From Acidobacteriota bacterium (lineage in GTDB: Bacteria; Acidobacteriota; Thermoanaerobaculia; Multivoradales; UBA5704), in NCBI GenBank assembly GCA_040005235.1, contig JBDTZG010000035.1, forward strand, positions 1-55,311: a DNA stretch of 55,311 nt, read 5' to 3'. Below, one piece after another: positions 1 to 55,311 of this stretch. A program made the position numbers and the translations under genes. The notes under the pieces are model-generated. The model searched no databases, was not told the DNA's origin, and was given only the letters and a program-made list of their open reading frames with translations. The stretch's first letter is position 1, and each line of letters begins with the position of its first letter.

Positions 1-74
1 GGCCGACTTGGCAAATCCTCGAAACTTGGAGCCGCTTGTGGGCTCCCTCCCCGCATGAGACCGCTCCGGCGTGC

Positions 75-90
75 TGGCACGCTCCCTGCT
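75..90 (+). promoter_or_regulatory. sigma54 (-24/-12) promoter upstream of the DP-EP-like gene
   Basis: TGGCACGCTCCCTGCT has exact GG-N10-GC spacing and one mismatch to TGGCAC-N5-TTGCW; it lies about 90 bp upstream of ATG 181, and a GAFTGA activator is encoded nearby. Confidence 0.7.
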
Positions 91-180
91 CTAAGACCTT
101 TTCGTCCCGTTGTTCAACCGCAGCCTCGGCGCCCCGCGCGTCCGAGCGCCTCATTTACCGCGAGCAGGAGGAAACTTGCC

Positions 181-639
181 ATGCCCGAAATCCAGACCAA
201 AAGGATCACGCTCCTTTGGACCATGGAGGGCAAAGCCCCGGAGTGGATCTTTTCCGGCGACCTCGATTCGGATCCCGCGCCCGTTCCCTTGGATCGCCAC
301 CGGCTGACGATCGATTCGGCCTCGGCGGTGATCGAGGTCAATCTCCATCCGGACAGCACCCAAGGCGCGGACTTCGATCTGCGGCCCGTCGCTTGGCGCG
401 GTGCGCGCCCGTCGTGCATGGGGGTCGGCAGATGCCGGAGCGGTCGGCGTCTCCTCATCACCGACGTGAACGAGAAGAACGCCGAGCACGGCTTCCGGGT
501 TCGCATCGCCTACGAAGGACGGACCTACCTCTCGCCCGATCCGACGATCCTCAACACCGAACCGACCTATCTGGGGCATCAACCGGCGCAGCCGGAGGCG
601 GAGCGGCGCTTCAAGGAGGGGGCGCTCCAGGTCGTTTGA
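181..639 (+). CDS. small hypothetical protein (152 aa), DP-EP family-like
   Basis: AGGAG RBS before ATG 181; beta-rich sequence ending YEGRTYLSPDPTILNTEPT (DP...EP motif); 3' end overlaps the convergent kinase gene by 29 bp. Confidence 0.6.
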   Translation: MPEIQTKRITLLWTMEGKAPEWIFSGDLDSDPAPVPLDRHRLTIDSASAVIEVNLHPDSTQGADFDLRPVAWRGARPSCMGVGRCRSGRRLLITDVNEKNAEHGFRVRIAYEGRTYLSPDPTILNTEPTYLGHQPAQPEAERRFKEGALQVV

Positions 640-3187
640 GGCGCTCTTGCAGCTCGGGGTCCTCGCGCAGGGGAGCGAGCCAGGGGAGGTCGAACCAGCG
701 CGGCTCGACTCCACGCGCGAGGGCCCGTTCGGCGTTGAGCAGGGCGGAGGTGCGATCGCCGACCAGGGTATAGACCAGCGCCACTTCGTACGCCGCCTGG
801 GCGTTGTCGGGCGCGAGCGCCAGAACCTGCTGGGCGGCTGCCACCGCGTCGCGGTGGCGCTTGAGGTGGGCCAAAGCCTGCGCCCGTGCGCTCAAATGCT
901 GCCAGCTGCCTTCGGTCGCGGGGTCTCGGCCGATCCGGTCGAGCACCCCGCGATAGGCGGCCTCCGCCGCGAGGCGGTCGCCGGAAAGTGCGAGGGCATC
1001 GGCTAGGTTCAAGGCGACGAAAGCGTTGCCGGGCTCGAGCTGGAGCGCCTGGCGGAACCGCGCCACGGCTTGGGCGTAGCGGCCGAGCAGCAGATGGGCG
1101 AGCCCCAGGTTCGCGAGCTCTGGCGCCTGGGGTGAGCGGCGCACGAGTTTTTCGTAGAGCGTCGCCGCGCGCACCGGGCTGCCCGACAGGAGCTCGATCT
1201 GGGCGAGCAGCGAGATGCCGGTCCACGAATCCGGATCGCGCGCGAGCAGCTCTCCCAGGTGCCGGCGCGCCGCGGCGGTCTCGCCATAGCGGTACTCCAT
1301 GTCGGCGAGGCGCGAAAGGTGCTGCGAGGACGGTCGCCGCGCCGCCGCCTCGCGCATCCGGGACAGCGCGCCGGCACGGTCGCCGCGGCGTTCGAGCAGC
1401 CGAGCGGAAAGCATTTCGACGCCGGGATCGCCGGGCTCCAGGCGTTCCAGGTCGGCGAGCGCTTCGGCCGCGCGGTCGAGCCGCTCGCCGCGCAGCGCGA
1501 CCTCGAAAAGCGCCACCTGCGGCCGGGGATCGGCCGGGGCGAGCGCGAGGGCGGCTTCGAGCACCTGCTCGGCGCGTTCCAAATCCACCGGATCGCGGCG
1601 CGCGGAGTAGCGGTAGCGCCGGGCGTCCGCTTCCAAAATCGCCGCCTCGACAAAGCGCGGCGAGCCGCGCCGGATCGCCGCGACCCCGGCGAGCAGCGCG
1701 TCGATCGATAGATCCGCGCGGCGCGAATCGAGCTCGCGGCGCAGTTGGACGTAGCGCGCGTAATCCGCCGGCCGCACTTCGAGGTCGAAAAGGCCCGGAC
1801 GGCGACGGAGCTCGGGATAACCATTCTTCAGCTGCCCTTCGATCGCCTCGGCGATCAGCAGCGGCTGATGGAGAGGCACCTCGAACCCGGCGGTCCAGAG
1901 CAGGACTCCGTCGCTGCCGCGCACGCGCCGCAGCTCGATCCGGCACCCCGGGCCGGCGCAGGCGACGCCCGAGACGATCACCTCGTCCGCCGCCGTGGCA
2001 CGCGCCAACTCGCGCGGCGTGCCGGCCACCGGATCGACCTGCTCGGGGGCAAGGGGCGACACCCGTTCGAGGCCGGTGAGCGCGCGGAGGAGCGCGAGGC
2101 GCACGGCTGCGGCGGTTTCCGCCTCGTCGTCCGACGGGTTGCCGTCGATCGAGGGCGCCGCCACCGCGACCAGCAGGAGAGGGCCAGGCCAGTGCGCGAG
2201 CCACCAAAGGCCGAAAAAAAGCGCCACCGCGAGGCTCGCCGCCACCCAAACCGCGGATCGGGGGAAAACGCGGCGCGGCGCCAGGTTGGAGCGATCGGGG
2301 AGGATGGGGTCGGACACGACGGTCGGTTCTTCGTGCGATCCACGAGGTGCGTTGCCAAACGCAGCATCGCCGCCCGAGCCCTCGGCGGCTTCCAGGGCCA
2401 GCGAGCGCGCCACCTCCAGGGCGCTCTCGGGCCTTCGTGCCGGATCTTTTTCGAGCAACCGATCGACCAGCCGCGAGACCGACTCCGGGGTCTCGGGACG
2501 AACTTCGCGGAGCGGCGCTTGGCGCTCGGTGCAGATCCGCGCCAGCACCTCAGGCGCGTCGGGACCGGCAAAGGGCGGGCGCCCCGCGATCATCTCGTAG
2601 AGCAGGGAACCGAGCGAGAACAGGTCCGAGGCCGGTGCTAGAGGCAGCCCGCGCGCCTGCTCGGGCGACATCGAACGGAAGGTGCCCAGAATCGCGCCGG
2701 TTCGGGTGAGAGTGGGGTCGCCCTCCAGCTGGGCCAAGCCGAAATCGAGGATCTTCGCGTGGTCGAGCGCGGTGATCATCACGTTGTCCGGTTTCAAGTC
2801 GCGGTGGAGGACTCCCCGCGCGTGGGCCGCGGCGAGCCCTTCGGCGATCTCGCGCCCCAAGCGCAAGGCTTCCCGGCAAGACAGGGGTTCACCGGCCAGC
2901 CGGTGACGGAGCGATTGTCCATCGACCAGCTCCATGACGATCGCCGAGCCCCGCTCGGATTCCACGATGTCGTGGATCTGCACGATCGACGGGTGGCTTA
3001 ACCCCGCGGCCGCCCGCGCCTCGCGCCGAAAGCGTTCGCGGCTGGTGGTACCCGCGAGATCCGGGCGGACCAGTTTGATCGCCACCCGCCGGTCGAGGCG
3101 CTCGTCGTAGGCGGAAAACACCTCGCCCATGCCACCCGCGCCGAGGCGGCCTTCCAGGCGATAGGGACCGATCCGGTCGTCGGCCAT
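611..3187 (-). CDS. membrane Ser/Thr protein kinase with C-terminal TPR repeats
   Basis: LGAGGMGEV, VAIK, HRDLKPDN, DFG and MSPEQ motifs; TM helix VWVAASLAVALFFGLWWLA; TPR-like helical repeats. Confidence 0.93.
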   Translation of the reverse strand: MADDRIGPYRLEGRLGAGGMGEVFSAYDERLDRRVAIKLVRPDLAGTTSRERFRREARAAAGLSHPSIVQIHDIVESERGSAIVMELVDGQSLRHRLAGEPLSCREALRLGREIAEGLAAAHARGVLHRDLKPDNVMITALDHAKILDFGLAQLEGDPTLTRTGAILGTFRSMSPEQARGLPLAPASDLFSLGSLLYEMIAGRPPFAGPDAPEVLARICTERQAPLREVRPETPESVSRLVDRLLEKDPARRPESALEVARSLALEAAEGSGGDAAFGNAPRGSHEEPTVVSDPILPDRSNLAPRRVFPRSAVWVAASLAVALFFGLWWLAHWPGPLLLVAVAAPSIDGNPSDDEAETAAAVRLALLRALTGLERVSPLAPEQVDPVAGTPRELARATAADEVIVSGVACAGPGCRIELRRVRGSDGVLLWTAGFEVPLHQPLLIAEAIEGQLKNGYPELRRRPGLFDLEVRPADYARYVQLRRELDSRRADLSIDALLAGVAAIRRGSPRFVEAAILEADARRYRYSARRDPVDLERAEQVLEAALALAPADPRPQVALFEVALRGERLDRAAEALADLERLEPGDPGVEMLSARLLERRGDRAGALSRMREAAARRPSSQHLSRLADMEYRYGETAAARRHLGELLARDPDSWTGISLLAQIELLSGSPVRAATLYEKLVRRSPQAPELANLGLAHLLLGRYAQAVARFRQALQLEPGNAFVALNLADALALSGDRLAAEAAYRGVLDRIGRDPATEGSWQHLSARAQALAHLKRHRDAVAAAQQVLALAPDNAQAAYEVALVYTLVGDRTSALLNAERALARGVEPRWFDLPWLAPLREDPELQERLKRPGAPPP

Positions 3188-3190
3188 CCG

Positions 3191-4795
3191 TCAGGCCAAG
3201 CCGAGCTGGCGCAACCGCCGCACCAGGCCGCGCTTGGAAACTTCCAAGGCCTCGGACATCGCGTCGAGGTCGCCCGCGGCGCGCGCCAGTGCTTCGCGCA
3301 GCTCATCCGCGCCGAGGTCCGAAGAGCGCCGCAGGCTCGGGCTCTTGGCGATCCGTTCGTAGAGCGAGGTCCGGGCGATGCCGAGCGCGTCGGCCGCCTC
3401 GCGAATTCGCCAGCGGTTCGCGCGGAGCGCTTCGGCCAGCTCGTCCTCGCCCACGTCCTCCGGCCGCCGCCGCGTTTCGGACGGGGCGTCCTGGCGCCGC
3501 TCCGGCGCCGTTCGGTCCGAAGGCGCGCGCTCCGGCCCGCTGGCCCGCGCGGGTTCGAGCATCTGGGCCACCTGCCGCGCCATCGCGGGCTCGCCCCCGT
3601 CAAGCCCCGCGAGCACGATTCGGCGCACCGCATTCTTCAGCTCGCGCACGTTGCCCGGCCAGTCGTGGGCGGCGAGTGCGGCCACCAGCCGGGCGGGAAG
3701 CGCGGGAGCCTCATCGAGCACCGCGCCGGCCGCCTGGACCTCCGCCCGGACGAAGGAGCCGAAGAGCCGGCCGAAATCGTCGCGCCGGGCGCGCAGCGGC
3801 GGCAGGCGGATCTCGTATCCCGCGAGGCGATGGAGAAGCGGCGCCCTGAATCTTCCCGCCGCGATCGCCGCGGGAAGATCGGCGTCGGTCGCGGCGATCA
3901 GCCGGACGTCCACGCGGAACGGCGCGTCGCCTCCCACGGGGTGGACCTCGCCGGTTTCGAGCGCGCGCAACAGGAGTGCCTGCACCTCGGCCGGCATTTC
4001 GCCCACCTCGTCGAGCAGAAGGGTACCGCCGTCCGCCCGGCGCAGGTGGCCGCTACGCGCGCGGTCGGCTCCCGTGAATGCGCCGCGCGCCACGCCGAAC
4101 AGCTCGGCCGCCGCGAGCGTCGGGGGCAAAGCCGCCATGTTGACCCCCACGAACGGCCCGCGGCCGCGTCTTCCGGAAGCGTGGATCGCGCGCGCGACGA
4201 GTTCCTTGCCGGTGCCGGTTTCGCCGCTCAGGAGAACCGGAAGATCCGTCGCCGCGACCCGCCGGATCTCGCGCCGAAGCCCGGTCATCGGCGCGCTCTC
4301 CCCCACCAGGCCGTAGTCAAAGGGACCGTTCGAATCGGCCGCGCCCGGATCGACCGGGCTCAAGCAGAGGACGACACAGTTGCCGAGCAGCAGGATCGCG
4401 CCGCGCGCGATCTCCTGCTCCGACAGCGCACACGATTCGCCGAGCGGCGCGCCGTTGACCTCGACGCTCATCGGGCTGCCGGTGCGGACTAGAAGAATCC
4501 CGCCCGCCTTGCCCGGCCGAATCTCGATCGGACGGCGGCTCAGGTGAGAATCGGCGAGTGGACGCTCGCCGCCACGGCCGGGCGCCGCGAACGCGGGCTC
4601 AGAGCGTCCGAGCCGTTCCGTGCGCCCGGCAGCCCAACCGGTCAGAGCCGCACGATCTCCCGCGCGGTCTCGCTCTGGATGGTGCAAGATCGTCAGGCCG
4701 GGGACCCGCAACGCGTCGGCGAGCAGGAGGCTATCGGTTTCTACTCGCGTCTCTGAATCGAGCTTTTCCCGAAGCACCCGCGATGATTTGGGCAC
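3191..4795 (-). CDS. sigma54-dependent enhancer-binding protein (FHA-like N-terminus, AAA+ domain, Fis-type HTH)
   Basis: GETGTGKE Walker A, GAFTGA, LLLDEVG, WPGNVREL; N-terminal GR..SHLSR..VNG FHA-like region; two C-terminal HTH-like segments. Confidence 0.93.
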   Translation of the reverse strand: MPKSSRVLREKLDSETRVETDSLLLADALRVPGLTILHHPERDRAGDRAALTGWAAGRTERLGRSEPAFAAPGRGGERPLADSHLSRRPIEIRPGKAGGILLVRTGSPMSVEVNGAPLGESCALSEQEIARGAILLLGNCVVLCLSPVDPGAADSNGPFDYGLVGESAPMTGLRREIRRVAATDLPVLLSGETGTGKELVARAIHASGRRGRGPFVGVNMAALPPTLAAAELFGVARGAFTGADRARSGHLRRADGGTLLLDEVGEMPAEVQALLLRALETGEVHPVGGDAPFRVDVRLIAATDADLPAAIAAGRFRAPLLHRLAGYEIRLPPLRARRDDFGRLFGSFVRAEVQAAGAVLDEAPALPARLVAALAAHDWPGNVRELKNAVRRIVLAGLDGGEPAMARQVAQMLEPARASGPERAPSDRTAPERRQDAPSETRRRPEDVGEDELAEALRANRWRIREAADALGIARTSLYERIAKSPSLRRSSDLGADELREALARAAGDLDAMSEALEVSKRGLVRRLRQLGLA

Positions 4796-4928
4796 TCTCG
4801 AAGTCTAACTCAGGCACCGCTCGGGTGCTGCCTTGTCGCACTACTCGTGGTGCAGTGCAATCTCCAGTTCGATCGGCGCTCCCTCCGAGTTGCCGGCATA
4901 GGTCGCGTCGGGGGCTCGAGAACATGAT

Positions 4929-4959
4929 TGGTGCCGACTGGTGCAGCATGGTGTATGGT
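4929..4959 (+). promoter_or_regulatory. three TGGTG direct repeats with 10-bp period overlapping a leaderless promoter (-10 TATGGT)
   Basis: TGGTG at 4929, 4939 and 4949; TATGGT at 4954-4959, 6 nt before ATG 4966. Confidence 0.55.
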
Positions 4960-4965
4960 CTTTGT

Positions 4966-5223
4966 ATGCCAACCGTCCAGAGTGTCGTCCGCCAGAGCGT
5001 CAGCCTCCCCTCCGCGGTCGCCCGGCGCGTCAAGTCGCTCGCGAAGTCGAATCGGACCAGCGCCAGCCGGATTCTGGTCGAGTTGATCGAGTCGGGTCTC
5101 GAGGCGAAGGAGCAGCAGAAGAAACACTTCCTCGACCTCGCGGACCAACTCATAGAGGCCCGCGATCCGGAGGTGCAGGGCAGGCTCAAGGAGGAACTGG
5201 CCCGCTTGACCTTCGGTGAGTGA
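4966..5223 (+). CDS. ribbon-helix-helix (CopG-like) DNA-binding protein, putative antitoxin
   Basis: VRQSVSLPSAVARRVKSLAKSNRTSASRILVELIESGL fits the RHH beta-alpha-alpha pattern; 85 aa; TGATG coupling to the next gene. Confidence 0.75.
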   Translation: MPTVQSVVRQSVSLPSAVARRVKSLAKSNRTSASRILVELIESGLEAKEQQKKHFLDLADQLIEARDPEVQGRLKEELARLTFGE

Positions 5224-5468
5224 TGCCCAAGATCCAGTGGACCGGTCTCCCTCTCGCTCTACGAGATCATCTGTTCGAGAGGCTTCGTGAGCGAAAGATC
5301 ACAGCGGAAGACCTTTATCGATTGAAGCAGTGGCGGGAGTCCGAGCCTGACGCCCCGGAAGGTCTCTGGTACAAGGACTTCACCTCATTCAAAGTCTGCG
5401 GCGAAGGCCAGTATCCGAAGACCTTTCTGCTCGGCGGACAACCGGCGAAAGGCAAAAAGTTGGCCTGA
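5223..5468 (+). CDS. small hypothetical protein (81 aa), putative partner or toxin of the RHH protein
   Basis: translationally coupled by TGATG overlap; protein-like composition (WYKDF, KVCGEG.YPKTFL). Confidence 0.7.
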   Translation: MPKIQWTGLPLALRDHLFERLRERKITAEDLYRLKQWRESEPDAPEGLWYKDFTSFKVCGEGQYPKTFLLGGQPAKGKKLA

Positions 5469-5538
5469 TTCGCGGGTCGCGAAGGGTCGTTCGCGATCTC
5501 CTGAATTTGAGCGCCGGAGGCCCTGAAGGTCGACCGGT

Positions 5539-6060
5539 CTATCTTGACCGCAAATTGGCGACGATTCGTTCCTGGGCCGCTTCCCAGTCGGCCGGGGAGG
5601 CGAAGAAGCGCGGCAGGAGAAACACCGCCTGGTTCATTCCGACGTAAACGAGAGCGATCTCGCCGCGAATCCGGTAGCCATAGAGCGCAGCCCAAGGGAT
5701 GTTTCCCTGGGCGAACGGGCCCTGCCACGCCAGTCCGGTGGCCGAGAGGCTGCCGGAAAAGGGCGCTCGGAGGGCCGCGTTGCTCCGCCAGGCCTTTCCC
5801 GAGGCGCGGCGCGGGACGACGAAAAGGAAGATCGGGAAGATCAGCAGGAACAGCGTCCCCGGGAGCATTTTTAGGGGATGGGAGACGAAATCCTGATAGT
5901 TGGCGTTGAGCAAGACCAGGACGAACGCCGCCAGGTAAATCCAAGGCCAGATCCGAAAGATCTGCGGCAGCAAGGCGAGTTGAATCTTCCGGTGCTCCGC
6001 CTCAGTGAGCTGGCCGGAAAAGGGGATCTCGACGTCGTCGGCTTCGGTAGGGAGGTTCAT
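5539..6060 (-). CDS. YcxB-like membrane protein
   Basis: two TM helices followed by a YcxB-type C-terminus (..IPW....LLPRFF). Confidence 0.65.
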   Translation of the reverse strand: MNLPTEADDVEIPFSGQLTEAEHRKIQLALLPQIFRIWPWIYLAAFVLVLLNANYQDFVSHPLKMLPGTLFLLIFPIFLFVVPRRASGKAWRSNAALRAPFSGSLSATGLAWQGPFAQGNIPWAALYGYRIRGEIALVYVGMNQAVFLLPRFFASPADWEAAQERIVANLRSR

Positions 6061-6080
6061 TTACGTGCGGGCAAGCCGAT

Positions 6081-6218
6081 GCGCCAATTAGACGACCTTT
6101 CGCTCGCGCCGTTCTTGGTAACGAAGCACGGCGGCATCGAGCTTGGGCCGAGGCCGATCGTTGTCCAGAGCCGCAAGGAAAGCCTCCCCGTCGCGAAGGG
6201 TCAATGTCAGGTTCTCAT
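6081..6218 (-). pseudogene. remnant of a DUF1778 antitoxin 3' end plus GNAT toxin start
   Basis: ungapped match of about 109/138 nt (hand count) to 8703-8840; encodes ENLTLTLRDGEAFLAALDNDRPRPKLDAAVLRYQERRER; toxin ATG is replaced by AGG. Confidence 0.8.
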
Positions 6219-6390
6219 TCACTCCGTACAGGACTCCTCTCGCTGAACCAAGGATAACATGCACCACCTTTTCGCTCCTCGGCCTGCTCCGGGCGACCCG
6301 ATTCGGCGACCGGGTGTGGAGCTCGAAGTCGTAGAGACTTCGGCCCGCACAAGCGACCTGTAGAATCAGCGCGAGGAGAGGGAGGACTCC

Positions 6391-6615
6391 ATGAGCCGAG
6401 CGCGGGTTGCGGTGGTATCCGGCGGCAATCGAGGAATCGGCTTCGAGATCTGCCGCCAGCTCGAAGTTGGGGCTGCGCGTGGTGCTCACCGCCCGCGATC
6501 CGGGTGTCGCCAAAGAGCGCGCCGAATCGCTCGCCTCGGCAGGAGAGGTGCTCCCCTTTCCGCTCGAAGTTACCATCGCGTCGCGGTGGAGCGGGCGCTC
6601 GCCCGCTTGCAGGCG
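6391..6615 (+). pseudogene. short-chain dehydrogenase (SDR) fragment with two frameshifts
   Basis: strong RBS; VAVVSGGNRGIGFEICRQL, then in another frame KLGLRVVLTARD...PLEVT, then back to VERALARL; no NNAG or YxxxK follows. Confidence 0.75.
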
Positions 6616-6716
6616 AGCAATATCGAGACGACCTGGTTCGATGCCTCGAGGAAGAGGCGAAGCTTTTCTGCGGCGCCGCTCTGGAAGGCGTCCTGGCCCC
6701 AGGAGGAAGAGAGCCG

Positions 6717-8126
6717 ATGAGACGATGGTGTATCGCAACGGTTTTTGCAGTGACCGCGTGGATCGCCCTAGCCGGACCCGCCGTCGCGAAAGTTTCCGAC
6801 GCCAAGCTTCACGCCGATCTCGAAGCGTTGCTCGGCTCGGACGCGCGGGCCTTCAGCGCCGCCTGCAAAAGAGCCCAAAGCTCGCGCGATCCGCGCTATG
6901 CGGCCCCCCTGATCGAGCTGCTGCGCTTTCCGCTGGGTCCAGCGAAGGCCGCGGTGGTCGCGGCCCTCGGGGCGATCGCCGGACCCGCGGCTAGGATTGG
7001 CCAGGGCGAGCCCTGGCACGACGGTTTCACCTGGCTGGGTGCGCAAAAAGACCTGTTGCTGCCGCCGGGCTTCACCGATTGGAAAGGCCGGCTGCTCGCG
7101 GCGCGGGTCGATCCGGCGCTGCAGCGTTTCTTCGATCCCAAAGCCGTGAGCCGTATTCCGATCGAACGGATTCAGTGGGGTGGGGTAAAGAAAGACGGGA
7201 TTCCCGCGCTCGACCGGCCGGCGCTGATCGCGGCGGCCGAGGCGACGTATTTGACGCCGGAAGACCGCGTTTTCGGGGTGGAGATCCAGGGCGACGCGCG
7301 CGCCTATCCGCTGCGCATCCTCGACTGGCATGAGATGGCGAACGACGTCGTGGGAGAGACACCGGTTTCGCTCGCCTACTGCACCCTCTGCGGAGCGGGC
7401 GTGTTGTACGGGACGAAGGCGGGCGATCGGACGTTCACGTTCGGCTCGTCCGGATTGCTCTACGAGAGCAACAAGCTGATGTACGACCGCCAGACCGAAA
7501 CGCTTTGGAACCAGCTGACCGGAGAACCGGTGACCGGGCCGCTCGCCGGCTCCGGGCTGCGGCTCGAACGGCTGCCGATCGTGGTGACCACCTGGGCGAA
7601 ATGGAAAAAGGACCACCCGGCGACCCGGGTGCTCTCGCCGCGCACCGGGTTCGATCGCGACTACACCCCGGGAAAGCCGTACGGGCCCTATTTCGCCAGC
7701 CCGGACCTGATGTTTCCCTCCCTCGGCGCAAGCCCGCGAATGGCGCCGAAGACTCAAGTTTTCGCCCTGCTGCTCGGCGGCGCGGCCAAAGCCTATCCGC
7801 TCGCCGATCTGCCGAAGCCGGGCGTGATCTCGGATCAGATCGGCGGTGCCGGAGGGGTTGCCGGGGTGCCCGTGGTCCTGGTGATCGACGAAACCGGCGC
7901 GGTGCGCGCCTACCAGCGGGAAGATCGAATGTTCGGGCCGGTGCTTCGCGCGGCGCTCGGCTCCAGCTTCCTCGCCGATCAGGAGGGCCACGCCTGGAAG
8001 CTCGGCGAAGACTCGCTCAGCGGAGCCTCAGGGCGCCGCCTCGCCCGGCTGCCGGGCCACGAGGCGTACTGGTTCGGCTGGTCGTCGTTCTATCCGACGA
8101 CGGAAGTCTGGAGCCCGAAGCCGTAG
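6717..8126 (+). CDS. exported DUF3179-domain protein
   Basis: AGGAGG RBS; signal peptide MRRWCIATVFAVTAWIALAGPAVA; DGIPALD, AYPLRILDWHEMAND, YCTLC, SGLLYESNKLMYDRQT, YWFGWSSFYP. Confidence 0.85.
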   Translation: MRRWCIATVFAVTAWIALAGPAVAKVSDAKLHADLEALLGSDARAFSAACKRAQSSRDPRYAAPLIELLRFPLGPAKAAVVAALGAIAGPAARIGQGEPWHDGFTWLGAQKDLLLPPGFTDWKGRLLAARVDPALQRFFDPKAVSRIPIERIQWGGVKKDGIPALDRPALIAAAEATYLTPEDRVFGVEIQGDARAYPLRILDWHEMANDVVGETPVSLAYCTLCGAGVLYGTKAGDRTFTFGSSGLLYESNKLMYDRQTETLWNQLTGEPVTGPLAGSGLRLERLPIVVTTWAKWKKDHPATRVLSPRTGFDRDYTPGKPYGPYFASPDLMFPSLGASPRMAPKTQVFALLLGGAAKAYPLADLPKPGVISDQIGGAGGVAGVPVVLVIDETGAVRAYQREDRMFGPVLRAALGSSFLADQEGHAWKLGEDSLSGASGRRLARLPGHEAYWFGWSSFYPTTEVWSPKP

Positions 8127-8198
8127 TTCGCGGGCTGGTCGTAGTGTGCGCGGCCGGCTCTTGCGGTCGATCTCGCTCCCAATGGCACGGGGGTGCTT

Positions 8199-8720
8199 TC
8201 AAGTTTCCGGATCAGCGAGCAGCTTGCGAAGACCGGACAGCGGAAGCCACAGGGTCAAAGGGTGATCGGGCAGGGCCTCGAATTCGTAGCGTGAGTAGAA
8301 GGCTTTCGCCTTCTCGTGCTTGGCGTCGATCACGACAGCTATGATTCCCACGCTCTCCGCAAGGCGCAAACAGCGGGATAAGGCATCAACCAGTAGATCA
8401 TCACCCAGACCCTTACCCTGTTGGCCGCGATCGGCAGCGAGCCTCGCAAGTCTCGCGATCGGCAAAGGGAAGCTGGGGAACCGCCGAGTCGCATTCGGCG
8501 GTAAACTGGCTCGATCGATCGCGCCGACGGCCAGAGAGTAGTACCCCAAGATTTGGGTTGGCACGGTCGGATCCACGGCAACGAACGTGCGGGCGACACC
8601 CGATTCCTGATTCTGCCGCGCAAATCGTGCGAGATATTCGTCCAGGGCCGGCTCGCCGCAATCGAACCGGGAGCGGTCGTGATCTCGTTGGAGCGGCTCA
8701 ACGCGCCAATCAGCCGGCAT
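8199..8720 (-). CDS. GNAT acetyltransferase toxin (TacT/AtaT-like)
   Basis: HDRSRFDCGEPALDEYL, ARLA.D...QGKGLG, IDAK....AFY; overlaps the DUF1778 antitoxin stop. Confidence 0.9.
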   Translation of the reverse strand: MPADWRVEPLQRDHDRSRFDCGEPALDEYLARFARQNQESGVARTFVAVDPTVPTQILGYYSLAVGAIDRASLPPNATRRFPSFPLPIARLARLAADRGQQGKGLGDDLLVDALSRCLRLAESVGIIAVVIDAKHEKAKAFYSRYEFEALPDHPLTLWLPLSGLRKLLADPET

Positions 8721-9000
8721 CGCGCTCGCGCCGCTTCTGGTAACGACGCACTGCGGCCTCGAGTTTCGGTCGACGCCGATCGTCATCCAGGGCGGCGAGG
8801 AAGGCCTCCCAGTCGCGAGCCGTCAACCTCAGGGTCTCATGTTCGGCAACCACCTCTTTGGCCCGGTCGGCGGCGATGGACACCAGGAAGCTCGACAACG
8901 ACATTCCGCGATACGACGCCGCTCGGGAGAGGAGGGATTTGAGCCCGGCGGACACCCTTAGGTCGATTCTTTCGTCGCGCTGGTCGGTTGCAACGGACAT
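8710..9000 (-). CDS. DUF1778 antitoxin (TacA/AtaR-like)
   Basis: ERIDLRVS..K.LL.RAA...GMSLSSF..., L...DWEAFLAALD; upstream of the GNAT toxin. Confidence 0.9.
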   Translation of the reverse strand: MSVATDQRDERIDLRVSAGLKSLLSRAASYRGMSLSSFLVSIAADRAKEVVAEHETLRLTARDWEAFLAALDDDRRRPKLEAAVRRYQKRRERDAG

Positions 9001-9130
9001 GACTCACCTCGCTGGACTCGACGATAGCATGTACGGAGAAAGTACGGTGCGCCGCGTGAAACTCCATGCTGGAACCCGAGCCGGTGCTTCCCGCGGCGCT
9101 CGGCGCATACCTCTTTTGCCGATCCGAGCT

Positions 9131-10957
9131 TCAGATGCGCGGCATGATGCGGAGCGACGGCCGGGGCTGCGGAATCCGCGGTTTGCTCCACGGCGCGTCG
9201 GGCCAGCTCTCGACCAGCTTCAGCAGCTCGATCGCCCGTTCGAGCGCTTCGGCCGAGTGGGAAAGCGGATAGTGGGCGGGCGTCGGGCCGTATCGCTTGA
9301 GGAAGTCGGCGAAGTTTTCGTCGATGTCGTTGCCGCGGAACCGGTCGGCCATTCGGCCCAGCTGGAGATGGATTTCCGGCAGGGTCGATCGGTAGCGGAC
9401 CCAGCGATGCAGGTCCCAATTGAACTGCTCGACCAGGGCGCGGCCGGCCCACTGACCGCGCTCGGCGAGCTGTCCGATTCGCTCGGCCGGCATTTCCAGG
9501 TTGAGCCCGCCTTCCTCCTTCGACAGCTGCACGTGGACCACCCGATCGCGATAGCCGGGCAGGCGCGTCTGGGTCGCGTCGACCCAGTTCTGCATCAGAT
9601 GGATCAGGGCGCTTAAGAAGCCGAACAGGCCCTGGAATCGATACCACTCGGGGGCCACTTCTTCGCCGGGCGCGCTCGGGAAACGGACGTTCTTCGATTC
9701 GTCGGCCTGAGGGGCCCCGCCGCGCGCGAACGGGCGCAAATTGATGCCGAAGGTCGGCCGCGAGGGGAGCAGGGCGTCGAAGAAATGAACCGGAAAATTG
9801 CTGCCCAAGCCCCCGTCGGAAAACCAGCAACGCTCATAGTCCGGATGCAGGCGGTCCTGGTGGTTCTCGCTCCGCCCCCAATCGACCGCGTAGAGCGGCA
9901 CCGCGGAGAGCAGGAACGGAAACGACAGGCTCATGCGGACGGCGACGACGACCGGCACATCCGCCGCCTTGGGCAGTTTGAACAGATCGTCCGGCGAGGC
10001 CGTCGGGCTGTGGGGAACGCCGGTCGCGGCCACCGAATGCTTCTCCATCCACTCGACGACGCGGGGCGGGAAGAGGTTCGCGAAATCTCCTCGGCGCCAG
10101 TGGAAGATTTCGCTCTCGAACGGCAGGCGGTAGGGTCGGCCGTGCATCAGGTTCGAGGTCATCATCTCCAGGTTGATCCGTCGTTTCGTGGGATCGGTGG
10201 CCGCCGCGTCCTTCTCCTCGCCCCATAGGTCGCCGAAGGTGAGCGGAAAGTCCGAAATGCGGCCTGCCGCGCGGTCGAGGGCTTCGTCCACCCAATCGAC
10301 GAGGGAGGAGGCGTCCGCGCGATTTCGGGGCTCGCGATAGCCGCTGCACAAGCCGAAGTGGTTCCGTTCGAGAGCGGGCCAGCCGGCGAGCGCGAGTCGC
10401 AGGGCGGCGCCAGAGAGCGCGCCGACCAGGACCAGGAGGACGAGCAGGACGATTCCGCCGAAGGTCGGCCGGCCGGCCAGAAGGGCGAGCAATCCGGCCC
10501 AGAGCGCGGCGCCGAACAGCCCCCCGGCGAGGGCGGCGAGCGGATGGCCGCGCCAGATCGCGACGAGGACCTGCCGGGCTTTGGCGAGCCGCCCGCCCGG
10601 CCCCAGGAATGCGAGGAGCAGAGCGAAGGCGGGGCGGGTCTCGCGGTTCGGCCGGAACAGCTCCAACAGGCCGGCGGCCAGGATTTCGGGCAGCTCGGCG
10701 ATGCGGAGGAATCCTCCGGTGGCGCTGTCGCGCCCCAGCTCCGCGGCCGCCGCGAGCGACGCCGCGATCGCCCCGGCGGAGGTTCCGCCGATGTTGACGA
10801 AGCGATATTTGCGAGCCAGCTCGGTGATCGCGAGCGGATAGACGACGCCGCTCGTGATACCCCCCTTCATCACCATGTCGCAGGTGAGGGAGGGAGAGCG
10901 GAAATCTTCCGGCTGATAGCGGGGGGAACGGACGACGGACGGCGGATCGGTGGCCAA
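9131..10957 (-). CDS. patatin-like phospholipase with membrane segments
   Basis: KGGITSG oxyanion loop, GTSAG nucleophile, DGG motif; internal TM hairpin; GGAGGT RBS before TTG. Confidence 0.88.
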   Translation of the reverse strand: MATDPPSVVRSPRYQPEDFRSPSLTCDMVMKGGITSGVVYPLAITELARKYRFVNIGGTSAGAIAASLAAAAELGRDSATGGFLRIAELPEILAAGLLELFRPNRETRPAFALLLAFLGPGGRLAKARQVLVAIWRGHPLAALAGGLFGAALWAGLLALLAGRPTFGGIVLLVLLVLVGALSGAALRLALAGWPALERNHFGLCSGYREPRNRADASSLVDWVDEALDRAAGRISDFPLTFGDLWGEEKDAAATDPTKRRINLEMMTSNLMHGRPYRLPFESEIFHWRRGDFANLFPPRVVEWMEKHSVAATGVPHSPTASPDDLFKLPKAADVPVVVAVRMSLSFPFLLSAVPLYAVDWGRSENHQDRLHPDYERCWFSDGGLGSNFPVHFFDALLPSRPTFGINLRPFARGGAPQADESKNVRFPSAPGEEVAPEWYRFQGLFGFLSALIHLMQNWVDATQTRLPGYRDRVVHVQLSKEEGGLNLEMPAERIGQLAERGQWAGRALVEQFNWDLHRWVRYRSTLPEIHLQLGRMADRFRGNDIDENFADFLKRYGPTPAHYPLSHSAEALERAIELLKLVESWPDAPWSKPRIPQPRPSLRIMPRI

Positions 10958-11011
10958 GCGAACCTCCCGCGTGCTCAGAGGGAAGGCCCCGGCGGGGTTA
11001 CCGCCGAGGGT

Positions 11012-12610
11012 TCAATCTTTCTGTTGGATCTGGCGCCGCAGAAGCTCGTTTTCGAACGCCATGCCAACCTGGGCGGTCGCCAGCTCCAAAATGTCGATGT
11101 CTTCGATCGGCTGGTTGCGGTCCCCGTTGTCGGCGTAGATTACCGAGATCACCCGCTGGGCGCCGAGGACCGGGAAGACCACGACTTGGCCGGCGCGCGG
11201 CGGACCGAGCAGAAGCCGCAGCTCTTCGGGGAGGGTCGCGCCGTCGAACGTGACGTTTTGCACCTCTCCGGAATCGAACGCCCGGGAGAGCGCGCTGTCG
11301 ACGTCGAGCGGCAGGTTTCTCCCCCGCGTCCGCTCGGCGAGCGGCCGGCCGTCCGCGGCGGCACCGAACGCGCCGAGCGCCACCAGGTGATCGCGCCGGA
11401 CGAGGAACAAAATCGCCCGCTCGACCGACTCGGAAATGATGTGCATCAGATTGAGCGCCACGGTGGCGGAGATCAAGCCGGAGCGCAGGTCGCCGTAGAC
11501 CCGGCGCAGCCGGGCGACGCCGGTCCGGACTTCGCGCTGCGGTTCGGGGGCCGGGGCGGCGGCGCCTCCGGAAATCCCTTCACGCCGGCTCTCCAGCAGG
11601 TTCTGGACACAGGCCGCGACAGCCTCGACCTCGGCCGGCAGGGTGGCGAGAAACCCCGCCCCATAGACCCGGGCGACGGGGGTTTCGGGATCGATCACTG
11701 CGACCAGCGAGGGGCGCGGATGCGAATCGGACAAGGCGCGGAACCGCTCCGGGGCGAGCGCGCCGTGGCGCAGGTCGGCGACCACGATCGGCGGCGCGTC
11801 GCCCGGCAGCGCCCGCCCGGCCTCGGCCAGCTCGACCACCCGGCAGCGCCCGCCCAGGCGGGCGAGCACCGGCAGCAGGCGGCGCAGGAACACCTCGTCC
11901 TCGCAGACGATCTGCACTTCGATCTCGGCGGCGAGCAGCAGCTCCTCGTCGAGCAGGGCTTCGACCGCGATCTCGCGATGGCTGACCGCGGCGGGAGCCG
12001 CGGACGCGGCGGCCCCATGCGCCGGAACCACCGTTGCGGGACCGATCGGCAGGGCGCCGGATCCAGTCGAGACGCCGGGCGGGTGGCTCAACGACTCGCG
12101 GCTCCGCTCGTCGAAGATTCGCGCCGCTTCGAGCAGCACCATCTGGGTGTTGATGTCGCCGTCCGGCAGCACGTCGCTCGGATAGATCGCGATGTCGTCG
12201 ATCGGCCGCAGATCGTCGATCGCGAAATCGAACGTGCCGGTTTCCCACAGCAGCACCTCGCCCACGCCTTGCTCGATCTGACGGGCGATCACGTCCCGCA
12301 GGCTCTCGGGGGAGAGAGCGCCGGATTCGATCAGCTGCTGGCCGAGCGAACGGCGCTCGGAGCCCGCGGCACGCTGTTTCCGGATCGCCTCGTCGAGGTC
12401 CACCCGGGAGATCAGCGCCGAGGAGACCAGAAGGTCGCCGATCTTCGGCGTCTTCGGCGTCTGCGCGCTCACCAACCGGCCGAGATGGAAGCCGATCATC
12501 GCGCGGTCGCGACCGCGCAAAAGGTCCAGGGTTCCGGTCCGCCGACCGAGATGGATGAACTGCATGACGTCGGCGACCGAGACGTCCTGGAGGCTGCCGG
12601 AGATCCCCAT
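11012..12610 (-). CDS. DUF4388 (PatA-N) domain protein with degenerate receiver-like and GAF-like domains
   Basis: N-terminal GSLQDVSVADVMQFI..GRRTG.L and W..GTFDF..LLEAARIFDE; C-terminal GAF-like VIYADN. Confidence 0.82.
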   Translation of the reverse strand: MGISGSLQDVSVADVMQFIHLGRRTGTLDLLRGRDRAMIGFHLGRLVSAQTPKTPKIGDLLVSSALISRVDLDEAIRKQRAAGSERRSLGQQLIESGALSPESLRDVIARQIEQGVGEVLLWETGTFDFAIDDLRPIDDIAIYPSDVLPDGDINTQMVLLEAARIFDERSRESLSHPPGVSTGSGALPIGPATVVPAHGAAASAAPAAVSHREIAVEALLDEELLLAAEIEVQIVCEDEVFLRRLLPVLARLGGRCRVVELAEAGRALPGDAPPIVVADLRHGALAPERFRALSDSHPRPSLVAVIDPETPVARVYGAGFLATLPAEVEAVAACVQNLLESRREGISGGAAAPAPEPQREVRTGVARLRRVYGDLRSGLISATVALNLMHIISESVERAILFLVRRDHLVALGAFGAAADGRPLAERTRGRNLPLDVDSALSRAFDSGEVQNVTFDGATLPEELRLLLGPPRAGQVVVFPVLGAQRVISVIYADNGDRNQPIEDIDILELATAQVGMAFENELLRRQIQQKD

Positions 12611-12617
12611 CGCGGTT

Positions 12618-13379
12618 TTAAGCTCCCCGCGCCAGCTTGACCAGGCTTTCGAGCGTCCGCAGCTTCCGATCCTTCGCCGCGAACAGCCGGGCGGCGAACA
12701 GGGCGGAGGCGGCGTGCGCGGAGAGCAGGTCGAGCAGGTCGCGGTCTTCGGGCCGCAGGATCGGCTTATGGTCCAGCAGCTTCAAGAGCACGATCGCGCC
12801 GACGATCTCTTGTTGCACCCGCAGGGGGACCGCGGCGAGGGCGGGCGAGTCTTCGGTCGGACCGAGGCGGAGCAAGCCGTCTTGGAGCGTCGCGTCGATC
12901 ATCCGATCGCCGCCTTGGTAGGAGTCGCCGGCAAACGGGGCCTGGCCGCCCGGTCCCAAGCCCTGGCGCAGGGCGATCTCGTAATCGTCCCCTTCTTCGC
13001 GCCGGAGCAGGAGGACGAACTGCTGGGCGCCCAAAAGGTCGATCGCGATCTCGGCGATCGTCGCCTGCACCTCGGGGGGCGAGAGCGTCGCATGCAGCTG
13101 GTAGGTGGCGACGTAGAGGCTCATCAAGCGGCCCGACTGGTGCTCGGATTCGACCAGCCGGGAGGCGAGCTCCTTGACGTCGGAATCGGTGGTCGACAGG
13201 CGGTGTTCCAGCTCTCGGATGCGCTCCGCGGGCTTCGCCACCAGCGGCTCCTGGGCCGTGAAGCTCCCTTCGAGCGCGCGCAGCAGGTCGTTGGCGCGCT
13301 CGACTGTCGTGCGCAGTTGCTCGACCAGGTCGATCTGCAGGTCCGGCCGATGGCCGGCGAGGGCGTCGATCTCGCTCAA
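12618..13379 (-). CDS. coiled-coil plus GAF domain protein
   Basis: heptad N-terminus, LYVATYQLHATL, AAVPLRV...VGAIVL...DRDLLDLLSAHAASAL. Confidence 0.82.
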   Translation of the reverse strand: MSEIDALAGHRPDLQIDLVEQLRTTVERANDLLRALEGSFTAQEPLVAKPAERIRELEHRLSTTDSDVKELASRLVESEHQSGRLMSLYVATYQLHATLSPPEVQATIAEIAIDLLGAQQFVLLLRREEGDDYEIALRQGLGPGGQAPFAGDSYQGGDRMIDATLQDGLLRLGPTEDSPALAAVPLRVQQEIVGAIVLLKLLDHKPILRPEDRDLLDLLSAHAASALFAARLFAAKDRKLRTLESLVKLARGA

Positions 13380-13756
13380 GCGGAGGTCTCCGGGCCGGCC
13401 AGGCGGGAGATCACCTCAAGGATCTGCTCGGTGCGGAACGGCTTCGAGATGTAGGCGTCTGCGCCGGCTTCGAGCCCGCGCGCCGTGTCTTCTTCCCGCC
13501 CTTCGGTGCTGATGATGACCACCTTGATCTCGGCGTTCGCCCCATCCGCGCGCATTTCCGCGAGAAATTCGAGGCCCGTCATGTTGGGCATGTTGATGTC
13601 AAGCAGGATCAGGTCGATGTCCGGGTGCTCGCGCAGGCGATCGAGCGCCTCGCGGCCGTCGGCCGCGTAAACGAGGGGGTACTGGCGCAACATCACTTCG
13701 AACATCTTGCGCATCAGTTTCGAGTCGTCGACGACGAGGACTTTGCGTGGCTGCAC
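13376..13756 (-). CDS. single-domain response regulator (CheY-like)
   Basis: VLVVDDS, LILLDINMPNMTG, IST, YISKPF; GTG start with AGAGGA RBS. Confidence 0.92.
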   Translation of the reverse strand: MQPRKVLVVDDSKLMRKMFEVMLRQYPLVYAADGREALDRLREHPDIDLILLDINMPNMTGLEFLAEMRADGANAEIKVVIISTEGREEDTARGLEAGADAYISKPFRTEQILEVISRLAGPETSA

Positions 13757-13967
13757 GTTACTTCCTCTGGCAATCCGGCATGGAAATTCGCGAGTCTTTG
13801 TCGCCTTCCGGTCAACCTGAAGAAGGAGGCGCGCGGTCGGCGGGCGTGGAGCATGCCAACGTGCTTGCCGATCGGCGGATTGTAGCGACAGAGCCTGATC
13901 AATGCTATCGGTGCCGGGAACTGCCGAAAGCGGGCCACGTTTGGCGGAGATGGCCCGAAAGAGCGCC

Positions 13968-16400
13968 CTATTTCTCCTTGGCGAACGTGTAGAGGTTCTG
14001 GGCGGTGCTGAATTCAAGGACGGGCAGGTCGTCGGTATTTTCGATCTCGACCCGGCCGATGAAGCTCGGCAGCCGATCCGAAGGGATGTCCGGGTGGGAG
14101 AGCTTGATGACCAACTCGTCCGGCGACATCTCGATCTCGGAGAGGTCGGCGAGCACCCTGGGGTAGGCGAGGCGCGCACGGACTTTTTCCTCGTCCGCTT
14201 CGAGCGGCCGGTCCGAGGCGACGAGCAGAATGTCGCTCCCGATCGCCCAGAAACGGAGGTAAGGAAAGACCGATTGGATCGTGTGCAGGGTGATCCGGAA
14301 GTCGGGCGCCTGCATTTCGTAGAGCGGCATCCACTGGCAGAGGACCCCGCCGGGGTTCAAATGCGCCTTGGCCGAGCGGTAGAACTCCTGGGTGAACAGG
14401 CCGGAGACCCCGGAGACCCAGATATTGGGCGGCTCGGAGGAAATCACGTCGTAGGCGCGCCGCGAGCTGTCGACGTAGTTTCGGCCGTCGTTGGTGACAA
14501 TTTTGACCCGTGGATCGTCCAGCGCATGGTCGTTGAAGTCGCCGAAGTAGTTATGCGCCGCCGCGATGACCAGCGGGTCGATCTCGACCATGGTGATCGA
14601 TTCGAGGTCCGGGTTGTGGACCAACGCCCGCAGCGTGGCGCCGCCGCCCAGGCCGATCGCGAGCACCTGCTTCGGGTTCGGATGAAAGAACAGCGGCAGA
14701 TGACCGAGCAGGATCTGGGTCCGGTTGTCCTTGATGTTGGTCGAGGCGTCAGTCTTGCCGTTGTGCTTGAGCAGCAGGTCGGGGCCGAACTGCAGCACCG
14801 CGACCTGGCCGTAGAACCCCTGCTTGGCGTCGACCACGCTCATCTCCGCCAGCTCGGCCTGAAAGCTCTCCCAGGTACTGTCGCGCAGGCCGTGGTAGTA
14901 GACCGCGTGGATCGGCAGCTCGAAATGGAGCACGACGGGCGAGAGGACGACCGCAGCGATCAACAACGCCGCGCAGAGAACCGCAGCGCGGTTGCGCGAA
15001 GCACCCCCTGGCGACAGGGCGAGGAAGAGCAGCGTGCCGAGCGCGTAGATGGCGAGGGTGGCCAGCCCCAGGCCGGCGAAACCGAAGCGTGGCAGAAGGT
15101 AGAACTCGCCCAGGAAAGCGCCGAGCACCGCGCCGAGCGTGTTCCAGAAGAACACCCGGCCGACCGCGAAGCCGCGCCGTTCGGCGACCCGGGTGCAGAT
15201 CTTCGTGACCAGCGGGAAGTTCGCGCCCATCGCCACCGTGGCGGCAAAGACGATGCCGGCGATCACCAAAGAGACCAGGATCTGGAACAGGACGTAGGAA
15301 TTCGTCGCGCCGAAAATCGCGAGGTACATCCACTCGAAGAACGAGCCCGAGCGCAGGACCAGCACGCCGCCCAGGGCGATCACCGCGTAGGTGATCGCTA
15401 CAGCGGAGAGCGGATCGCGAATGCGGTCGATCCGCTTCCGCATCGCGAGGCTTCCGAGGCCGATGCCGGTCAAAAACCCGGTGAGCACGCTCGACAGCGA
15501 ATACACGCTGGTGCCGTTCATCAGGTAGAACAGGCGGTTCCAGCCGGTCTCCAGCAGAAGCGCCGCCAAGCCGGAAAGGAAGAACATTCCGAGCACCAGC
15601 CCCAGCCGCCAGGCCGGCCAGGGCTCGGCGTCGGGGAGGGGCAACGGCTCGGCGGCCGGCGCGGAGGTTTCCGCATCGACCTGGAGCTTCTTTTGCCGGA
15701 CCTTGTCCTTTTTGAAGTTCGAAACGCTCGCCGCCGCGGCCTCCTTGCGCTCACCCTCGGAAACCGCCGATCCCTTGAAGTTCGCGCCGAGGATCCACAA
15801 GCCGACAATCACGGCGAGCGCGCCGAGCATCCAGGTCGACATCGAAAGGCCAAAACCGGTGACGAAGACGAACCCGGAAAGCAGTGCACCGAGCGCGGCG
15901 CCCATCGTATCCAGCCCGTAGACCAGGGAAACGCTGCCGCCGACGTCCGCCGCGTCGCGGGTCAACAGGCGGACAGCGAGCGGAAACGTCGCGCCGATCG
16001 CGAGGGTGGGGGTGATCAGGACGACTAAAACGACCAAGAACTTCCAGAGCGCGGCCGACATCGGCCCCAGATCGTTGGGAAACGCCTGAAGGTAGAACCG
16101 GCGCGCGAGGTCGAAGATCGGCAGCGACAAAGCGACGTACACCCCGAGCGCGATCTGAATCCGCCCGAGCAGCGTCCAGGGTTGCCCTGTCAGGTCCGCC
16201 CACCGCCCGGCGATCAGCGCGCCGAGCGCGAGGCCGAGCAAGAAGACCGAAAGCACGGTCGAAAACACGCCGGCCGTCGAGCCGAACAAAAACGACAGCT
16301 TGCGCACCCAGATCACCTGGCACGCGAGCGACAGCAGGTTGGTGAAAAAAACGACCAGGTAGATGGCGTTCTTCCGGGTCTTTGCGCTGGAATTCGGCAT
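13968..16400 (-). CDS. fused multi-TM membrane domain / spermidine synthase-like protein
   Basis: two repeated multi-TM halves, then VLAIGLGGGAT, VEIDP, DGRNY, YDVISSEP. Confidence 0.88.
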   Translation of the reverse strand: MPNSSAKTRKNAIYLVVFFTNLLSLACQVIWVRKLSFLFGSTAGVFSTVLSVFLLGLALGALIAGRWADLTGQPWTLLGRIQIALGVYVALSLPIFDLARRFYLQAFPNDLGPMSAALWKFLVVLVVLITPTLAIGATFPLAVRLLTRDAADVGGSVSLVYGLDTMGAALGALLSGFVFVTGFGLSMSTWMLGALAVIVGLWILGANFKGSAVSEGERKEAAAASVSNFKKDKVRQKKLQVDAETSAPAAEPLPLPDAEPWPAWRLGLVLGMFFLSGLAALLLETGWNRLFYLMNGTSVYSLSSVLTGFLTGIGLGSLAMRKRIDRIRDPLSAVAITYAVIALGGVLVLRSGSFFEWMYLAIFGATNSYVLFQILVSLVIAGIVFAATVAMGANFPLVTKICTRVAERRGFAVGRVFFWNTLGAVLGAFLGEFYLLPRFGFAGLGLATLAIYALGTLLFLALSPGGASRNRAAVLCAALLIAAVVLSPVVLHFELPIHAVYYHGLRDSTWESFQAELAEMSVVDAKQGFYGQVAVLQFGPDLLLKHNGKTDASTNIKDNRTQILLGHLPLFFHPNPKQVLAIGLGGGATLRALVHNPDLESITMVEIDPLVIAAAHNYFGDFNDHALDDPRVKIVTNDGRNYVDSSRRAYDVISSEPPNIWVSGVSGLFTQEFYRSAKAHLNPGGVLCQWMPLYEMQAPDFRITLHTIQSVFPYLRFWAIGSDILLVASDRPLEADEEKVRARLAYPRVLADLSEIEMSPDELVIKLSHPDIPSDRLPSFIGRVEIENTDDLPVLEFSTAQNLYTFAKEK

Positions 16401-16480
16401 CGGGGGGCAGCTCTCCGCGTCAAGCAAGCGTCAGGCGCCCGGAATCATAGCCGGAAGGGGGGCCCCGCCGACCCAACCTG

Positions 16481-16508
16481 AAACAACAAAGGGGCCCGAA
16501 GGCCCCCT
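16481..16508 (-). terminator. intrinsic terminator after the TonB-dependent receptor gene
   Basis: minus strand GGGGCC-TTCG-GGCCCC followed by TTTGTTGTTT. Confidence 0.8.
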
Positions 16509-16539
16509 CGACAACAACTGCTGTGACGAAGCCGAGTTC

Positions 16540-19449
16540 TTAGAAGTCGTAGCGGGCCGCGAGCTGAAGCGTGCGGGGGGTGCCGCCGCCGTTCCTCTGT
16601 CCGAAGGTTGCGTTCGGGGTTTGGCCGGTGCCCCAGACGGTGTTGACCACCGCGCGGTTCTCGGCGTTCGAGCAGTTGAAGCACTCGGCGAAGATCGAGA
16701 TGCTACCCGGTCCGAGCTTGAAGTCCTTGGCGACCCGCAAGTCGAGCGAGGTGAACTTGGGCTGGCGGAAGCTGTTGCGCTCGAAGTGAACGCCGTTCAC
16801 TGTCGGTCGGTCCGTGGTGCTCTCGCCGTCGTTGTTCTGGTCGGAGTTGACGGTCGCGTTGTAGGGCGAACCGGTGCTGTAGCGAAACGCGCCGGAGAGG
16901 CTGATGCCCCACCATGGGCTCTGCCACAAGCCATTGACGACACCCTTCCAGCGCTGGTCGCGGTTCGAGTAGGCGTAGTTCAGATCGAGGTTGTTGTAGT
17001 CCTCGGCCTGGAGGCCGGCAAAGTTCCGCTCGTTGGAGTCGTTGTCCTTGTCCTTCGAGTAGGTGAGCGCCGCGTAGTAGCTGAAGTTGTTCGCCAGGCG
17101 GCGACGGATGGTGGCGGTCAAAGCGGTGTACTTCGACTTACCGTCGGAGACACTGGTGGTGATTCGGCCGTAGAACGGGAACGGGAACACGGTCGAGCTG
17201 TACTTCGGCAGGCCGTTGGTGCCGACCGTGCCGTCGTACTGGCGGTTGATGTCCTTGAGGCGCTGAAGCTGCTTCGTCTCGGCGTAGGTGAAATCGAGGC
17301 CGGCAGAGGTGAGCGGCAGGATTTCGCGCTCCGCACCGAGCGTGATGCGGTCGGTGTAGGGGTTCTCGAAGTTCGAGTCGATGATGAACACGCCCGGCTT
17401 GCTGGGATTCGGCACGCGGGTGAAGTCGATGCGCTCGACCCCGACCGGGTTGAAGTTGTTGCCCCAGCCCGGCGACAGCGGATCGGTCGGCTGGAGGATG
17501 TTGTTGCCATTGCGCGGCGCCGAGATGATGTACTGGGTGCCGACGATGCCGTTGCTGGTGTAGAGCTGGGCCAGCAGGATGGCCGGGGTGCGGCTCCAGA
17601 AGCGGCCGGCCGAGAAGCGCACGGCGGTTTTCGTATCCGGTGCCCAGGAGATGCCGATGCGGGGCGAAAGCTGATCGGTAAGGCTCGCGTCCGGCACCGA
17701 ACGGGTCTGGCGGAACGAGCCGTTGGCGTTACGGTCATTCGGGTTCAGGGTCTTGGCGTTCGGGTTGTCCTGCGTCTCGGCGCGAATGCCGGCCGAGAGG
17801 GTCAGGCGGCTCGAAAGGAACCACTGGTCCTGCAGGAAGAGAGCGGTCTCTTTCTGGCCGAACGCGGCCCGGCCCGCCTGCGAAGAAGTGCGGCCGCCGA
17901 GACCGCCGAACTGGCGATACTGCGACCAACGGCCGGCGATCAGGTCCGCCTCGTTGTTGAAGACGTAGACGCCGCGCCAGTTGCCGCGGAAGACCTGGTC
18001 GATCGAGGTGTCGTTGTACTCGCCGCCGGCCTTGAACACGTGGTCGCCGTGCATCAAAGTAACCGTGTCGCCGAACGCCTTGCGCTCGGTGGTCGAGGTG
18101 ATCGGCAGGAACGACACTTCGCCGTACCGCGCGCTGCCGAGCTGGATCTCAGGTAGGCCCAGCCCCTTGTCCTGGCGCGGGGTGTCTTCGGTAATGTAGT
18201 TGACGTTCAGATCGTTCAACAGGTTCGAGCCGAATTGGCCGGACCAGGAGCCGACGTACGACTTCGAATCGAGACCCTCGACGCCGTTGTAGCTCTCGGT
18301 GCGGGTCGCCGAGTTCGAGGTGCCGTTCACGCCGTTGTACTTGGTCTTGTTGGCGCGGAACAGGAAGCGCTGCTGGGCGTTGGCCTGGTAGTCGACTCGG
18401 CCGAACAGAACGTCGCCGTCCTGAGTCTGGACGTACGACGAGGGCGAGGCGAGCACCGGGTACTTGGCGAAGATCGCTGGGCTGAGCACGAACGGCGCGA
18501 TCGGCTCGGTCTCGGTCTTCTTCTGCTTGTCGTAAGAGGCGAAGAAGAACAGCTTGTCCGTGACGATCGGGCCGCCGATCGAACCGCCGTACTGCTTCTT
18601 GCTTTGGTCCTTCGGCTTGGTGCCGTCGGCGAAGTCCGCGATCTGGCTCTGCGGCTGGTCATAGTAGAAGGCCGAGCCGTGGAATTTGTTCGTGCCGCTC
18701 TTGGTGATGACGTTGACGAAACCGCCGCCCGAGCGCCCGAACTCGACCGAGGCACCGTTGGTGATGACGGTGAATTCCTTGATCGATTCCTGCGAAATGG
18801 CGAGCGGCGCGCGGTCCTCGGCACTACCCACCGTGCCGCCGAAGAAGGCGTTGTTGTAATCGACGCCGTCGACCGTGACGTTGGTGTTGATGCCGCGCTG
18901 GCCCGAGAGCGAAAGGTTGCCGCGCTCGGAGTCCTTGCGGGATTCAGGGGTGAGCAGGACCAGGCTGCGGAACTCGCGGCCGTTGATCGGGATCTGCTTG
19001 ATCTGCTCGGCCTGGATGGTCGTGCCGTGGGTCGTGTTGGTGACCTCGACGACCGGCGCCTCGCTGGTAACGGTGATCGAATCGGTCACCGTTCCCGGGG
19101 CGAGCGTGAAGTTGAGCGTCGGCGCCTCGCCGAGCAGCAGGCGGATTTCGCGGTTCGCCGGGCCGAAGCCGTCGAGCGTCGCGGTGATCGAATACAGCCC
19201 CGTCGGCAGGTTGAAGATGCGGTAGCCACCCTCATCATTGGTGATCGCCACGATCTGGAGACCCGTCTCCTGGTTCTTGGCTTCCACGGTGACGCCCGGA
19301 AGGGCGGCGCCGTCGGAGCCGGTAACGGTACCGGCGATCCGGCTGGTGGTGACGTCGGTCTGGGCGAAGGCGGCCGTCGCAAACCCTGAGAGCAACAGCA
19401 GGCTCGCCAGTGCGAACGTCCATCGGGTAAAGGTTTGACCTCGATGCAC
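16540..19449 (-). CDS. TonB-dependent outer-membrane receptor (Oar-like, N-terminal carboxypeptidase-regulatory-like domain)
   Basis: AAGGAGG RBS before GTG; signal peptide; G.V....GAALPGVTV; plug motif SVEFGRSGGGFVNVITKSGTN; C-terminal aromatic residue (RYDF). Confidence 0.92.
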   Translation of the reverse strand: MHRGQTFTRWTFALASLLLLSGFATAAFAQTDVTTSRIAGTVTGSDGAALPGVTVEAKNQETGLQIVAITNDEGGYRIFNLPTGLYSITATLDGFGPANREIRLLLGEAPTLNFTLAPGTVTDSITVTSEAPVVEVTNTTHGTTIQAEQIKQIPINGREFRSLVLLTPESRKDSERGNLSLSGQRGINTNVTVDGVDYNNAFFGGTVGSAEDRAPLAISQESIKEFTVITNGASVEFGRSGGGFVNVITKSGTNKFHGSAFYYDQPQSQIADFADGTKPKDQSKKQYGGSIGGPIVTDKLFFFASYDKQKKTETEPIAPFVLSPAIFAKYPVLASPSSYVQTQDGDVLFGRVDYQANAQQRFLFRANKTKYNGVNGTSNSATRTESYNGVEGLDSKSYVGSWSGQFGSNLLNDLNVNYITEDTPRQDKGLGLPEIQLGSARYGEVSFLPITSTTERKAFGDTVTLMHGDHVFKAGGEYNDTSIDQVFRGNWRGVYVFNNEADLIAGRWSQYRQFGGLGGRTSSQAGRAAFGQKETALFLQDQWFLSSRLTLSAGIRAETQDNPNAKTLNPNDRNANGSFRQTRSVPDASLTDQLSPRIGISWAPDTKTAVRFSAGRFWSRTPAILLAQLYTSNGIVGTQYIISAPRNGNNILQPTDPLSPGWGNNFNPVGVERIDFTRVPNPSKPGVFIIDSNFENPYTDRITLGAEREILPLTSAGLDFTYAETKQLQRLKDINRQYDGTVGTNGLPKYSSTVFPFPFYGRITTSVSDGKSKYTALTATIRRRLANNFSYYAALTYSKDKDNDSNERNFAGLQAEDYNNLDLNYAYSNRDQRWKGVVNGLWQSPWWGISLSGAFRYSTGSPYNATVNSDQNNDGESTTDRPTVNGVHFERNSFRQPKFTSLDLRVAKDFKLGPGSISIFAECFNCSNAENRAVVNTVWGTGQTPNATFGQRNGGGTPRTLQLAARYDF

Positions 19450-19773
19450 GATGATTCCTCCTTGGTTCATGTCAGTTGGGTTCAATGCGAACGACTCAAT
19501 GGTTGAATTTCGGGCTCAATTTTAGAGGCCGGAGCAAGATCGGGCTGTGCCGTATCGCCGGCTATGCCGTGACGAAGGGGCGACGGCTGGCGGCTGTTGG
19601 AGCCATGGGGCGCCGTGGTAGGCTCCTCCCTCGCACCGCTCGACCGAGCATCTCGACCTCGGGTTCTCTGCAACTGGTGGCTCTACGACGACGGACTCGT
19701 CACCGGATCGAGTGGATGTCTCGGACGCCGAAGCGACCCTCTAACCTGTACCCTGTCCGGCTGAGCACCTAGA

Positions 19774-20268
19774 ATGATACTCCAAGACCGGCCATTGGTG
19801 AGCGTCGTCATGGGCAGTCGCTCCGATTGGGAGACGATGCGCCGCGCCGCCGAGACATTGGAGCGTTTCGGAGTGCCCCACGAGAGGCGAATCGTCTCGG
19901 CCCACCGGACGCCGGAGCTACTGCGCGAATTTGCGCGCGGCGCGCGAGGCAAGGGGATCGAGGCGATCATCGCCGGGGCGGGAGGCGCCGCCCATCTGCC
20001 CGGAATGATCGCCGCCTGGACCCTTCTTCCGGTGTTCGGCGTGCCCGTCCAGACTCGTAGCCTCAACGGTTTGGATTCCCTGCTGTCGATCGTCCAAATG
20101 CCCGCCGGAGTGCCGGTCGGCACCCTCGCGATCGGCGAGGCGGGGGCCACCAACGCCGCCCTGCTCGCCATCCGCTGCCTCGCAGTCTCCCGTCCCGACC
20201 TTGCCGAGAAGCTCGCCGCGTTCGCGGCCGAGCAGGAACGCAAGGTTCTCGACGACTCGCTGGACTAG
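19774..20268 (+). CDS. purE: N5-CAIR mutase
   Basis: [36 protein letters not shown]. Confidence 0.97.
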
Positions 20269-20294
20269 AGCGGCCCGGGACCCAACCGCACGGC

Positions 20295-21455
20295 ATGGCG
20301 ATCCTTCCCGGTTCGACGATCGGCGTCCTCGGCAGCGGCCAGCTGGGGCGTATGTTCGCGATCGCCGCGCGCAAGATGGGCTATCGGGTCCACACTCTCT
20401 CGCCCGATCGAGACACCCCGACCGGCCAGGTGGCGGACGTCGAAATCGTCGCGCCTTACGAAGACCTGGACGCCGTGCGCTCCTTCGCCCGCGACGTCGC
20501 GGCGGTGACGTTCGAATTCGAGAACGTGCCGGCGGCGACCGCCGCCGCCGCGACCGAATTCGCGCCGGTCCGGCCCTCGGGCGCGGTCCTCAACGTGACG
20601 CAGAACCGCCTGAGGGAAAAGGGGTTCCTGGCCCGCCACGGCTTCCCGGTCGCCCCGTTCGCGGCCGTGCGCTCCCCGGCGGATCTGACCGACGCGTTGG
20701 CTTCGATCGGCTGCCCCGCGGTGCTCAAAACCGCCGGCTGGGGTTACGACGGCAAAGGGCAGGTGGTGATTCGGTCTTTAGGAGAAGCGCCCGCGGCCTG
20801 GGGCGCGCTCGGATTCGGAGAAGCCGGCGAGGCGATCCTGGAGGCGTTCGTCGACTTTTCGCTTGAACTTTCGGTCGTCGCGGCGCGCGGCGAGGATGGC
20901 GGCTTCGCGAGCTGGGGAGCGCTTGAAAATCACCACGCCCGCCACATTCTCGATCTGACGGTCGCCCCGGCCCGGGTGCCCGCCGAGACGGCCGCCCGGG
21001 CGATCGAGCTGGCGCGCGAGATCCTCGAAGCCCTCGACGTCGTGGGGGTCCTCTGCGTCGAGCTGTTCCTCGCCCGCGACGGCCGGCTGCTGGTCAATGA
21101 GCTGGCACCCCGGCCGCACAACTCGGGCCATTTGACGTTCGACGCCGCGGTGACCAGCCAGTTCGAGCAACAACTGCGGGCGGTGTGCGGCCTACCCCTC
21201 GGATCGACCGAGCTCTACCGGCCGGCGGCGATGGCGAACCTGCTCGGCGACCTTTGGGCCAATGGCGAGCCCGACTGGACGGCGGCGCTCTCGGTCCGAG
21301 AGGTCAAGCTTCACTTGTACGGTAAGGTCGAGGCGCGGCCCGGACGTAAGATGGGGCACCTCACGGCGCTCGCAGGGACGGCCGACGAAGCGGTGGCGCT
21401 CGTCTTGGCGGCGCGTTCGGCGCTCGGAGGAAAACCGGCAGGAGGATCGCGATGA
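20295..21455 (+). CDS. purK: N5-CAIR synthase
   Basis: GSGQLGRM, TFEFENV, GYDGKGQ, NELAPRPHNSGH, RKMGH; follows purE. Confidence 0.97.
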   Translation: MAILPGSTIGVLGSGQLGRMFAIAARKMGYRVHTLSPDRDTPTGQVADVEIVAPYEDLDAVRSFARDVAAVTFEFENVPAATAAAATEFAPVRPSGAVLNVTQNRLREKGFLARHGFPVAPFAAVRSPADLTDALASIGCPAVLKTAGWGYDGKGQVVIRSLGEAPAAWGALGFGEAGEAILEAFVDFSLELSVVAARGEDGGFASWGALENHHARHILDLTVAPARVPAETAARAIELAREILEALDVVGVLCVELFLARDGRLLVNELAPRPHNSGHLTFDAAVTSQFEQQLRAVCGLPLGSTELYRPAAMANLLGDLWANGEPDWTAALSVREVKLHLYGKVEARPGRKMGHLTALAGTADEAVALVLAARSALGGKPAGGSR

Positions 21456-22516
21456 GCCAGCTGCTGATCTATGGCGCCAACGGCTACACCGGCGAGCTGG
21501 CGGCTCGCGAGGCGGTCGCGCGCGGCCTTTCGCCGATTTTGGCCGGCCGGAAACGTGAGGCGCTCTTGGCGCTCGGCACCGAGCTGGGGCTCACCGTAAG
21601 GGTGTTCGATCTCGCCGATCCCGCTTCGGTCCGCCGCGGCCTCGACGGGGTTTCCGCCGTTCTCCACTGCGCCGGGCCGTTCGTGCTCACCAGCCGGCCG
21701 ATGGTCCAGGCTTGTCTGGAAGCGGGCTGCCATTACCTCGACATCACGGGCGAGATCCGAGTGTTCGAAGGGGTCTTTGCCCAGCACGCGAAAGCCGAGG
21801 GGGCGGGAGTCGTGCTGCTCCCCGGCGTCGGATTCGACGTCGTGCCGTCGGATTCCCTGGCGTTGCGGCTCGCGGAAGCGCTTCCCGGGGCCACCTCTCT
21901 CACTTTGGCGTTCGCCAGCGCGGGCGGTTCGGCGAGCCGCGGCACGCTCAAGACGATGATCGAGAGCTTTCCCGAAGCCGGGGCGATCCGTCGCGACGGC
22001 AAACTGATGGCGGTGCCGCTAGCCTGGGACGTTCGCGAGATCGATTTCGGCGGCCGGCTCGGCCGGCGCACCTGCGTCACCATCCCCTGGGGCGACCTGT
22101 CGACCGCTTGGCGCTCGACCGGCATCCCCAACCTGAGGGTCTACACCGGGATGCCGCCGAGCGCGATCCGGCGGTTGCGCTGGGTGAATCCCCTCCTGCC
22201 GGTCGCCGGCTGGAGTCCGGTCAAACGGTTCCTGCAACGCAGGGTCAACCGGATGGCGATCGGGCCGAGCGCCGAGGCGCGGGCCACCGCCCGCACGTAT
22301 CTATGGGGGGAGATCGAAGGCGAAGGCGGGCGCCGCACCGCCACCCTCGAAACTCCCGAGGCCTACGCCTTCACTGCGGTCTCCGCCATCGCCTGCGCCC
22401 GAAAAGTTCTCGCGGGAGAGGTGAAGCCGGGAGCCTGGACGGCGGCCCAGGCGTTCGGTAGCCGTTTCGTCGATGGCCTGCCGGGAGTTACGGCCGGCCC
22501 GATCGTCAGGGCTTGA
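21452..22516 (+). CDS. saccharopine dehydrogenase-like NAD(P)-binding oxidoreductase
   Basis: IYGANGYTG, CAGPF, HYLDITGE, GFDVVPSD. Confidence 0.88.
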   Translation: MSQLLIYGANGYTGELAAREAVARGLSPILAGRKREALLALGTELGLTVRVFDLADPASVRRGLDGVSAVLHCAGPFVLTSRPMVQACLEAGCHYLDITGEIRVFEGVFAQHAKAEGAGVVLLPGVGFDVVPSDSLALRLAEALPGATSLTLAFASAGGSASRGTLKTMIESFPEAGAIRRDGKLMAVPLAWDVREIDFGGRLGRRTCVTIPWGDLSTAWRSTGIPNLRVYTGMPPSAIRRLRWVNPLLPVAGWSPVKRFLQRRVNRMAIGPSAEARATARTYLWGEIEGEGGRRTATLETPEAYAFTAVSAIACARKVLAGEVKPGAWTAAQAFGSRFVDGLPGVTAGPIVRA

Positions 22517-22520
22517 GACC

Positions 22521-23831
22521 TCAACTCGCCGGCTTGATCAGGTTTCCGTAGCGCAGGGGCTCGCCTTTTTCCCAGGGCCGGTACTCGTTGCAGAAGTCGA
22601 TCCGGTCGCCCAGCGTCGGGTGCGAGGAGTTCCAGAGCTTGTACAGCAACCCCGGCCGCGGATTGGCCAGGTTCTGCTCCTGCAGCTTGACGAACGCGGT
22701 GGCGGCGGCGTGATTGTCGCGCGTGATTTCGAGCCCGAAGACGTCCGCCTGGTGCTCGACCTCGCGGCCGATGGCCAGAATCGCGGGGGTCAGAACGAAG
22801 GCCACTACGCTGAACAGTAGGACGATCAAGGGCCACGACGCCACGTCGGACAGCTCGTGGAAGCCGAACCGGTCTCCCCAACGCGCGATCATTCCCCGCG
22901 CCAGGCGATGAATCGAGAAAAGGCCGATCAGGATCAACAGGAAGCCGAGGCCGACCTGGAGCATCACGTGGCCCAGGACGTAATGGCCCATCTCGTGGCC
23001 CATGACGAACATCAGCTCGCGCTCGTTGAGCCGCTTGATGATCGTGTCCCAGAGCACCACCCGCTTGGTACCCCCGAGGCCCGCGACGTAGGCGTTGACC
23101 TTTTCGGTGTCGACGCTCTTGTCGACCTCAAAGACTCGGCTCCCTTCGATCCCAGCCCGGTCGGCGAGCGCGAGGATCTTTGCTTCGAGCGCCTTGTCCT
23201 TCATCGGGCCGAATTTGTTGAACAGCGGGTCGAGCCAGATCGGCGAGATCACCAACAGCAGGGTGAGCAACGGGATCGAAGCGAGGGAGGTCCACAGCCA
23301 CCAGCGGCGAGGGCTCTTCTTGAGCAGCAGATAGGGAAGCCACAGCACCGCCGCGCTGCCGATAACGCCCACCAAAAGACCTTTGGCAGCGTCGCTCCAC
23401 CACTTGGCCGCGGTTTGGTTGGATAGTCCGTAGGCGTGCTCGCGAACGAAATCCGTGAAATAGGAAAGAGGCAGGTCAATCACGAACGTGAGAACCGTAA
23501 ACAGCGCGAAGTAGATCGCGACGGTCGGAAACCAGCGCTTCCCGGCCCCTTGAGCGAACGTCCGGATCCGGGCGGAAAACCCCGTGAAAAGGAGCAGGGC
23601 AGGAATCGCAAAGCCCCAGAACAACTCGACCCACCAGATCACGATGCCGCTGTCGTAGTAGCGCATTGCCTTTTCGCTCGGAACCGGGACCGCCACCGGT
23701 CCGGAGTCGTTCGCCGCGGCGACCGGCGGCGAAACTTCCGCGGCGTCCGAAGGCGCCGTTTGAGCGAGAGCAGGTAAGGACAGCGCGACGAACAGCAGGC
23801 CGATCAAGGCAGCGAAGGTTCGGGCGTTCAT
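22521..23831 (-). CDS. M48 family (Ste24-like) membrane metalloprotease
   Basis: NAYVAG, HEMGH, E..AD, SHP...RI; several TM helices; GGAGGA RBS. Confidence 0.92.
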   Translation of the reverse strand: MNARTFAALIGLLFVALSLPALAQTAPSDAAEVSPPVAAANDSGPVAVPVPSEKAMRYYDSGIVIWWVELFWGFAIPALLLFTGFSARIRTFAQGAGKRWFPTVAIYFALFTVLTFVIDLPLSYFTDFVREHAYGLSNQTAAKWWSDAAKGLLVGVIGSAAVLWLPYLLLKKSPRRWWLWTSLASIPLLTLLLVISPIWLDPLFNKFGPMKDKALEAKILALADRAGIEGSRVFEVDKSVDTEKVNAYVAGLGGTKRVVLWDTIIKRLNERELMFVMGHEMGHYVLGHVMLQVGLGFLLILIGLFSIHRLARGMIARWGDRFGFHELSDVASWPLIVLLFSVVAFVLTPAILAIGREVEHQADVFGLEITRDNHAAATAFVKLQEQNLANPRPGLLYKLWNSSHPTLGDRIDFCNEYRPWEKGEPLRYGNLIKPAS

Positions 23832-23953
23832 GGTTCCTCCTGGATGAAGTGCGCGGAGAGAATACGCGGAAAAGGCGGCGGAGCTTATCCCCAGCGAGCC
23901 GGCCCCGGGTTTCCGGGATTCCAAGGTGAAATTCCAAGATAAGATCCGGCCCT

Positions 23954-25513
23954 ATGACCGACACCCGGGCAAAGCAGATCACCGAGCTCAAAGAGCGCCT
24001 CGCCGCAGCCGAGGCGGGGGGCGGCCCGGAGCGCATCGCGCGCCAGCACAAAGAAGGCAAGCTCACCGCCCGCGAGCGGGTGGAGCTGTTGCTCGACCCG
24101 GGCTCGTTCGTCGAGCTCGACGCCTTGGTCGCCCACCGCTGCGTCGACTTCGGCATGGAGAAGATCAAATTCCCCGGCGACGGCGTGGTCTCGGGCTACG
24201 GCACGGTCGAGGGGCGCCTGGTCTACGTCTTCGCTCAGGATTTCACCGTCTTCGGCGGCTCTCTATCCGAGACGAACGCCCAGAAGATCTGCAAGGTGAT
24301 GGATCTGGCGGTCGAAAACGGCGCTCCGGTGATCGGCCTCAACGATTCCGGCGGCGCGCGGATTCAAGAGGGGGTGGCTTCGCTGGGCGGCTATGCCGAC
24401 ATCTTCCTGAGGAACACCCTCGCCTCCGGTGTCGTGCCGCAGATCTCGGCGATCCTGGGCCCTTGCGCGGGCGGGGCGGTCTACTCTCCGGCGATCACCG
24501 ATTTCATCTTCATGGTCGAGGGGACGAGCTACATGTTCGTCACCGGGCCGGACGTGATCCGCACGGTCACTCACGAAGAGGTGACCAAAGAGGCGTTGGG
24601 AGGGGCCACCACCCACAGCGCCAAGAGCGGCGTCTGCCATTTCGTCCGCGGCAACGACGCGGCGTGCCTCGCCGGCATCCGCGAGCTGCTCTCCTATCTG
24701 CCGAGCAACAACCTCGACGATCCGCCGCCGGCTTCTTCGGAAGACGACCCGTTCCGAGCCTCCGAGGCGCTCGACACGCTGGTCCCGGCCGACCCGAACA
24801 AACCGTACGACATCAAACAGCTGATCGCCCAGGTGGTCGACGACGGCAAGTTCCTCGAAGTCCACGCCGATTTCGCGAAGAACCTGGTGGTCGGGTTCGC
24901 CCGCTTCGCCAACCAGTCGGTCGGCATCGTCGCCAACCAGCCGCAGTTCCTGGCCGGCGTGCTCGACATCGATGCCTCGCTTAAAGGTGCCCGCTTCGTA
25001 CGCTTCTGCGATGCCTTCAACATCCCGCTCGTCACGTTCGAGGACGTACCCGGTTTTCTCCCCGGCACCCAGCAGGAATTCGGCGGCATCATCAAGCATG
25101 GTGCCAAGCTCCTTTACGCGTTTGCCGAGGCGACCGTGCCGAAGATCACGATCATTACGCGCAAGTCCTACGGCGGCGCCTATTGCGTGATGGCGAGCAA
25201 ACATCTGCGCACCGACGTCAACCTCGCCTACCCGACCGCGGAGCTTGCGGTGATGGGGCCGGAGGGTGCCGTCAACATTCTCTATAAGCGCGAGCTGGAC
25301 AAAGCGGGCGAAAACGCCGCCGCGGTGCGCCAGGAGAAGGTGGCCGAGTACCGGGCCAAGTTCTCCAACCCCTACGTCGCGGCCGAGCGAGGCTTTCTGG
25401 ATGCGGTGATCGAGCCGCGCGAAACTCGTGCGCAGATCGTCAAAGCGCTCCGCCAGCTCGCCAGCAAACGCCAGAGCCTGCCGGCCAAAAAGCACGGCAA
25501 CATGCCGCTCTAG
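23954..25513 (+). CDS. pccB: acyl-CoA carboxylase carboxyltransferase beta subunit (PccB-like)
   Basis: [46 protein letters not shown]. Confidence 0.9.
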
Positions 25514-25632
25514 CTGCCATTTCTTGACAGCTCGCGGGCCCGTGCGACAAGCTGAGAACATTCTTCGGTCGCGGTTTCGTCAATCAGTCACCGCGCGGCC
25601 GGTTCACGTTTCTGGGGATGGCAGGAGGGCTC

Positions 25633-25923
25633 ATGAGAGAGAAGGATCGCGATCTGCGGCGCCGCAGGCAGCGCCGTAACAAGCGCCTGGCGAAGCGTCT
25701 CCACGCGGAAGTTCTGAAGAAGGCCGAGCAGCAGCAGGCTTCCAAGCGCGCGGCGAAGAAAGCATCGGTCGATGCGGCCGCCGCGGCAGAGACCGCCGCC
25801 AGCGAAGAGACCAAGAAGAAGCCGGCGGCCAAGAAGGCTCCCGCGGCGAAGAAAGCTCCTGCCAAGAAGGCGGCGGCCAAGGGTGACGGTGCCGCGGAGC
25901 CCGATTCGGGCAGCGAGGCTTGA
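25633..25923 (+). CDS. small basic protein with Lys/Ala-rich histone-H1-like tail
   Basis: AGGAGG RBS; Arg-rich N-terminus; [22 protein letters not shown]; TGATG coupling to glyA. Confidence 0.75.
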
Positions 25924-27176
25924 TGCCAGACTACCGCTCGCTCAAAGCCGTGGATCCTGAGATCTGGCAGTCGATCGCCGACGAGCGGTCGCGCCAGAAC
26001 GATGGTCTGGAGCTGATCGCATCGGAAAATTTCGTCAGTCGCGCCGTGCTCGAAGCGGTGGGCAGCGTGATGACGAACAAATACGCCGAGGGCTACCCCG
26101 GCAAGCGCTATTACGGCGGCTGCGAGTTCGTGGACGTTGCGGAACGTCTGGCGATCGAGCGGGCGAAGGAGCTGTTCGGCGCCGAGCACGTCAACGTCCA
26201 ACCGCACAGCGGAACCAGCGCGAACATGGCGGTCTACTTCGCCATGCTCCGCCCAGGCGACAAGCTGATGGGGCTGGACCTAGCCTGCGGCGGACACCTG
26301 ACCCACGGCCATCGGCTCTCCTACTCGGGTCGCGATTTTCAAGTCGCCGCCTACGGCGTCGACAAAGAGACCGAGCGGATCGACTACGACGCGGTTCTCG
26401 CCCTGGCTCTCGCCGAGCGGCCGAAGCTGATCGTGGTCGGCGCCTCGGCCTATAGCCGCACCCTCGATTTCGCCCGATTCCGCGAAATCGCCGACCAGGC
26501 GGGCGCGCTGCTGATGGCCGACATGGCGCACATCGCCGGTCTGGTCGCCACAGGGCTACATCCCTCGCCGGTGCCGCACTGTCACTTCGTTACCTCGACC
26601 ACCCACAAGACGCTCCGCGGACCGCGCGGCGGCCTGGTGATGTGCAAAGAGGAATACGCCAAGGAAATCGACCGGTCGGTCTTTCCGGGCATCCAGGGCG
26701 GTCCGTTGATGCACGTCATCGCGGGGAAGGCCGTGGCGTTCCGCGAAGCGTTGTCGAGCGAGTTCCGCGATTACCAGGGCCAGATCGTCGCGAACGCCAA
26801 GCGGCTTGCTGCCAGGCTGGCCGAAAACGGCCTGCGCATTGTCTCGGGCGGGACCGACAACCATCTCTTCCTGGTCGACGTCGCCGTCGCGGGAACGACG
26901 GGCAAGATCGCCGAAAAAGCGCTCGAAGCGGCGGGAATCACGGTCAACAAGAACACCATCCCGTTCGACCCGCAGCCCCCGATGGTCGCCTCCGGCGTCC
27001 GCATCGGCACCCCGGCGATCACCACCCGGAGCATGAAAGAACCCGAGATGGACCAGGTCGGCGACCTGATCGCCGAGGTGCTCAAGAACGCCGGAGACCC
27101 GGCCGTCCACGATGCCGTCCGAGCCAAAGTGCGCGATTTGTGCGCGCATTTCCCGCTGTATGACCCGTTGATGTAG
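25923..27176 (+). CDS. glyA: serine hydroxymethyltransferase
   Basis: [41 protein letters not shown]. Confidence 0.98.
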
Positions 27177-27182
27177 GGGTTA

Positions 27183-27210
27183 GGGGTCGCGCCCGAGTGG
27201 TCGCGACCCT
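27183..27210. terminator. hairpin between convergent glyA and folC
   Basis: GGGGTCGCG-N10-CGCGACCCT stem; no clear U-tract. Confidence 0.4.
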
Positions 27211-27219
27211 TGCCGTCCT

Positions 27220-28521
27220 TCACCTTCCCCGTAGTCGTTCCCGAACCGCACCGATCAGGAAAATCGAACCGCAGACCACCAGAGTGCGGGGGCTCATTTC
27301 GAGTGCCCGTTCGAGCGCCGCGTCTAGATCCGGAATTACCTCCGCTTCGGTTGCGGAAGGCAACAAGTCGATAAGCTCCGCCGGATCTTTCGCTCTTGGG
27401 CTGGGCGGCGCGGTGAGCACGATCCCGGCGATGTGGGGCACGAGGTGGCCGAGCATCTCCGCGGCGTCTTTGTCGCCCAATAGGCCGAGCAATAGATCCA
27501 CCGCCTCTCCGCTCTTTACTTGACGCTCGGCGAGGAACCGGCCGAGCATTTCGGCGCCTTCCGGGTTGTGGGCGGCATCGAGGACGATTCGCTTTCCATT
27601 CGAGAGGACGATGGATTCGAGCCGGCCCGGCCAGCGGCAGGTGGCGATTCCGCTCTCGATGGCGGCACGATCGATTCGGTTCCAGCCGAGAGCCGCCAGC
27701 TCTTCCGCCGCCGCCACGGCTAGGCCCAAATTGCGCAGTTGATGAGCTCCCGGCAGCGCCAGATCCAGCCGGTACCGGGCGTGATCCGTTTCGATCTCCA
27801 CCACCTGACCCTTCCAGCCGCGCGGTTTAGCTCCCAAAATCCGGACCCGGTCCGAGGCCGATGAGAGATTCGCGCCGATCCGGGCCGCTTCGGCTCGCGC
27901 AGATTCCAGCGCTTCGGGCGCTTCGATCCAGGCGAGAGCCGGCTTGCCGGAGCGGAGAATCCCCGCCTTCTCCCGGGCGATCGCGGTCAGGGTCTCGCCC
28001 AGCATTTCCCGGTGTTCGAGGCTGATCGAGGTGATCAGCGAGAGGATCGGCTCGGCGACGTTGGTCGCGTCGAGCCGGCCGCCGAGGCCGACTTCGAGCA
28101 CCGAGAGATCGGCGCGCTCCTCTGCGAACCAGAGGAACGCCGCGAGCGTCATCGCCTCGAAGTAGGTCGGCAGGCCGTCTCCCGCGTTCTGGGTGACCTC
28201 GACAATGCGCGCGAGGATTCTCCCCAACGAGCCGTCCGAAATCGGCTCGCCGTCGATCTGCAAGCGCTCTTCGACCCGTTCGAGATGAGGAGAGGTGTAA
28301 AGGGCGGTGCGGTACCCGGCGGCCAGCCCGATCGAAGCGAGCAGCGCCGAAGTCGAGCCCTTGCCGTTCGATCCGGCGACCATGACCGCCGGCACGGACT
28401 TTTCCGGATTTCCCAGCCGCGCGAGCATTTCGCGCATCCGATCCAGTCCGAGCCGGATGCCGAGCCCTTCCAGGCGACAGAGGATCGCGTCGACGCTTTG
28501 GGAGAGGTCCGGTTCGTTCAC
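27220..28521 (-). CDS. folC: folylpolyglutamate/dihydrofolate synthase
   Basis: VAGSNGKGST, YTSPHL, EVGLGGRLDATN, WPGRLE, DAAHNP; follows accD. Confidence 0.96.
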   Translation of the reverse strand: MNEPDLSQSVDAILCRLEGLGIRLGLDRMREMLARLGNPEKSVPAVMVAGSNGKGSTSALLASIGLAAGYRTALYTSPHLERVEERLQIDGEPISDGSLGRILARIVEVTQNAGDGLPTYFEAMTLAAFLWFAEERADLSVLEVGLGGRLDATNVAEPILSLITSISLEHREMLGETLTAIAREKAGILRSGKPALAWIEAPEALESARAEAARIGANLSSASDRVRILGAKPRGWKGQVVEIETDHARYRLDLALPGAHQLRNLGLAVAAAEELAALGWNRIDRAAIESGIATCRWPGRLESIVLSNGKRIVLDAAHNPEGAEMLGRFLAERQVKSGEAVDLLLGLLGDKDAAEMLGHLVPHIAGIVLTAPPSPRAKDPAELIDLLPSATEAEVIPDLDAALERALEMSPRTLVVCGSIFLIGAVRERLRGR

Positions 28522-28554
28522 CGGGCGGGTTCGCTTCGAGAGGGGGTGGGCGGG

Positions 28555-29406
28555 TCAGACGCGCGTCAGGTGTTCGAGGCAGCGGGCGACCGTGCTCTTG
28601 AGCTCGGGGCGCGGCACCACGAGATCGAGAAAGCCGTGCTCCAGCAGAAACTCGCTGGTCTGGAATCCTTCGGGCAGGCTCTGGCGGATCGTCTGTTCGA
28701 TCACTCGGGGACCGGCGAAGCCAATCAGCGCCCCAGGCTCCGCGATATTCAGGTCGCCGAGCATGGCGAACGACGCGGTGACGCCGCCGGTGGTCGGATC
28801 GGTCAAGATCGACAAATACGGCAGGCGCTCTTGCCGCAACCGGGCGAGCGCCGCGCTGATCTTCGCCATCTGCATAAGGGAGAGGACCCCCTCCTGCATG
28901 CGCGCGCCGCCCGAGGCGGAGACCACGATCAGCGGGAGCTTCTTGTCGATCGCGCGCTCCGCCGCACGGGCGATCTTCTCGCCCACGACCGAGCCCATCG
29001 AGCCGCCCATAAAGCGATATTCCATTGCGGCGAGGACCACCGGACGGTCCTCGATCCTGCCTTGGACAACCACCACGGCATCGCGCTCGCCGACCGCCAG
29101 CTGATAGCTCTTGAGGCGGTCCTTATATCGCTTGCTGTCCTTGAACTGGAGCGGATCGGTGGGCGAGATGTCGGAGAACAGCTCGCGGCCCTGCGGCTCG
29201 TCGAGCAGCATCGCGATCCGCAGCCGGGCATCGACGCGAAAGTGATAGCCGCACTTCGGGCAGACGTGGAGGCTGCGTTCCAGATCGCGCGAGTAGATGA
29301 TCTGCTTGCAGCCTTCGCACTTCACCCAAAGACCTTCGGGCACGTTGCTGCGCGAGCGGTCCTCGCGGACCGGCATCGGTTTCTTCGTCTTGCGAAACCA
29401 AGCCAC
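28555..29406 (-). CDS. accD: acetyl-CoA carboxylase carboxyltransferase beta subunit
   Basis: LWVKC..C/CPKC zinc finger, FMGGSMG, SGGARMQEG, PTTGGVTASF, FAGPRVIEQT. Confidence 0.97.
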   Translation of the reverse strand: MAWFRKTKKPMPVREDRSRSNVPEGLWVKCEGCKQIIYSRDLERSLHVCPKCGYHFRVDARLRIAMLLDEPQGRELFSDISPTDPLQFKDSKRYKDRLKSYQLAVGERDAVVVVQGRIEDRPVVLAAMEYRFMGGSMGSVVGEKIARAAERAIDKKLPLIVVSASGGARMQEGVLSLMQMAKISAALARLRQERLPYLSILTDPTTGGVTASFAMLGDLNIAEPGALIGFAGPRVIEQTIRQSLPEGFQTSEFLLEHGFLDLVVPRPELKSTVARCLEHLTRV

Positions 29407-29410
29407 GACT

Positions 29411-29644
29411 TTAGGCTTCGCCGGATCCTGCCTCTTCGGCTTCTAGATCGTTCTGAAGACCGAGCCGAAGGCAGGCGGCGTCGTACATCTGCCGGGCGGC
29501 CTTCTTGCCGTTCTGCAGCTCGGCGAGGCGATCCTTCACCTTGGCGAGCTCCTCCTCGATCGAGCGATCGAGCTCTTCGATCTCCTGGCGCGTGGTGGCC
29601 AGAATGTTTTCGTAGAATTTCCGCTGCTGATCATTCAGACTCAT
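29411..29644 (-). CDS. small coiled-coil hypothetical protein (77 aa)
   Basis: GGAGGAG RBS; heptad-rich helix; ends 4 bp before accD. Confidence 0.75.
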   Translation of the reverse strand: MSLNDQQRKFYENILATTRQEIEELDRSIEEELAKVKDRLAELQNGKKAARQMYDAACLRLGLQNDLEAEEAGSGEA

Positions 29645-29667
29645 TGATCTCCTCCCACTGCCTGCGC

Positions 29668-32600
29668 CTAGAGCTTGAACGGAACGCGTAGCCGTGTCCA
29701 CATCTTGACCCGGACGCCGCCTTTGGTCGCAGGGCGATACTGAGCGCCTCGCGCAGCGGCGAGCGCGGATTCGTTGATTCCCACTTTTTGTTTGATCGGC
29801 TCGACCAACCGTGCCTCTGCAACCCTGCCGTTCTCGTCGACCAGCACCGCCAGGACGACCACGCCCTGCACGCCAAGCTGCTTGGCGAGCGCAGGATATC
29901 CCGGTTTCGGAGCGCTGACAAGCTGAGGAACGCTCACTCCGGGACCCGGCTCGACTAGATCCCCTTCGCGAACCCGCGGAGCTTCTTCCGCGGCGGGCGC
30001 AGGGGGCTCGGGCCTGCGCTCCTCCGCCTTTGCCGGTTCGGGCGTCGGCTCGGGGCGGCGCTCCTCCGGCTGCGGCGCCGGTTCTGGGGGAGCCGGGGCA
30101 GGGGCGGGCGAAGAGGCAACGGGAACGGGCGTCGCCGCTTCTGGGCTCTTTTCGGCCGCGGGGGTACCTGACGCCAGCTGCTCGCGTAGCTTCTTCTCAT
30201 CTTTCGCGAATTGCTTTTGCAGCTCCTCGCGCTTCTTCGCCATGGCTTCGTCGACCAGTCCGGTGAGATCGGTCTGCAGCGCGGGAGCCGTCGGGGTGCC
30301 CGCGGGTCCCGCCGCGGGAGCCGGAACGACTGCCGTACCCGGCGCGGTTCCGGGCGCCGGGACCGTCGGCGCCTTCGCCTTGCCACGGGCAAACCAAAGG
30401 CCTCCGGCCACTGCAGCGATTACCAACGCCGCCAGGGCGAGCCAGAGCGCGGTCCGATTCTTGCCCGTCGGCGCCGCGGCTGGCACCTCTGCAAGAGGTG
30501 CAACCGCCTCGATGACCGGCCCGGCCTCGGTAGGCCCCGGTTCGGACCTCGTCGACAGGGCGGTGATGCTCGGCACGGGTAGCGAGGAGATCGTGGCCGC
30601 CGCGGGGACCACGGAGATAGGCGTCTGCGACGCGGGCGGCGCAACGGGAACCGGCGCGGCGGCCGGAACGTAAGCCGGAGCCGGAGGGGCCGGCGCCGCG
30701 GCTGGCGGTGCAGGAGCTTCCGTCGGGATGGGCGCCTCTTCGAGCTTGCGGACGTAGGCCGCGAGGTCGGTGTGCGAAGGCGTGGGCTTCTGCTCGTAGA
30801 GCACGGCGCCCAGGCGCTGTTCCATCTCCCCCGCGGACTGGAAGCGATCGGCCGGATCGTGGGCGAGCGCCCGGCGGGCGATCGAGTCGATCTCGGCCGA
30901 GATCGACGGATCGATCTCGCGCGGGCTCTTCACCTTTCCTTCGCGCACGGCTTCGAGGACTGAGATTTCGCTGTCCCCGGCGAACAGCCGCTCGCCGGTG
31001 AGCATTTCGAACAGCAGCGTGCCGAGCGAGAAGATGTCGGAGCGCGCGTCGACCGGCCGGCCCCAGGCCTGCTCGGGCGACATGTACTGGAGCTTGCCCT
31101 TGAGGGCCCCGATCTGCGTCTGCCCCGCCTGGGTCACCGCCTTCGCGATGCCGAAATCGCACAGCTTGATGTCGCCGTCGCGGCTGATCAGGACGTTCTG
31201 GGGCGATACGTCGCGGTGGACCAGCCCGAGCGCGCGCCCTTCGAAATCCCGCTTGTGGTGGGCGTGATCGAGCGCTCCGGCAACGTGATGCGCGATCAGC
31301 AGCGAGAGCCCGACGGGGATCGGCAACCGTTTCTGGCGGGCGAGGTTGCCGATCGTCCGCAGGTCACGCCCTTCGACGTACTCCATCGCAATGAAGTAGT
31401 CGTTGGCGATTTTGCCCAGATCGTAAATGTGGATGATGTTCGGGTGCGACAGCTGCGCCGCGAGCTTCGCCTCGTCGATGAACATGCTCACGAACTCGGA
31501 GTTGTGAGTCATGTGCGGCAGGATCTTCTTGATCGCCACGGTCTTTTGAAACCCTTCGAGACCACGCATGCGCGCCTTCCAGACCTCCGCCATGCCGCCG
31601 ACCGCGATCCGTTCGAGCAGCGTGTATTGCCCGAACCGCTGATCGTCCGCCTCTTCGGTGTAGACCGCAATCCGCTGCGTGGCGAGCGAATTGGCCGGCT
31701 CGACACTCGCGCCGAGCGTCGGCGGCGGAAGGGGAGGCGGAACCGCCACGGGCGGCTCGACCGGAGGGGGCACCGGCGCCTGGCGCAGGAGCGGCTCGGG
31801 GGTCCTAACCGGCGGCGGGGCGGGAGCGGACGGCGGCAGGGGGGCCGGGGGTCGTTGCGCCTGCGGAGTCGGCGGGCTCACGAAGGAGGGGGCCGTCGAG
31901 GGCAGGGCGCTCGCGGCGCCGGGGAGGGTCGTCGGGCGCACGGGGCGCGCAAGTTGCTCGATCGCGGCGAAATCGAGATCCGCCTTCGAGCGCACGCCAG
32001 TCCCCTCGCTCGGCTTCGGCTGCGGCGCGGCGGGAGCAGCAGGACGAACCGGCGGCGATGGAGGGATGGCGGCCGGGGCCGCCGGGGGTGCCGGGCGCGG
32101 CGGGGCGGCGCTCGAGCGTCCGCCCATTTGGAGGCTCGACAGAGTCTTAGAGAGCAGCGCCTCTACGTCCGTCGCCGGCAGCTCCGGAGGTTTCTTGGCC
32201 GGCGGAGTGGGCGGCTTCGGGCGCGGCAGGCCGCCCATCCCAAGCACGCCGGAGAGCGTCTGTTCGAGCTTCCGCTCGATCGCGCCTTGATCGGTCCCCG
32301 CCGCGGCGAATCCGGTCGGCAGCGCGGTGGCCGGGGCCAGCGAGGTCGCGGGCCGGCGCAGGTCGTCCTCGACCTCGGCGAGCACGTCGCCGAAGATGTC
32401 CTTCGAGGTCAACTGCTGGTCGTCCGCTTGAGACACCCGCGCCCGGGCTGGGTCGCGGCGGGCGGCGAGCGCGCGGCGCACCGCGACCTGGAGATCCTGG
32501 TCGGAAAACGGCTTCACCAGAAACTCATCGGCCTCGATTGCCGCGGCATCGACGCCGTCCAACGATTCGGGCATCAACGCGACGACTCCGGGGCCGCCGG

Positions 32601-32805
32601 AGCGGCGGGAGAAACTGATGGCCAACGCCTCGACCCCCGGCGCCTCCGCGCTCGCGATCACCAGATCGGGCGCCTCGGATGCCGCCGCCTGGAGAGCCTC
32701 GGCCCGGCCGCCGACAAAATGCAGCCGGTAGCCCTCGACGGAAAGCGCATCCTGAATGCGCTCGATATAGCGTTGTTCCCGCTCGATGACGAGGATCAGG
32801 GCCAT
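29668..32805 (-). CDS. pseudo-receiver / Pro-rich linker / Ser-Thr kinase / TM / TonB C-terminal fusion protein
   Basis: N-terminal REC fold (PDLVIAS..FLVKPF); kinase [23 protein letters not shown]; [21 protein letters not shown]; TonB-C P.YP.LA...GVQG.V...V.VDE.G.V...YRPA...G. Confidence 0.9.
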
Positions 32806-33005
32806 GCTTGCTTCTCCTGAGAGGCGAATCCTCGCTCTTCTAGCATTGGCGCCGCCCGTCCGTCAATCGAACGCACTGACGGGCAAGGGCTTACCTCCTT
32901 GCGGAAACCCGCCGTTCCCTCTTGCCCAAGCTCTCGCCGCCCCCTTGGGCGAGCGTGTAAACTGGTGGGCCGCGAAGGTTCGAGCTACAGGGGGAAAAGA
33001 GCACG

Positions 33006-33746
33006 ATGTCCGGCCACAGCAAATGGGCGACGATCAAGCATAAGAAGGCGGTGACCGACGCCCGGCGCGGCAAGGCGTTCACCAAGCTGCTCAAAGAGAT
33101 CACCGTCGCGGCCCGCATGGGCGGCGGCGACCCGAAGGGCAACCCGCGCCTGCGCTCGGCGATTCTCGAAGCGCGCGGCAGCAGCGTGCCGAACGACACC
33201 ATCGACCGGGCGGTCAAGAAGGGATCGGGCGACTTGGGCGGCGCGACGTTCGAGGAGCTGGTCTATGAGGGGTATGGACCGGGCGGCAGCGCGATTCTGG
33301 TCGAGGCAGCAACCGACAACCGCAATCGAACCGCGGGCGAGATCCGCCATCTGTTCGCCAAGAACGGCGGCAACCTATCCGAGGCCGGCGCCGTCTCCTG
33401 GATGTTCGATCGCCGCGGTTACTTCGCGGTCGAGCGGGAAACCCAGAGCGAGGACGCGTTCCTGGAGCTGGGGTTGGAGCTCGGTGCCCACGACATCTCG
33501 ACCGACGGCGAGGTCTATGAGATCTTCACCTCGGTCGAGGACTTCCTGCGCGTCCAAGAGGAGCTGGCGCAGAGGAAGATTGCGACCCTGGTGGCTGAGC
33601 TGTCGATGATTCCCCAGACCTACATGGAGCTGCCGAGCGACAAGGTGCGCTCCGCGATGCGTCTGATGGAAGCCTTGGAGGACCACGACGACGTGCAGAA
33701 AGTGTGGGGAAACTTCGAGGTCGCCCCGGAGGCTCTCGATTCCTAG
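33006..33746 (+). CDS. yebC: YebC/PmpR family protein
   Basis: MSGHSKWATIKHKK, YEGYGPGG, TDNRNRT, LEDHDDVQ. Confidence 0.97.
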   Translation: MSGHSKWATIKHKKAVTDARRGKAFTKLLKEITVAARMGGGDPKGNPRLRSAILEARGSSVPNDTIDRAVKKGSGDLGGATFEELVYEGYGPGGSAILVEAATDNRNRTAGEIRHLFAKNGGNLSEAGAVSWMFDRRGYFAVERETQSEDAFLELGLELGAHDISTDGEVYEIFTSVEDFLRVQEELAQRKIATLVAELSMIPQTYMELPSDKVRSAMRLMEALEDHDDVQKVWGNFEVAPEALDS

Positions 33747-33764
33747 CGTTTCGCCTTCCCGCCC

Positions 33765-34280
33765 ATGTTGATCCTCGGCCTCGATCCGGGCAGCCTTCAT
33801 ACCGGCTTCGGCCTGATCGAAAAGCGCGGCGGCAAGCTCGTCGCGATCGAAGCGGGTCGGTTCTCGTGCCCGCGCGACCTCGCGTTGCCGCAGCGATTGG
33901 CCTCTCTGGTGGTGCGCCTCGAAGAGCTGCTCGACCGCGCCAACCCTGAGGTGGTGGCGATCGAGGCGCCGTTTCATGGCGCCAACCATCGTTCGCTGAT
34001 CGTGCTGGCCGAGGCCCGGGGGGCGCTCCTCGCTTCGGTCGCAAGGCGCGGTTTCGAGATCGTCGAGTACAGCCCCGCGGAGGTCAAATCGGCGGTTGCG
34101 GGCAACGGCCGCGCCGACAAGACCCAGGTGGCGCGGATGGTCGGGCTGATTCTCGGCTCGACGGACAAATGGGCGGCCGATGCCACCGATGCCCTGGCGG
34201 TGGGCGTCTGCTGCGCCCAACGTCTGCGGATCGATCGCCTCACCGCCCGGCCCGTCGCCCCGGCTCGAACCGCCAAGTAG
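33765..34280 (+). CDS. ruvC: Holliday junction resolvase
   Basis: ILGLDPG, AIE, EYSP..VK..V.G.GRA.K.QV, DATDALA. Confidence 0.96.
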   Translation: MLILGLDPGSLHTGFGLIEKRGGKLVAIEAGRFSCPRDLALPQRLASLVVRLEELLDRANPEVVAIEAPFHGANHRSLIVLAEARGALLASVARRGFEIVEYSPAEVKSAVAGNGRADKTQVARMVGLILGSTDKWAADATDALAVGVCCAQRLRIDRLTARPVAPARTAK

Positions 34281-34313
34281 TTTAATTATCTGGCTTTAGC
34301 GCTCCGTCGTCGG

Positions 34314-34343
34314 TTGACCCTTACTTCTAGAGCGTGCTAGCTT
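34314..34343 (+). promoter_or_regulatory. sigma70-type promoter for the DUF4388 gene
   Basis: TTGACC-N18-TAGCTT with extended -10 TG. Confidence 0.5.
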
Positions 34344-34391
34344 GGCGCACTCCGCTGACACGAACAGCTGAAGTGGACTAGGATCTCCGCA

Positions 34392-35210
34392 ATGGCTTTC
34401 CAGGGCTCGCTCAAGGAGCTACCGCTCCCCGACATCATTCAGCTCGTGTCCGTCTCGGGCAAGACAGGCGTCTTCGCGCTCACCCGCGAGGGCGACGTCA
34501 ACGGCGAGATCTTCCTTCGCGGCGGCCAGATCGTCCACGCCCATTCCGGCGAGCTGGAAGGCGAGGAGGCGGTGTACGAGCTGGCGATCTGGCCGGAAGG
34601 CGAGTTCCTGTTCACCGCCGGCCAAGAGACCGACCGGACCACGATCCAAAAGTCGAACACCAACCTCCTGATGGAGGCGGCGCGCCGGATCGACGAATGG
34701 CAGGTTCTGTCGAAGCGCATCCCGTCGACCCGTCTTGTGCCGGTCTTCACCCAGCAGGCGACTACCACCTCGGTGTCGCTCACGCCGCACGAGTGGACCT
34801 TGATCTGCAAAATCGATGAGCGCCGCTCGATCGAGGAGATCGCGGTCGGCCTGGGATTGAGCCCGTTCGAGACCTGCAAGCTGCTCTACGGCCTGATCAC
34901 CTCCGGCCTGGTGGCGCTCAAAGAGGACTTCACCAAGCTGCGCACCGACCGCCTGCTGCGCTTGGATGCGGCGGCTCTCGCCGAGGTGAACGAGGCGATC
35001 CACGGCCAGGCCCGCGCCCTGCTTTCGAGCCATCCGAAGCAGGGCGATCTTGAAGCGCCGCTGCGGATGAGCAAGACCGGCTTAGAAGCGGGGCGTGGGT
35101 TCGAAGCCGTGCTCGACTTGGTGCGCGCCGACGAGAAGGTGGTTTCGGCAGCCCTCGGCCCCAACCAGTCGAAAGCTTTCCTCGACCGAGTTGCGCAGCT
35201 GCTCGCCTGA
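34392..35210 (+). CDS. DUF4388 domain protein
   Basis: GSLKELPLPDIIQL....KTG, G.IVHA, W.EGEF.F, LLMEAARRIDEW; followed by a wHTH-like segment. Confidence 0.88.
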   Translation: MAFQGSLKELPLPDIIQLVSVSGKTGVFALTREGDVNGEIFLRGGQIVHAHSGELEGEEAVYELAIWPEGEFLFTAGQETDRTTIQKSNTNLLMEAARRIDEWQVLSKRIPSTRLVPVFTQQATTTSVSLTPHEWTLICKIDERRSIEEIAVGLGLSPFETCKLLYGLITSGLVALKEDFTKLRTDRLLRLDAAALAEVNEAIHGQARALLSSHPKQGDLEAPLRMSKTGLEAGRGFEAVLDLVRADEKVVSAALGPNQSKAFLDRVAQLLA

Positions 35211-35236
35211 GTTGCGAGCCGCGATCAGGCGGTCGG

Positions 35237-38200
35237 TCACTCCAACGCCAGCTCAGTCTCGACCACCCGGCCCGCCGCCAAAAACCAAAGCTCGAAACGC
35301 GGCAGCTCGGCCAACGCCAACGCGTCGCGGATCGCGCGGGTGTAATGGGCGCCCTGCGGCGCATAGGCGGCGACCCGGGCTTTGAGCTCGGTGTCGCTTT
35401 GATCGCTTTGGACGTCGTCGGTCTTGTAATCGACGATCACGAAGCGGTCGATCCCCCCGCCTTCCTCGTGGTAGAGAAGATCGATCGCGCCCGAGATGAA
35501 GCCGACCGGCCCGGTTTCTTGCCGGTGATGATCTTCCGGCGCCGGCAGTAGGACCGGCAGCTCGCGGGCGAGGATTTTCGTGCCGAGGGAGCGCAAGCGC
35601 TCGACGAGCGGACCCGCGGCGAACGCTTCGAGCAGCCCGCGGGCTCGGACCTCTGCCGCATGGCGGGCTTCCGGGTCGATGCCGACCAGCGCCGCCAGGG
35701 TGCCCGGGAGGCTCGCGATCTGGCGCGCTCTCTCCGCCGTCACGTCCGCCGTGAGATCCCAGGTTTCAAGCGCTCGATGGACCGCGGTGCCTGCCGCCAT
35801 GGCGGCATTTCGGCGGTTTGCGAGGTCGGCGGTGTCTGTGGGAAGGGCCGCTTCGGCGCTCTCCGCTGCGCTCTCGTTCCTTTCCGCTTGGAGCTGGCGC
35901 AGCCGCTCGTGGGCCTCTTCGGACGCGGGCGCCGAGATCCGCCGCTTCTGGCGGGACGTGGCCTCTTGGCGACGCTTCGCCAGATCCCGCACCGCTGCGG
36001 CGACTTCGGTTCCCGTGCCGTAAGGCGGCAGTCCCGCGGCCGGCGCCTTCTGGCTCGCTTGGTAAGCAACCGGTGCGGCAGCCGTTAACCCCGGAAAGCG
36101 CCAGAGCACGCCGTCGCCGTCGATCCACGAAGTCTCTCGCGGCTCGGCGCCTTCCAGCTGATTCCAGAGGCTCGAAAGGTCGGGCCGGCCCGGTCGGGCA
36201 GTCAGGAGATGCAGGTGTGACCGTGCGCGTTCGGCAAGATTTCCCGGATCGCCGGGGGCGTTGTCGGGATTGGCTTCTCGCTCGGTCCACAGGCCGGAGA
36301 TCACCAGCCGGACCTTCGCCCGGGTGAGCGCCACGTACAGCGTGCGCACCCGTTCCGCCGCTTCGACCGCGGCGCGCTCCGCCTCGACCTCGGCAAAGCC
36401 GGGAGTCGGCGCACCGAACAGGCGCACCTCCCACCGGTCGTCGCCCGGTTCGGCCGTGGAGCTCCCGACCCGGCCGACCGCTGTGCCGATCTCGTTGTCG
36501 GCCGGCGGTTGCCGGTGGGTCTGGAGCAGGTAGACGTGATCGAAGTCGAGTCCTTTGGCGCCGTGGATCGTGAGCACCGAAACGGCCGCTTCGCCACCGT
36601 CCGGCCGCGCCTCTTCGGCGTCGAGCCCCTCGGTGATGCTCCGGCGGAGCACGCGCAGCAGGGCGCCCGCGTCGCCCTCCTCCTCGAACGCTTCGAGCAG
36701 GCGGCGGAAGAAGCGGTCGAGGTTCGCCAGGCGATACGGGCCGAGGTAACGCGCCGACTCGGTCGGCTCCATGAACGAAAAGCGCCGGAGCTTTTCAACG
36801 AACAGGTCCGCGGCGTCGGTCGCGAACGAGCGGCGCATCGCCCCCAGGGCCGCCATCGCGGCTTCGAGGCTCGCCTCCCAGCCGGCGATCTCGGCGATGC
36901 CCGGCACGTCGCGCGGAGTGGCGAGCGCCGCCTCTTTCGCCAGCGCGGAGATCTGCTGCAACGCCTCGGCGGCTCGAGCCGGATCGGAGGTGCCTCCCAG
37001 CTCGCTCGCGAGACGAGGAAAACCCCGGCCCCACAAGGGGATCAACGCCGCGTCCGGCACCCCGACCGCCGCCGAGCGGAGCCAGGTGAGCAGGGCCAGA
37101 TGGTCGCCCGGATCGAGCACGGAGCGGACCAGGGCGGAGGCTTCGATGATCTCGCGCCGCCGGTAGTACTGGCGATCCCGGCCGACCGCGAACGGAATGC
37201 GCCGGGCGCGCAGCGCTTCGAGCACGATCTCGACCGAACCGAAGCCCCGGAGAAGAATCCCAAAGGAATTCCACGCCACCCCTTCCCGCTCGTGCAGCTC
37301 CGCGATGTCGCGCGCCACCGCCTCGGCCTCCAGCTCGGCGGCGGCGACCAGCGGGGTCTTTCCCAGACCGGGCGCGTCCGCTGCGTTCGCGGCTTCGGGG
37401 CGCCAGAGCACCCAATGCTCGACCGGCCGGCGTCCCGCGGCCGCGAATCCCTCCTCCTCGTCCAACTTCTCGCAAGGAAGCAGCGGCTGGAACGCCGGCT
37501 GAAGCCCGGTCCGCTCGCGCATGACCGGCGCCACGGCGACTTCGACCTCGGCGAGGATTCCCGGCACCGAGCGGAAGTTTTCAACCAGCGGCAACACCTC
37601 CCCGCCCGCCGCGCGCACCCGAGCGACGAAACCGGAGTAGGCGGAGAGATCGGCGCTCCGCCAGCCATAGATCGACTGTTTCGGATCGCCGACCAGGAAA
37701 AGCCCCGGCAAAGGAGCCTCTGGCGCCGCGGGGTCGGGCAGCGCGAGCGCCGCGAGCAGCGCGCACTGCTGGCGGTCGGTGTCCTGGAATTCGTCGACCA
37801 GCAGCTGATCGATCCGGCCCCTCACTTCGCGGCGCACGCCGGGATGGTTCGACAGCAACCGCGCCGCGCCGGACAGCAGCGATTGAAACGTCGCGGCGCC
37901 GCGGGTCCGCATCGTGTTTTTAACCGTCGCAAGCAGCGGGGCCAGAGCGCCGCGCGCCGCAGTCAGCAGCTCGGCATCGAATCCAAGCAGAAAACGCGCG
38001 GCGCGGCGAAGCCGGCCGGAAGCGGCTGCGACCGCCTCGGCTCGGTCGGCAAAGGCGGTGTCCTCCGTCTGGTTGAAGCTACCCTTTTCCCAATTCGCGA
38101 GGTGGTTGACCAGGTTTTCGGGCAGCACCTGGGAGCAGACCGGGCTCAAAGCCTCAAGGCCCGTGGTTTCGACCCCCTCGAAGCATCCGACCAGTTGGTT

Positions 38201-39046
38201 CAAGGCGGTCATGACCTTTTCCGCATTCGGTGCCCGGCCTTTGAAACGCAAGGGGAGCAGGCCTTTCAGCTCGCGCGCCGCATCGAGCAAACGGCGAGAG
38301 AGCGCCGCGGCTCCGGGTCCGGCGAGCGGATCCTCAAGCAACGCCTCCGCCGGCAGCCCCTCGCGGGCGAGGATCAACAGCGCCTCGACCAGCTCGCGCG
38401 GCCCGAGTCCGCGGGCCGCAAGAGCCAACAGGTGAGGATCGCCCGGCTCGCCGTAGCCGCTCCGCATCGCCCCCTCGACCGCCTCTTGGACCGCTTCGTC
38501 GAGCAGCCGCCCGTCGGCATCGACGCTCAGCTGCGGGTGGACCCCCGCCTCCAGCGGGTGCTCGGCGAGCAGCCGGCGGCAGAACGCATGAATGGTCGAG
38601 ACGTTCAGCTGATCGAGGGTCGCGAGCAGCGCCCAAGCTCGCCGCACCCGCTCCGCCTCAGGCGGCAACGCTGCCGCTTCGAGCCAACCGGGAACCCGGC
38701 CGAAGCTCTTCGCCACTTCCGCGAGATCGCGCGCCGCGCGATGTGCCATCTCGGCCGCCGCGGCCTCGGTAAAAGTGATCGCGACCACCCCGGAAAGTAC
38801 CTCGGCCGCGATCCGCTCGTCGTCGATCTCCCGCGCGGAATCGCCGGCCGTGGCAGCCCGCGCGGCAAGCCTCGCCGCCGCCCGCTCCCATCCCGGCCCG
38901 AGCGTCCAGGCGAGCAGCCGGGCAACCAGAGTCGTGGTTTTACCCGTTCCGGCCCCCGCTTCGAGCACCAGAGGGCGTTCGAATTCCGTTTGTGCCTTCT
39001 TACGGGCCGAGCGGTCGTCATTGAGGAGGGCCATGCGATCGGTCAT
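35237..39046 (-). CDS. addA: AddA-like UvrD helicase with C-terminal PD-(D/E)xK nuclease
   Basis: AGAGTGKT, ITFT, DEFQD, GDPKQSIY.WR, TIHGAKGL, LYVALTRA, G.IDL..IVDYKT; start 39046 overlaps the addB stop. Confidence 0.88.
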   Translation of the reverse strand: MTDRMALLNDDRSARKKAQTEFERPLVLEAGAGTGKTTTLVARLLAWTLGPGWERAAARLAARAATAGDSAREIDDERIAAEVLSGVVAITFTEAAAAEMAHRAARDLAEVAKSFGRVPGWLEAAALPPEAERVRRAWALLATLDQLNVSTIHAFCRRLLAEHPLEAGVHPQLSVDADGRLLDEAVQEAVEGAMRSGYGEPGDPHLLALAARGLGPRELVEALLILAREGLPAEALLEDPLAGPGAAALSRRLLDAARELKGLLPLRFKGRAPNAEKVMTALNQLVGCFEGVETTGLEALSPVCSQVLPENLVNHLANWEKGSFNQTEDTAFADRAEAVAAASGRLRRAARFLLGFDAELLTAARGALAPLLATVKNTMRTRGAATFQSLLSGAARLLSNHPGVRREVRGRIDQLLVDEFQDTDRQQCALLAALALPDPAAPEAPLPGLFLVGDPKQSIYGWRSADLSAYSGFVARVRAAGGEVLPLVENFRSVPGILAEVEVAVAPVMRERTGLQPAFQPLLPCEKLDEEEGFAAAGRRPVEHWVLWRPEAANAADAPGLGKTPLVAAAELEAEAVARDIAELHEREGVAWNSFGILLRGFGSVEIVLEALRARRIPFAVGRDRQYYRRREIIEASALVRSVLDPGDHLALLTWLRSAAVGVPDAALIPLWGRGFPRLASELGGTSDPARAAEALQQISALAKEAALATPRDVPGIAEIAGWEASLEAAMAALGAMRRSFATDAADLFVEKLRRFSFMEPTESARYLGPYRLANLDRFFRRLLEAFEEEGDAGALLRVLRRSITEGLDAEEARPDGGEAAVSVLTIHGAKGLDFDHVYLLQTHRQPPADNEIGTAVGRVGSSTAEPGDDRWEVRLFGAPTPGFAEVEAERAAVEAAERVRTLYVALTRAKVRLVISGLWTEREANPDNAPGDPGNLAERARSHLHLLTARPGRPDLSSLWNQLEGAEPRETSWIDGDGVLWRFPGLTAAAPVAYQASQKAPAAGLPPYGTGTEVAAAVRDLAKRRQEATSRQKRRISAPASEEAHERLRQLQAERNESAAESAEAALPTDTADLANRRNAAMAAGTAVHRALETWDLTADVTAERARQIASLPGTLAALVGIDPEARHAAEVRARGLLEAFAAGPLVERLRSLGTKILARELPVLLPAPEDHHRQETGPVGFISGAIDLLYHEEGGGIDRFVIVDYKTDDVQSDQSDTELKARVAAYAPQGAHYTRAIRDALALAELPRFELWFLAAGRVVETELALE

Positions 39047-42000
39047 GGATCTTCCCTGCGCGGTTCGGTCGCCGCCAAGTTCCACACTCCGATCAGCGCC
39101 CGGTCTGCCGAACCTTCCGCTTCGCCCCTCGCCGACCATTGGTAGAGCCGTCGGCGGGCACCGGAGTCGCCGCGCAGGCAGGCTTCGGCGACTTCGCAGT
39201 ACTCGCAGCGGCGCGGCTCCTTCTGGCCCGCCGGATCGACCAGACGGGGAAAGAAGCTTCCCGCCGCGTGGGCCGCAAGGCCGGCGGACACGGCGCGGTC
39301 GAAGGCCGCGTCGATCTCCGGGTCCTTTTCGACCTTGAACTCGCGGACCTCGGCGTCCGGCTTCAGGTAGTAGTACCGGCCGAGCGCGCCGGGTCCCGCC
39401 GACCGCCGGTAGGCGACCGCCTGGAGCATCGCACCCGAGCCGATTTTGGCGACCAGATCCGCGCGCTGCTTCTCGGGCCTCTTTTTGAGCGAAAGCGGCC
39501 GGCCGGTCTTCCAGTCCGTAAACAGCGGCACGCCGTCCGGCAGGCGGTCTTCCCGGTCGGCGCGAAACGTCAGGGTACGAGGGCCGCCGGTCACCGGGTC
39601 GACCACTTCGACGCTGCTTTTTACTTCCGTTCGGATCAGCTCGTTCTCCCACGGCTCGCGCGCCGCGGCGAGGTAGGGCCGCGCCCGCTCCGCTAGCGCG
39701 CGGCCGAGGCCCGACAGGGCAATCCCTTCGAGCGCCACCATCTTCGCCGCCTCGTCGCGCAGAATCGGTTCGATCTCCTCCTCCGTCGGCCAGCCCGCTT
39801 GGCCCGGCCGTTTGGCCAGCCGGTCGAGCACCGCGTGGATCAGGTTGCCGAGCAACCGGGCGTCGAGCCCGGGGAGCGCCTGCAATGGATCGGGGGTCGG
39901 TTCGATCGCCAGCAGGCGCGAGAGGAAGAACTGCCACGGGCAGCCGTCCAGCCGTTCGAGGTGGGTGACGGCGAGATCGCGGCGGCGGGGATCCAGTTCT
40001 TTCGATCGCGGATCGGCGTCGAGTGTGCCGACGAAGCCGAACCAGGGGCCGAGGCGATGATTCGCGGCGCGCCCTTCCGGAGTCCTTAGATCGGGGTCCA
40101 ACTCGGCGAGCGCCGCCATTCGAGCCCTGGCGGTGGCCTCCGGCCGGAATGCTCCGATCTCCGGCGCCAGCTCGGCGAGAGCCGCGGGCAGAACCTCCGC
40201 GAAGCTCGCCCGCGAGCCGTGCAGCGCCGCGAGGGTCGAGTGCTCCCAGGCGGGGCGCAGCAGCGCCGCGGACCTCGGGCCGCTCGAGGCGGCGGGATCG
40301 GGCGGGGTGAACAGCCCCGGCGCGCGGACGACCCCCCCGGCCTCGAAAACGATCCGTTCGACCAACGGCGAAGCCGCGCGGGGCCGGCCGTCATCATCGG
40401 CGCTCTGCCACGATAGGGTGACCTGCGGGGCGGCCGACAGGAGCTGGGCGAACAGGTGGCGCTCCTCGTCGAATCCGGCGCGCTTTTCCCCCAGGTCGGG
40501 CAGTAGGCCGCGCAGCACCCTGCGGAGCGAATCGGGCAGCAGCGGGTCTTCTCGCACGGGGCGGGGAAACGCGTCGCGGGAGAGACCTAAGACGAACAGG
40601 TGATCGAACGTCCGTCCGCGCGCCTCGGTGACCGAAAGCACCTGAACGCCCCCTCCGCCGTTGCCGCCGAATCCCCCGGTTCCAAGCCGTGAGAACGCCT
40701 CGCCGACCAGCGCGCCGAATTCGTCCGCCATGAGCGGAAATTCGCTGGGCAGCTCGCGGGCCAGAGCCTCCAACGCGGCATAGGCGCGCCCGATCTCCTC
40801 CTCGGGAACGGTGCCACCTTCTTCGGCTTTCGGGTTCCACCCCAGATCCCCCGCGAGCAGCGAGCGCAGACGTTGAAGATGGACCGCGACCGAAGCCGCT
40901 TCGGGCCAGCCCTCCAGCTTCTCGCTCGCGCGCCGCGCGGCGGCGATCGCGGCGGCGAGGCGCTTTCCCGCGATCCGGCGCCGCGGCGCGCGAACGTTTC
41001 CCGCGCTCTTCTCGGGTTCCGAGCCGGCTTCGCCCTCGGAGATCTGGGTTTCGGGCAGGATCGGTTCCAGCCCTTCGCCCTCTTCCACCCCTTCGGGCTC
41101 CGGGTCGCGCTCGGTTCCCGCGGTGAATCCCTGGCGGATCGGCAGGGAGTATTTGCCCCACGGATCGAGCAGGCCGGTCAGATCGATCTCCGCCGCGTCG
41201 CGCAAACGCCCGGCGCCGAGCGCCGCGAAGGCCAGGCGCAGCTCGAACCCGGGGCGACCCGCACCTCCCGGCAGGGCGATCGCGGCGTCCAGCCAACGCG
41301 AGACCGGCGTGTCGCCTCCCCGGCGGAGGAGATCTTCGAGCGCGGCGAGGCGCCTGCCCATAGGGGTCTTTCCGCCGGTCGCCGCCAGCCCTGAGTAGGG
41401 GACGCCCAGCCGTTCGAAGTGGCGCCGGACGGCAAACCGGTACGGCCCAAGATCGCGCGCCACCACCGCCGTCCGCTCTGGGGTCACCCCCGCGTCGAGC
41501 AGGGCGCGCAGCCGCAAGCCCGCCTCGCGCACTTCCGCATCGGTTCCCGCCGCGGTGAAAGCTTCGCGGCGCGGAAGAGCGGGCTCCGGCCCCCGGGAGA
41601 GCGCCGGACCGGTCGCGAGCGCGATCCGCTCGGCCCAGCGATCCGCGAAAGCGTGCTCCAGGCGGACGTCCCCCGTACCGGATTCGCCCACCGTCTGGAA
41701 CGAAGGGTCGGGCGGCCGGTCGATCAGAACCGTGGCATCGCAGGCGCGGACCAGCGCCTCGATCAAATCGGTGGCCAGGCCCGTCGCATCCGAAAAACCA
41801 TGGACGATGACCGCCCGGGCCGGGAAGATCTCAGGCCGGGAGAGGAGAGCCTGGGTCGCGCGGCGAAGCAGATCGGCGATGCGGCCGACCCCCAACCGTT
41901 CCAATTCCGATTGAGCCGCCGCCGCGGCGCGGACCAGTGCCCGGGCGCGCTCCAGGTCCATTGCCGTGGCGATCGCTTTTCCCTCGCCGGACAGCAGCTC

Positions 42001-42513
42001 GTCGAGCGCCTCCGCGTGGGCCGGATCGAGACCGGCATCCAGCAGGTCACGGATCGTCGCCGCCGCGGCCCCGTATCCTTCGATCAGGTCATCGAGCCCG
42101 CGAAAGAGCGCCGGTTGGGCGCGCGCCGCCCGGCGCGCCAGGATCTCGAACAACGCTCCGCCGCCCGGGCCGGCGGACTCTCCCGCGCGCTCCAAGACTT
42201 CGAGCGCCAGCGCGTGAAGGGTCTGGACGATCAGGCCCGCCGTTCCGCGCCTCCGGTGGCGGGCTAGAGCCGAAGCGACGTGAAGCCGTAAGCTCTTGGA
42301 GGGCACGACGATCCGCACCGGCCGGGCGAGCAAGGCAGGATCGCGCTGGGCCGCGGCGAGCAGAGTGTCGATTTCGGAGAAGAGAAGAGCCTCGGTCGCC
42401 AGCGCGCCGCGCCCGGCAAGCAACCGTCCGCGCGGAGCGGCCGACGGCCCCAGCGGGGTCGATGGCGTCAGGGCTGGAGAGCCAGGGCCGAAAAGATCGA
42501 GCTGTTGCGCCAC
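39043..42513 (-). CDS. addB: AddB-like protein (inactive helicase-like body plus Fe-S PD-(D/E)xK nuclease)
   Basis: CP..FF + CEYC...C four-Cys staple; RADR..DWKT; upstream of and coupled to addA. Confidence 0.82.
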   Translation of the reverse strand: MAQQLDLFGPGSPALTPSTPLGPSAAPRGRLLAGRGALATEALLFSEIDTLLAAAQRDPALLARPVRIVVPSKSLRLHVASALARHRRRGTAGLIVQTLHALALEVLERAGESAGPGGGALFEILARRAARAQPALFRGLDDLIEGYGAAAATIRDLLDAGLDPAHAEALDELLSGEGKAIATAMDLERARALVRAAAAAQSELERLGVGRIADLLRRATQALLSRPEIFPARAVIVHGFSDATGLATDLIEALVRACDATVLIDRPPDPSFQTVGESGTGDVRLEHAFADRWAERIALATGPALSRGPEPALPRREAFTAAGTDAEVREAGLRLRALLDAGVTPERTAVVARDLGPYRFAVRRHFERLGVPYSGLAATGGKTPMGRRLAALEDLLRRGGDTPVSRWLDAAIALPGGAGRPGFELRLAFAALGAGRLRDAAEIDLTGLLDPWGKYSLPIRQGFTAGTERDPEPEGVEEGEGLEPILPETQISEGEAGSEPEKSAGNVRAPRRRIAGKRLAAAIAAARRASEKLEGWPEAASVAVHLQRLRSLLAGDLGWNPKAEEGGTVPEEEIGRAYAALEALARELPSEFPLMADEFGALVGEAFSRLGTGGFGGNGGGGVQVLSVTEARGRTFDHLFVLGLSRDAFPRPVREDPLLPDSLRRVLRGLLPDLGEKRAGFDEERHLFAQLLSAAPQVTLSWQSADDDGRPRAASPLVERIVFEAGGVVRAPGLFTPPDPAASSGPRSAALLRPAWEHSTLAALHGSRASFAEVLPAALAELAPEIGAFRPEATARARMAALAELDPDLRTPEGRAANHRLGPWFGFVGTLDADPRSKELDPRRRDLAVTHLERLDGCPWQFFLSRLLAIEPTPDPLQALPGLDARLLGNLIHAVLDRLAKRPGQAGWPTEEEIEPILRDEAAKMVALEGIALSGLGRALAERARPYLAAAREPWENELIRTEVKSSVEVVDPVTGGPRTLTFRADREDRLPDGVPLFTDWKTGRPLSLKKRPEKQRADLVAKIGSGAMLQAVAYRRSAGPGALGRYYYLKPDAEVREFKVEKDPEIDAAFDRAVSAGLAAHAAGSFFPRLVDPAGQKEPRRCEYCEVAEACLRGDSGARRRLYQWSARGEAEGSADRALIGVWNLAATEPRREDP

Positions 42514-42556
42514 GGGCGAAGGATATCCCGCCGCTAGAGGAAGTCGCGGAAATCCG

Positions 42557-43381
42557 CTACCGCCGGACGATCACCTCGAAGCCGATCAGCCAAGCGCCGA
42601 TCAGCAGCGCAGGCGCCGCGAACAGGGCGGAATCCATCCGGTCGAGCAGGCCCCCGTGACCGGGCAGCAGGTTGCCGGAATCCTTCACCTTGGCCTCCCG
42701 CTTGAACATCGATTCGACCAGATCGCCGACCTGGCCGGCGACCGCGGTGATCGCCCCGAGTGCGAGAATCCGCAGGTCGATCCTGTCGTGCTGGCAGTAG
42801 CTCCAGACGCCCGTGGCGATCAGGCTGGTGACGAACCCGGCGATCGCCCCTTCCCAGCTCTTCTTCGGGCTGATCGTCGGCGCGAGCTTGTGCTTTCCCC
42901 AGCGCGAGCCGATGTAAAACGCCCCGGTGTCGCCGAGCCAGATGATCGCGACCAGCAGAAAGGTGAGCCACGGATCGGTGCCCTGAATCCGCGCGAACGC
43001 GACGGCGGGCAGCGCCAGGTAGACCGTGCCGAAGCCGACGATCGCGAGCGCCGGGAGAGTTTCCGCCAGTGGAATCCGCGCCGCCAAAAGAGCGGTCGGC
43101 AAGACGATGCCGAGCAGGCCGGTGAGGACGAGCAGGTGGTACGGCGAATCGCCGACTCGCCCGGAAGCCACCAGCCAGAGTCCGATCGCCACGGCGGGGA
43201 GAAAAACATACAGCAGCCAGAGCGGCGCACCCGGCGCGAGCGAGCGCACGATGCGCAGGTACTCGACGGCGCAGCCCATCATCACCACCAGGATCAAGGC
43301 GAAGAACAGCGGCTCCGGCAGAGCGAAGTTGGCCCACATCGCCAGCGGTACGCCAACCAGAGCGGTGAGCAGGCGTTTCAC
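42557..43381 (-). CDS. cdsA: phosphatidate cytidylyltransferase
   Basis: DTGAFY.G, ISPKKSWEG, GDLVESMFKR...VKDSG.LLPGHGG.LDR.D. Confidence 0.96.
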   Translation of the reverse strand: MKRLLTALVGVPLAMWANFALPEPLFFALILVVMMGCAVEYLRIVRSLAPGAPLWLLYVFLPAVAIGLWLVASGRVGDSPYHLLVLTGLLGIVLPTALLAARIPLAETLPALAIVGFGTVYLALPAVAFARIQGTDPWLTFLLVAIIWLGDTGAFYIGSRWGKHKLAPTISPKKSWEGAIAGFVTSLIATGVWSYCQHDRIDLRILALGAITAVAGQVGDLVESMFKREAKVKDSGNLLPGHGGLLDRMDSALFAAPALLIGAWLIGFEVIVRR

Positions 43382-43436
43382 GATCGGATCCCGGGAACCG
43401 GAAGAGAGAAAACGTCGACCGAATGGCGGTGGATGC

Positions 43437-44258
43437 TCAAACCGCGGATCGCCTCGCCTTGGCGCCCCTGGCGAACAGGCCCCGGGGCTCTTCGGCTCTG
43501 ACCCCGCCGAAGCGGCGGTCGCGGGTCTGGAAATCGAGGATCGCGGCGTACAGGTCGGCGCGGCGGAAGTCGGGCCACAGGGTCTCGGTCACCCAGATCT
43601 CGGTGTAGGCGATCTGCCAGAGCAGGAAATTGCTCACCCGCAGCTCGCCCGAGGTACGAATCAGCAGATCCGGATCGGCCTGGCCGGAGGTGTAGAGATA
43701 CCGGCCGATCGTCTCTTCGTCGATGTCCGCCCGCTTGCCGGCCGCCCAATCGGCGACGATGTTGCGGCAGGCATCGACGATCTCGGCCCGGCCGGAGTAG
43801 TTGAGCGCGATGTTGAAGCGGGTCCCGGAGCAGCCGGAGGTCGCGTCGAGCGCGCGCTCCAGCTCGCGCACCACGGTCGGATCGAGATCCCGCCAGCGGC
43901 CGAGCACGTGGAGCCGGATGTTGTTCTCGATCAGGTTCGCGGTTTCCTTCCGAACGTACTCCTTGAGCAAGTTCATCAGGGTCCAGACTTCGAACCGCGG
44001 TCGCTTCCAGTTCTCGACCGAAAAAGCGTAGAGGGTGATCGCTTCCAGCTCCAGCCGAGCCGCGGTTTCGACCGAAATCCGCACCGACTCGACCCCCGCC
44101 CGATGCCCTTCCACCCGCGGTAGGCCGCGCTGCTGCGCCCAGCGGCCGTTGCCATCCATGATGATCGCGACATGACGAGGCAGGCGCCCGAGAACCAGCC
44201 GGCGCACCACCATTTCTTCGGGCGAGCCCGACTCCGCGAGCTTGGAGAGGTCAATCAT
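43437..44258 (-). CDS. uppS: undecaprenyl diphosphate synthase
   Basis: HVAIIMDGNGRWA, YAFSVENWKRP, PDLLIRTSGE.R.SNFLLWQ. Confidence 0.97.
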   Translation of the reverse strand: MIDLSKLAESGSPEEMVVRRLVLGRLPRHVAIIMDGNGRWAQQRGLPRVEGHRAGVESVRISVETAARLELEAITLYAFSVENWKRPRFEVWTLMNLLKEYVRKETANLIENNIRLHVLGRWRDLDPTVVRELERALDATSGCSGTRFNIALNYSGRAEIVDACRNIVADWAAGKRADIDEETIGRYLYTSGQADPDLLIRTSGELRVSNFLLWQIAYTEIWVTETLWPDFRRADLYAAILDFQTRDRRFGGVRAEEPRGLFARGAKARRSAV

Positions 44259-44270
44259 GGCGAGGGCGGC

Positions 44271-45071
44271 TTAAGGTAGCACAGCGGGTGGGGGTTGGTG
44301 AGGGCGCGGCCCCCCGCCAGCCCACCGCAAAAGCACCGCGTCCAGTTCGCCCGTCGGCCGCTCTCGCGGCTCCACGAGCGTCGGGCCGAGGGCCGCGAGC
44401 TGTTCGATCTCGCGGGCAAAGGCTTCCCGCCTTACCGGATCGAAAAAGAGAGGTTCCGCCTCGGCGACTTGCGCCTTCCGCGCGAGCAGCGCCTCGATCC
44501 AGGCTCGCTCCTCCATCCAGACGAAAGGGGCCGCGACGAGGTCTCCGAATCGCGTCGGCGGCATCGTCCGCCGCTCGGCGATCCAGCGGGCGGCGAGGAG
44601 CGGCCGGAGGAGGTAAAAGAGCTTTTTGATTTTCACTTCGGAGGTTTGGAGGTGCCCTTCGATCGTCTTCTTCGCCAGGCCAAGGTAGTGAAAAATCGCT
44701 GGGGCGGGCTGGAAGATCGCTGGAATCAGTCGTCGGAGCTCGTCAGCGAAGCCGGCCGCCTCGGAGTAGACGATCGGCGAGTCGAGCCACTCGCAGAGCG
44801 GCGCGTTCCCCTTGGCGAACAGCTGGAGGCTCTTCCTCAGCTCCCAGCCCACGACGTCAAGATCGCCGGGAAGATTCTCCTCGATAACGTCCCGAGGGGG
44901 AAAAACGGAGAAGTACCAGGCGGGCGGCGGCGCGTAGAGGAAGCGCACGTCGAAGTCGCTGTCGGGAGAGGCGAATCCCCAAGCGCGGCTGCCGGACTCG
45001 GCAGCGTAGAGGATTCGGACACCGTTCTTCCGCTCGATTTCCGCGAGGGCCGCGGGAATGTCGGCGTTCAC
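44271..45071 (-). CDS. Pol-beta-superfamily nucleotidyltransferase (RlaP/YcgL-like)
   Basis: ESGSRAWGFASPDSDFDVRF, GWELRK.L.L..K.N....EWL.SP, KK.FY.LRP.LA; GTG start overlaps the upstream stop. Confidence 0.85.
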   Translation of the reverse strand: MNADIPAALAEIERKNGVRILYAAESGSRAWGFASPDSDFDVRFLYAPPPAWYFSVFPPRDVIEENLPGDLDVVGWELRKSLQLFAKGNAPLCEWLDSPIVYSEAAGFADELRRLIPAIFQPAPAIFHYLGLAKKTIEGHLQTSEVKIKKLFYLLRPLLAARWIAERRTMPPTRFGDLVAAPFVWMEERAWIEALLARKAQVAEAEPLFFDPVRREAFAREIEQLAALGPTLVEPRERPTGELDAVLLRWAGGGPRPHQPPPAVLP

Positions 45072-46165
45072 TGTCTTTTCTCCCAGCTTCGGGTGAGGTC
45101 GGCGAGTAAGGCTTCGACTTGGCCTAAGTCGGCGCTCTGCGGCAGATCGCTCGTCAACACGAGGCTCTCGCACTCGGCGATCAGCTCGTCCACGACCGCG
45201 AGGATCTCGTCGTAGGTCATCTCCCCGGCCCGAATGCGGCGCAACAGGGCGAGGTTCTCGCCTTGGAATCGCACGATCGGCGCCCCGTTCGCGAGGATCG
45301 ATCGACCGGAGAGGAGCAAGCGGACCGTGTGCATCAGGTTCTTGGCGTCGAAGTCGAGCTCGCCGCGTTCCTGCTGCCGCCAGCGCGCCTCGTTGCGGCT
45401 GGCTCGCCATTGCCAGTAGTTCCGGTGATCGCGGAGCTCCTGCTCGTAGGCCTGCTGGCTGAACAGAAGCAGCCCGGCGAAACGGGTCGTCTCGTCCTCT
45501 TTCGGAATCGACTCGCAAACGAGCAGATCGCCGCGAAAGACGCCGCGCGCCGCTTCGCCATAGGAATAGAGCCGGTAAGCCTCTTGGGAGTGCTCAAGGC
45601 GCGCAGCGTGGAAGTGTGCGAGGTCCCAACCGAGCGCCGAGAGGGGAACCGCGCGAGCGGGCGGCTCATCCTGCGAAGTGAATCGCTCGCGCGCCAAGAT
45701 GTAGCAGTGGTCTTCCCGTTGAGGCGGTGCCTCAGGCTTGGGGTTGTTGATCCACTTGTTCTGGCCGCGAGCCCGCTTGACCTGCGCCCGGGCGTATCCG
45801 ACGTGGGTGTCCGCGCATTGCCGGGTGAGGAATAGCTGCCGCTCGGCGATCAACCTTTCCATCTCGGGGGAAGTGCGAAGAATGCAGTCGGAGGGCAGGA
45901 AAAGAAGCTCGAGGAGCGTCGGATTCGCGACGGAGAGAAGCTCCAGCGCGCGGCGAAGGCTGTAATAGACGACGTTCGAGCGCTCATCGGCCAACTGCCC
46001 AGGAGGAGCCGAGAGCGAGAGGTACTCCCGTGCCGGCAGCGCGAACAGACCGCGGAAGTCGTCGTCGCTCTCTGGCGTCGCCGTGCCGTAGGCTCGACTG
46101 CCGGCCAGGCCGACGAAGAGGACTCGTTCCGGGAAGTGGTTGAGGAGGTCGGAAAGGGTTCGCAT
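45068..46165 (-). CDS. Pol-beta-superfamily nucleotidyltransferase (RlaP-like, long form)
   Basis: GSRAYGTATPESDDDFRG, NP.LLELL, GYA..Q, FDAKNLMH..RLL, LL.IR.G. Confidence 0.85.
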   Translation of the reverse strand: MRTLSDLLNHFPERVLFVGLAGSRAYGTATPESDDDFRGLFALPAREYLSLSAPPGQLADERSNVVYYSLRRALELLSVANPTLLELLFLPSDCILRTSPEMERLIAERQLFLTRQCADTHVGYARAQVKRARGQNKWINNPKPEAPPQREDHCYILARERFTSQDEPPARAVPLSALGWDLAHFHAARLEHSQEAYRLYSYGEAARGVFRGDLLVCESIPKEDETTRFAGLLLFSQQAYEQELRDHRNYWQWRASRNEARWRQQERGELDFDAKNLMHTVRLLLSGRSILANGAPIVRFQGENLALLRRIRAGEMTYDEILAVVDELIAECESLVLTSDLPQSADLGQVEALLADLTRSWEKRQ

Positions 46166-46253
46166 GAAGGATGAGGATCACGATACCAGGGGCTACTTGC
46201 CGACGAGCCCTTAGTCAGACCCCGCCCCGCCCGGAATCCTCTAAGATTCCCGG

Positions 46254-46858
46254 GTGCCTTCCGAGGAAGAGCCTCTCTTTGCCGACAAGGAGGGGGTCAC
46301 CGAGCTCTTGGTGTCCTTCAGCGGAGGAGATCGCCGCGCCCTCGACCGCTTGGTGCCTCTGGTTTATGCGGAGCTGCGCCGGATCGCCTCGCGGCGGCTG
46401 CGCGGCGAAGGGCCGGCCGAGACCCTGCAAACCACCTCCCTGGTCAACGAGGCGTACCTTCGGCTGGTCGATGGTTCGCGCGTCCCGTTTCAATCGCGAT
46501 CCCATTTCTTCGCCGTCGCGGCGCAGGCGATGCGCTACATCCTGGTCGACCGGGCGCGCGAGCGGGCGGCGCAAAAGCGCAGCGGCGGGGCGGAGCATCT
46601 GCCGCTCGACGAGATCGGAACGGGGGCTGGAGCGGCGGCGGCATGGGCGGAGGGCGATCACGCGGATCGGGTGATTGCGGTCCACGAGGCGCTTGCGAGG
46701 CTAGGGGAGGTCGATCCCCGGATGGTTTCGGTCGTGGAGCTGCGCTTTTTCGTCGGCCTGACGCTGGAGGAGGTGGCGGAGACGCTCGCGATCTCCCCCG
46801 CGGCCGCCTGGCGCGAGTGGGCTGCCGCGAAGTCTTTCCTTGCCGCTGAGCTGGGGCC

Positions 46859-46862
<4 letters not shown>
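46254..46862 (+). CDS. ECF sigma factor, TIGR02999-type (kinase-associated)
   Basis: L.PLVY.ELRR.A, TLQTTSLVNEAYLRL, HFFAVAAQAMR.ILVD.AR...KR, VVELRFF.GLT..E.A. Confidence 0.92.
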
Positions 46863-49306
<2,444 letters not shown>

Positions 49307-49314
49307 GGGCTGGG

Positions 49315-50568
49315 CTAGCGGCTGATCTTGTCGATCTGCGACATGCCGTTGCCGCTGGTGCAGGTCAGCCGATAAGGGATGGGGAGCGACCCCATGGGCG
49401 GCGGGTTGGCGGCGTTCGTGGTCACCCTAAGAATCCAGGCGTCGGCGACGCCGTTGTTGATCGACTGCCGCTCGCGGGTGGTGAACTCCCCGGTCGATTG
49501 AAAGCCGCCGGTGATCACCGTGCCATCGGGAGCGACCACCTCGAGGGCGAGCTGGGCGCTGTCGACGGAACATTGGACGAGATCCGGATGGCGCAGAAAG
49601 ATCGCGTGCAAAGGCGGACTGGCACCGGGAACGAAGAGGAAATTGCCCCATCCCGGTGTCGAATTCGCGCTCACCCGTCGTTGCCGCAGCAGATCCTTGG
49701 GCTCGTACACCTTGCCCATCAGGTAATTGGTCGTCGGACCGTCGATCACCCGGCAGGTGGCGACCATCGACGGATTGGAAGAGTTGGCCGCGGGCTCGAC
49801 CTCGACCCGTGCCCCGTCGATCGCCACCCCTCCGAGGCCCACGAGGGAGAACACGTCGACCAGAAGCTCGGCCGACCACGGCCCCAGCGAAACCAACGTG
49901 GTGCCCAGCACGCCGCCGCTCGAATCCTTGAGCGAGACCCGATAGAGGTTTCCGGAGCCTCCGGCATCGTAGAAGCTCCCGATCAGGCAGTCGGTCCGCA
50001 GCTTCACCGCACCCGAGGCGCCGTTTTGGACGCCGGTGATGATCTGGGTCGAGCCTTCGAGTGCGCCGAGCGGCAGACCGGGTTCGTTGTAGCCGACCGC
50101 CGGACCGCCACCGCCGGGAATCGCCTCGACCCGGGCGAGCGCCGAGATTCGCATCGAAGAGCTGGCCCGGTTTACGAACAGGGTGAGCGTCCCGCGATCG
50201 CCGATGGACCCCGCCGGCCGGGAGCCTCTGCACTTCTGTTCGAGCATATCCCGCAGATTGAATCGCAGGACGCCATCGGCGGGCACGGTGAGGACGAAGG
50301 TCTGAGGTACCGGATTCGCATTGCTCTCGCTGCAGTTGAGCAGGGTCGGGTTGGCCGAGGTGCGCTCGCCGACGTACCAGCCGATCAGGCCGGCCGCGCC
50401 GGCGGAATAATTCTCGACGAAGATCTGGGTTTGGGTGTTGAAGCTCGGCGCGTTGACGACGAACGGTAGGACGATCGCGTATCCGGAGTTGTCGGAGCTC
50501 ATGGCGCCTGCGGGCGAAACAGCCGAGAGAAACGCGAGGCAGGCGAGCGTAGGAAGTAGAGTTTTCAT
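49315..50568 (-). CDS. secreted hypothetical protein (paralog of 50582..51904)
   Basis: signal peptide MKTLLPTLACLAFLSAVSPAGA; beta-rich; Cys positions shared with the neighbour. Confidence 0.8.
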   Translation of the reverse strand: MKTLLPTLACLAFLSAVSPAGAMSSDNSGYAIVLPFVVNAPSFNTQTQIFVENYSAGAAGLIGWYVGERTSANPTLLNCSESNANPVPQTFVLTVPADGVLRFNLRDMLEQKCRGSRPAGSIGDRGTLTLFVNRASSSMRISALARVEAIPGGGGPAVGYNEPGLPLGALEGSTQIITGVQNGASGAVKLRTDCLIGSFYDAGGSGNLYRVSLKDSSGGVLGTTLVSLGPWSAELLVDVFSLVGLGGVAIDGARVEVEPAANSSNPSMVATCRVIDGPTTNYLMGKVYEPKDLLRQRRVSANSTPGWGNFLFVPGASPPLHAIFLRHPDLVQCSVDSAQLALEVVAPDGTVITGGFQSTGEFTTRERQSINNGVADAWILRVTTNAANPPPMGSLPIPYRLTCTSGNGMSQIDKISR

Positions 50569-50581
50569 GATCGTCCTCGCG

Positions 50582-51904
50582 TTAGAAGTCATCGGTCGCC
50601 GTATCGAGCGGCAGCATGGCGGAGATTCCACTGGTGCTTTCGCAGAGCACGCCGAAGGCGCCGGTCGTGAGACCGCTGTTGGGATAGCCGGTGGAGGGGG
50701 TTCCTCGCCACGAGATCTCCACCACCCATCGGCCGTTAACGCCCTGGCTCACTTGGTTTTTGACCCCGGTGGAGAAGGTTCCGGTGTCGCTGATTCCGGG
50801 TCCCCCGGCAACCAACACGCCGTCGGGGGAGAGCACCCGCAGCTCCTGCCAAGGAGCGGGATTCTCTTGGGGAGCGACCAGCGACGGCACGAGCCAGCAG
50901 CGTGCACGATCCTCATGCCGCAGGTAGAAGGCCAACCGGGCCTTCATGCCTTTGTTCATCATGATCCCTATCTTGGCCGGCCCGACGAGGAGACGGGTAT
51001 CGCCCCGAACGGGCATCCGCGAACGCGAGCGATCGTTGGGTTGCGGGGTCGTCGCGATGCGGAAGTCCTCCATCCCGGTCGAGAGTGTTTCGACGCTGCA
51101 GCCGGCGACTAGATCCGCGCCGAGCGTCGGGGCGAGGGCGTACAGCTCGGCGGTCAGGTTGGAGTACTGCTGCGGCGGCAGATTCGCCAACGCGAGCAGG
51201 TTGGCCAGCTTCACCATCGTCCACCGCCGGAGGCGGACGGTGATCGGATTTCCCACCGCCCGCGCGCTGCCGCTCGTGTAGTCCATCAGTTGGACCGAGA
51301 CGTCTTTGTCTTCGCCACGGGCGCCGAGGTAGCAATGCGGCACTTTTTCGACCAGGGCGGTCGGCGGATTGGGGATCGTCCCCTCCAGGCCGAGCACGCG
51401 TAGCGTGGCGGTGCGGAATTGGCTGGTGGTTCCGGGATCGAGGGCGCCGACCGGCTCTCCCTCGACGGTAAAGCGATTGCCCTTCCTCGTGGAGACGACG
51501 CTGGTGGCAAAGAACGGGTTCGTGTCGAACCCGCCGAAAGTGCTCAGCTCCAGATAGCCGAAGTTCTCGACGTCGGGGGATCCGAGCGGGCAGAGCTGCG
51601 AGAGAGGGAATTGCTGCGCTTCTCCCGCACGCAAGTGTACGGACGCACAGAATCGGATCCCGACCGATGAAGCCGCCAACGGCGTGCCGTCCGCCCCGAT
51701 GTACATCGGGAAGATTTCGATGGCGAGCGAGCTGGGATTCGTAAGGTAGATCGTCGATTCGCGTTCCGTGCCGCTGACCACATACGGCACGATGACGATC
51801 CGGCCGGCGCCATCCAGGCTGGTGGCATGAGCAGGACTGATGGCGCTCGCCAGGAGGCCGAACGCCAAGAGCATGAGGGCGGGCAACCCGGCGTGTCTAT
51901 TCAT
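50582..51904 (-). CDS. secreted hypothetical protein (paralog of 49315..50568)
   Basis: AAGGA RBS; signal peptide MNRHAGLPALMLLAFGLLASAISPAHA; shared blocks along the whole length. Confidence 0.8.
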   Translation of the reverse strand: MNRHAGLPALMLLAFGLLASAISPAHATSLDGAGRIVIVPYVVSGTERESTIYLTNPSSLAIEIFPMYIGADGTPLAASSVGIRFCASVHLRAGEAQQFPLSQLCPLGSPDVENFGYLELSTFGGFDTNPFFATSVVSTRKGNRFTVEGEPVGALDPGTTSQFRTATLRVLGLEGTIPNPPTALVEKVPHCYLGARGEDKDVSVQLMDYTSGSARAVGNPITVRLRRWTMVKLANLLALANLPPQQYSNLTAELYALAPTLGADLVAGCSVETLSTGMEDFRIATTPQPNDRSRSRMPVRGDTRLLVGPAKIGIMMNKGMKARLAFYLRHEDRARCWLVPSLVAPQENPAPWQELRVLSPDGVLVAGGPGISDTGTFSTGVKNQVSQGVNGRWVVEISWRGTPSTGYPNSGLTTGAFGVLCESTSGISAMLPLDTATDDF

Positions 51905-51974
51905 TTCCTTGTCAGAGTCATACATGGTCGCTGTCTCCGTGAGCGACGGCAAAAGGCCGCCTTCATCTTGATAT

Positions 51975-51998
51975 GCGGATTTGGCGATTCTTTTTTTC
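51975..51998 (-). promoter_or_regulatory. copy of motif GAAAAAm-N5-CGCCRAATCCGY (candidate ECF promoter)
   Basis: minus strand GAAAAAAAGAATCGCCAAATCCGC, about 70 bp upstream of the secreted-protein pair; same spacing as the copies at 53456 and 55149. Confidence 0.5.
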
Positions 51999-52093
51999 GC
52001 GGGTCGGAAGGGTGCTTCCCAGGTGCCTACGGTTTTCGACTCGACCGCAAGCTTGAAAGGCCGTCTCCTCAGGCGTGCTAAAACGTGCGCCCT

Positions 52094-52441
52094 ATGACAG
52101 CCATCGACCTAGAAAGCATGCTCTCTCAAACCGCCGACCCCCGGCAGAGGGTCGCGTGGTTCGCGCTACTTTCTCTAGGTGCGATTGAGTCCCTGGTGAG
52201 TGGCGCCATCCGCGCCAGCGACGCGATTCGCCTCTTGTTTCACGCCGACAACTGTTTGTTCGTCCGCGAGCGCCTGCAGCACGAAGACGCCGACGAGCTC
52301 ATGAGCCGCGGCGTCCAGCTTCCTGACCTGTTCGACGCATTGCCCGCCGAAGAGGCTCACCAGGAATACCAGCGGGAGCTGGCAACGATGCATTCCCTCT
52401 GCCTCAAGCTCATCGAAGCAGAAGATTCAGCGGCTGCCTGA
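52094..52441 (+). CDS. hypothetical helical protein, DUF3969-like
   Basis: LSLG.IESL..G.I...DA...LF....ELMS.G..L.D....LP pattern recalled as DUF3969-like; not verified. Confidence 0.6.
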   Translation: MTAIDLESMLSQTADPRQRVAWFALLSLGAIESLVSGAIRASDAIRLLFHADNCLFVRERLQHEDADELMSRGVQLPDLFDALPAEEAHQEYQRELATMHSLCLKLIEAEDSAAA

Positions 52442-52527
52442 CCGGGCGGCGAGGCCGGCGCAGGTCCAGCCTACAGTCCGCCCCTCCGGGAATCGACGAT
52501 CGGTCCCTCAACCAAGGCCGCCTACAG

Positions 52528-52815
52528 CTAGGCGGCCGAGAGCCTTTGGACCTGAAGCGTGCCGCGTTTCTTCTCTACCTGCCAAAGGTCATACTGGGTC
52601 TGCTGGCTGAGCCAACTCTCTGCCGTCGTGTCGAACGCCAGCGAAAGTCGCACGGCCATTTCGGGGCTGATCCCAAAATGGCCGTTGACGATCCCCGACA
52701 GGGTCTTGCGGCTGACGCCCAGCGCCTTGGCTGCGTCGCTCACCGTCAAACCGAGCGGCTCCAGGCAGAAGGACCGCAAAACCTCGCCCGGATGGGGTGG
52801 ATTGTGCATTCTCAT
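52528..52815 (-). CDS. higA: HigA antitoxin (HTH)
   Basis: [24 protein letters not shown]...ISPEMA.RL...F.T..E.WL..Q..YDL. Confidence 0.93.
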
Positions 52816-52825
52816 CGTTTCGGCC

Positions 52826-53107
52826 TCAATGATAGTCCTCGTAGTCAACTCCTTCGACATCCGTCTCAACGAACGCAAAGGTCACTCGCCAATTGCCGCT
52901 CACGCTGACCGCCCAAGTCCCCCGACGGTCTCCTTTGAGCTGATGCAACTGGAGGCCCGGCAGGTTCATATCCCGCGGATCCGTTGCCACATTCAACCGG
53001 CCCAGGATCAAGCGGAGCCTGTCCGCATGTTGGGCCTGAATCCTGGACGCTTTCCCCGTACTGAAGAAAATCTCCAGCCCTTTGTGCCGGAATCCGAGGA
53101 TCGCCAC
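52826..53107 (-). CDS. higB: HigB toxin (RelE/ParE fold)
   Basis: [33 protein letters not shown]; toxin-first order. Confidence 0.93.
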
Positions 53108-53113
53108 CAGGCT

Positions 53114-53142
53114 AGTGTAACGCGTACCTTCACGGGTGCCAA
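53114..53142 (-). promoter_or_regulatory. leaderless sigma70 promoter of higBA
   Basis: TTGGCA-N17-TACACT, 6 nt before GTG 53107. Confidence 0.65.
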
Positions 53143-53408
53143 TGTCCCCGAAACCTAACCTGGCTGACGTCGCTCACCCAGCCGGCGACGACGATCTTCC
53201 CGTCCGGTTGCACGACGACGTCAAACGCGTAGTCGGTACTACTAATGGGGCTCGCTGGGTCAATGACAGTCGTTACCCGGCCCGTGCCGCCGCCGAAGCT
53301 TGTGTCGAGAGTTCCGGCGGCGGCGAGCGCCTCGGTCTGAGAGTGGGCCACGGCCACCGAGCCGGCCGCCAGAAGAAAAAACGTGCTGATCCGCAACCGA
53401 TATCGCAT
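53130..53408 (-). pseudogene. truncated secreted delta-60-repeat beta-propeller protein
   Basis: GGAGGT RBS, signal peptide, GTLDTSFG.G.G.V and A.DVVVQPDGKIVVAG (one repeat only), then the frame degenerates at the higBA promoter. Confidence 0.75.
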
Positions 53409-53448
53409 CGCTTGAACCTCCGTTGGGCGGACAAGTCGCCCTCTACTA

Positions 53449-53479
53449 GAGGCAAGCGGATTCGGCGCGAAGTTTTTTC
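53449..53479. repeat. 31-bp direct repeat, copy 1
   Basis: GAGGCAAGCGGATTCGGCGCGAAGTTTTTTC; 28/31 identical to 55142-55172. Confidence 0.85.
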
Positions 53480-53612
53480 CGCCCTCGACTCGGACAACCA
53501 AGGAGGTGTCGAAAGAAGAAGAGCCGGCGAGGGTGTTCGGTTCAAGCTTGGTAGTGAGCATGGACGGTTTCTCGATGGGTGGTTGTTCTTCGTCAGGATC
53601 CAGTCTTCGGGA

Positions 53613-54470
53613 CTACTTCTCCAAAGCCGGGGTCGGTGGCAGCGACGCCGCCACTGCGTCGAGTCCCAGGTTCTTCCGAATGCCAGCGTCCAGCACGCCA
53701 GCAGGCGCGAATCGGCGAAGGAATTGCAGGCGGCTCGCGCCGGCACCGGCCGGGTATCGAAGTTTGGGGCTATTCGAGCTGGCAGCTTTCAGCACGGCGT
53801 CGGCGATGACGCCCGGCTGGTCTCCATCGACGACCATCTCGGTCATCCTCTTGGCCACGGCTGCACGCGCGTCGCCGTAGGCATCGAGCTTCGCGTCGGG
53901 TTGCACCAGGTTCGCGTCGAACTGCGTGCTCGTGTTCGCGGGCTCGATGACCGAGACTCGGATGCCCCTGGTGCGGAGCTCATGGTCGAGCGATTCCGAA
54001 TAGCCTTCAACCGCGTGCTTGGTTGCAGCGTAGAGCGCCATGTACGGTGCCGGCAGGAAACCAAATATGGAGCTGATGTTGATGATGCGACCACTCCCTT
54101 GACGGCGCATGTGCGGCAGAACGGCGCGTGTCATCCGGAGGATTCCGAAAAAATTCGTATCGAAAATCGAGCGCGCCTGCTCGATCGAGCTCTCTTCGGC
54201 GCCGGCAGGCGCGAGGCTGAACCCGGCGTTGTTCACCAGGAGGTCGATGCGACCGGCCAACCGCATCACTTCCCCGACGACGGCTTCGACTGATTCATCG
54301 CTGGTGACATCGAGCCGCAGCATCTCGAACGACCGCTGGCCCGGCCCGACTCCCCGTCTGCTGGTGCCGTAGACCTGGTAGCCATTCATCCCGAGCCGCT
54401 GCGCCGTGGCTTCGCCGATCCCCGACGAGGCGCCCGTCACGAGCGCTATCTTTCCTGTGATCTTAGACAC
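53613..54470 (-). CDS. short-chain dehydrogenase/reductase
   Basis: TGASSGIG, VNNAG, S...YAATK. Confidence 0.93.
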   Translation of the reverse strand: MSKITGKIALVTGASSGIGEATAQRLGMNGYQVYGTSRRGVGPGQRSFEMLRLDVTSDESVEAVVGEVMRLAGRIDLLVNNAGFSLAPAGAEESSIEQARSIFDTNFFGILRMTRAVLPHMRRQGSGRIINISSIFGFLPAPYMALYAATKHAVEGYSESLDHELRTRGIRVSVIEPANTSTQFDANLVQPDAKLDAYGDARAAVAKRMTEMVVDGDQPGVIADAVLKAASSNSPKLRYPAGAGASRLQFLRRFAPAGVLDAGIRKNLGLDAVAASLPPTPALEK

Positions 54471-54485
54471 GTCTTTCTCCTGTCG

Positions 54486-54538
54486 CATACATGATGGTCG
54501 TCATCATTGGGCTGATTATATGACGCTCATCATGTATG
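54486..54538. promoter_or_regulatory. probable TetR operator pair (19-bp inverted repeat)
   Basis: CATACATGATGGTCGTCAT / ATGACGCTCATCATGTATG, 17/19 inverted match; each arm contains the palindrome ATGAyG-nn-CrTCAT; lies between divergent SDR and TetR genes. Confidence 0.75.
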
Positions 54539-54571
54539 ATGTCAAGCGACGGAAAACCGTAGGAGATCAGG

Positions 54572-55138
54572 ATGAAAGTGAGCAGAGAACAGGCCGTCCA
54601 CAACCGTGAACGGATCGTCGAGACGGCAGCCAAGCTATTCCGTGAGCGGGGTTTCGAGGGGATCGGTGTCGCGGATCTGATGAAAGCGGCGGGCCTCACG
54701 CATGGGGGGTTCTACGGACACTTCTCCTCGAAGCAGGACCTGATCGCGGAGGCGTCTTCTCGCGCGCTGATGCGTTCGCTGGCCGCTCTCAGCAAGGAGG
54801 CGGAGCTTGCGCCAGGCGATCCGCTGTCGGCGGTTGCCGACACCTACTTGTCGCGCAAGCATCGCGACAATCCTGGCGCGGGTTGTCTGCTGGCCGCGCT
54901 GGGGCCGGATGTGTCGCGACAGGGTCCGGCCGTGCGGCGCAGTGTGACCGACTACGTGCGTGGCGCTGTCGATCTGCTGACGACGATGGTTCGGGGCAAA
55001 TCGAAAGCCGCACGAAGACAGAAGGCCCTCAGCACGTACGCAACGTTGGTGGGCACCATGGTCATGGCGCGCGCTGTCGATGATCGTGCGCTGTCGCAGG
55101 AAATCCTGAATGCGGGCCTGGCGTCTGTCAAAGCCTGA
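54572..55138 (+). CDS. TetR/AcrR family transcriptional regulator
   Basis: RERIVETA..LFRERGF.G.GVADLMKAAGLTHGGFY.HF.SK..L. Confidence 0.95.
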   Translation: MKVSREQAVHNRERIVETAAKLFRERGFEGIGVADLMKAAGLTHGGFYGHFSSKQDLIAEASSRALMRSLAALSKEAELAPGDPLSAVADTYLSRKHRDNPGAGCLLAALGPDVSRQGPAVRRSVTDYVRGAVDLLTTMVRGKSKAARRQKALSTYATLVGTMVMARAVDDRALSQEILNAGLASVKA

Positions 55139-55141
55139 TGG

Positions 55142-55172
55142 GAGGCAAACGGATTCGGCGCGAAAGTTTTTC
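55142..55172. repeat. 31-bp direct repeat, copy 2
   Basis: GAGGCAAACGGATTCGGCGCGAAAGTTTTTC, starting 3 bp after the TetR stop. Confidence 0.85.
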
Positions 55173-55195
55173 GAGAGGATTTGCGCTATCAGCCC

Positions 55196-55262
55196 TGGGA
55201 AGTCACTTCCTGGCGTGGGAGTCACTTCCTGGTGTGGGAAGTCGCTTCCTGGTGTGGGAAGT
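55196..55262. repeat. tandem 20-bp repeats (about 3.4 units) with an internal palindrome
   Basis: unit TGGGAAGTCACTTCCTGGYG at 55196, 55216 (19 nt), 55235 and partial at 55255; core GGAAGT-C-ACTTCC. Confidence 0.85.
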
Positions 55263-55311
55263 GACCGGAACCTGTCAATGGTTTTGAGACACTTTTTGGG
55301 TTTCGGCTAAG

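What the first reader, a model, noticed from the sequence alone, without database searches (positions are those of the whole stretch)
75..4795. Candidate self-contained circuit: TPR Ser/Thr kinase, FHA-sigma54 activator and a sigma54-driven DP-EP-like gene
Seen: an operon-like pair (3 bp gap) of a GAFTGA-containing sigma54 activator with an FHA-like N-terminus and a membrane TPR kinase converges on a 152-aa orphan gene whose upstream region has a near-consensus -24/-12 promoter (75-90). Known: FHA domains bind phospho-Thr, and FHA-EBPs paired with Hanks kinases are typical of myxobacteria. Inference: the kinase senses an external ligand, acts on the EBP and switches on the small gene. I do not recall a described system with this output.
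Basis: partly seen in the sequence, partly recalled or inferred. Interest (0 to 1): 0.75.

Follow-up and report, generated by a model that had tools for sequence, protein, structure and literature searches.

The report
Kinase–FHA activator pair with sigma54-driven gene
A membrane Ser/Thr kinase and a sigma54 activator with a hidden phospho-threonine-reader domain sit beside a small self-cleaving-peptidase-like gene that carries a conserved sigma54 promoter, which makes a plausible but unproven signalling circuit that is probably larger than this window shows.

Summary
The EBP (3191-4795, minus) and the TPR kinase (611-3187, minus) are 3 nt apart. They converge, with a 29-nt overlap, on a 152-aa gene (181-639).

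CTGGCACGCTCCCTGCT at 74-90 is the best sigma54 promoter match in the 55 kb. It is a conserved island in the only related locus I could read (L001, a Thermoanaerobaculia MAG).

The EBP N-terminus gets no Pfam FHA hit, but it folds as an FHA domain. It keeps the phosphate-binding Arg and Ser and has lost the canonical His and Asn. A Thr in its N-terminal tail is conserved in 40 of 43 relatives, as in GarA, OdhI and DgcB.

The small protein is a divergent DP-EP/DUF1888 member. It has the fold of SO1698 and keeps the SPDP cleavage motif.

No other contig shows all three genes.

In L001 the promoter lies beside a perfect 36-bp palindrome and a second, divergent sigma54 box. The window breaks off inside that palindrome, so the circuit is probably not self-contained.

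Verdict: partly supported; a new variant of a known kind.

The parts
1..7 (.). GGCCGAC: the apparent last bases of an upstream palindromic enhancer-like element (GACGTC-GGCC repeats). The rest lies beyond the end of the window.
   Evidence: It aligns with the 3' end of the perfect 36-bp palindrome at L001:7815-7850. Window bases 1-17 are 12 of 17 identical to L001. That it is an EBP binding site is inference.
74..90 (+). Sigma54-type -24/-12 promoter, CTGGCACGCTCCCTGCT (GG at 76-77, GC at 88-89). The transcription start is expected near 100-102.
   Evidence: Best-scoring site in the window. The ortholog CTGGCATGAGCCCTGCT sits at L001:7897-7913 and is the best-scoring site in L001. It forms a 14-of-17 identity island in an upstream region that is 45% identical. 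The start site is not mapped.
164..171 (+). Ribosome-binding site (AGGAGGAA) 9 nt before the ATG at 181.
   Evidence: Read from the sequence. All 8 close homologs start with MPEIQT, which supports the ATG at 181 over the ATG at 55.
181..639 (+). 152-aa DP-EP/DUF1888-like protein, the candidate output gene. No hydrophobic leader was seen by eye at MPEIQTKRITLLW (not tested).
532..543 (+). Codons for S118-P119-D120-P121, which match the SPDP self-cleavage site of SO1698 (S114-P115-D116-P117).
   Evidence: S118 and D120 are invariant and P121 nearly invariant in 17 family members. The motif aligns with SPDP of 3njh. Cleavage was not tested.
611..3187 (-). 858-aa Hanks-type Ser/Thr kinase. Kinase domain aa 9-254 (2426-3163); single hydrophobic segment aa 311-333 (2189-2257); C-terminal TPR-rich domain (about 698-1672).
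   Evidence: Activation-loop T161 is T in 27 and S in 8 of 35 relatives.
3191..4795 (-). 534-aa sigma54 enhancer-binding protein. AAA+ domain aa 163-329 (3809-4309); GAFTGA (4067-4084); HTH_8 aa 451-484 (3344-3445).
4352..4705 (-). Divergent FHA-fold domain of the EBP (aa 31-148). R64, S86 and R87 are invariant. The canonical His is Pro89 and the canonical Asn is Met109.
   Evidence: AF2 model, pLDDT 83.7. Foldseek best hits are OdhI, GarA, CT664, FhaA and DgcB FHA domains. Profile alignment to CT664. Column counts.
4748..4750 (-). Codon of Thr16 in the N-terminal tail of the EBP, a candidate phospho-acceptor and ligand for the FHA domain.
   Evidence: T in 40 of 43 aligned relatives; 2 have a gap there and 1 has Ala. 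The tail just downstream of Thr16 (aa 17-27) is modelled with pLDDT below 50. Phosphorylation is inferred.

Best explanation
This is a one-step Ser/Thr-kinase route to sigma54 transcription.

Proposed mechanism:
1. The membrane kinase has a cytoplasmic Hanks domain, one transmembrane segment and an outward-facing TPR domain. It autophosphorylates in response to an unknown envelope or external cue.
2. It then controls the co-transcribed EBP through the EBP's divergent FHA domain. The most likely way is that it phosphorylates the conserved Thr16 in the EBP's flexible N-terminal tail. The FHA domain then binds that tail, in cis or between subunits, as in GarA/OdhI and DgcB. This changes how the AAA+ ring assembles.
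3. The active EBP binds GACGTC-GGCC repeats upstream of the -24/-12 box and lets sigma54-RNA polymerase open the promoter of the DP-EP gene. By analogy with L001, a divergently transcribed gene just outside this window is likely switched on as well.
4. The DP-EP product is a small cytoplasmic beta-sandwich protein that probably cuts itself at Asp120-Pro121.

Shown here: the domain identities, the gene order, the conservation of the promoter in one ortholog, and the conservation of Thr16, R64 and S86.

Inferred: every functional arrow in the mechanism.
For: - Domains and motifs.
- A 3-nt gap between the EBP and kinase genes.
- FHA fold and profile homology, E 7.4e-4.
- R64, S86 and R87 are invariant in 43 of 43 relatives, and T16 is conserved in 40 of 43.
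- The top structural matches include FHA proteins described as regulated by their own phosphorylated N-terminal tail: OdhI and GarA (mechanism recalled) and DgcB (abstract of PMC6733907).
- The promoter is the best site in the window and in L001 and is a conservation island.
- L001 has the same convergent DP-EP/kinase arrangement with the same 29-nt overlap, and the kinase C-terminus is 83% identical.
- L001 has a 36-bp perfect palindrome about 50-80 bp upstream of the -24 box.
- This is the only EBP found in the 55 kb.
Against: - Only one other locus could be read, and it is a close relative (DP-EP 74% identical). Promoter conservation therefore rests on a single comparison.
- No contig other than the window shows all three genes. 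DP-EP/EBP contig-length matches were 0 of 8 x 50 pairs.
- The 10,756-nt contig that appears to carry DP-EP and a full-length kinase lists no EBP relative.
- The EBP-kinase pair seems conserved in relatives at about 50% identity, where no close DP-EP relative is known. The module may therefore have other targets.
- The target gene is convergent and about 4 kb from the EBP start. It is not in the usual divergent or upstream position.
- The FHA domain lacks the canonical His (Pro in 38 of 43, Ala in 5) and Asn (Thr in 28, Met in 8 of 43). No Pfam FHA hit appears for any of the 51 proteins of the family.
- rpoN is not in the window.
- The window-wide chance of a box this good is about 0.07, and the plain pattern is not enriched.
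- The palindrome is not found in the window, because the window ends there.
Confidence: 0.45

Rival explanations
1. The small gene is sigma54-dependent, but another EBP of the genome activates it. The adjacent kinase-EBP operon controls other promoters elsewhere, and the neighbourhood is synteny between close relatives without a regulatory link.
For: EBP-kinase pairs appear in relatives at about 50% identity, whereas the DP-EP subfamily has only 8 close relatives. The genes are convergent, not divergent. No contig besides the window shows all three. EBPs act in trans, so position does not constrain them. STKs are common in this genome, with 3 in 55 kb.
Against: That accounts for the 4 best-scoring kinase relatives apart from the window's own protein. 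No other EBP lies in the 55 kb.
Confidence: 0.25
2. The kinase and EBP do work together, but in the opposite sense. The FHA domain docks on the phosphorylated activation loop or juxtamembrane region of the kinase. This holds the EBP at the membrane and keeps it inactive until a signal lowers kinase activity.
For: FHA proteins are recruited to phosphorylated kinase activation loops: PknB-GarA (title of Villarino 2005, seen only in the reference list of PMC6213207) and PDB 6i2p among the fold hits. Activation-loop T161 is conserved as T or S in 35 of 35 relatives.
Against: It does not explain why Thr16 in the EBP tail is conserved in 40 of 43 relatives. Nothing here distinguishes the sign of the regulation.
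Confidence: 0.15
3. The -24/-12 match is fortuitous. The small gene is read from an ordinary housekeeping-sigma promoter, and the three genes are unrelated neighbours.
For: The plain pattern is not enriched. 4 of 60 resampled windows contain a box at least this good. Only one ortholog was available for comparison.
Against: The box is the top-scoring site in both the window and L001. In both loci it has the right orientation and sits about 90 nt before the ATG. It is the only conserved island upstream of the ribosome-binding site apart from the palindrome tail. No sigma70-type consensus was found in 1-5600, although the promoters of this phylum may not fit that scan.
Confidence: 0.1

Closest known systems
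FHA-domain enhancer-binding proteins of Myxococcus xanthus (Jelsbak, Givskov and Kaiser, PNAS 2005; seen here only as a reference entry; content recalled)
   Same: A sigma54 AAA+ activator whose N-terminal regulatory domain is an FHA domain instead of a receiver domain. This implies input from Ser/Thr kinases.
   Different: Pfam does not recognise the FHA domain here, and it has Pro and Thr/Met in place of the canonical His and Asn. It is fused to a tail with a conserved Thr. The gene lies 3 nt from a specific TPR kinase. The host is Thermoanaerobaculia-like (Acidobacteriota), not a myxobacterium.
GarA/OdhI (Actinobacteria) and DgcB (Bdellovibrio): FHA proteins switched by their own phosphorylated N-terminal tail
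   Same: They are the top structural matches of the EBP N-domain. A conserved Thr sits in a flexible tail N-terminal to the FHA domain. For DgcB, the abstract of PMC6733907 states that the activating ligand comes from the protein's own N-terminal region.
   Different: The output domains differ: an enzyme inhibitor or a GGDEF cyclase there, a sigma54 AAA+ ATPase with an HTH here. The GarA/OdhI mechanism is recalled. Phosphorylation of Thr16 was not tested.
PknH-EmbR of Mycobacterium tuberculosis: a Ser/Thr kinase and an FHA-containing transcription factor
   Same: A Hanks kinase acts on a transcription regulator through its FHA domain (title of Molle 2003 in the reference list, and a table row, of PMC6213207). 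That the two genes are neighbours is recalled.
   Different: EmbR is a SARP-type activator that works with the housekeeping holoenzyme. It is not a sigma54 AAA+ activator.
SO1698 of Shewanella oneidensis (DUF1888/DP-EP; PDB 3n55 and 3njf-3njn; Osipiuk et al., JBC 2012)
   Same: The 12 best PDB fold hits of the small protein are all SO1698 entries, with target-normalised TM-scores of 0.68-0.79. The SPDP site is conserved. PDB titles call it an aspartic peptidase. PMC11655445 used it as a self-cleaving endopeptidase reported to cut at low pH.
   Different: Sequence identity is 16-18%. The window protein falls below the Pfam cut-off, 12.2 against 25 bits. Lys98 of SO1698 aligns with Glu102. The window protein has a further 27-aa C-terminal extension (residues 126-152) beyond where the SO1698 chain ends; residues 132-152 are modelled as disordered. 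The 2012 paper itself was not held.

Membership tests
Bacterial enhancer-binding protein (sigma54 activator) | Sigma54 interaction AAA+ domain | tested here: met
   PF00158, 1.4e-58, aa 163-329.
Bacterial enhancer-binding protein (sigma54 activator) | GAFTGA loop and Walker A motif | tested here: met
   GAFTGA at aa 238 and GETGTGK at aa 191.
Bacterial enhancer-binding protein (sigma54 activator) | C-terminal Fis-type HTH for enhancer binding | tested here: met
   PF02954, 7.1e-11, aa 451-484. The DNA target was not tested.
FHA domain (PF00498) | Match to the family's sequence model | tested here: not met
   No Pfam FHA hit even at E<=10. 0 of 51 family proteins carry PF00498 among their precomputed domains. 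A profile of 15 N-domains does reach one solved FHA domain, 3gqs, at E 7.4e-4.
FHA domain (PF00498) | FHA beta-sandwich fold | tested here: met
   Model pLDDT 83.7. The listed best PDB hits, all 23 with E<=0.001 among them, are FHA domains, with target-normalised TM-scores up to 0.80.
FHA domain (PF00498) | Phosphate-binding Arg (GR loop) and Ser (SxxH loop) | tested here: met
   R64 and S86 are present in 43 of 43 relatives. S86-R87 aligns with the SR of the SRQH motif in CT664. The roles of these residues are recalled.
FHA domain (PF00498) | Conserved His of SxxH and Asn of the NG loop | tested here: not met
   Position 89 is Pro in 38 and Ala in 5 of 43. Position 109 is Thr in 28 and Met in 8 of 43.
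FHA domain (PF00498) | Binds phospho-threonine peptides | not testable with these tools
   Needs ITC or a pull-down with a pThr16 peptide or with the phosphorylated kinase.
Hanks-type Ser/Thr kinase | Kinase domain with catalytic motifs | tested here: met
   PF00069, 3.2e-47. VAIK at 35, HRDLKP at 128, DFG at 148, SPE at 174.
Hanks-type Ser/Thr kinase | Membrane receptor topology with an outside sensor domain | tested here: inconclusive
   One hydrophobic segment at aa 311-333, followed by about 520 aa with TPR repeats. The orientation is inferred, and no ligand is known.
DP-EP / DUF1888 (PF08985) | Match to the family model above the curated cut-off | tested here: not met
   12.2 bits against a cut-off of 25, E 0.25. 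7 of 17 members of alignment A3 match at E<=0.01. 6 of 9 rows carry PF08985.
DP-EP / DUF1888 (PF08985) | Fold of SO1698 | tested here: met
   The 12 best PDB hits are all SO1698, E down to 1.1e-7. An Atlas DP-EP cluster gives TM 0.69/0.82.
DP-EP / DUF1888 (PF08985) | SPDP self-cleavage motif | tested here: met
   S118 and D120 are invariant and P121 is present in at least 90% of 17 members. The motif aligns to SPDP of 3njh.
DP-EP / DUF1888 (PF08985) | Lys98 and Asp37 of SO1698, both of which were mutated in PDB entries | tested here: inconclusive
   Lys98 aligns with Glu102. Asp37 aligns with Arg41, and an invariant Asp38 lies three residues earlier. The alignment is weak in that loop, and no superposition was possible.
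DP-EP / DUF1888 (PF08985) | Autoproteolysis | not testable with these tools
   Needs purified protein and mass spectrometry.
Sigma54-dependent promoter | GG and GC elements ten bases apart, close to consensus | tested here: met
   TGGCAC-N5-CTGC at 75-89, one mismatch. Top weighted score in the window.
Sigma54-dependent promoter | Conserved upstream of orthologs | tested here: met
   1 of 1 readable ortholog (L001), 14 of 17 bases identical. The other 7 homologs lie on contigs that could not be fetched.
Sigma54-dependent promoter | Upstream enhancer site, rpoN in the genome, and a mapped start | tested here: inconclusive
   L001 has a 36-bp palindrome. The window is cut there. No rpoN was found in the window. 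The start site was not mapped.

The most novel reading that the evidence does not exclude
A sigma54 activator is switched by its own phospho-tail. The TPR kinase phosphorylates Thr16, and the atypical FHA domain (Arg and Ser kept, His and Asn lost) clamps the tail and gates assembly of the AAA+ ring. This would be the first mechanistic link between a Hanks kinase and sigma54 transcription. The bidirectional enhancer of three GACGTC sites one helical turn apart fires two divergent sigma54 promoters. One of them makes a DP-EP protein that cuts itself at Asp120-Pro121 and frees a conserved 32-residue C-terminal peptide, which acts as the real effector or signal.
Probability: 0.15. Interest if true: 0.7.

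Novelty: new variant of a known kind. Interest (0 to 1): 0.5.

Why it matters
FHA-type sigma54 activators have been known from genome analysis for about twenty years. To my recollection, no kinase, phospho-site, enhancer and target promoter have been laid out together for one of them.

This locus offers all four parts in less than 5 kb, in a phylum (Acidobacteriota) that has almost no experimental genetics.

It would also give the DP-EP/DUF1888 family its first regulatory context. As far as I recall, the only studied member is a structural-genomics protein known for self-cleavage and nothing else.

It also shows that a whole clade of FHA regulatory domains (51 proteins here) is invisible to Pfam, so counts of FHA-type activators are probably too low.

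Tried and rejected
- Complex prediction. I folded the kinase domain (aa 1-290, 35-row alignment) with the EBP N-region (aa 1-160, 15-row alignment). The result was no verdict, score 0.08 against a mark of 0.32. It counts neither for nor against binding.
- The search for related loci.
- The listing of cluster members. I wanted accession order to test adjacency. The database was switched off.
- Papers not held. Osipiuk 2012 and Jelsbak 2005.
- Palindrome search. No match in the window with up to 3 mismatches.
- Inverted repeats. None in window 1-200 or 4780-5240.
- 5' leader. Window 101-185 has no unusual RNA fold, z-score 0.37.
- Rfam. No family anywhere in the window.
- Sigma70-type scan. Nothing in 1-5600.
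- PADLOC. Only generic kinase and AAA+ matches, and none for DP-EP or P0069, so I rejected a defence-system reading.
- P0069, the divergent gene in L001. No Pfam family, no homolog in the window, and Atlas scores of at most 0.81, which are not informative.
- An error of mine. Protein 1 (L001:6819-7637) was translated out of frame. That row is void, and the correct frame is 6872-7636.
- Literature. Two searches for bEBP/FHA/Hanks/sigma-54 and related terms found no paper describing an STK, FHA-EBP and DP-EP system. The DUF1888/DP-EP search found 14 papers and listed 13. I read passages in two; one only names DP-EP in a list of Pfam domains and one only cites Osipiuk 2012. By their titles the other 11 are unrelated.
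Full report
**Observation**

- The EBP gene (3191-4795, minus strand, 534 aa) ends in TGA. After three bases (CGG) comes the ATG of the kinase gene (611-3187, minus strand, 858 aa).
- The kinase stop at 611-613 lies inside the 3' end of the small plus-strand gene (181-639, 152 aa). The two converge with a 29-nt overlap.
- The ATG at 181, not the one at 55, is the real start. It is preceded by AGGAGGAA, and all eight close homologs begin MPEIQT.

**Kinase**

- It has a Hanks kinase domain (PF00069, 3.2e-47) and a long TPR-rich C-terminal region.
- The catalytic motifs VAIK, HRDLKP, DFG and SPE are present.
- There is one hydrophobic segment, at about aa 311-333. A periplasmic or outward-facing TPR domain is therefore likely, but it is inferred.
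- Activation-loop Thr161 is Thr or Ser in 35 of 35 aligned relatives.

**Enhancer-binding protein**

- It has the Sigma54_activat domain (1.4e-58), the AAA lid and HTH_8. GAFTGA and Walker A are intact.
- Residues 1-160 match no Pfam family even at E<=10. None of the 51 proteins that share this N-domain carries PF00498 among its precomputed domains.
- An AlphaFold model built on 43 sequences (mean pLDDT 83.7) finds only FHA domains as its listed best PDB matches, all 23 with E<=0.001 among them. They include OdhI, GarA, CT664, FhaA, DgcB, ArnA and Rad53 FHA1, with target-normalised TM-scores up to 0.80.
- A profile of 15 N-domains alone reaches the CT664 FHA domain at E 7.4e-4. That alignment places S86-R87-R88-P89 on the SRQH motif and Met109 on the Asn of the NG loop.
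- Across 43 relatives, R64, S86 and R87 never vary. Position 89 is Pro in 38 and Ala in 5. Position 109 is Thr in 28 and Met in 8.
- The domain is therefore a real but atypical FHA domain. It keeps the two residues that I recall as the main phosphate contacts and has lost the canonical His and Asn.
- Thr16 lies in the N-terminal tail, just before the stretch modelled with pLDDT below 50 (residues 17-27). It is Thr in 40 of 43 relatives; 2 have a gap there and 1 has Ala.
- A conserved Thr ahead of an FHA domain is the arrangement of GarA/OdhI (recalled) and of DgcB. For DgcB, the abstract states that the activating ligand comes from the protein's own N-terminal region (PMC6733907).

**Small protein**

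- Pfam DP-EP (PF08985) scores only 12.2 bits, E 0.25.
- However, 6 of the 9 rows of the homolog search carry PF08985, and 7 of 17 members of a wider alignment match it at E<=0.01.
- A profile of those 17 hits SO1698 (3njh) at E 0.013.
- The 12 best PDB matches of the model (pLDDT 80.8) are all SO1698 entries (E down to 1.1e-7, target-normalised TM-scores 0.68-0.79). The ESM Atlas agrees.
- The PDB titles call SO1698 an aspartic peptidase. A later paper used it as a self-cleaving endopeptidase reported to cut at low pH (passages of PMC11655445). The original paper (Osipiuk 2012) was not held. What I say about its Asp116-Pro117 cleavage is recalled, and it is consistent with the mutant list.
- The SPDP site is kept as S118-P119-D120-P121. 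Lys98 of SO1698 aligns with Glu102. The equivalent of Asp37 is unclear.
- Residues 121-125 are modelled as a strand of the sandwich, and 132-152 are disordered.
- The subfamily is rare. There are 9 hits among 1.84 billion representatives and one locus among 185,579 species genomes.
- DP-EP belongs to the Pfam cupredoxin-like clan (passage of PMC9038741).

**Promoter**

- CTGGCACGCTCCCTGCT at 74-90 has one mismatch to TGGCAC-N5-TTGC.
- On its own that pattern is unremarkable: 4 matches against 2.5 expected.
- A weighted score, whose consensus and weights I recalled, puts the site first in the window at 14.6 of 15.3, with the next best at 12.9.
- Resampled sequences contain 0.04-0.1 such sites per 55 kb, and 4 of 60 had at least one.
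- The stronger argument is comparative. In L001 (Thermoanaerobaculia MAG, contig JBBRUC010000048.1) the orthologous gene has CTGGCATGAGCCCTGCT at the same distance from its ATG, and that is the best site in L001.
- The box is 14 of 17 identical in an upstream region that is 74 of 163 (45%) identical overall. The only other island is window 1-17.

**What the window does not show**

- In L001 a perfect 36-bp palindrome (7815-7850) lies about 50-80 bp upstream of the box. It consists of three GACGTC units separated by GGCC, so the units are 10 bp apart.
- On its far side, on the other strand, is GTGGCATGGCGGTTGCC (7740-7756). This is the second-best sigma54 score in L001. It lies about 100 nt before the ATG of a divergent 254-aa gene (P0069, 6872-7636) that has a good ribosome-binding site.
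- Two sites of that quality are expected 0.26 times in L001, and 1.5% of resampled sequences have two. Here both lie in one 365-bp intergenic region and face outward.
- The window starts with GGCCGAC, the last seven bases of that palindrome. The protein table gives 55,311 as the longest contig that carries these proteins. The window therefore probably is the whole contig, and the assembly probably broke in the palindrome (inference).
- P0069 has no Pfam family, no relative in the window and no informative Atlas neighbour.

**Co-occurrence**

- Only L001 could be read. It repeats the convergent DP-EP/kinase arrangement with the same 29-nt overlap, and the kinase C-terminus is 83% identical. The contig ends before the EBP could appear.
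- As a substitute I compared the contig lengths that the protein searches report.
- Kinase and DP-EP relatives share an exact contig length 3 times (10,756; 4,127; 9,786), against 0.015-0.03 expected. With the 6,473-nt one below, these are the four best-scoring kinase relatives apart from the window's own protein.
- Kinase and EBP relatives share a length 5 times (6,473; 12,947; 6,931; 25,053; 87,322), against 0.22 expected. Four of these pairs are only about 50% identical to the window's proteins.
- DP-EP and EBP relatives share none. The evidence is indirect, and it cuts both ways. The EBP-kinase pair behaves as a conserved module, and the DP-EP gene accompanies this kinase subfamily. However, the full triplet is documented only in this window, and the module is much more widespread than this DP-EP subfamily.
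- rpoN is not among the genes of the window, which is otherwise ordinary chromosome with two further Ser/Thr kinases.

**Mechanism and rivals**

My preferred reading, with confidence about 0.45 for the whole chain, runs as follows:
1. An envelope cue is sensed by the TPR kinase.
2. The kinase phosphorylates Thr16 of the EBP tail, and the FHA domain captures the tail.
3. The AAA+ ring assembles on the GACGTC repeats.
4. Sigma54 open complexes form at the DP-EP promoter and probably at a divergent one.
5. A DP-EP protein is made that cleaves itself at Asp120-Pro121.

The rivals are that a different EBP serves the promoter (0.25), that the FHA domain docks on the phosphorylated kinase and regulation has the opposite sign (0.15), and that the box is a chance match (0.10).

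**Comparison with what is known**

- FHA-type EBPs are known from Myxococcus (Jelsbak 2005; reference entry only).
- The kinase-FHA-transcription factor logic is known from PknH-EmbR (PMC6213207 reference list and table).
- The phospho-tail switch is known from GarA/OdhI and DgcB.
- Three things are new here: the combination, the Pfam-invisible FHA clade, and a DP-EP gene as the output.
- My searches found no paper that links DP-EP/DUF1888 with sigma54 or an EBP.
- I class it as a new variant of a known kind, with interest 0.5.

**Left unchecked**

- Accession-order adjacency.
- The supplements and full text of the two key papers.

Noticed in passing
L001:7740-7850 and L001:6872-7636 (minus strand): A perfect 36-bp palindrome (three GACGTC units 10 bp apart) lies between two outward-facing sigma54-like boxes. 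The second box precedes a 254-aa protein of no known family (P0069). This looks like a bidirectional sigma54 enhancer.
   Followed up: partly
window 1-7: The window, which is probably the whole contig, begins with the last 7 bases of that palindrome. The assembly seems to have broken inside it, and the upstream half of the regulatory region is missing.
   Followed up: partly
window 4966-5223 (+) and 5223-5468 (+): Two small genes overlap in ATGA, directly upstream of and divergent from the EBP operon. By eye, the first has a ribbon-helix-helix-like N-terminus. Neither has a Pfam or PADLOC family. This may be a toxin-antitoxin-like pair.
   Followed up: partly
window 46254-46862 (+) and 46859-49306 (+): An ECF sigma factor gene overlaps by 4 nt the start of another Ser/Thr kinase with TPR repeats. 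This is a second kinase-to-sigma-factor pairing in the same window.
   Followed up: no
window 29668-32805 (-): A 1045-aa protein has a Ser/Thr kinase domain in the middle and a TonB C-terminal domain at the end, which is an unusual fusion. It is the third kinase in 55 kb.
   Followed up: no
window 11012-12610 (-) and 34392-35210 (+): Two proteins carry DUF4388 domains, one next to a GAF-domain protein (12618-13379).
   Followed up: no
window 8710-9000 (-): A TacA-like antitoxin gene (PF08681, 1.3e-21). I did not look for a partner toxin.
   Followed up: no
L001:6141-6416 (+) and L001:6416-6802 (+): Two small abutting ORFs with gene-like codon bias lie between P0069 and an Lhr-type helicase gene. 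By eye they look like an antitoxin/PIN-type pair. I did not scan them.
   Followed up: no
window 181-639 (Atlas neighbours): Some Atlas clusters nearest to the DP-EP protein carry PF20301 (pNTSase1) on 11-16% of their members. I do not know what links the two families.
   Followed up: no
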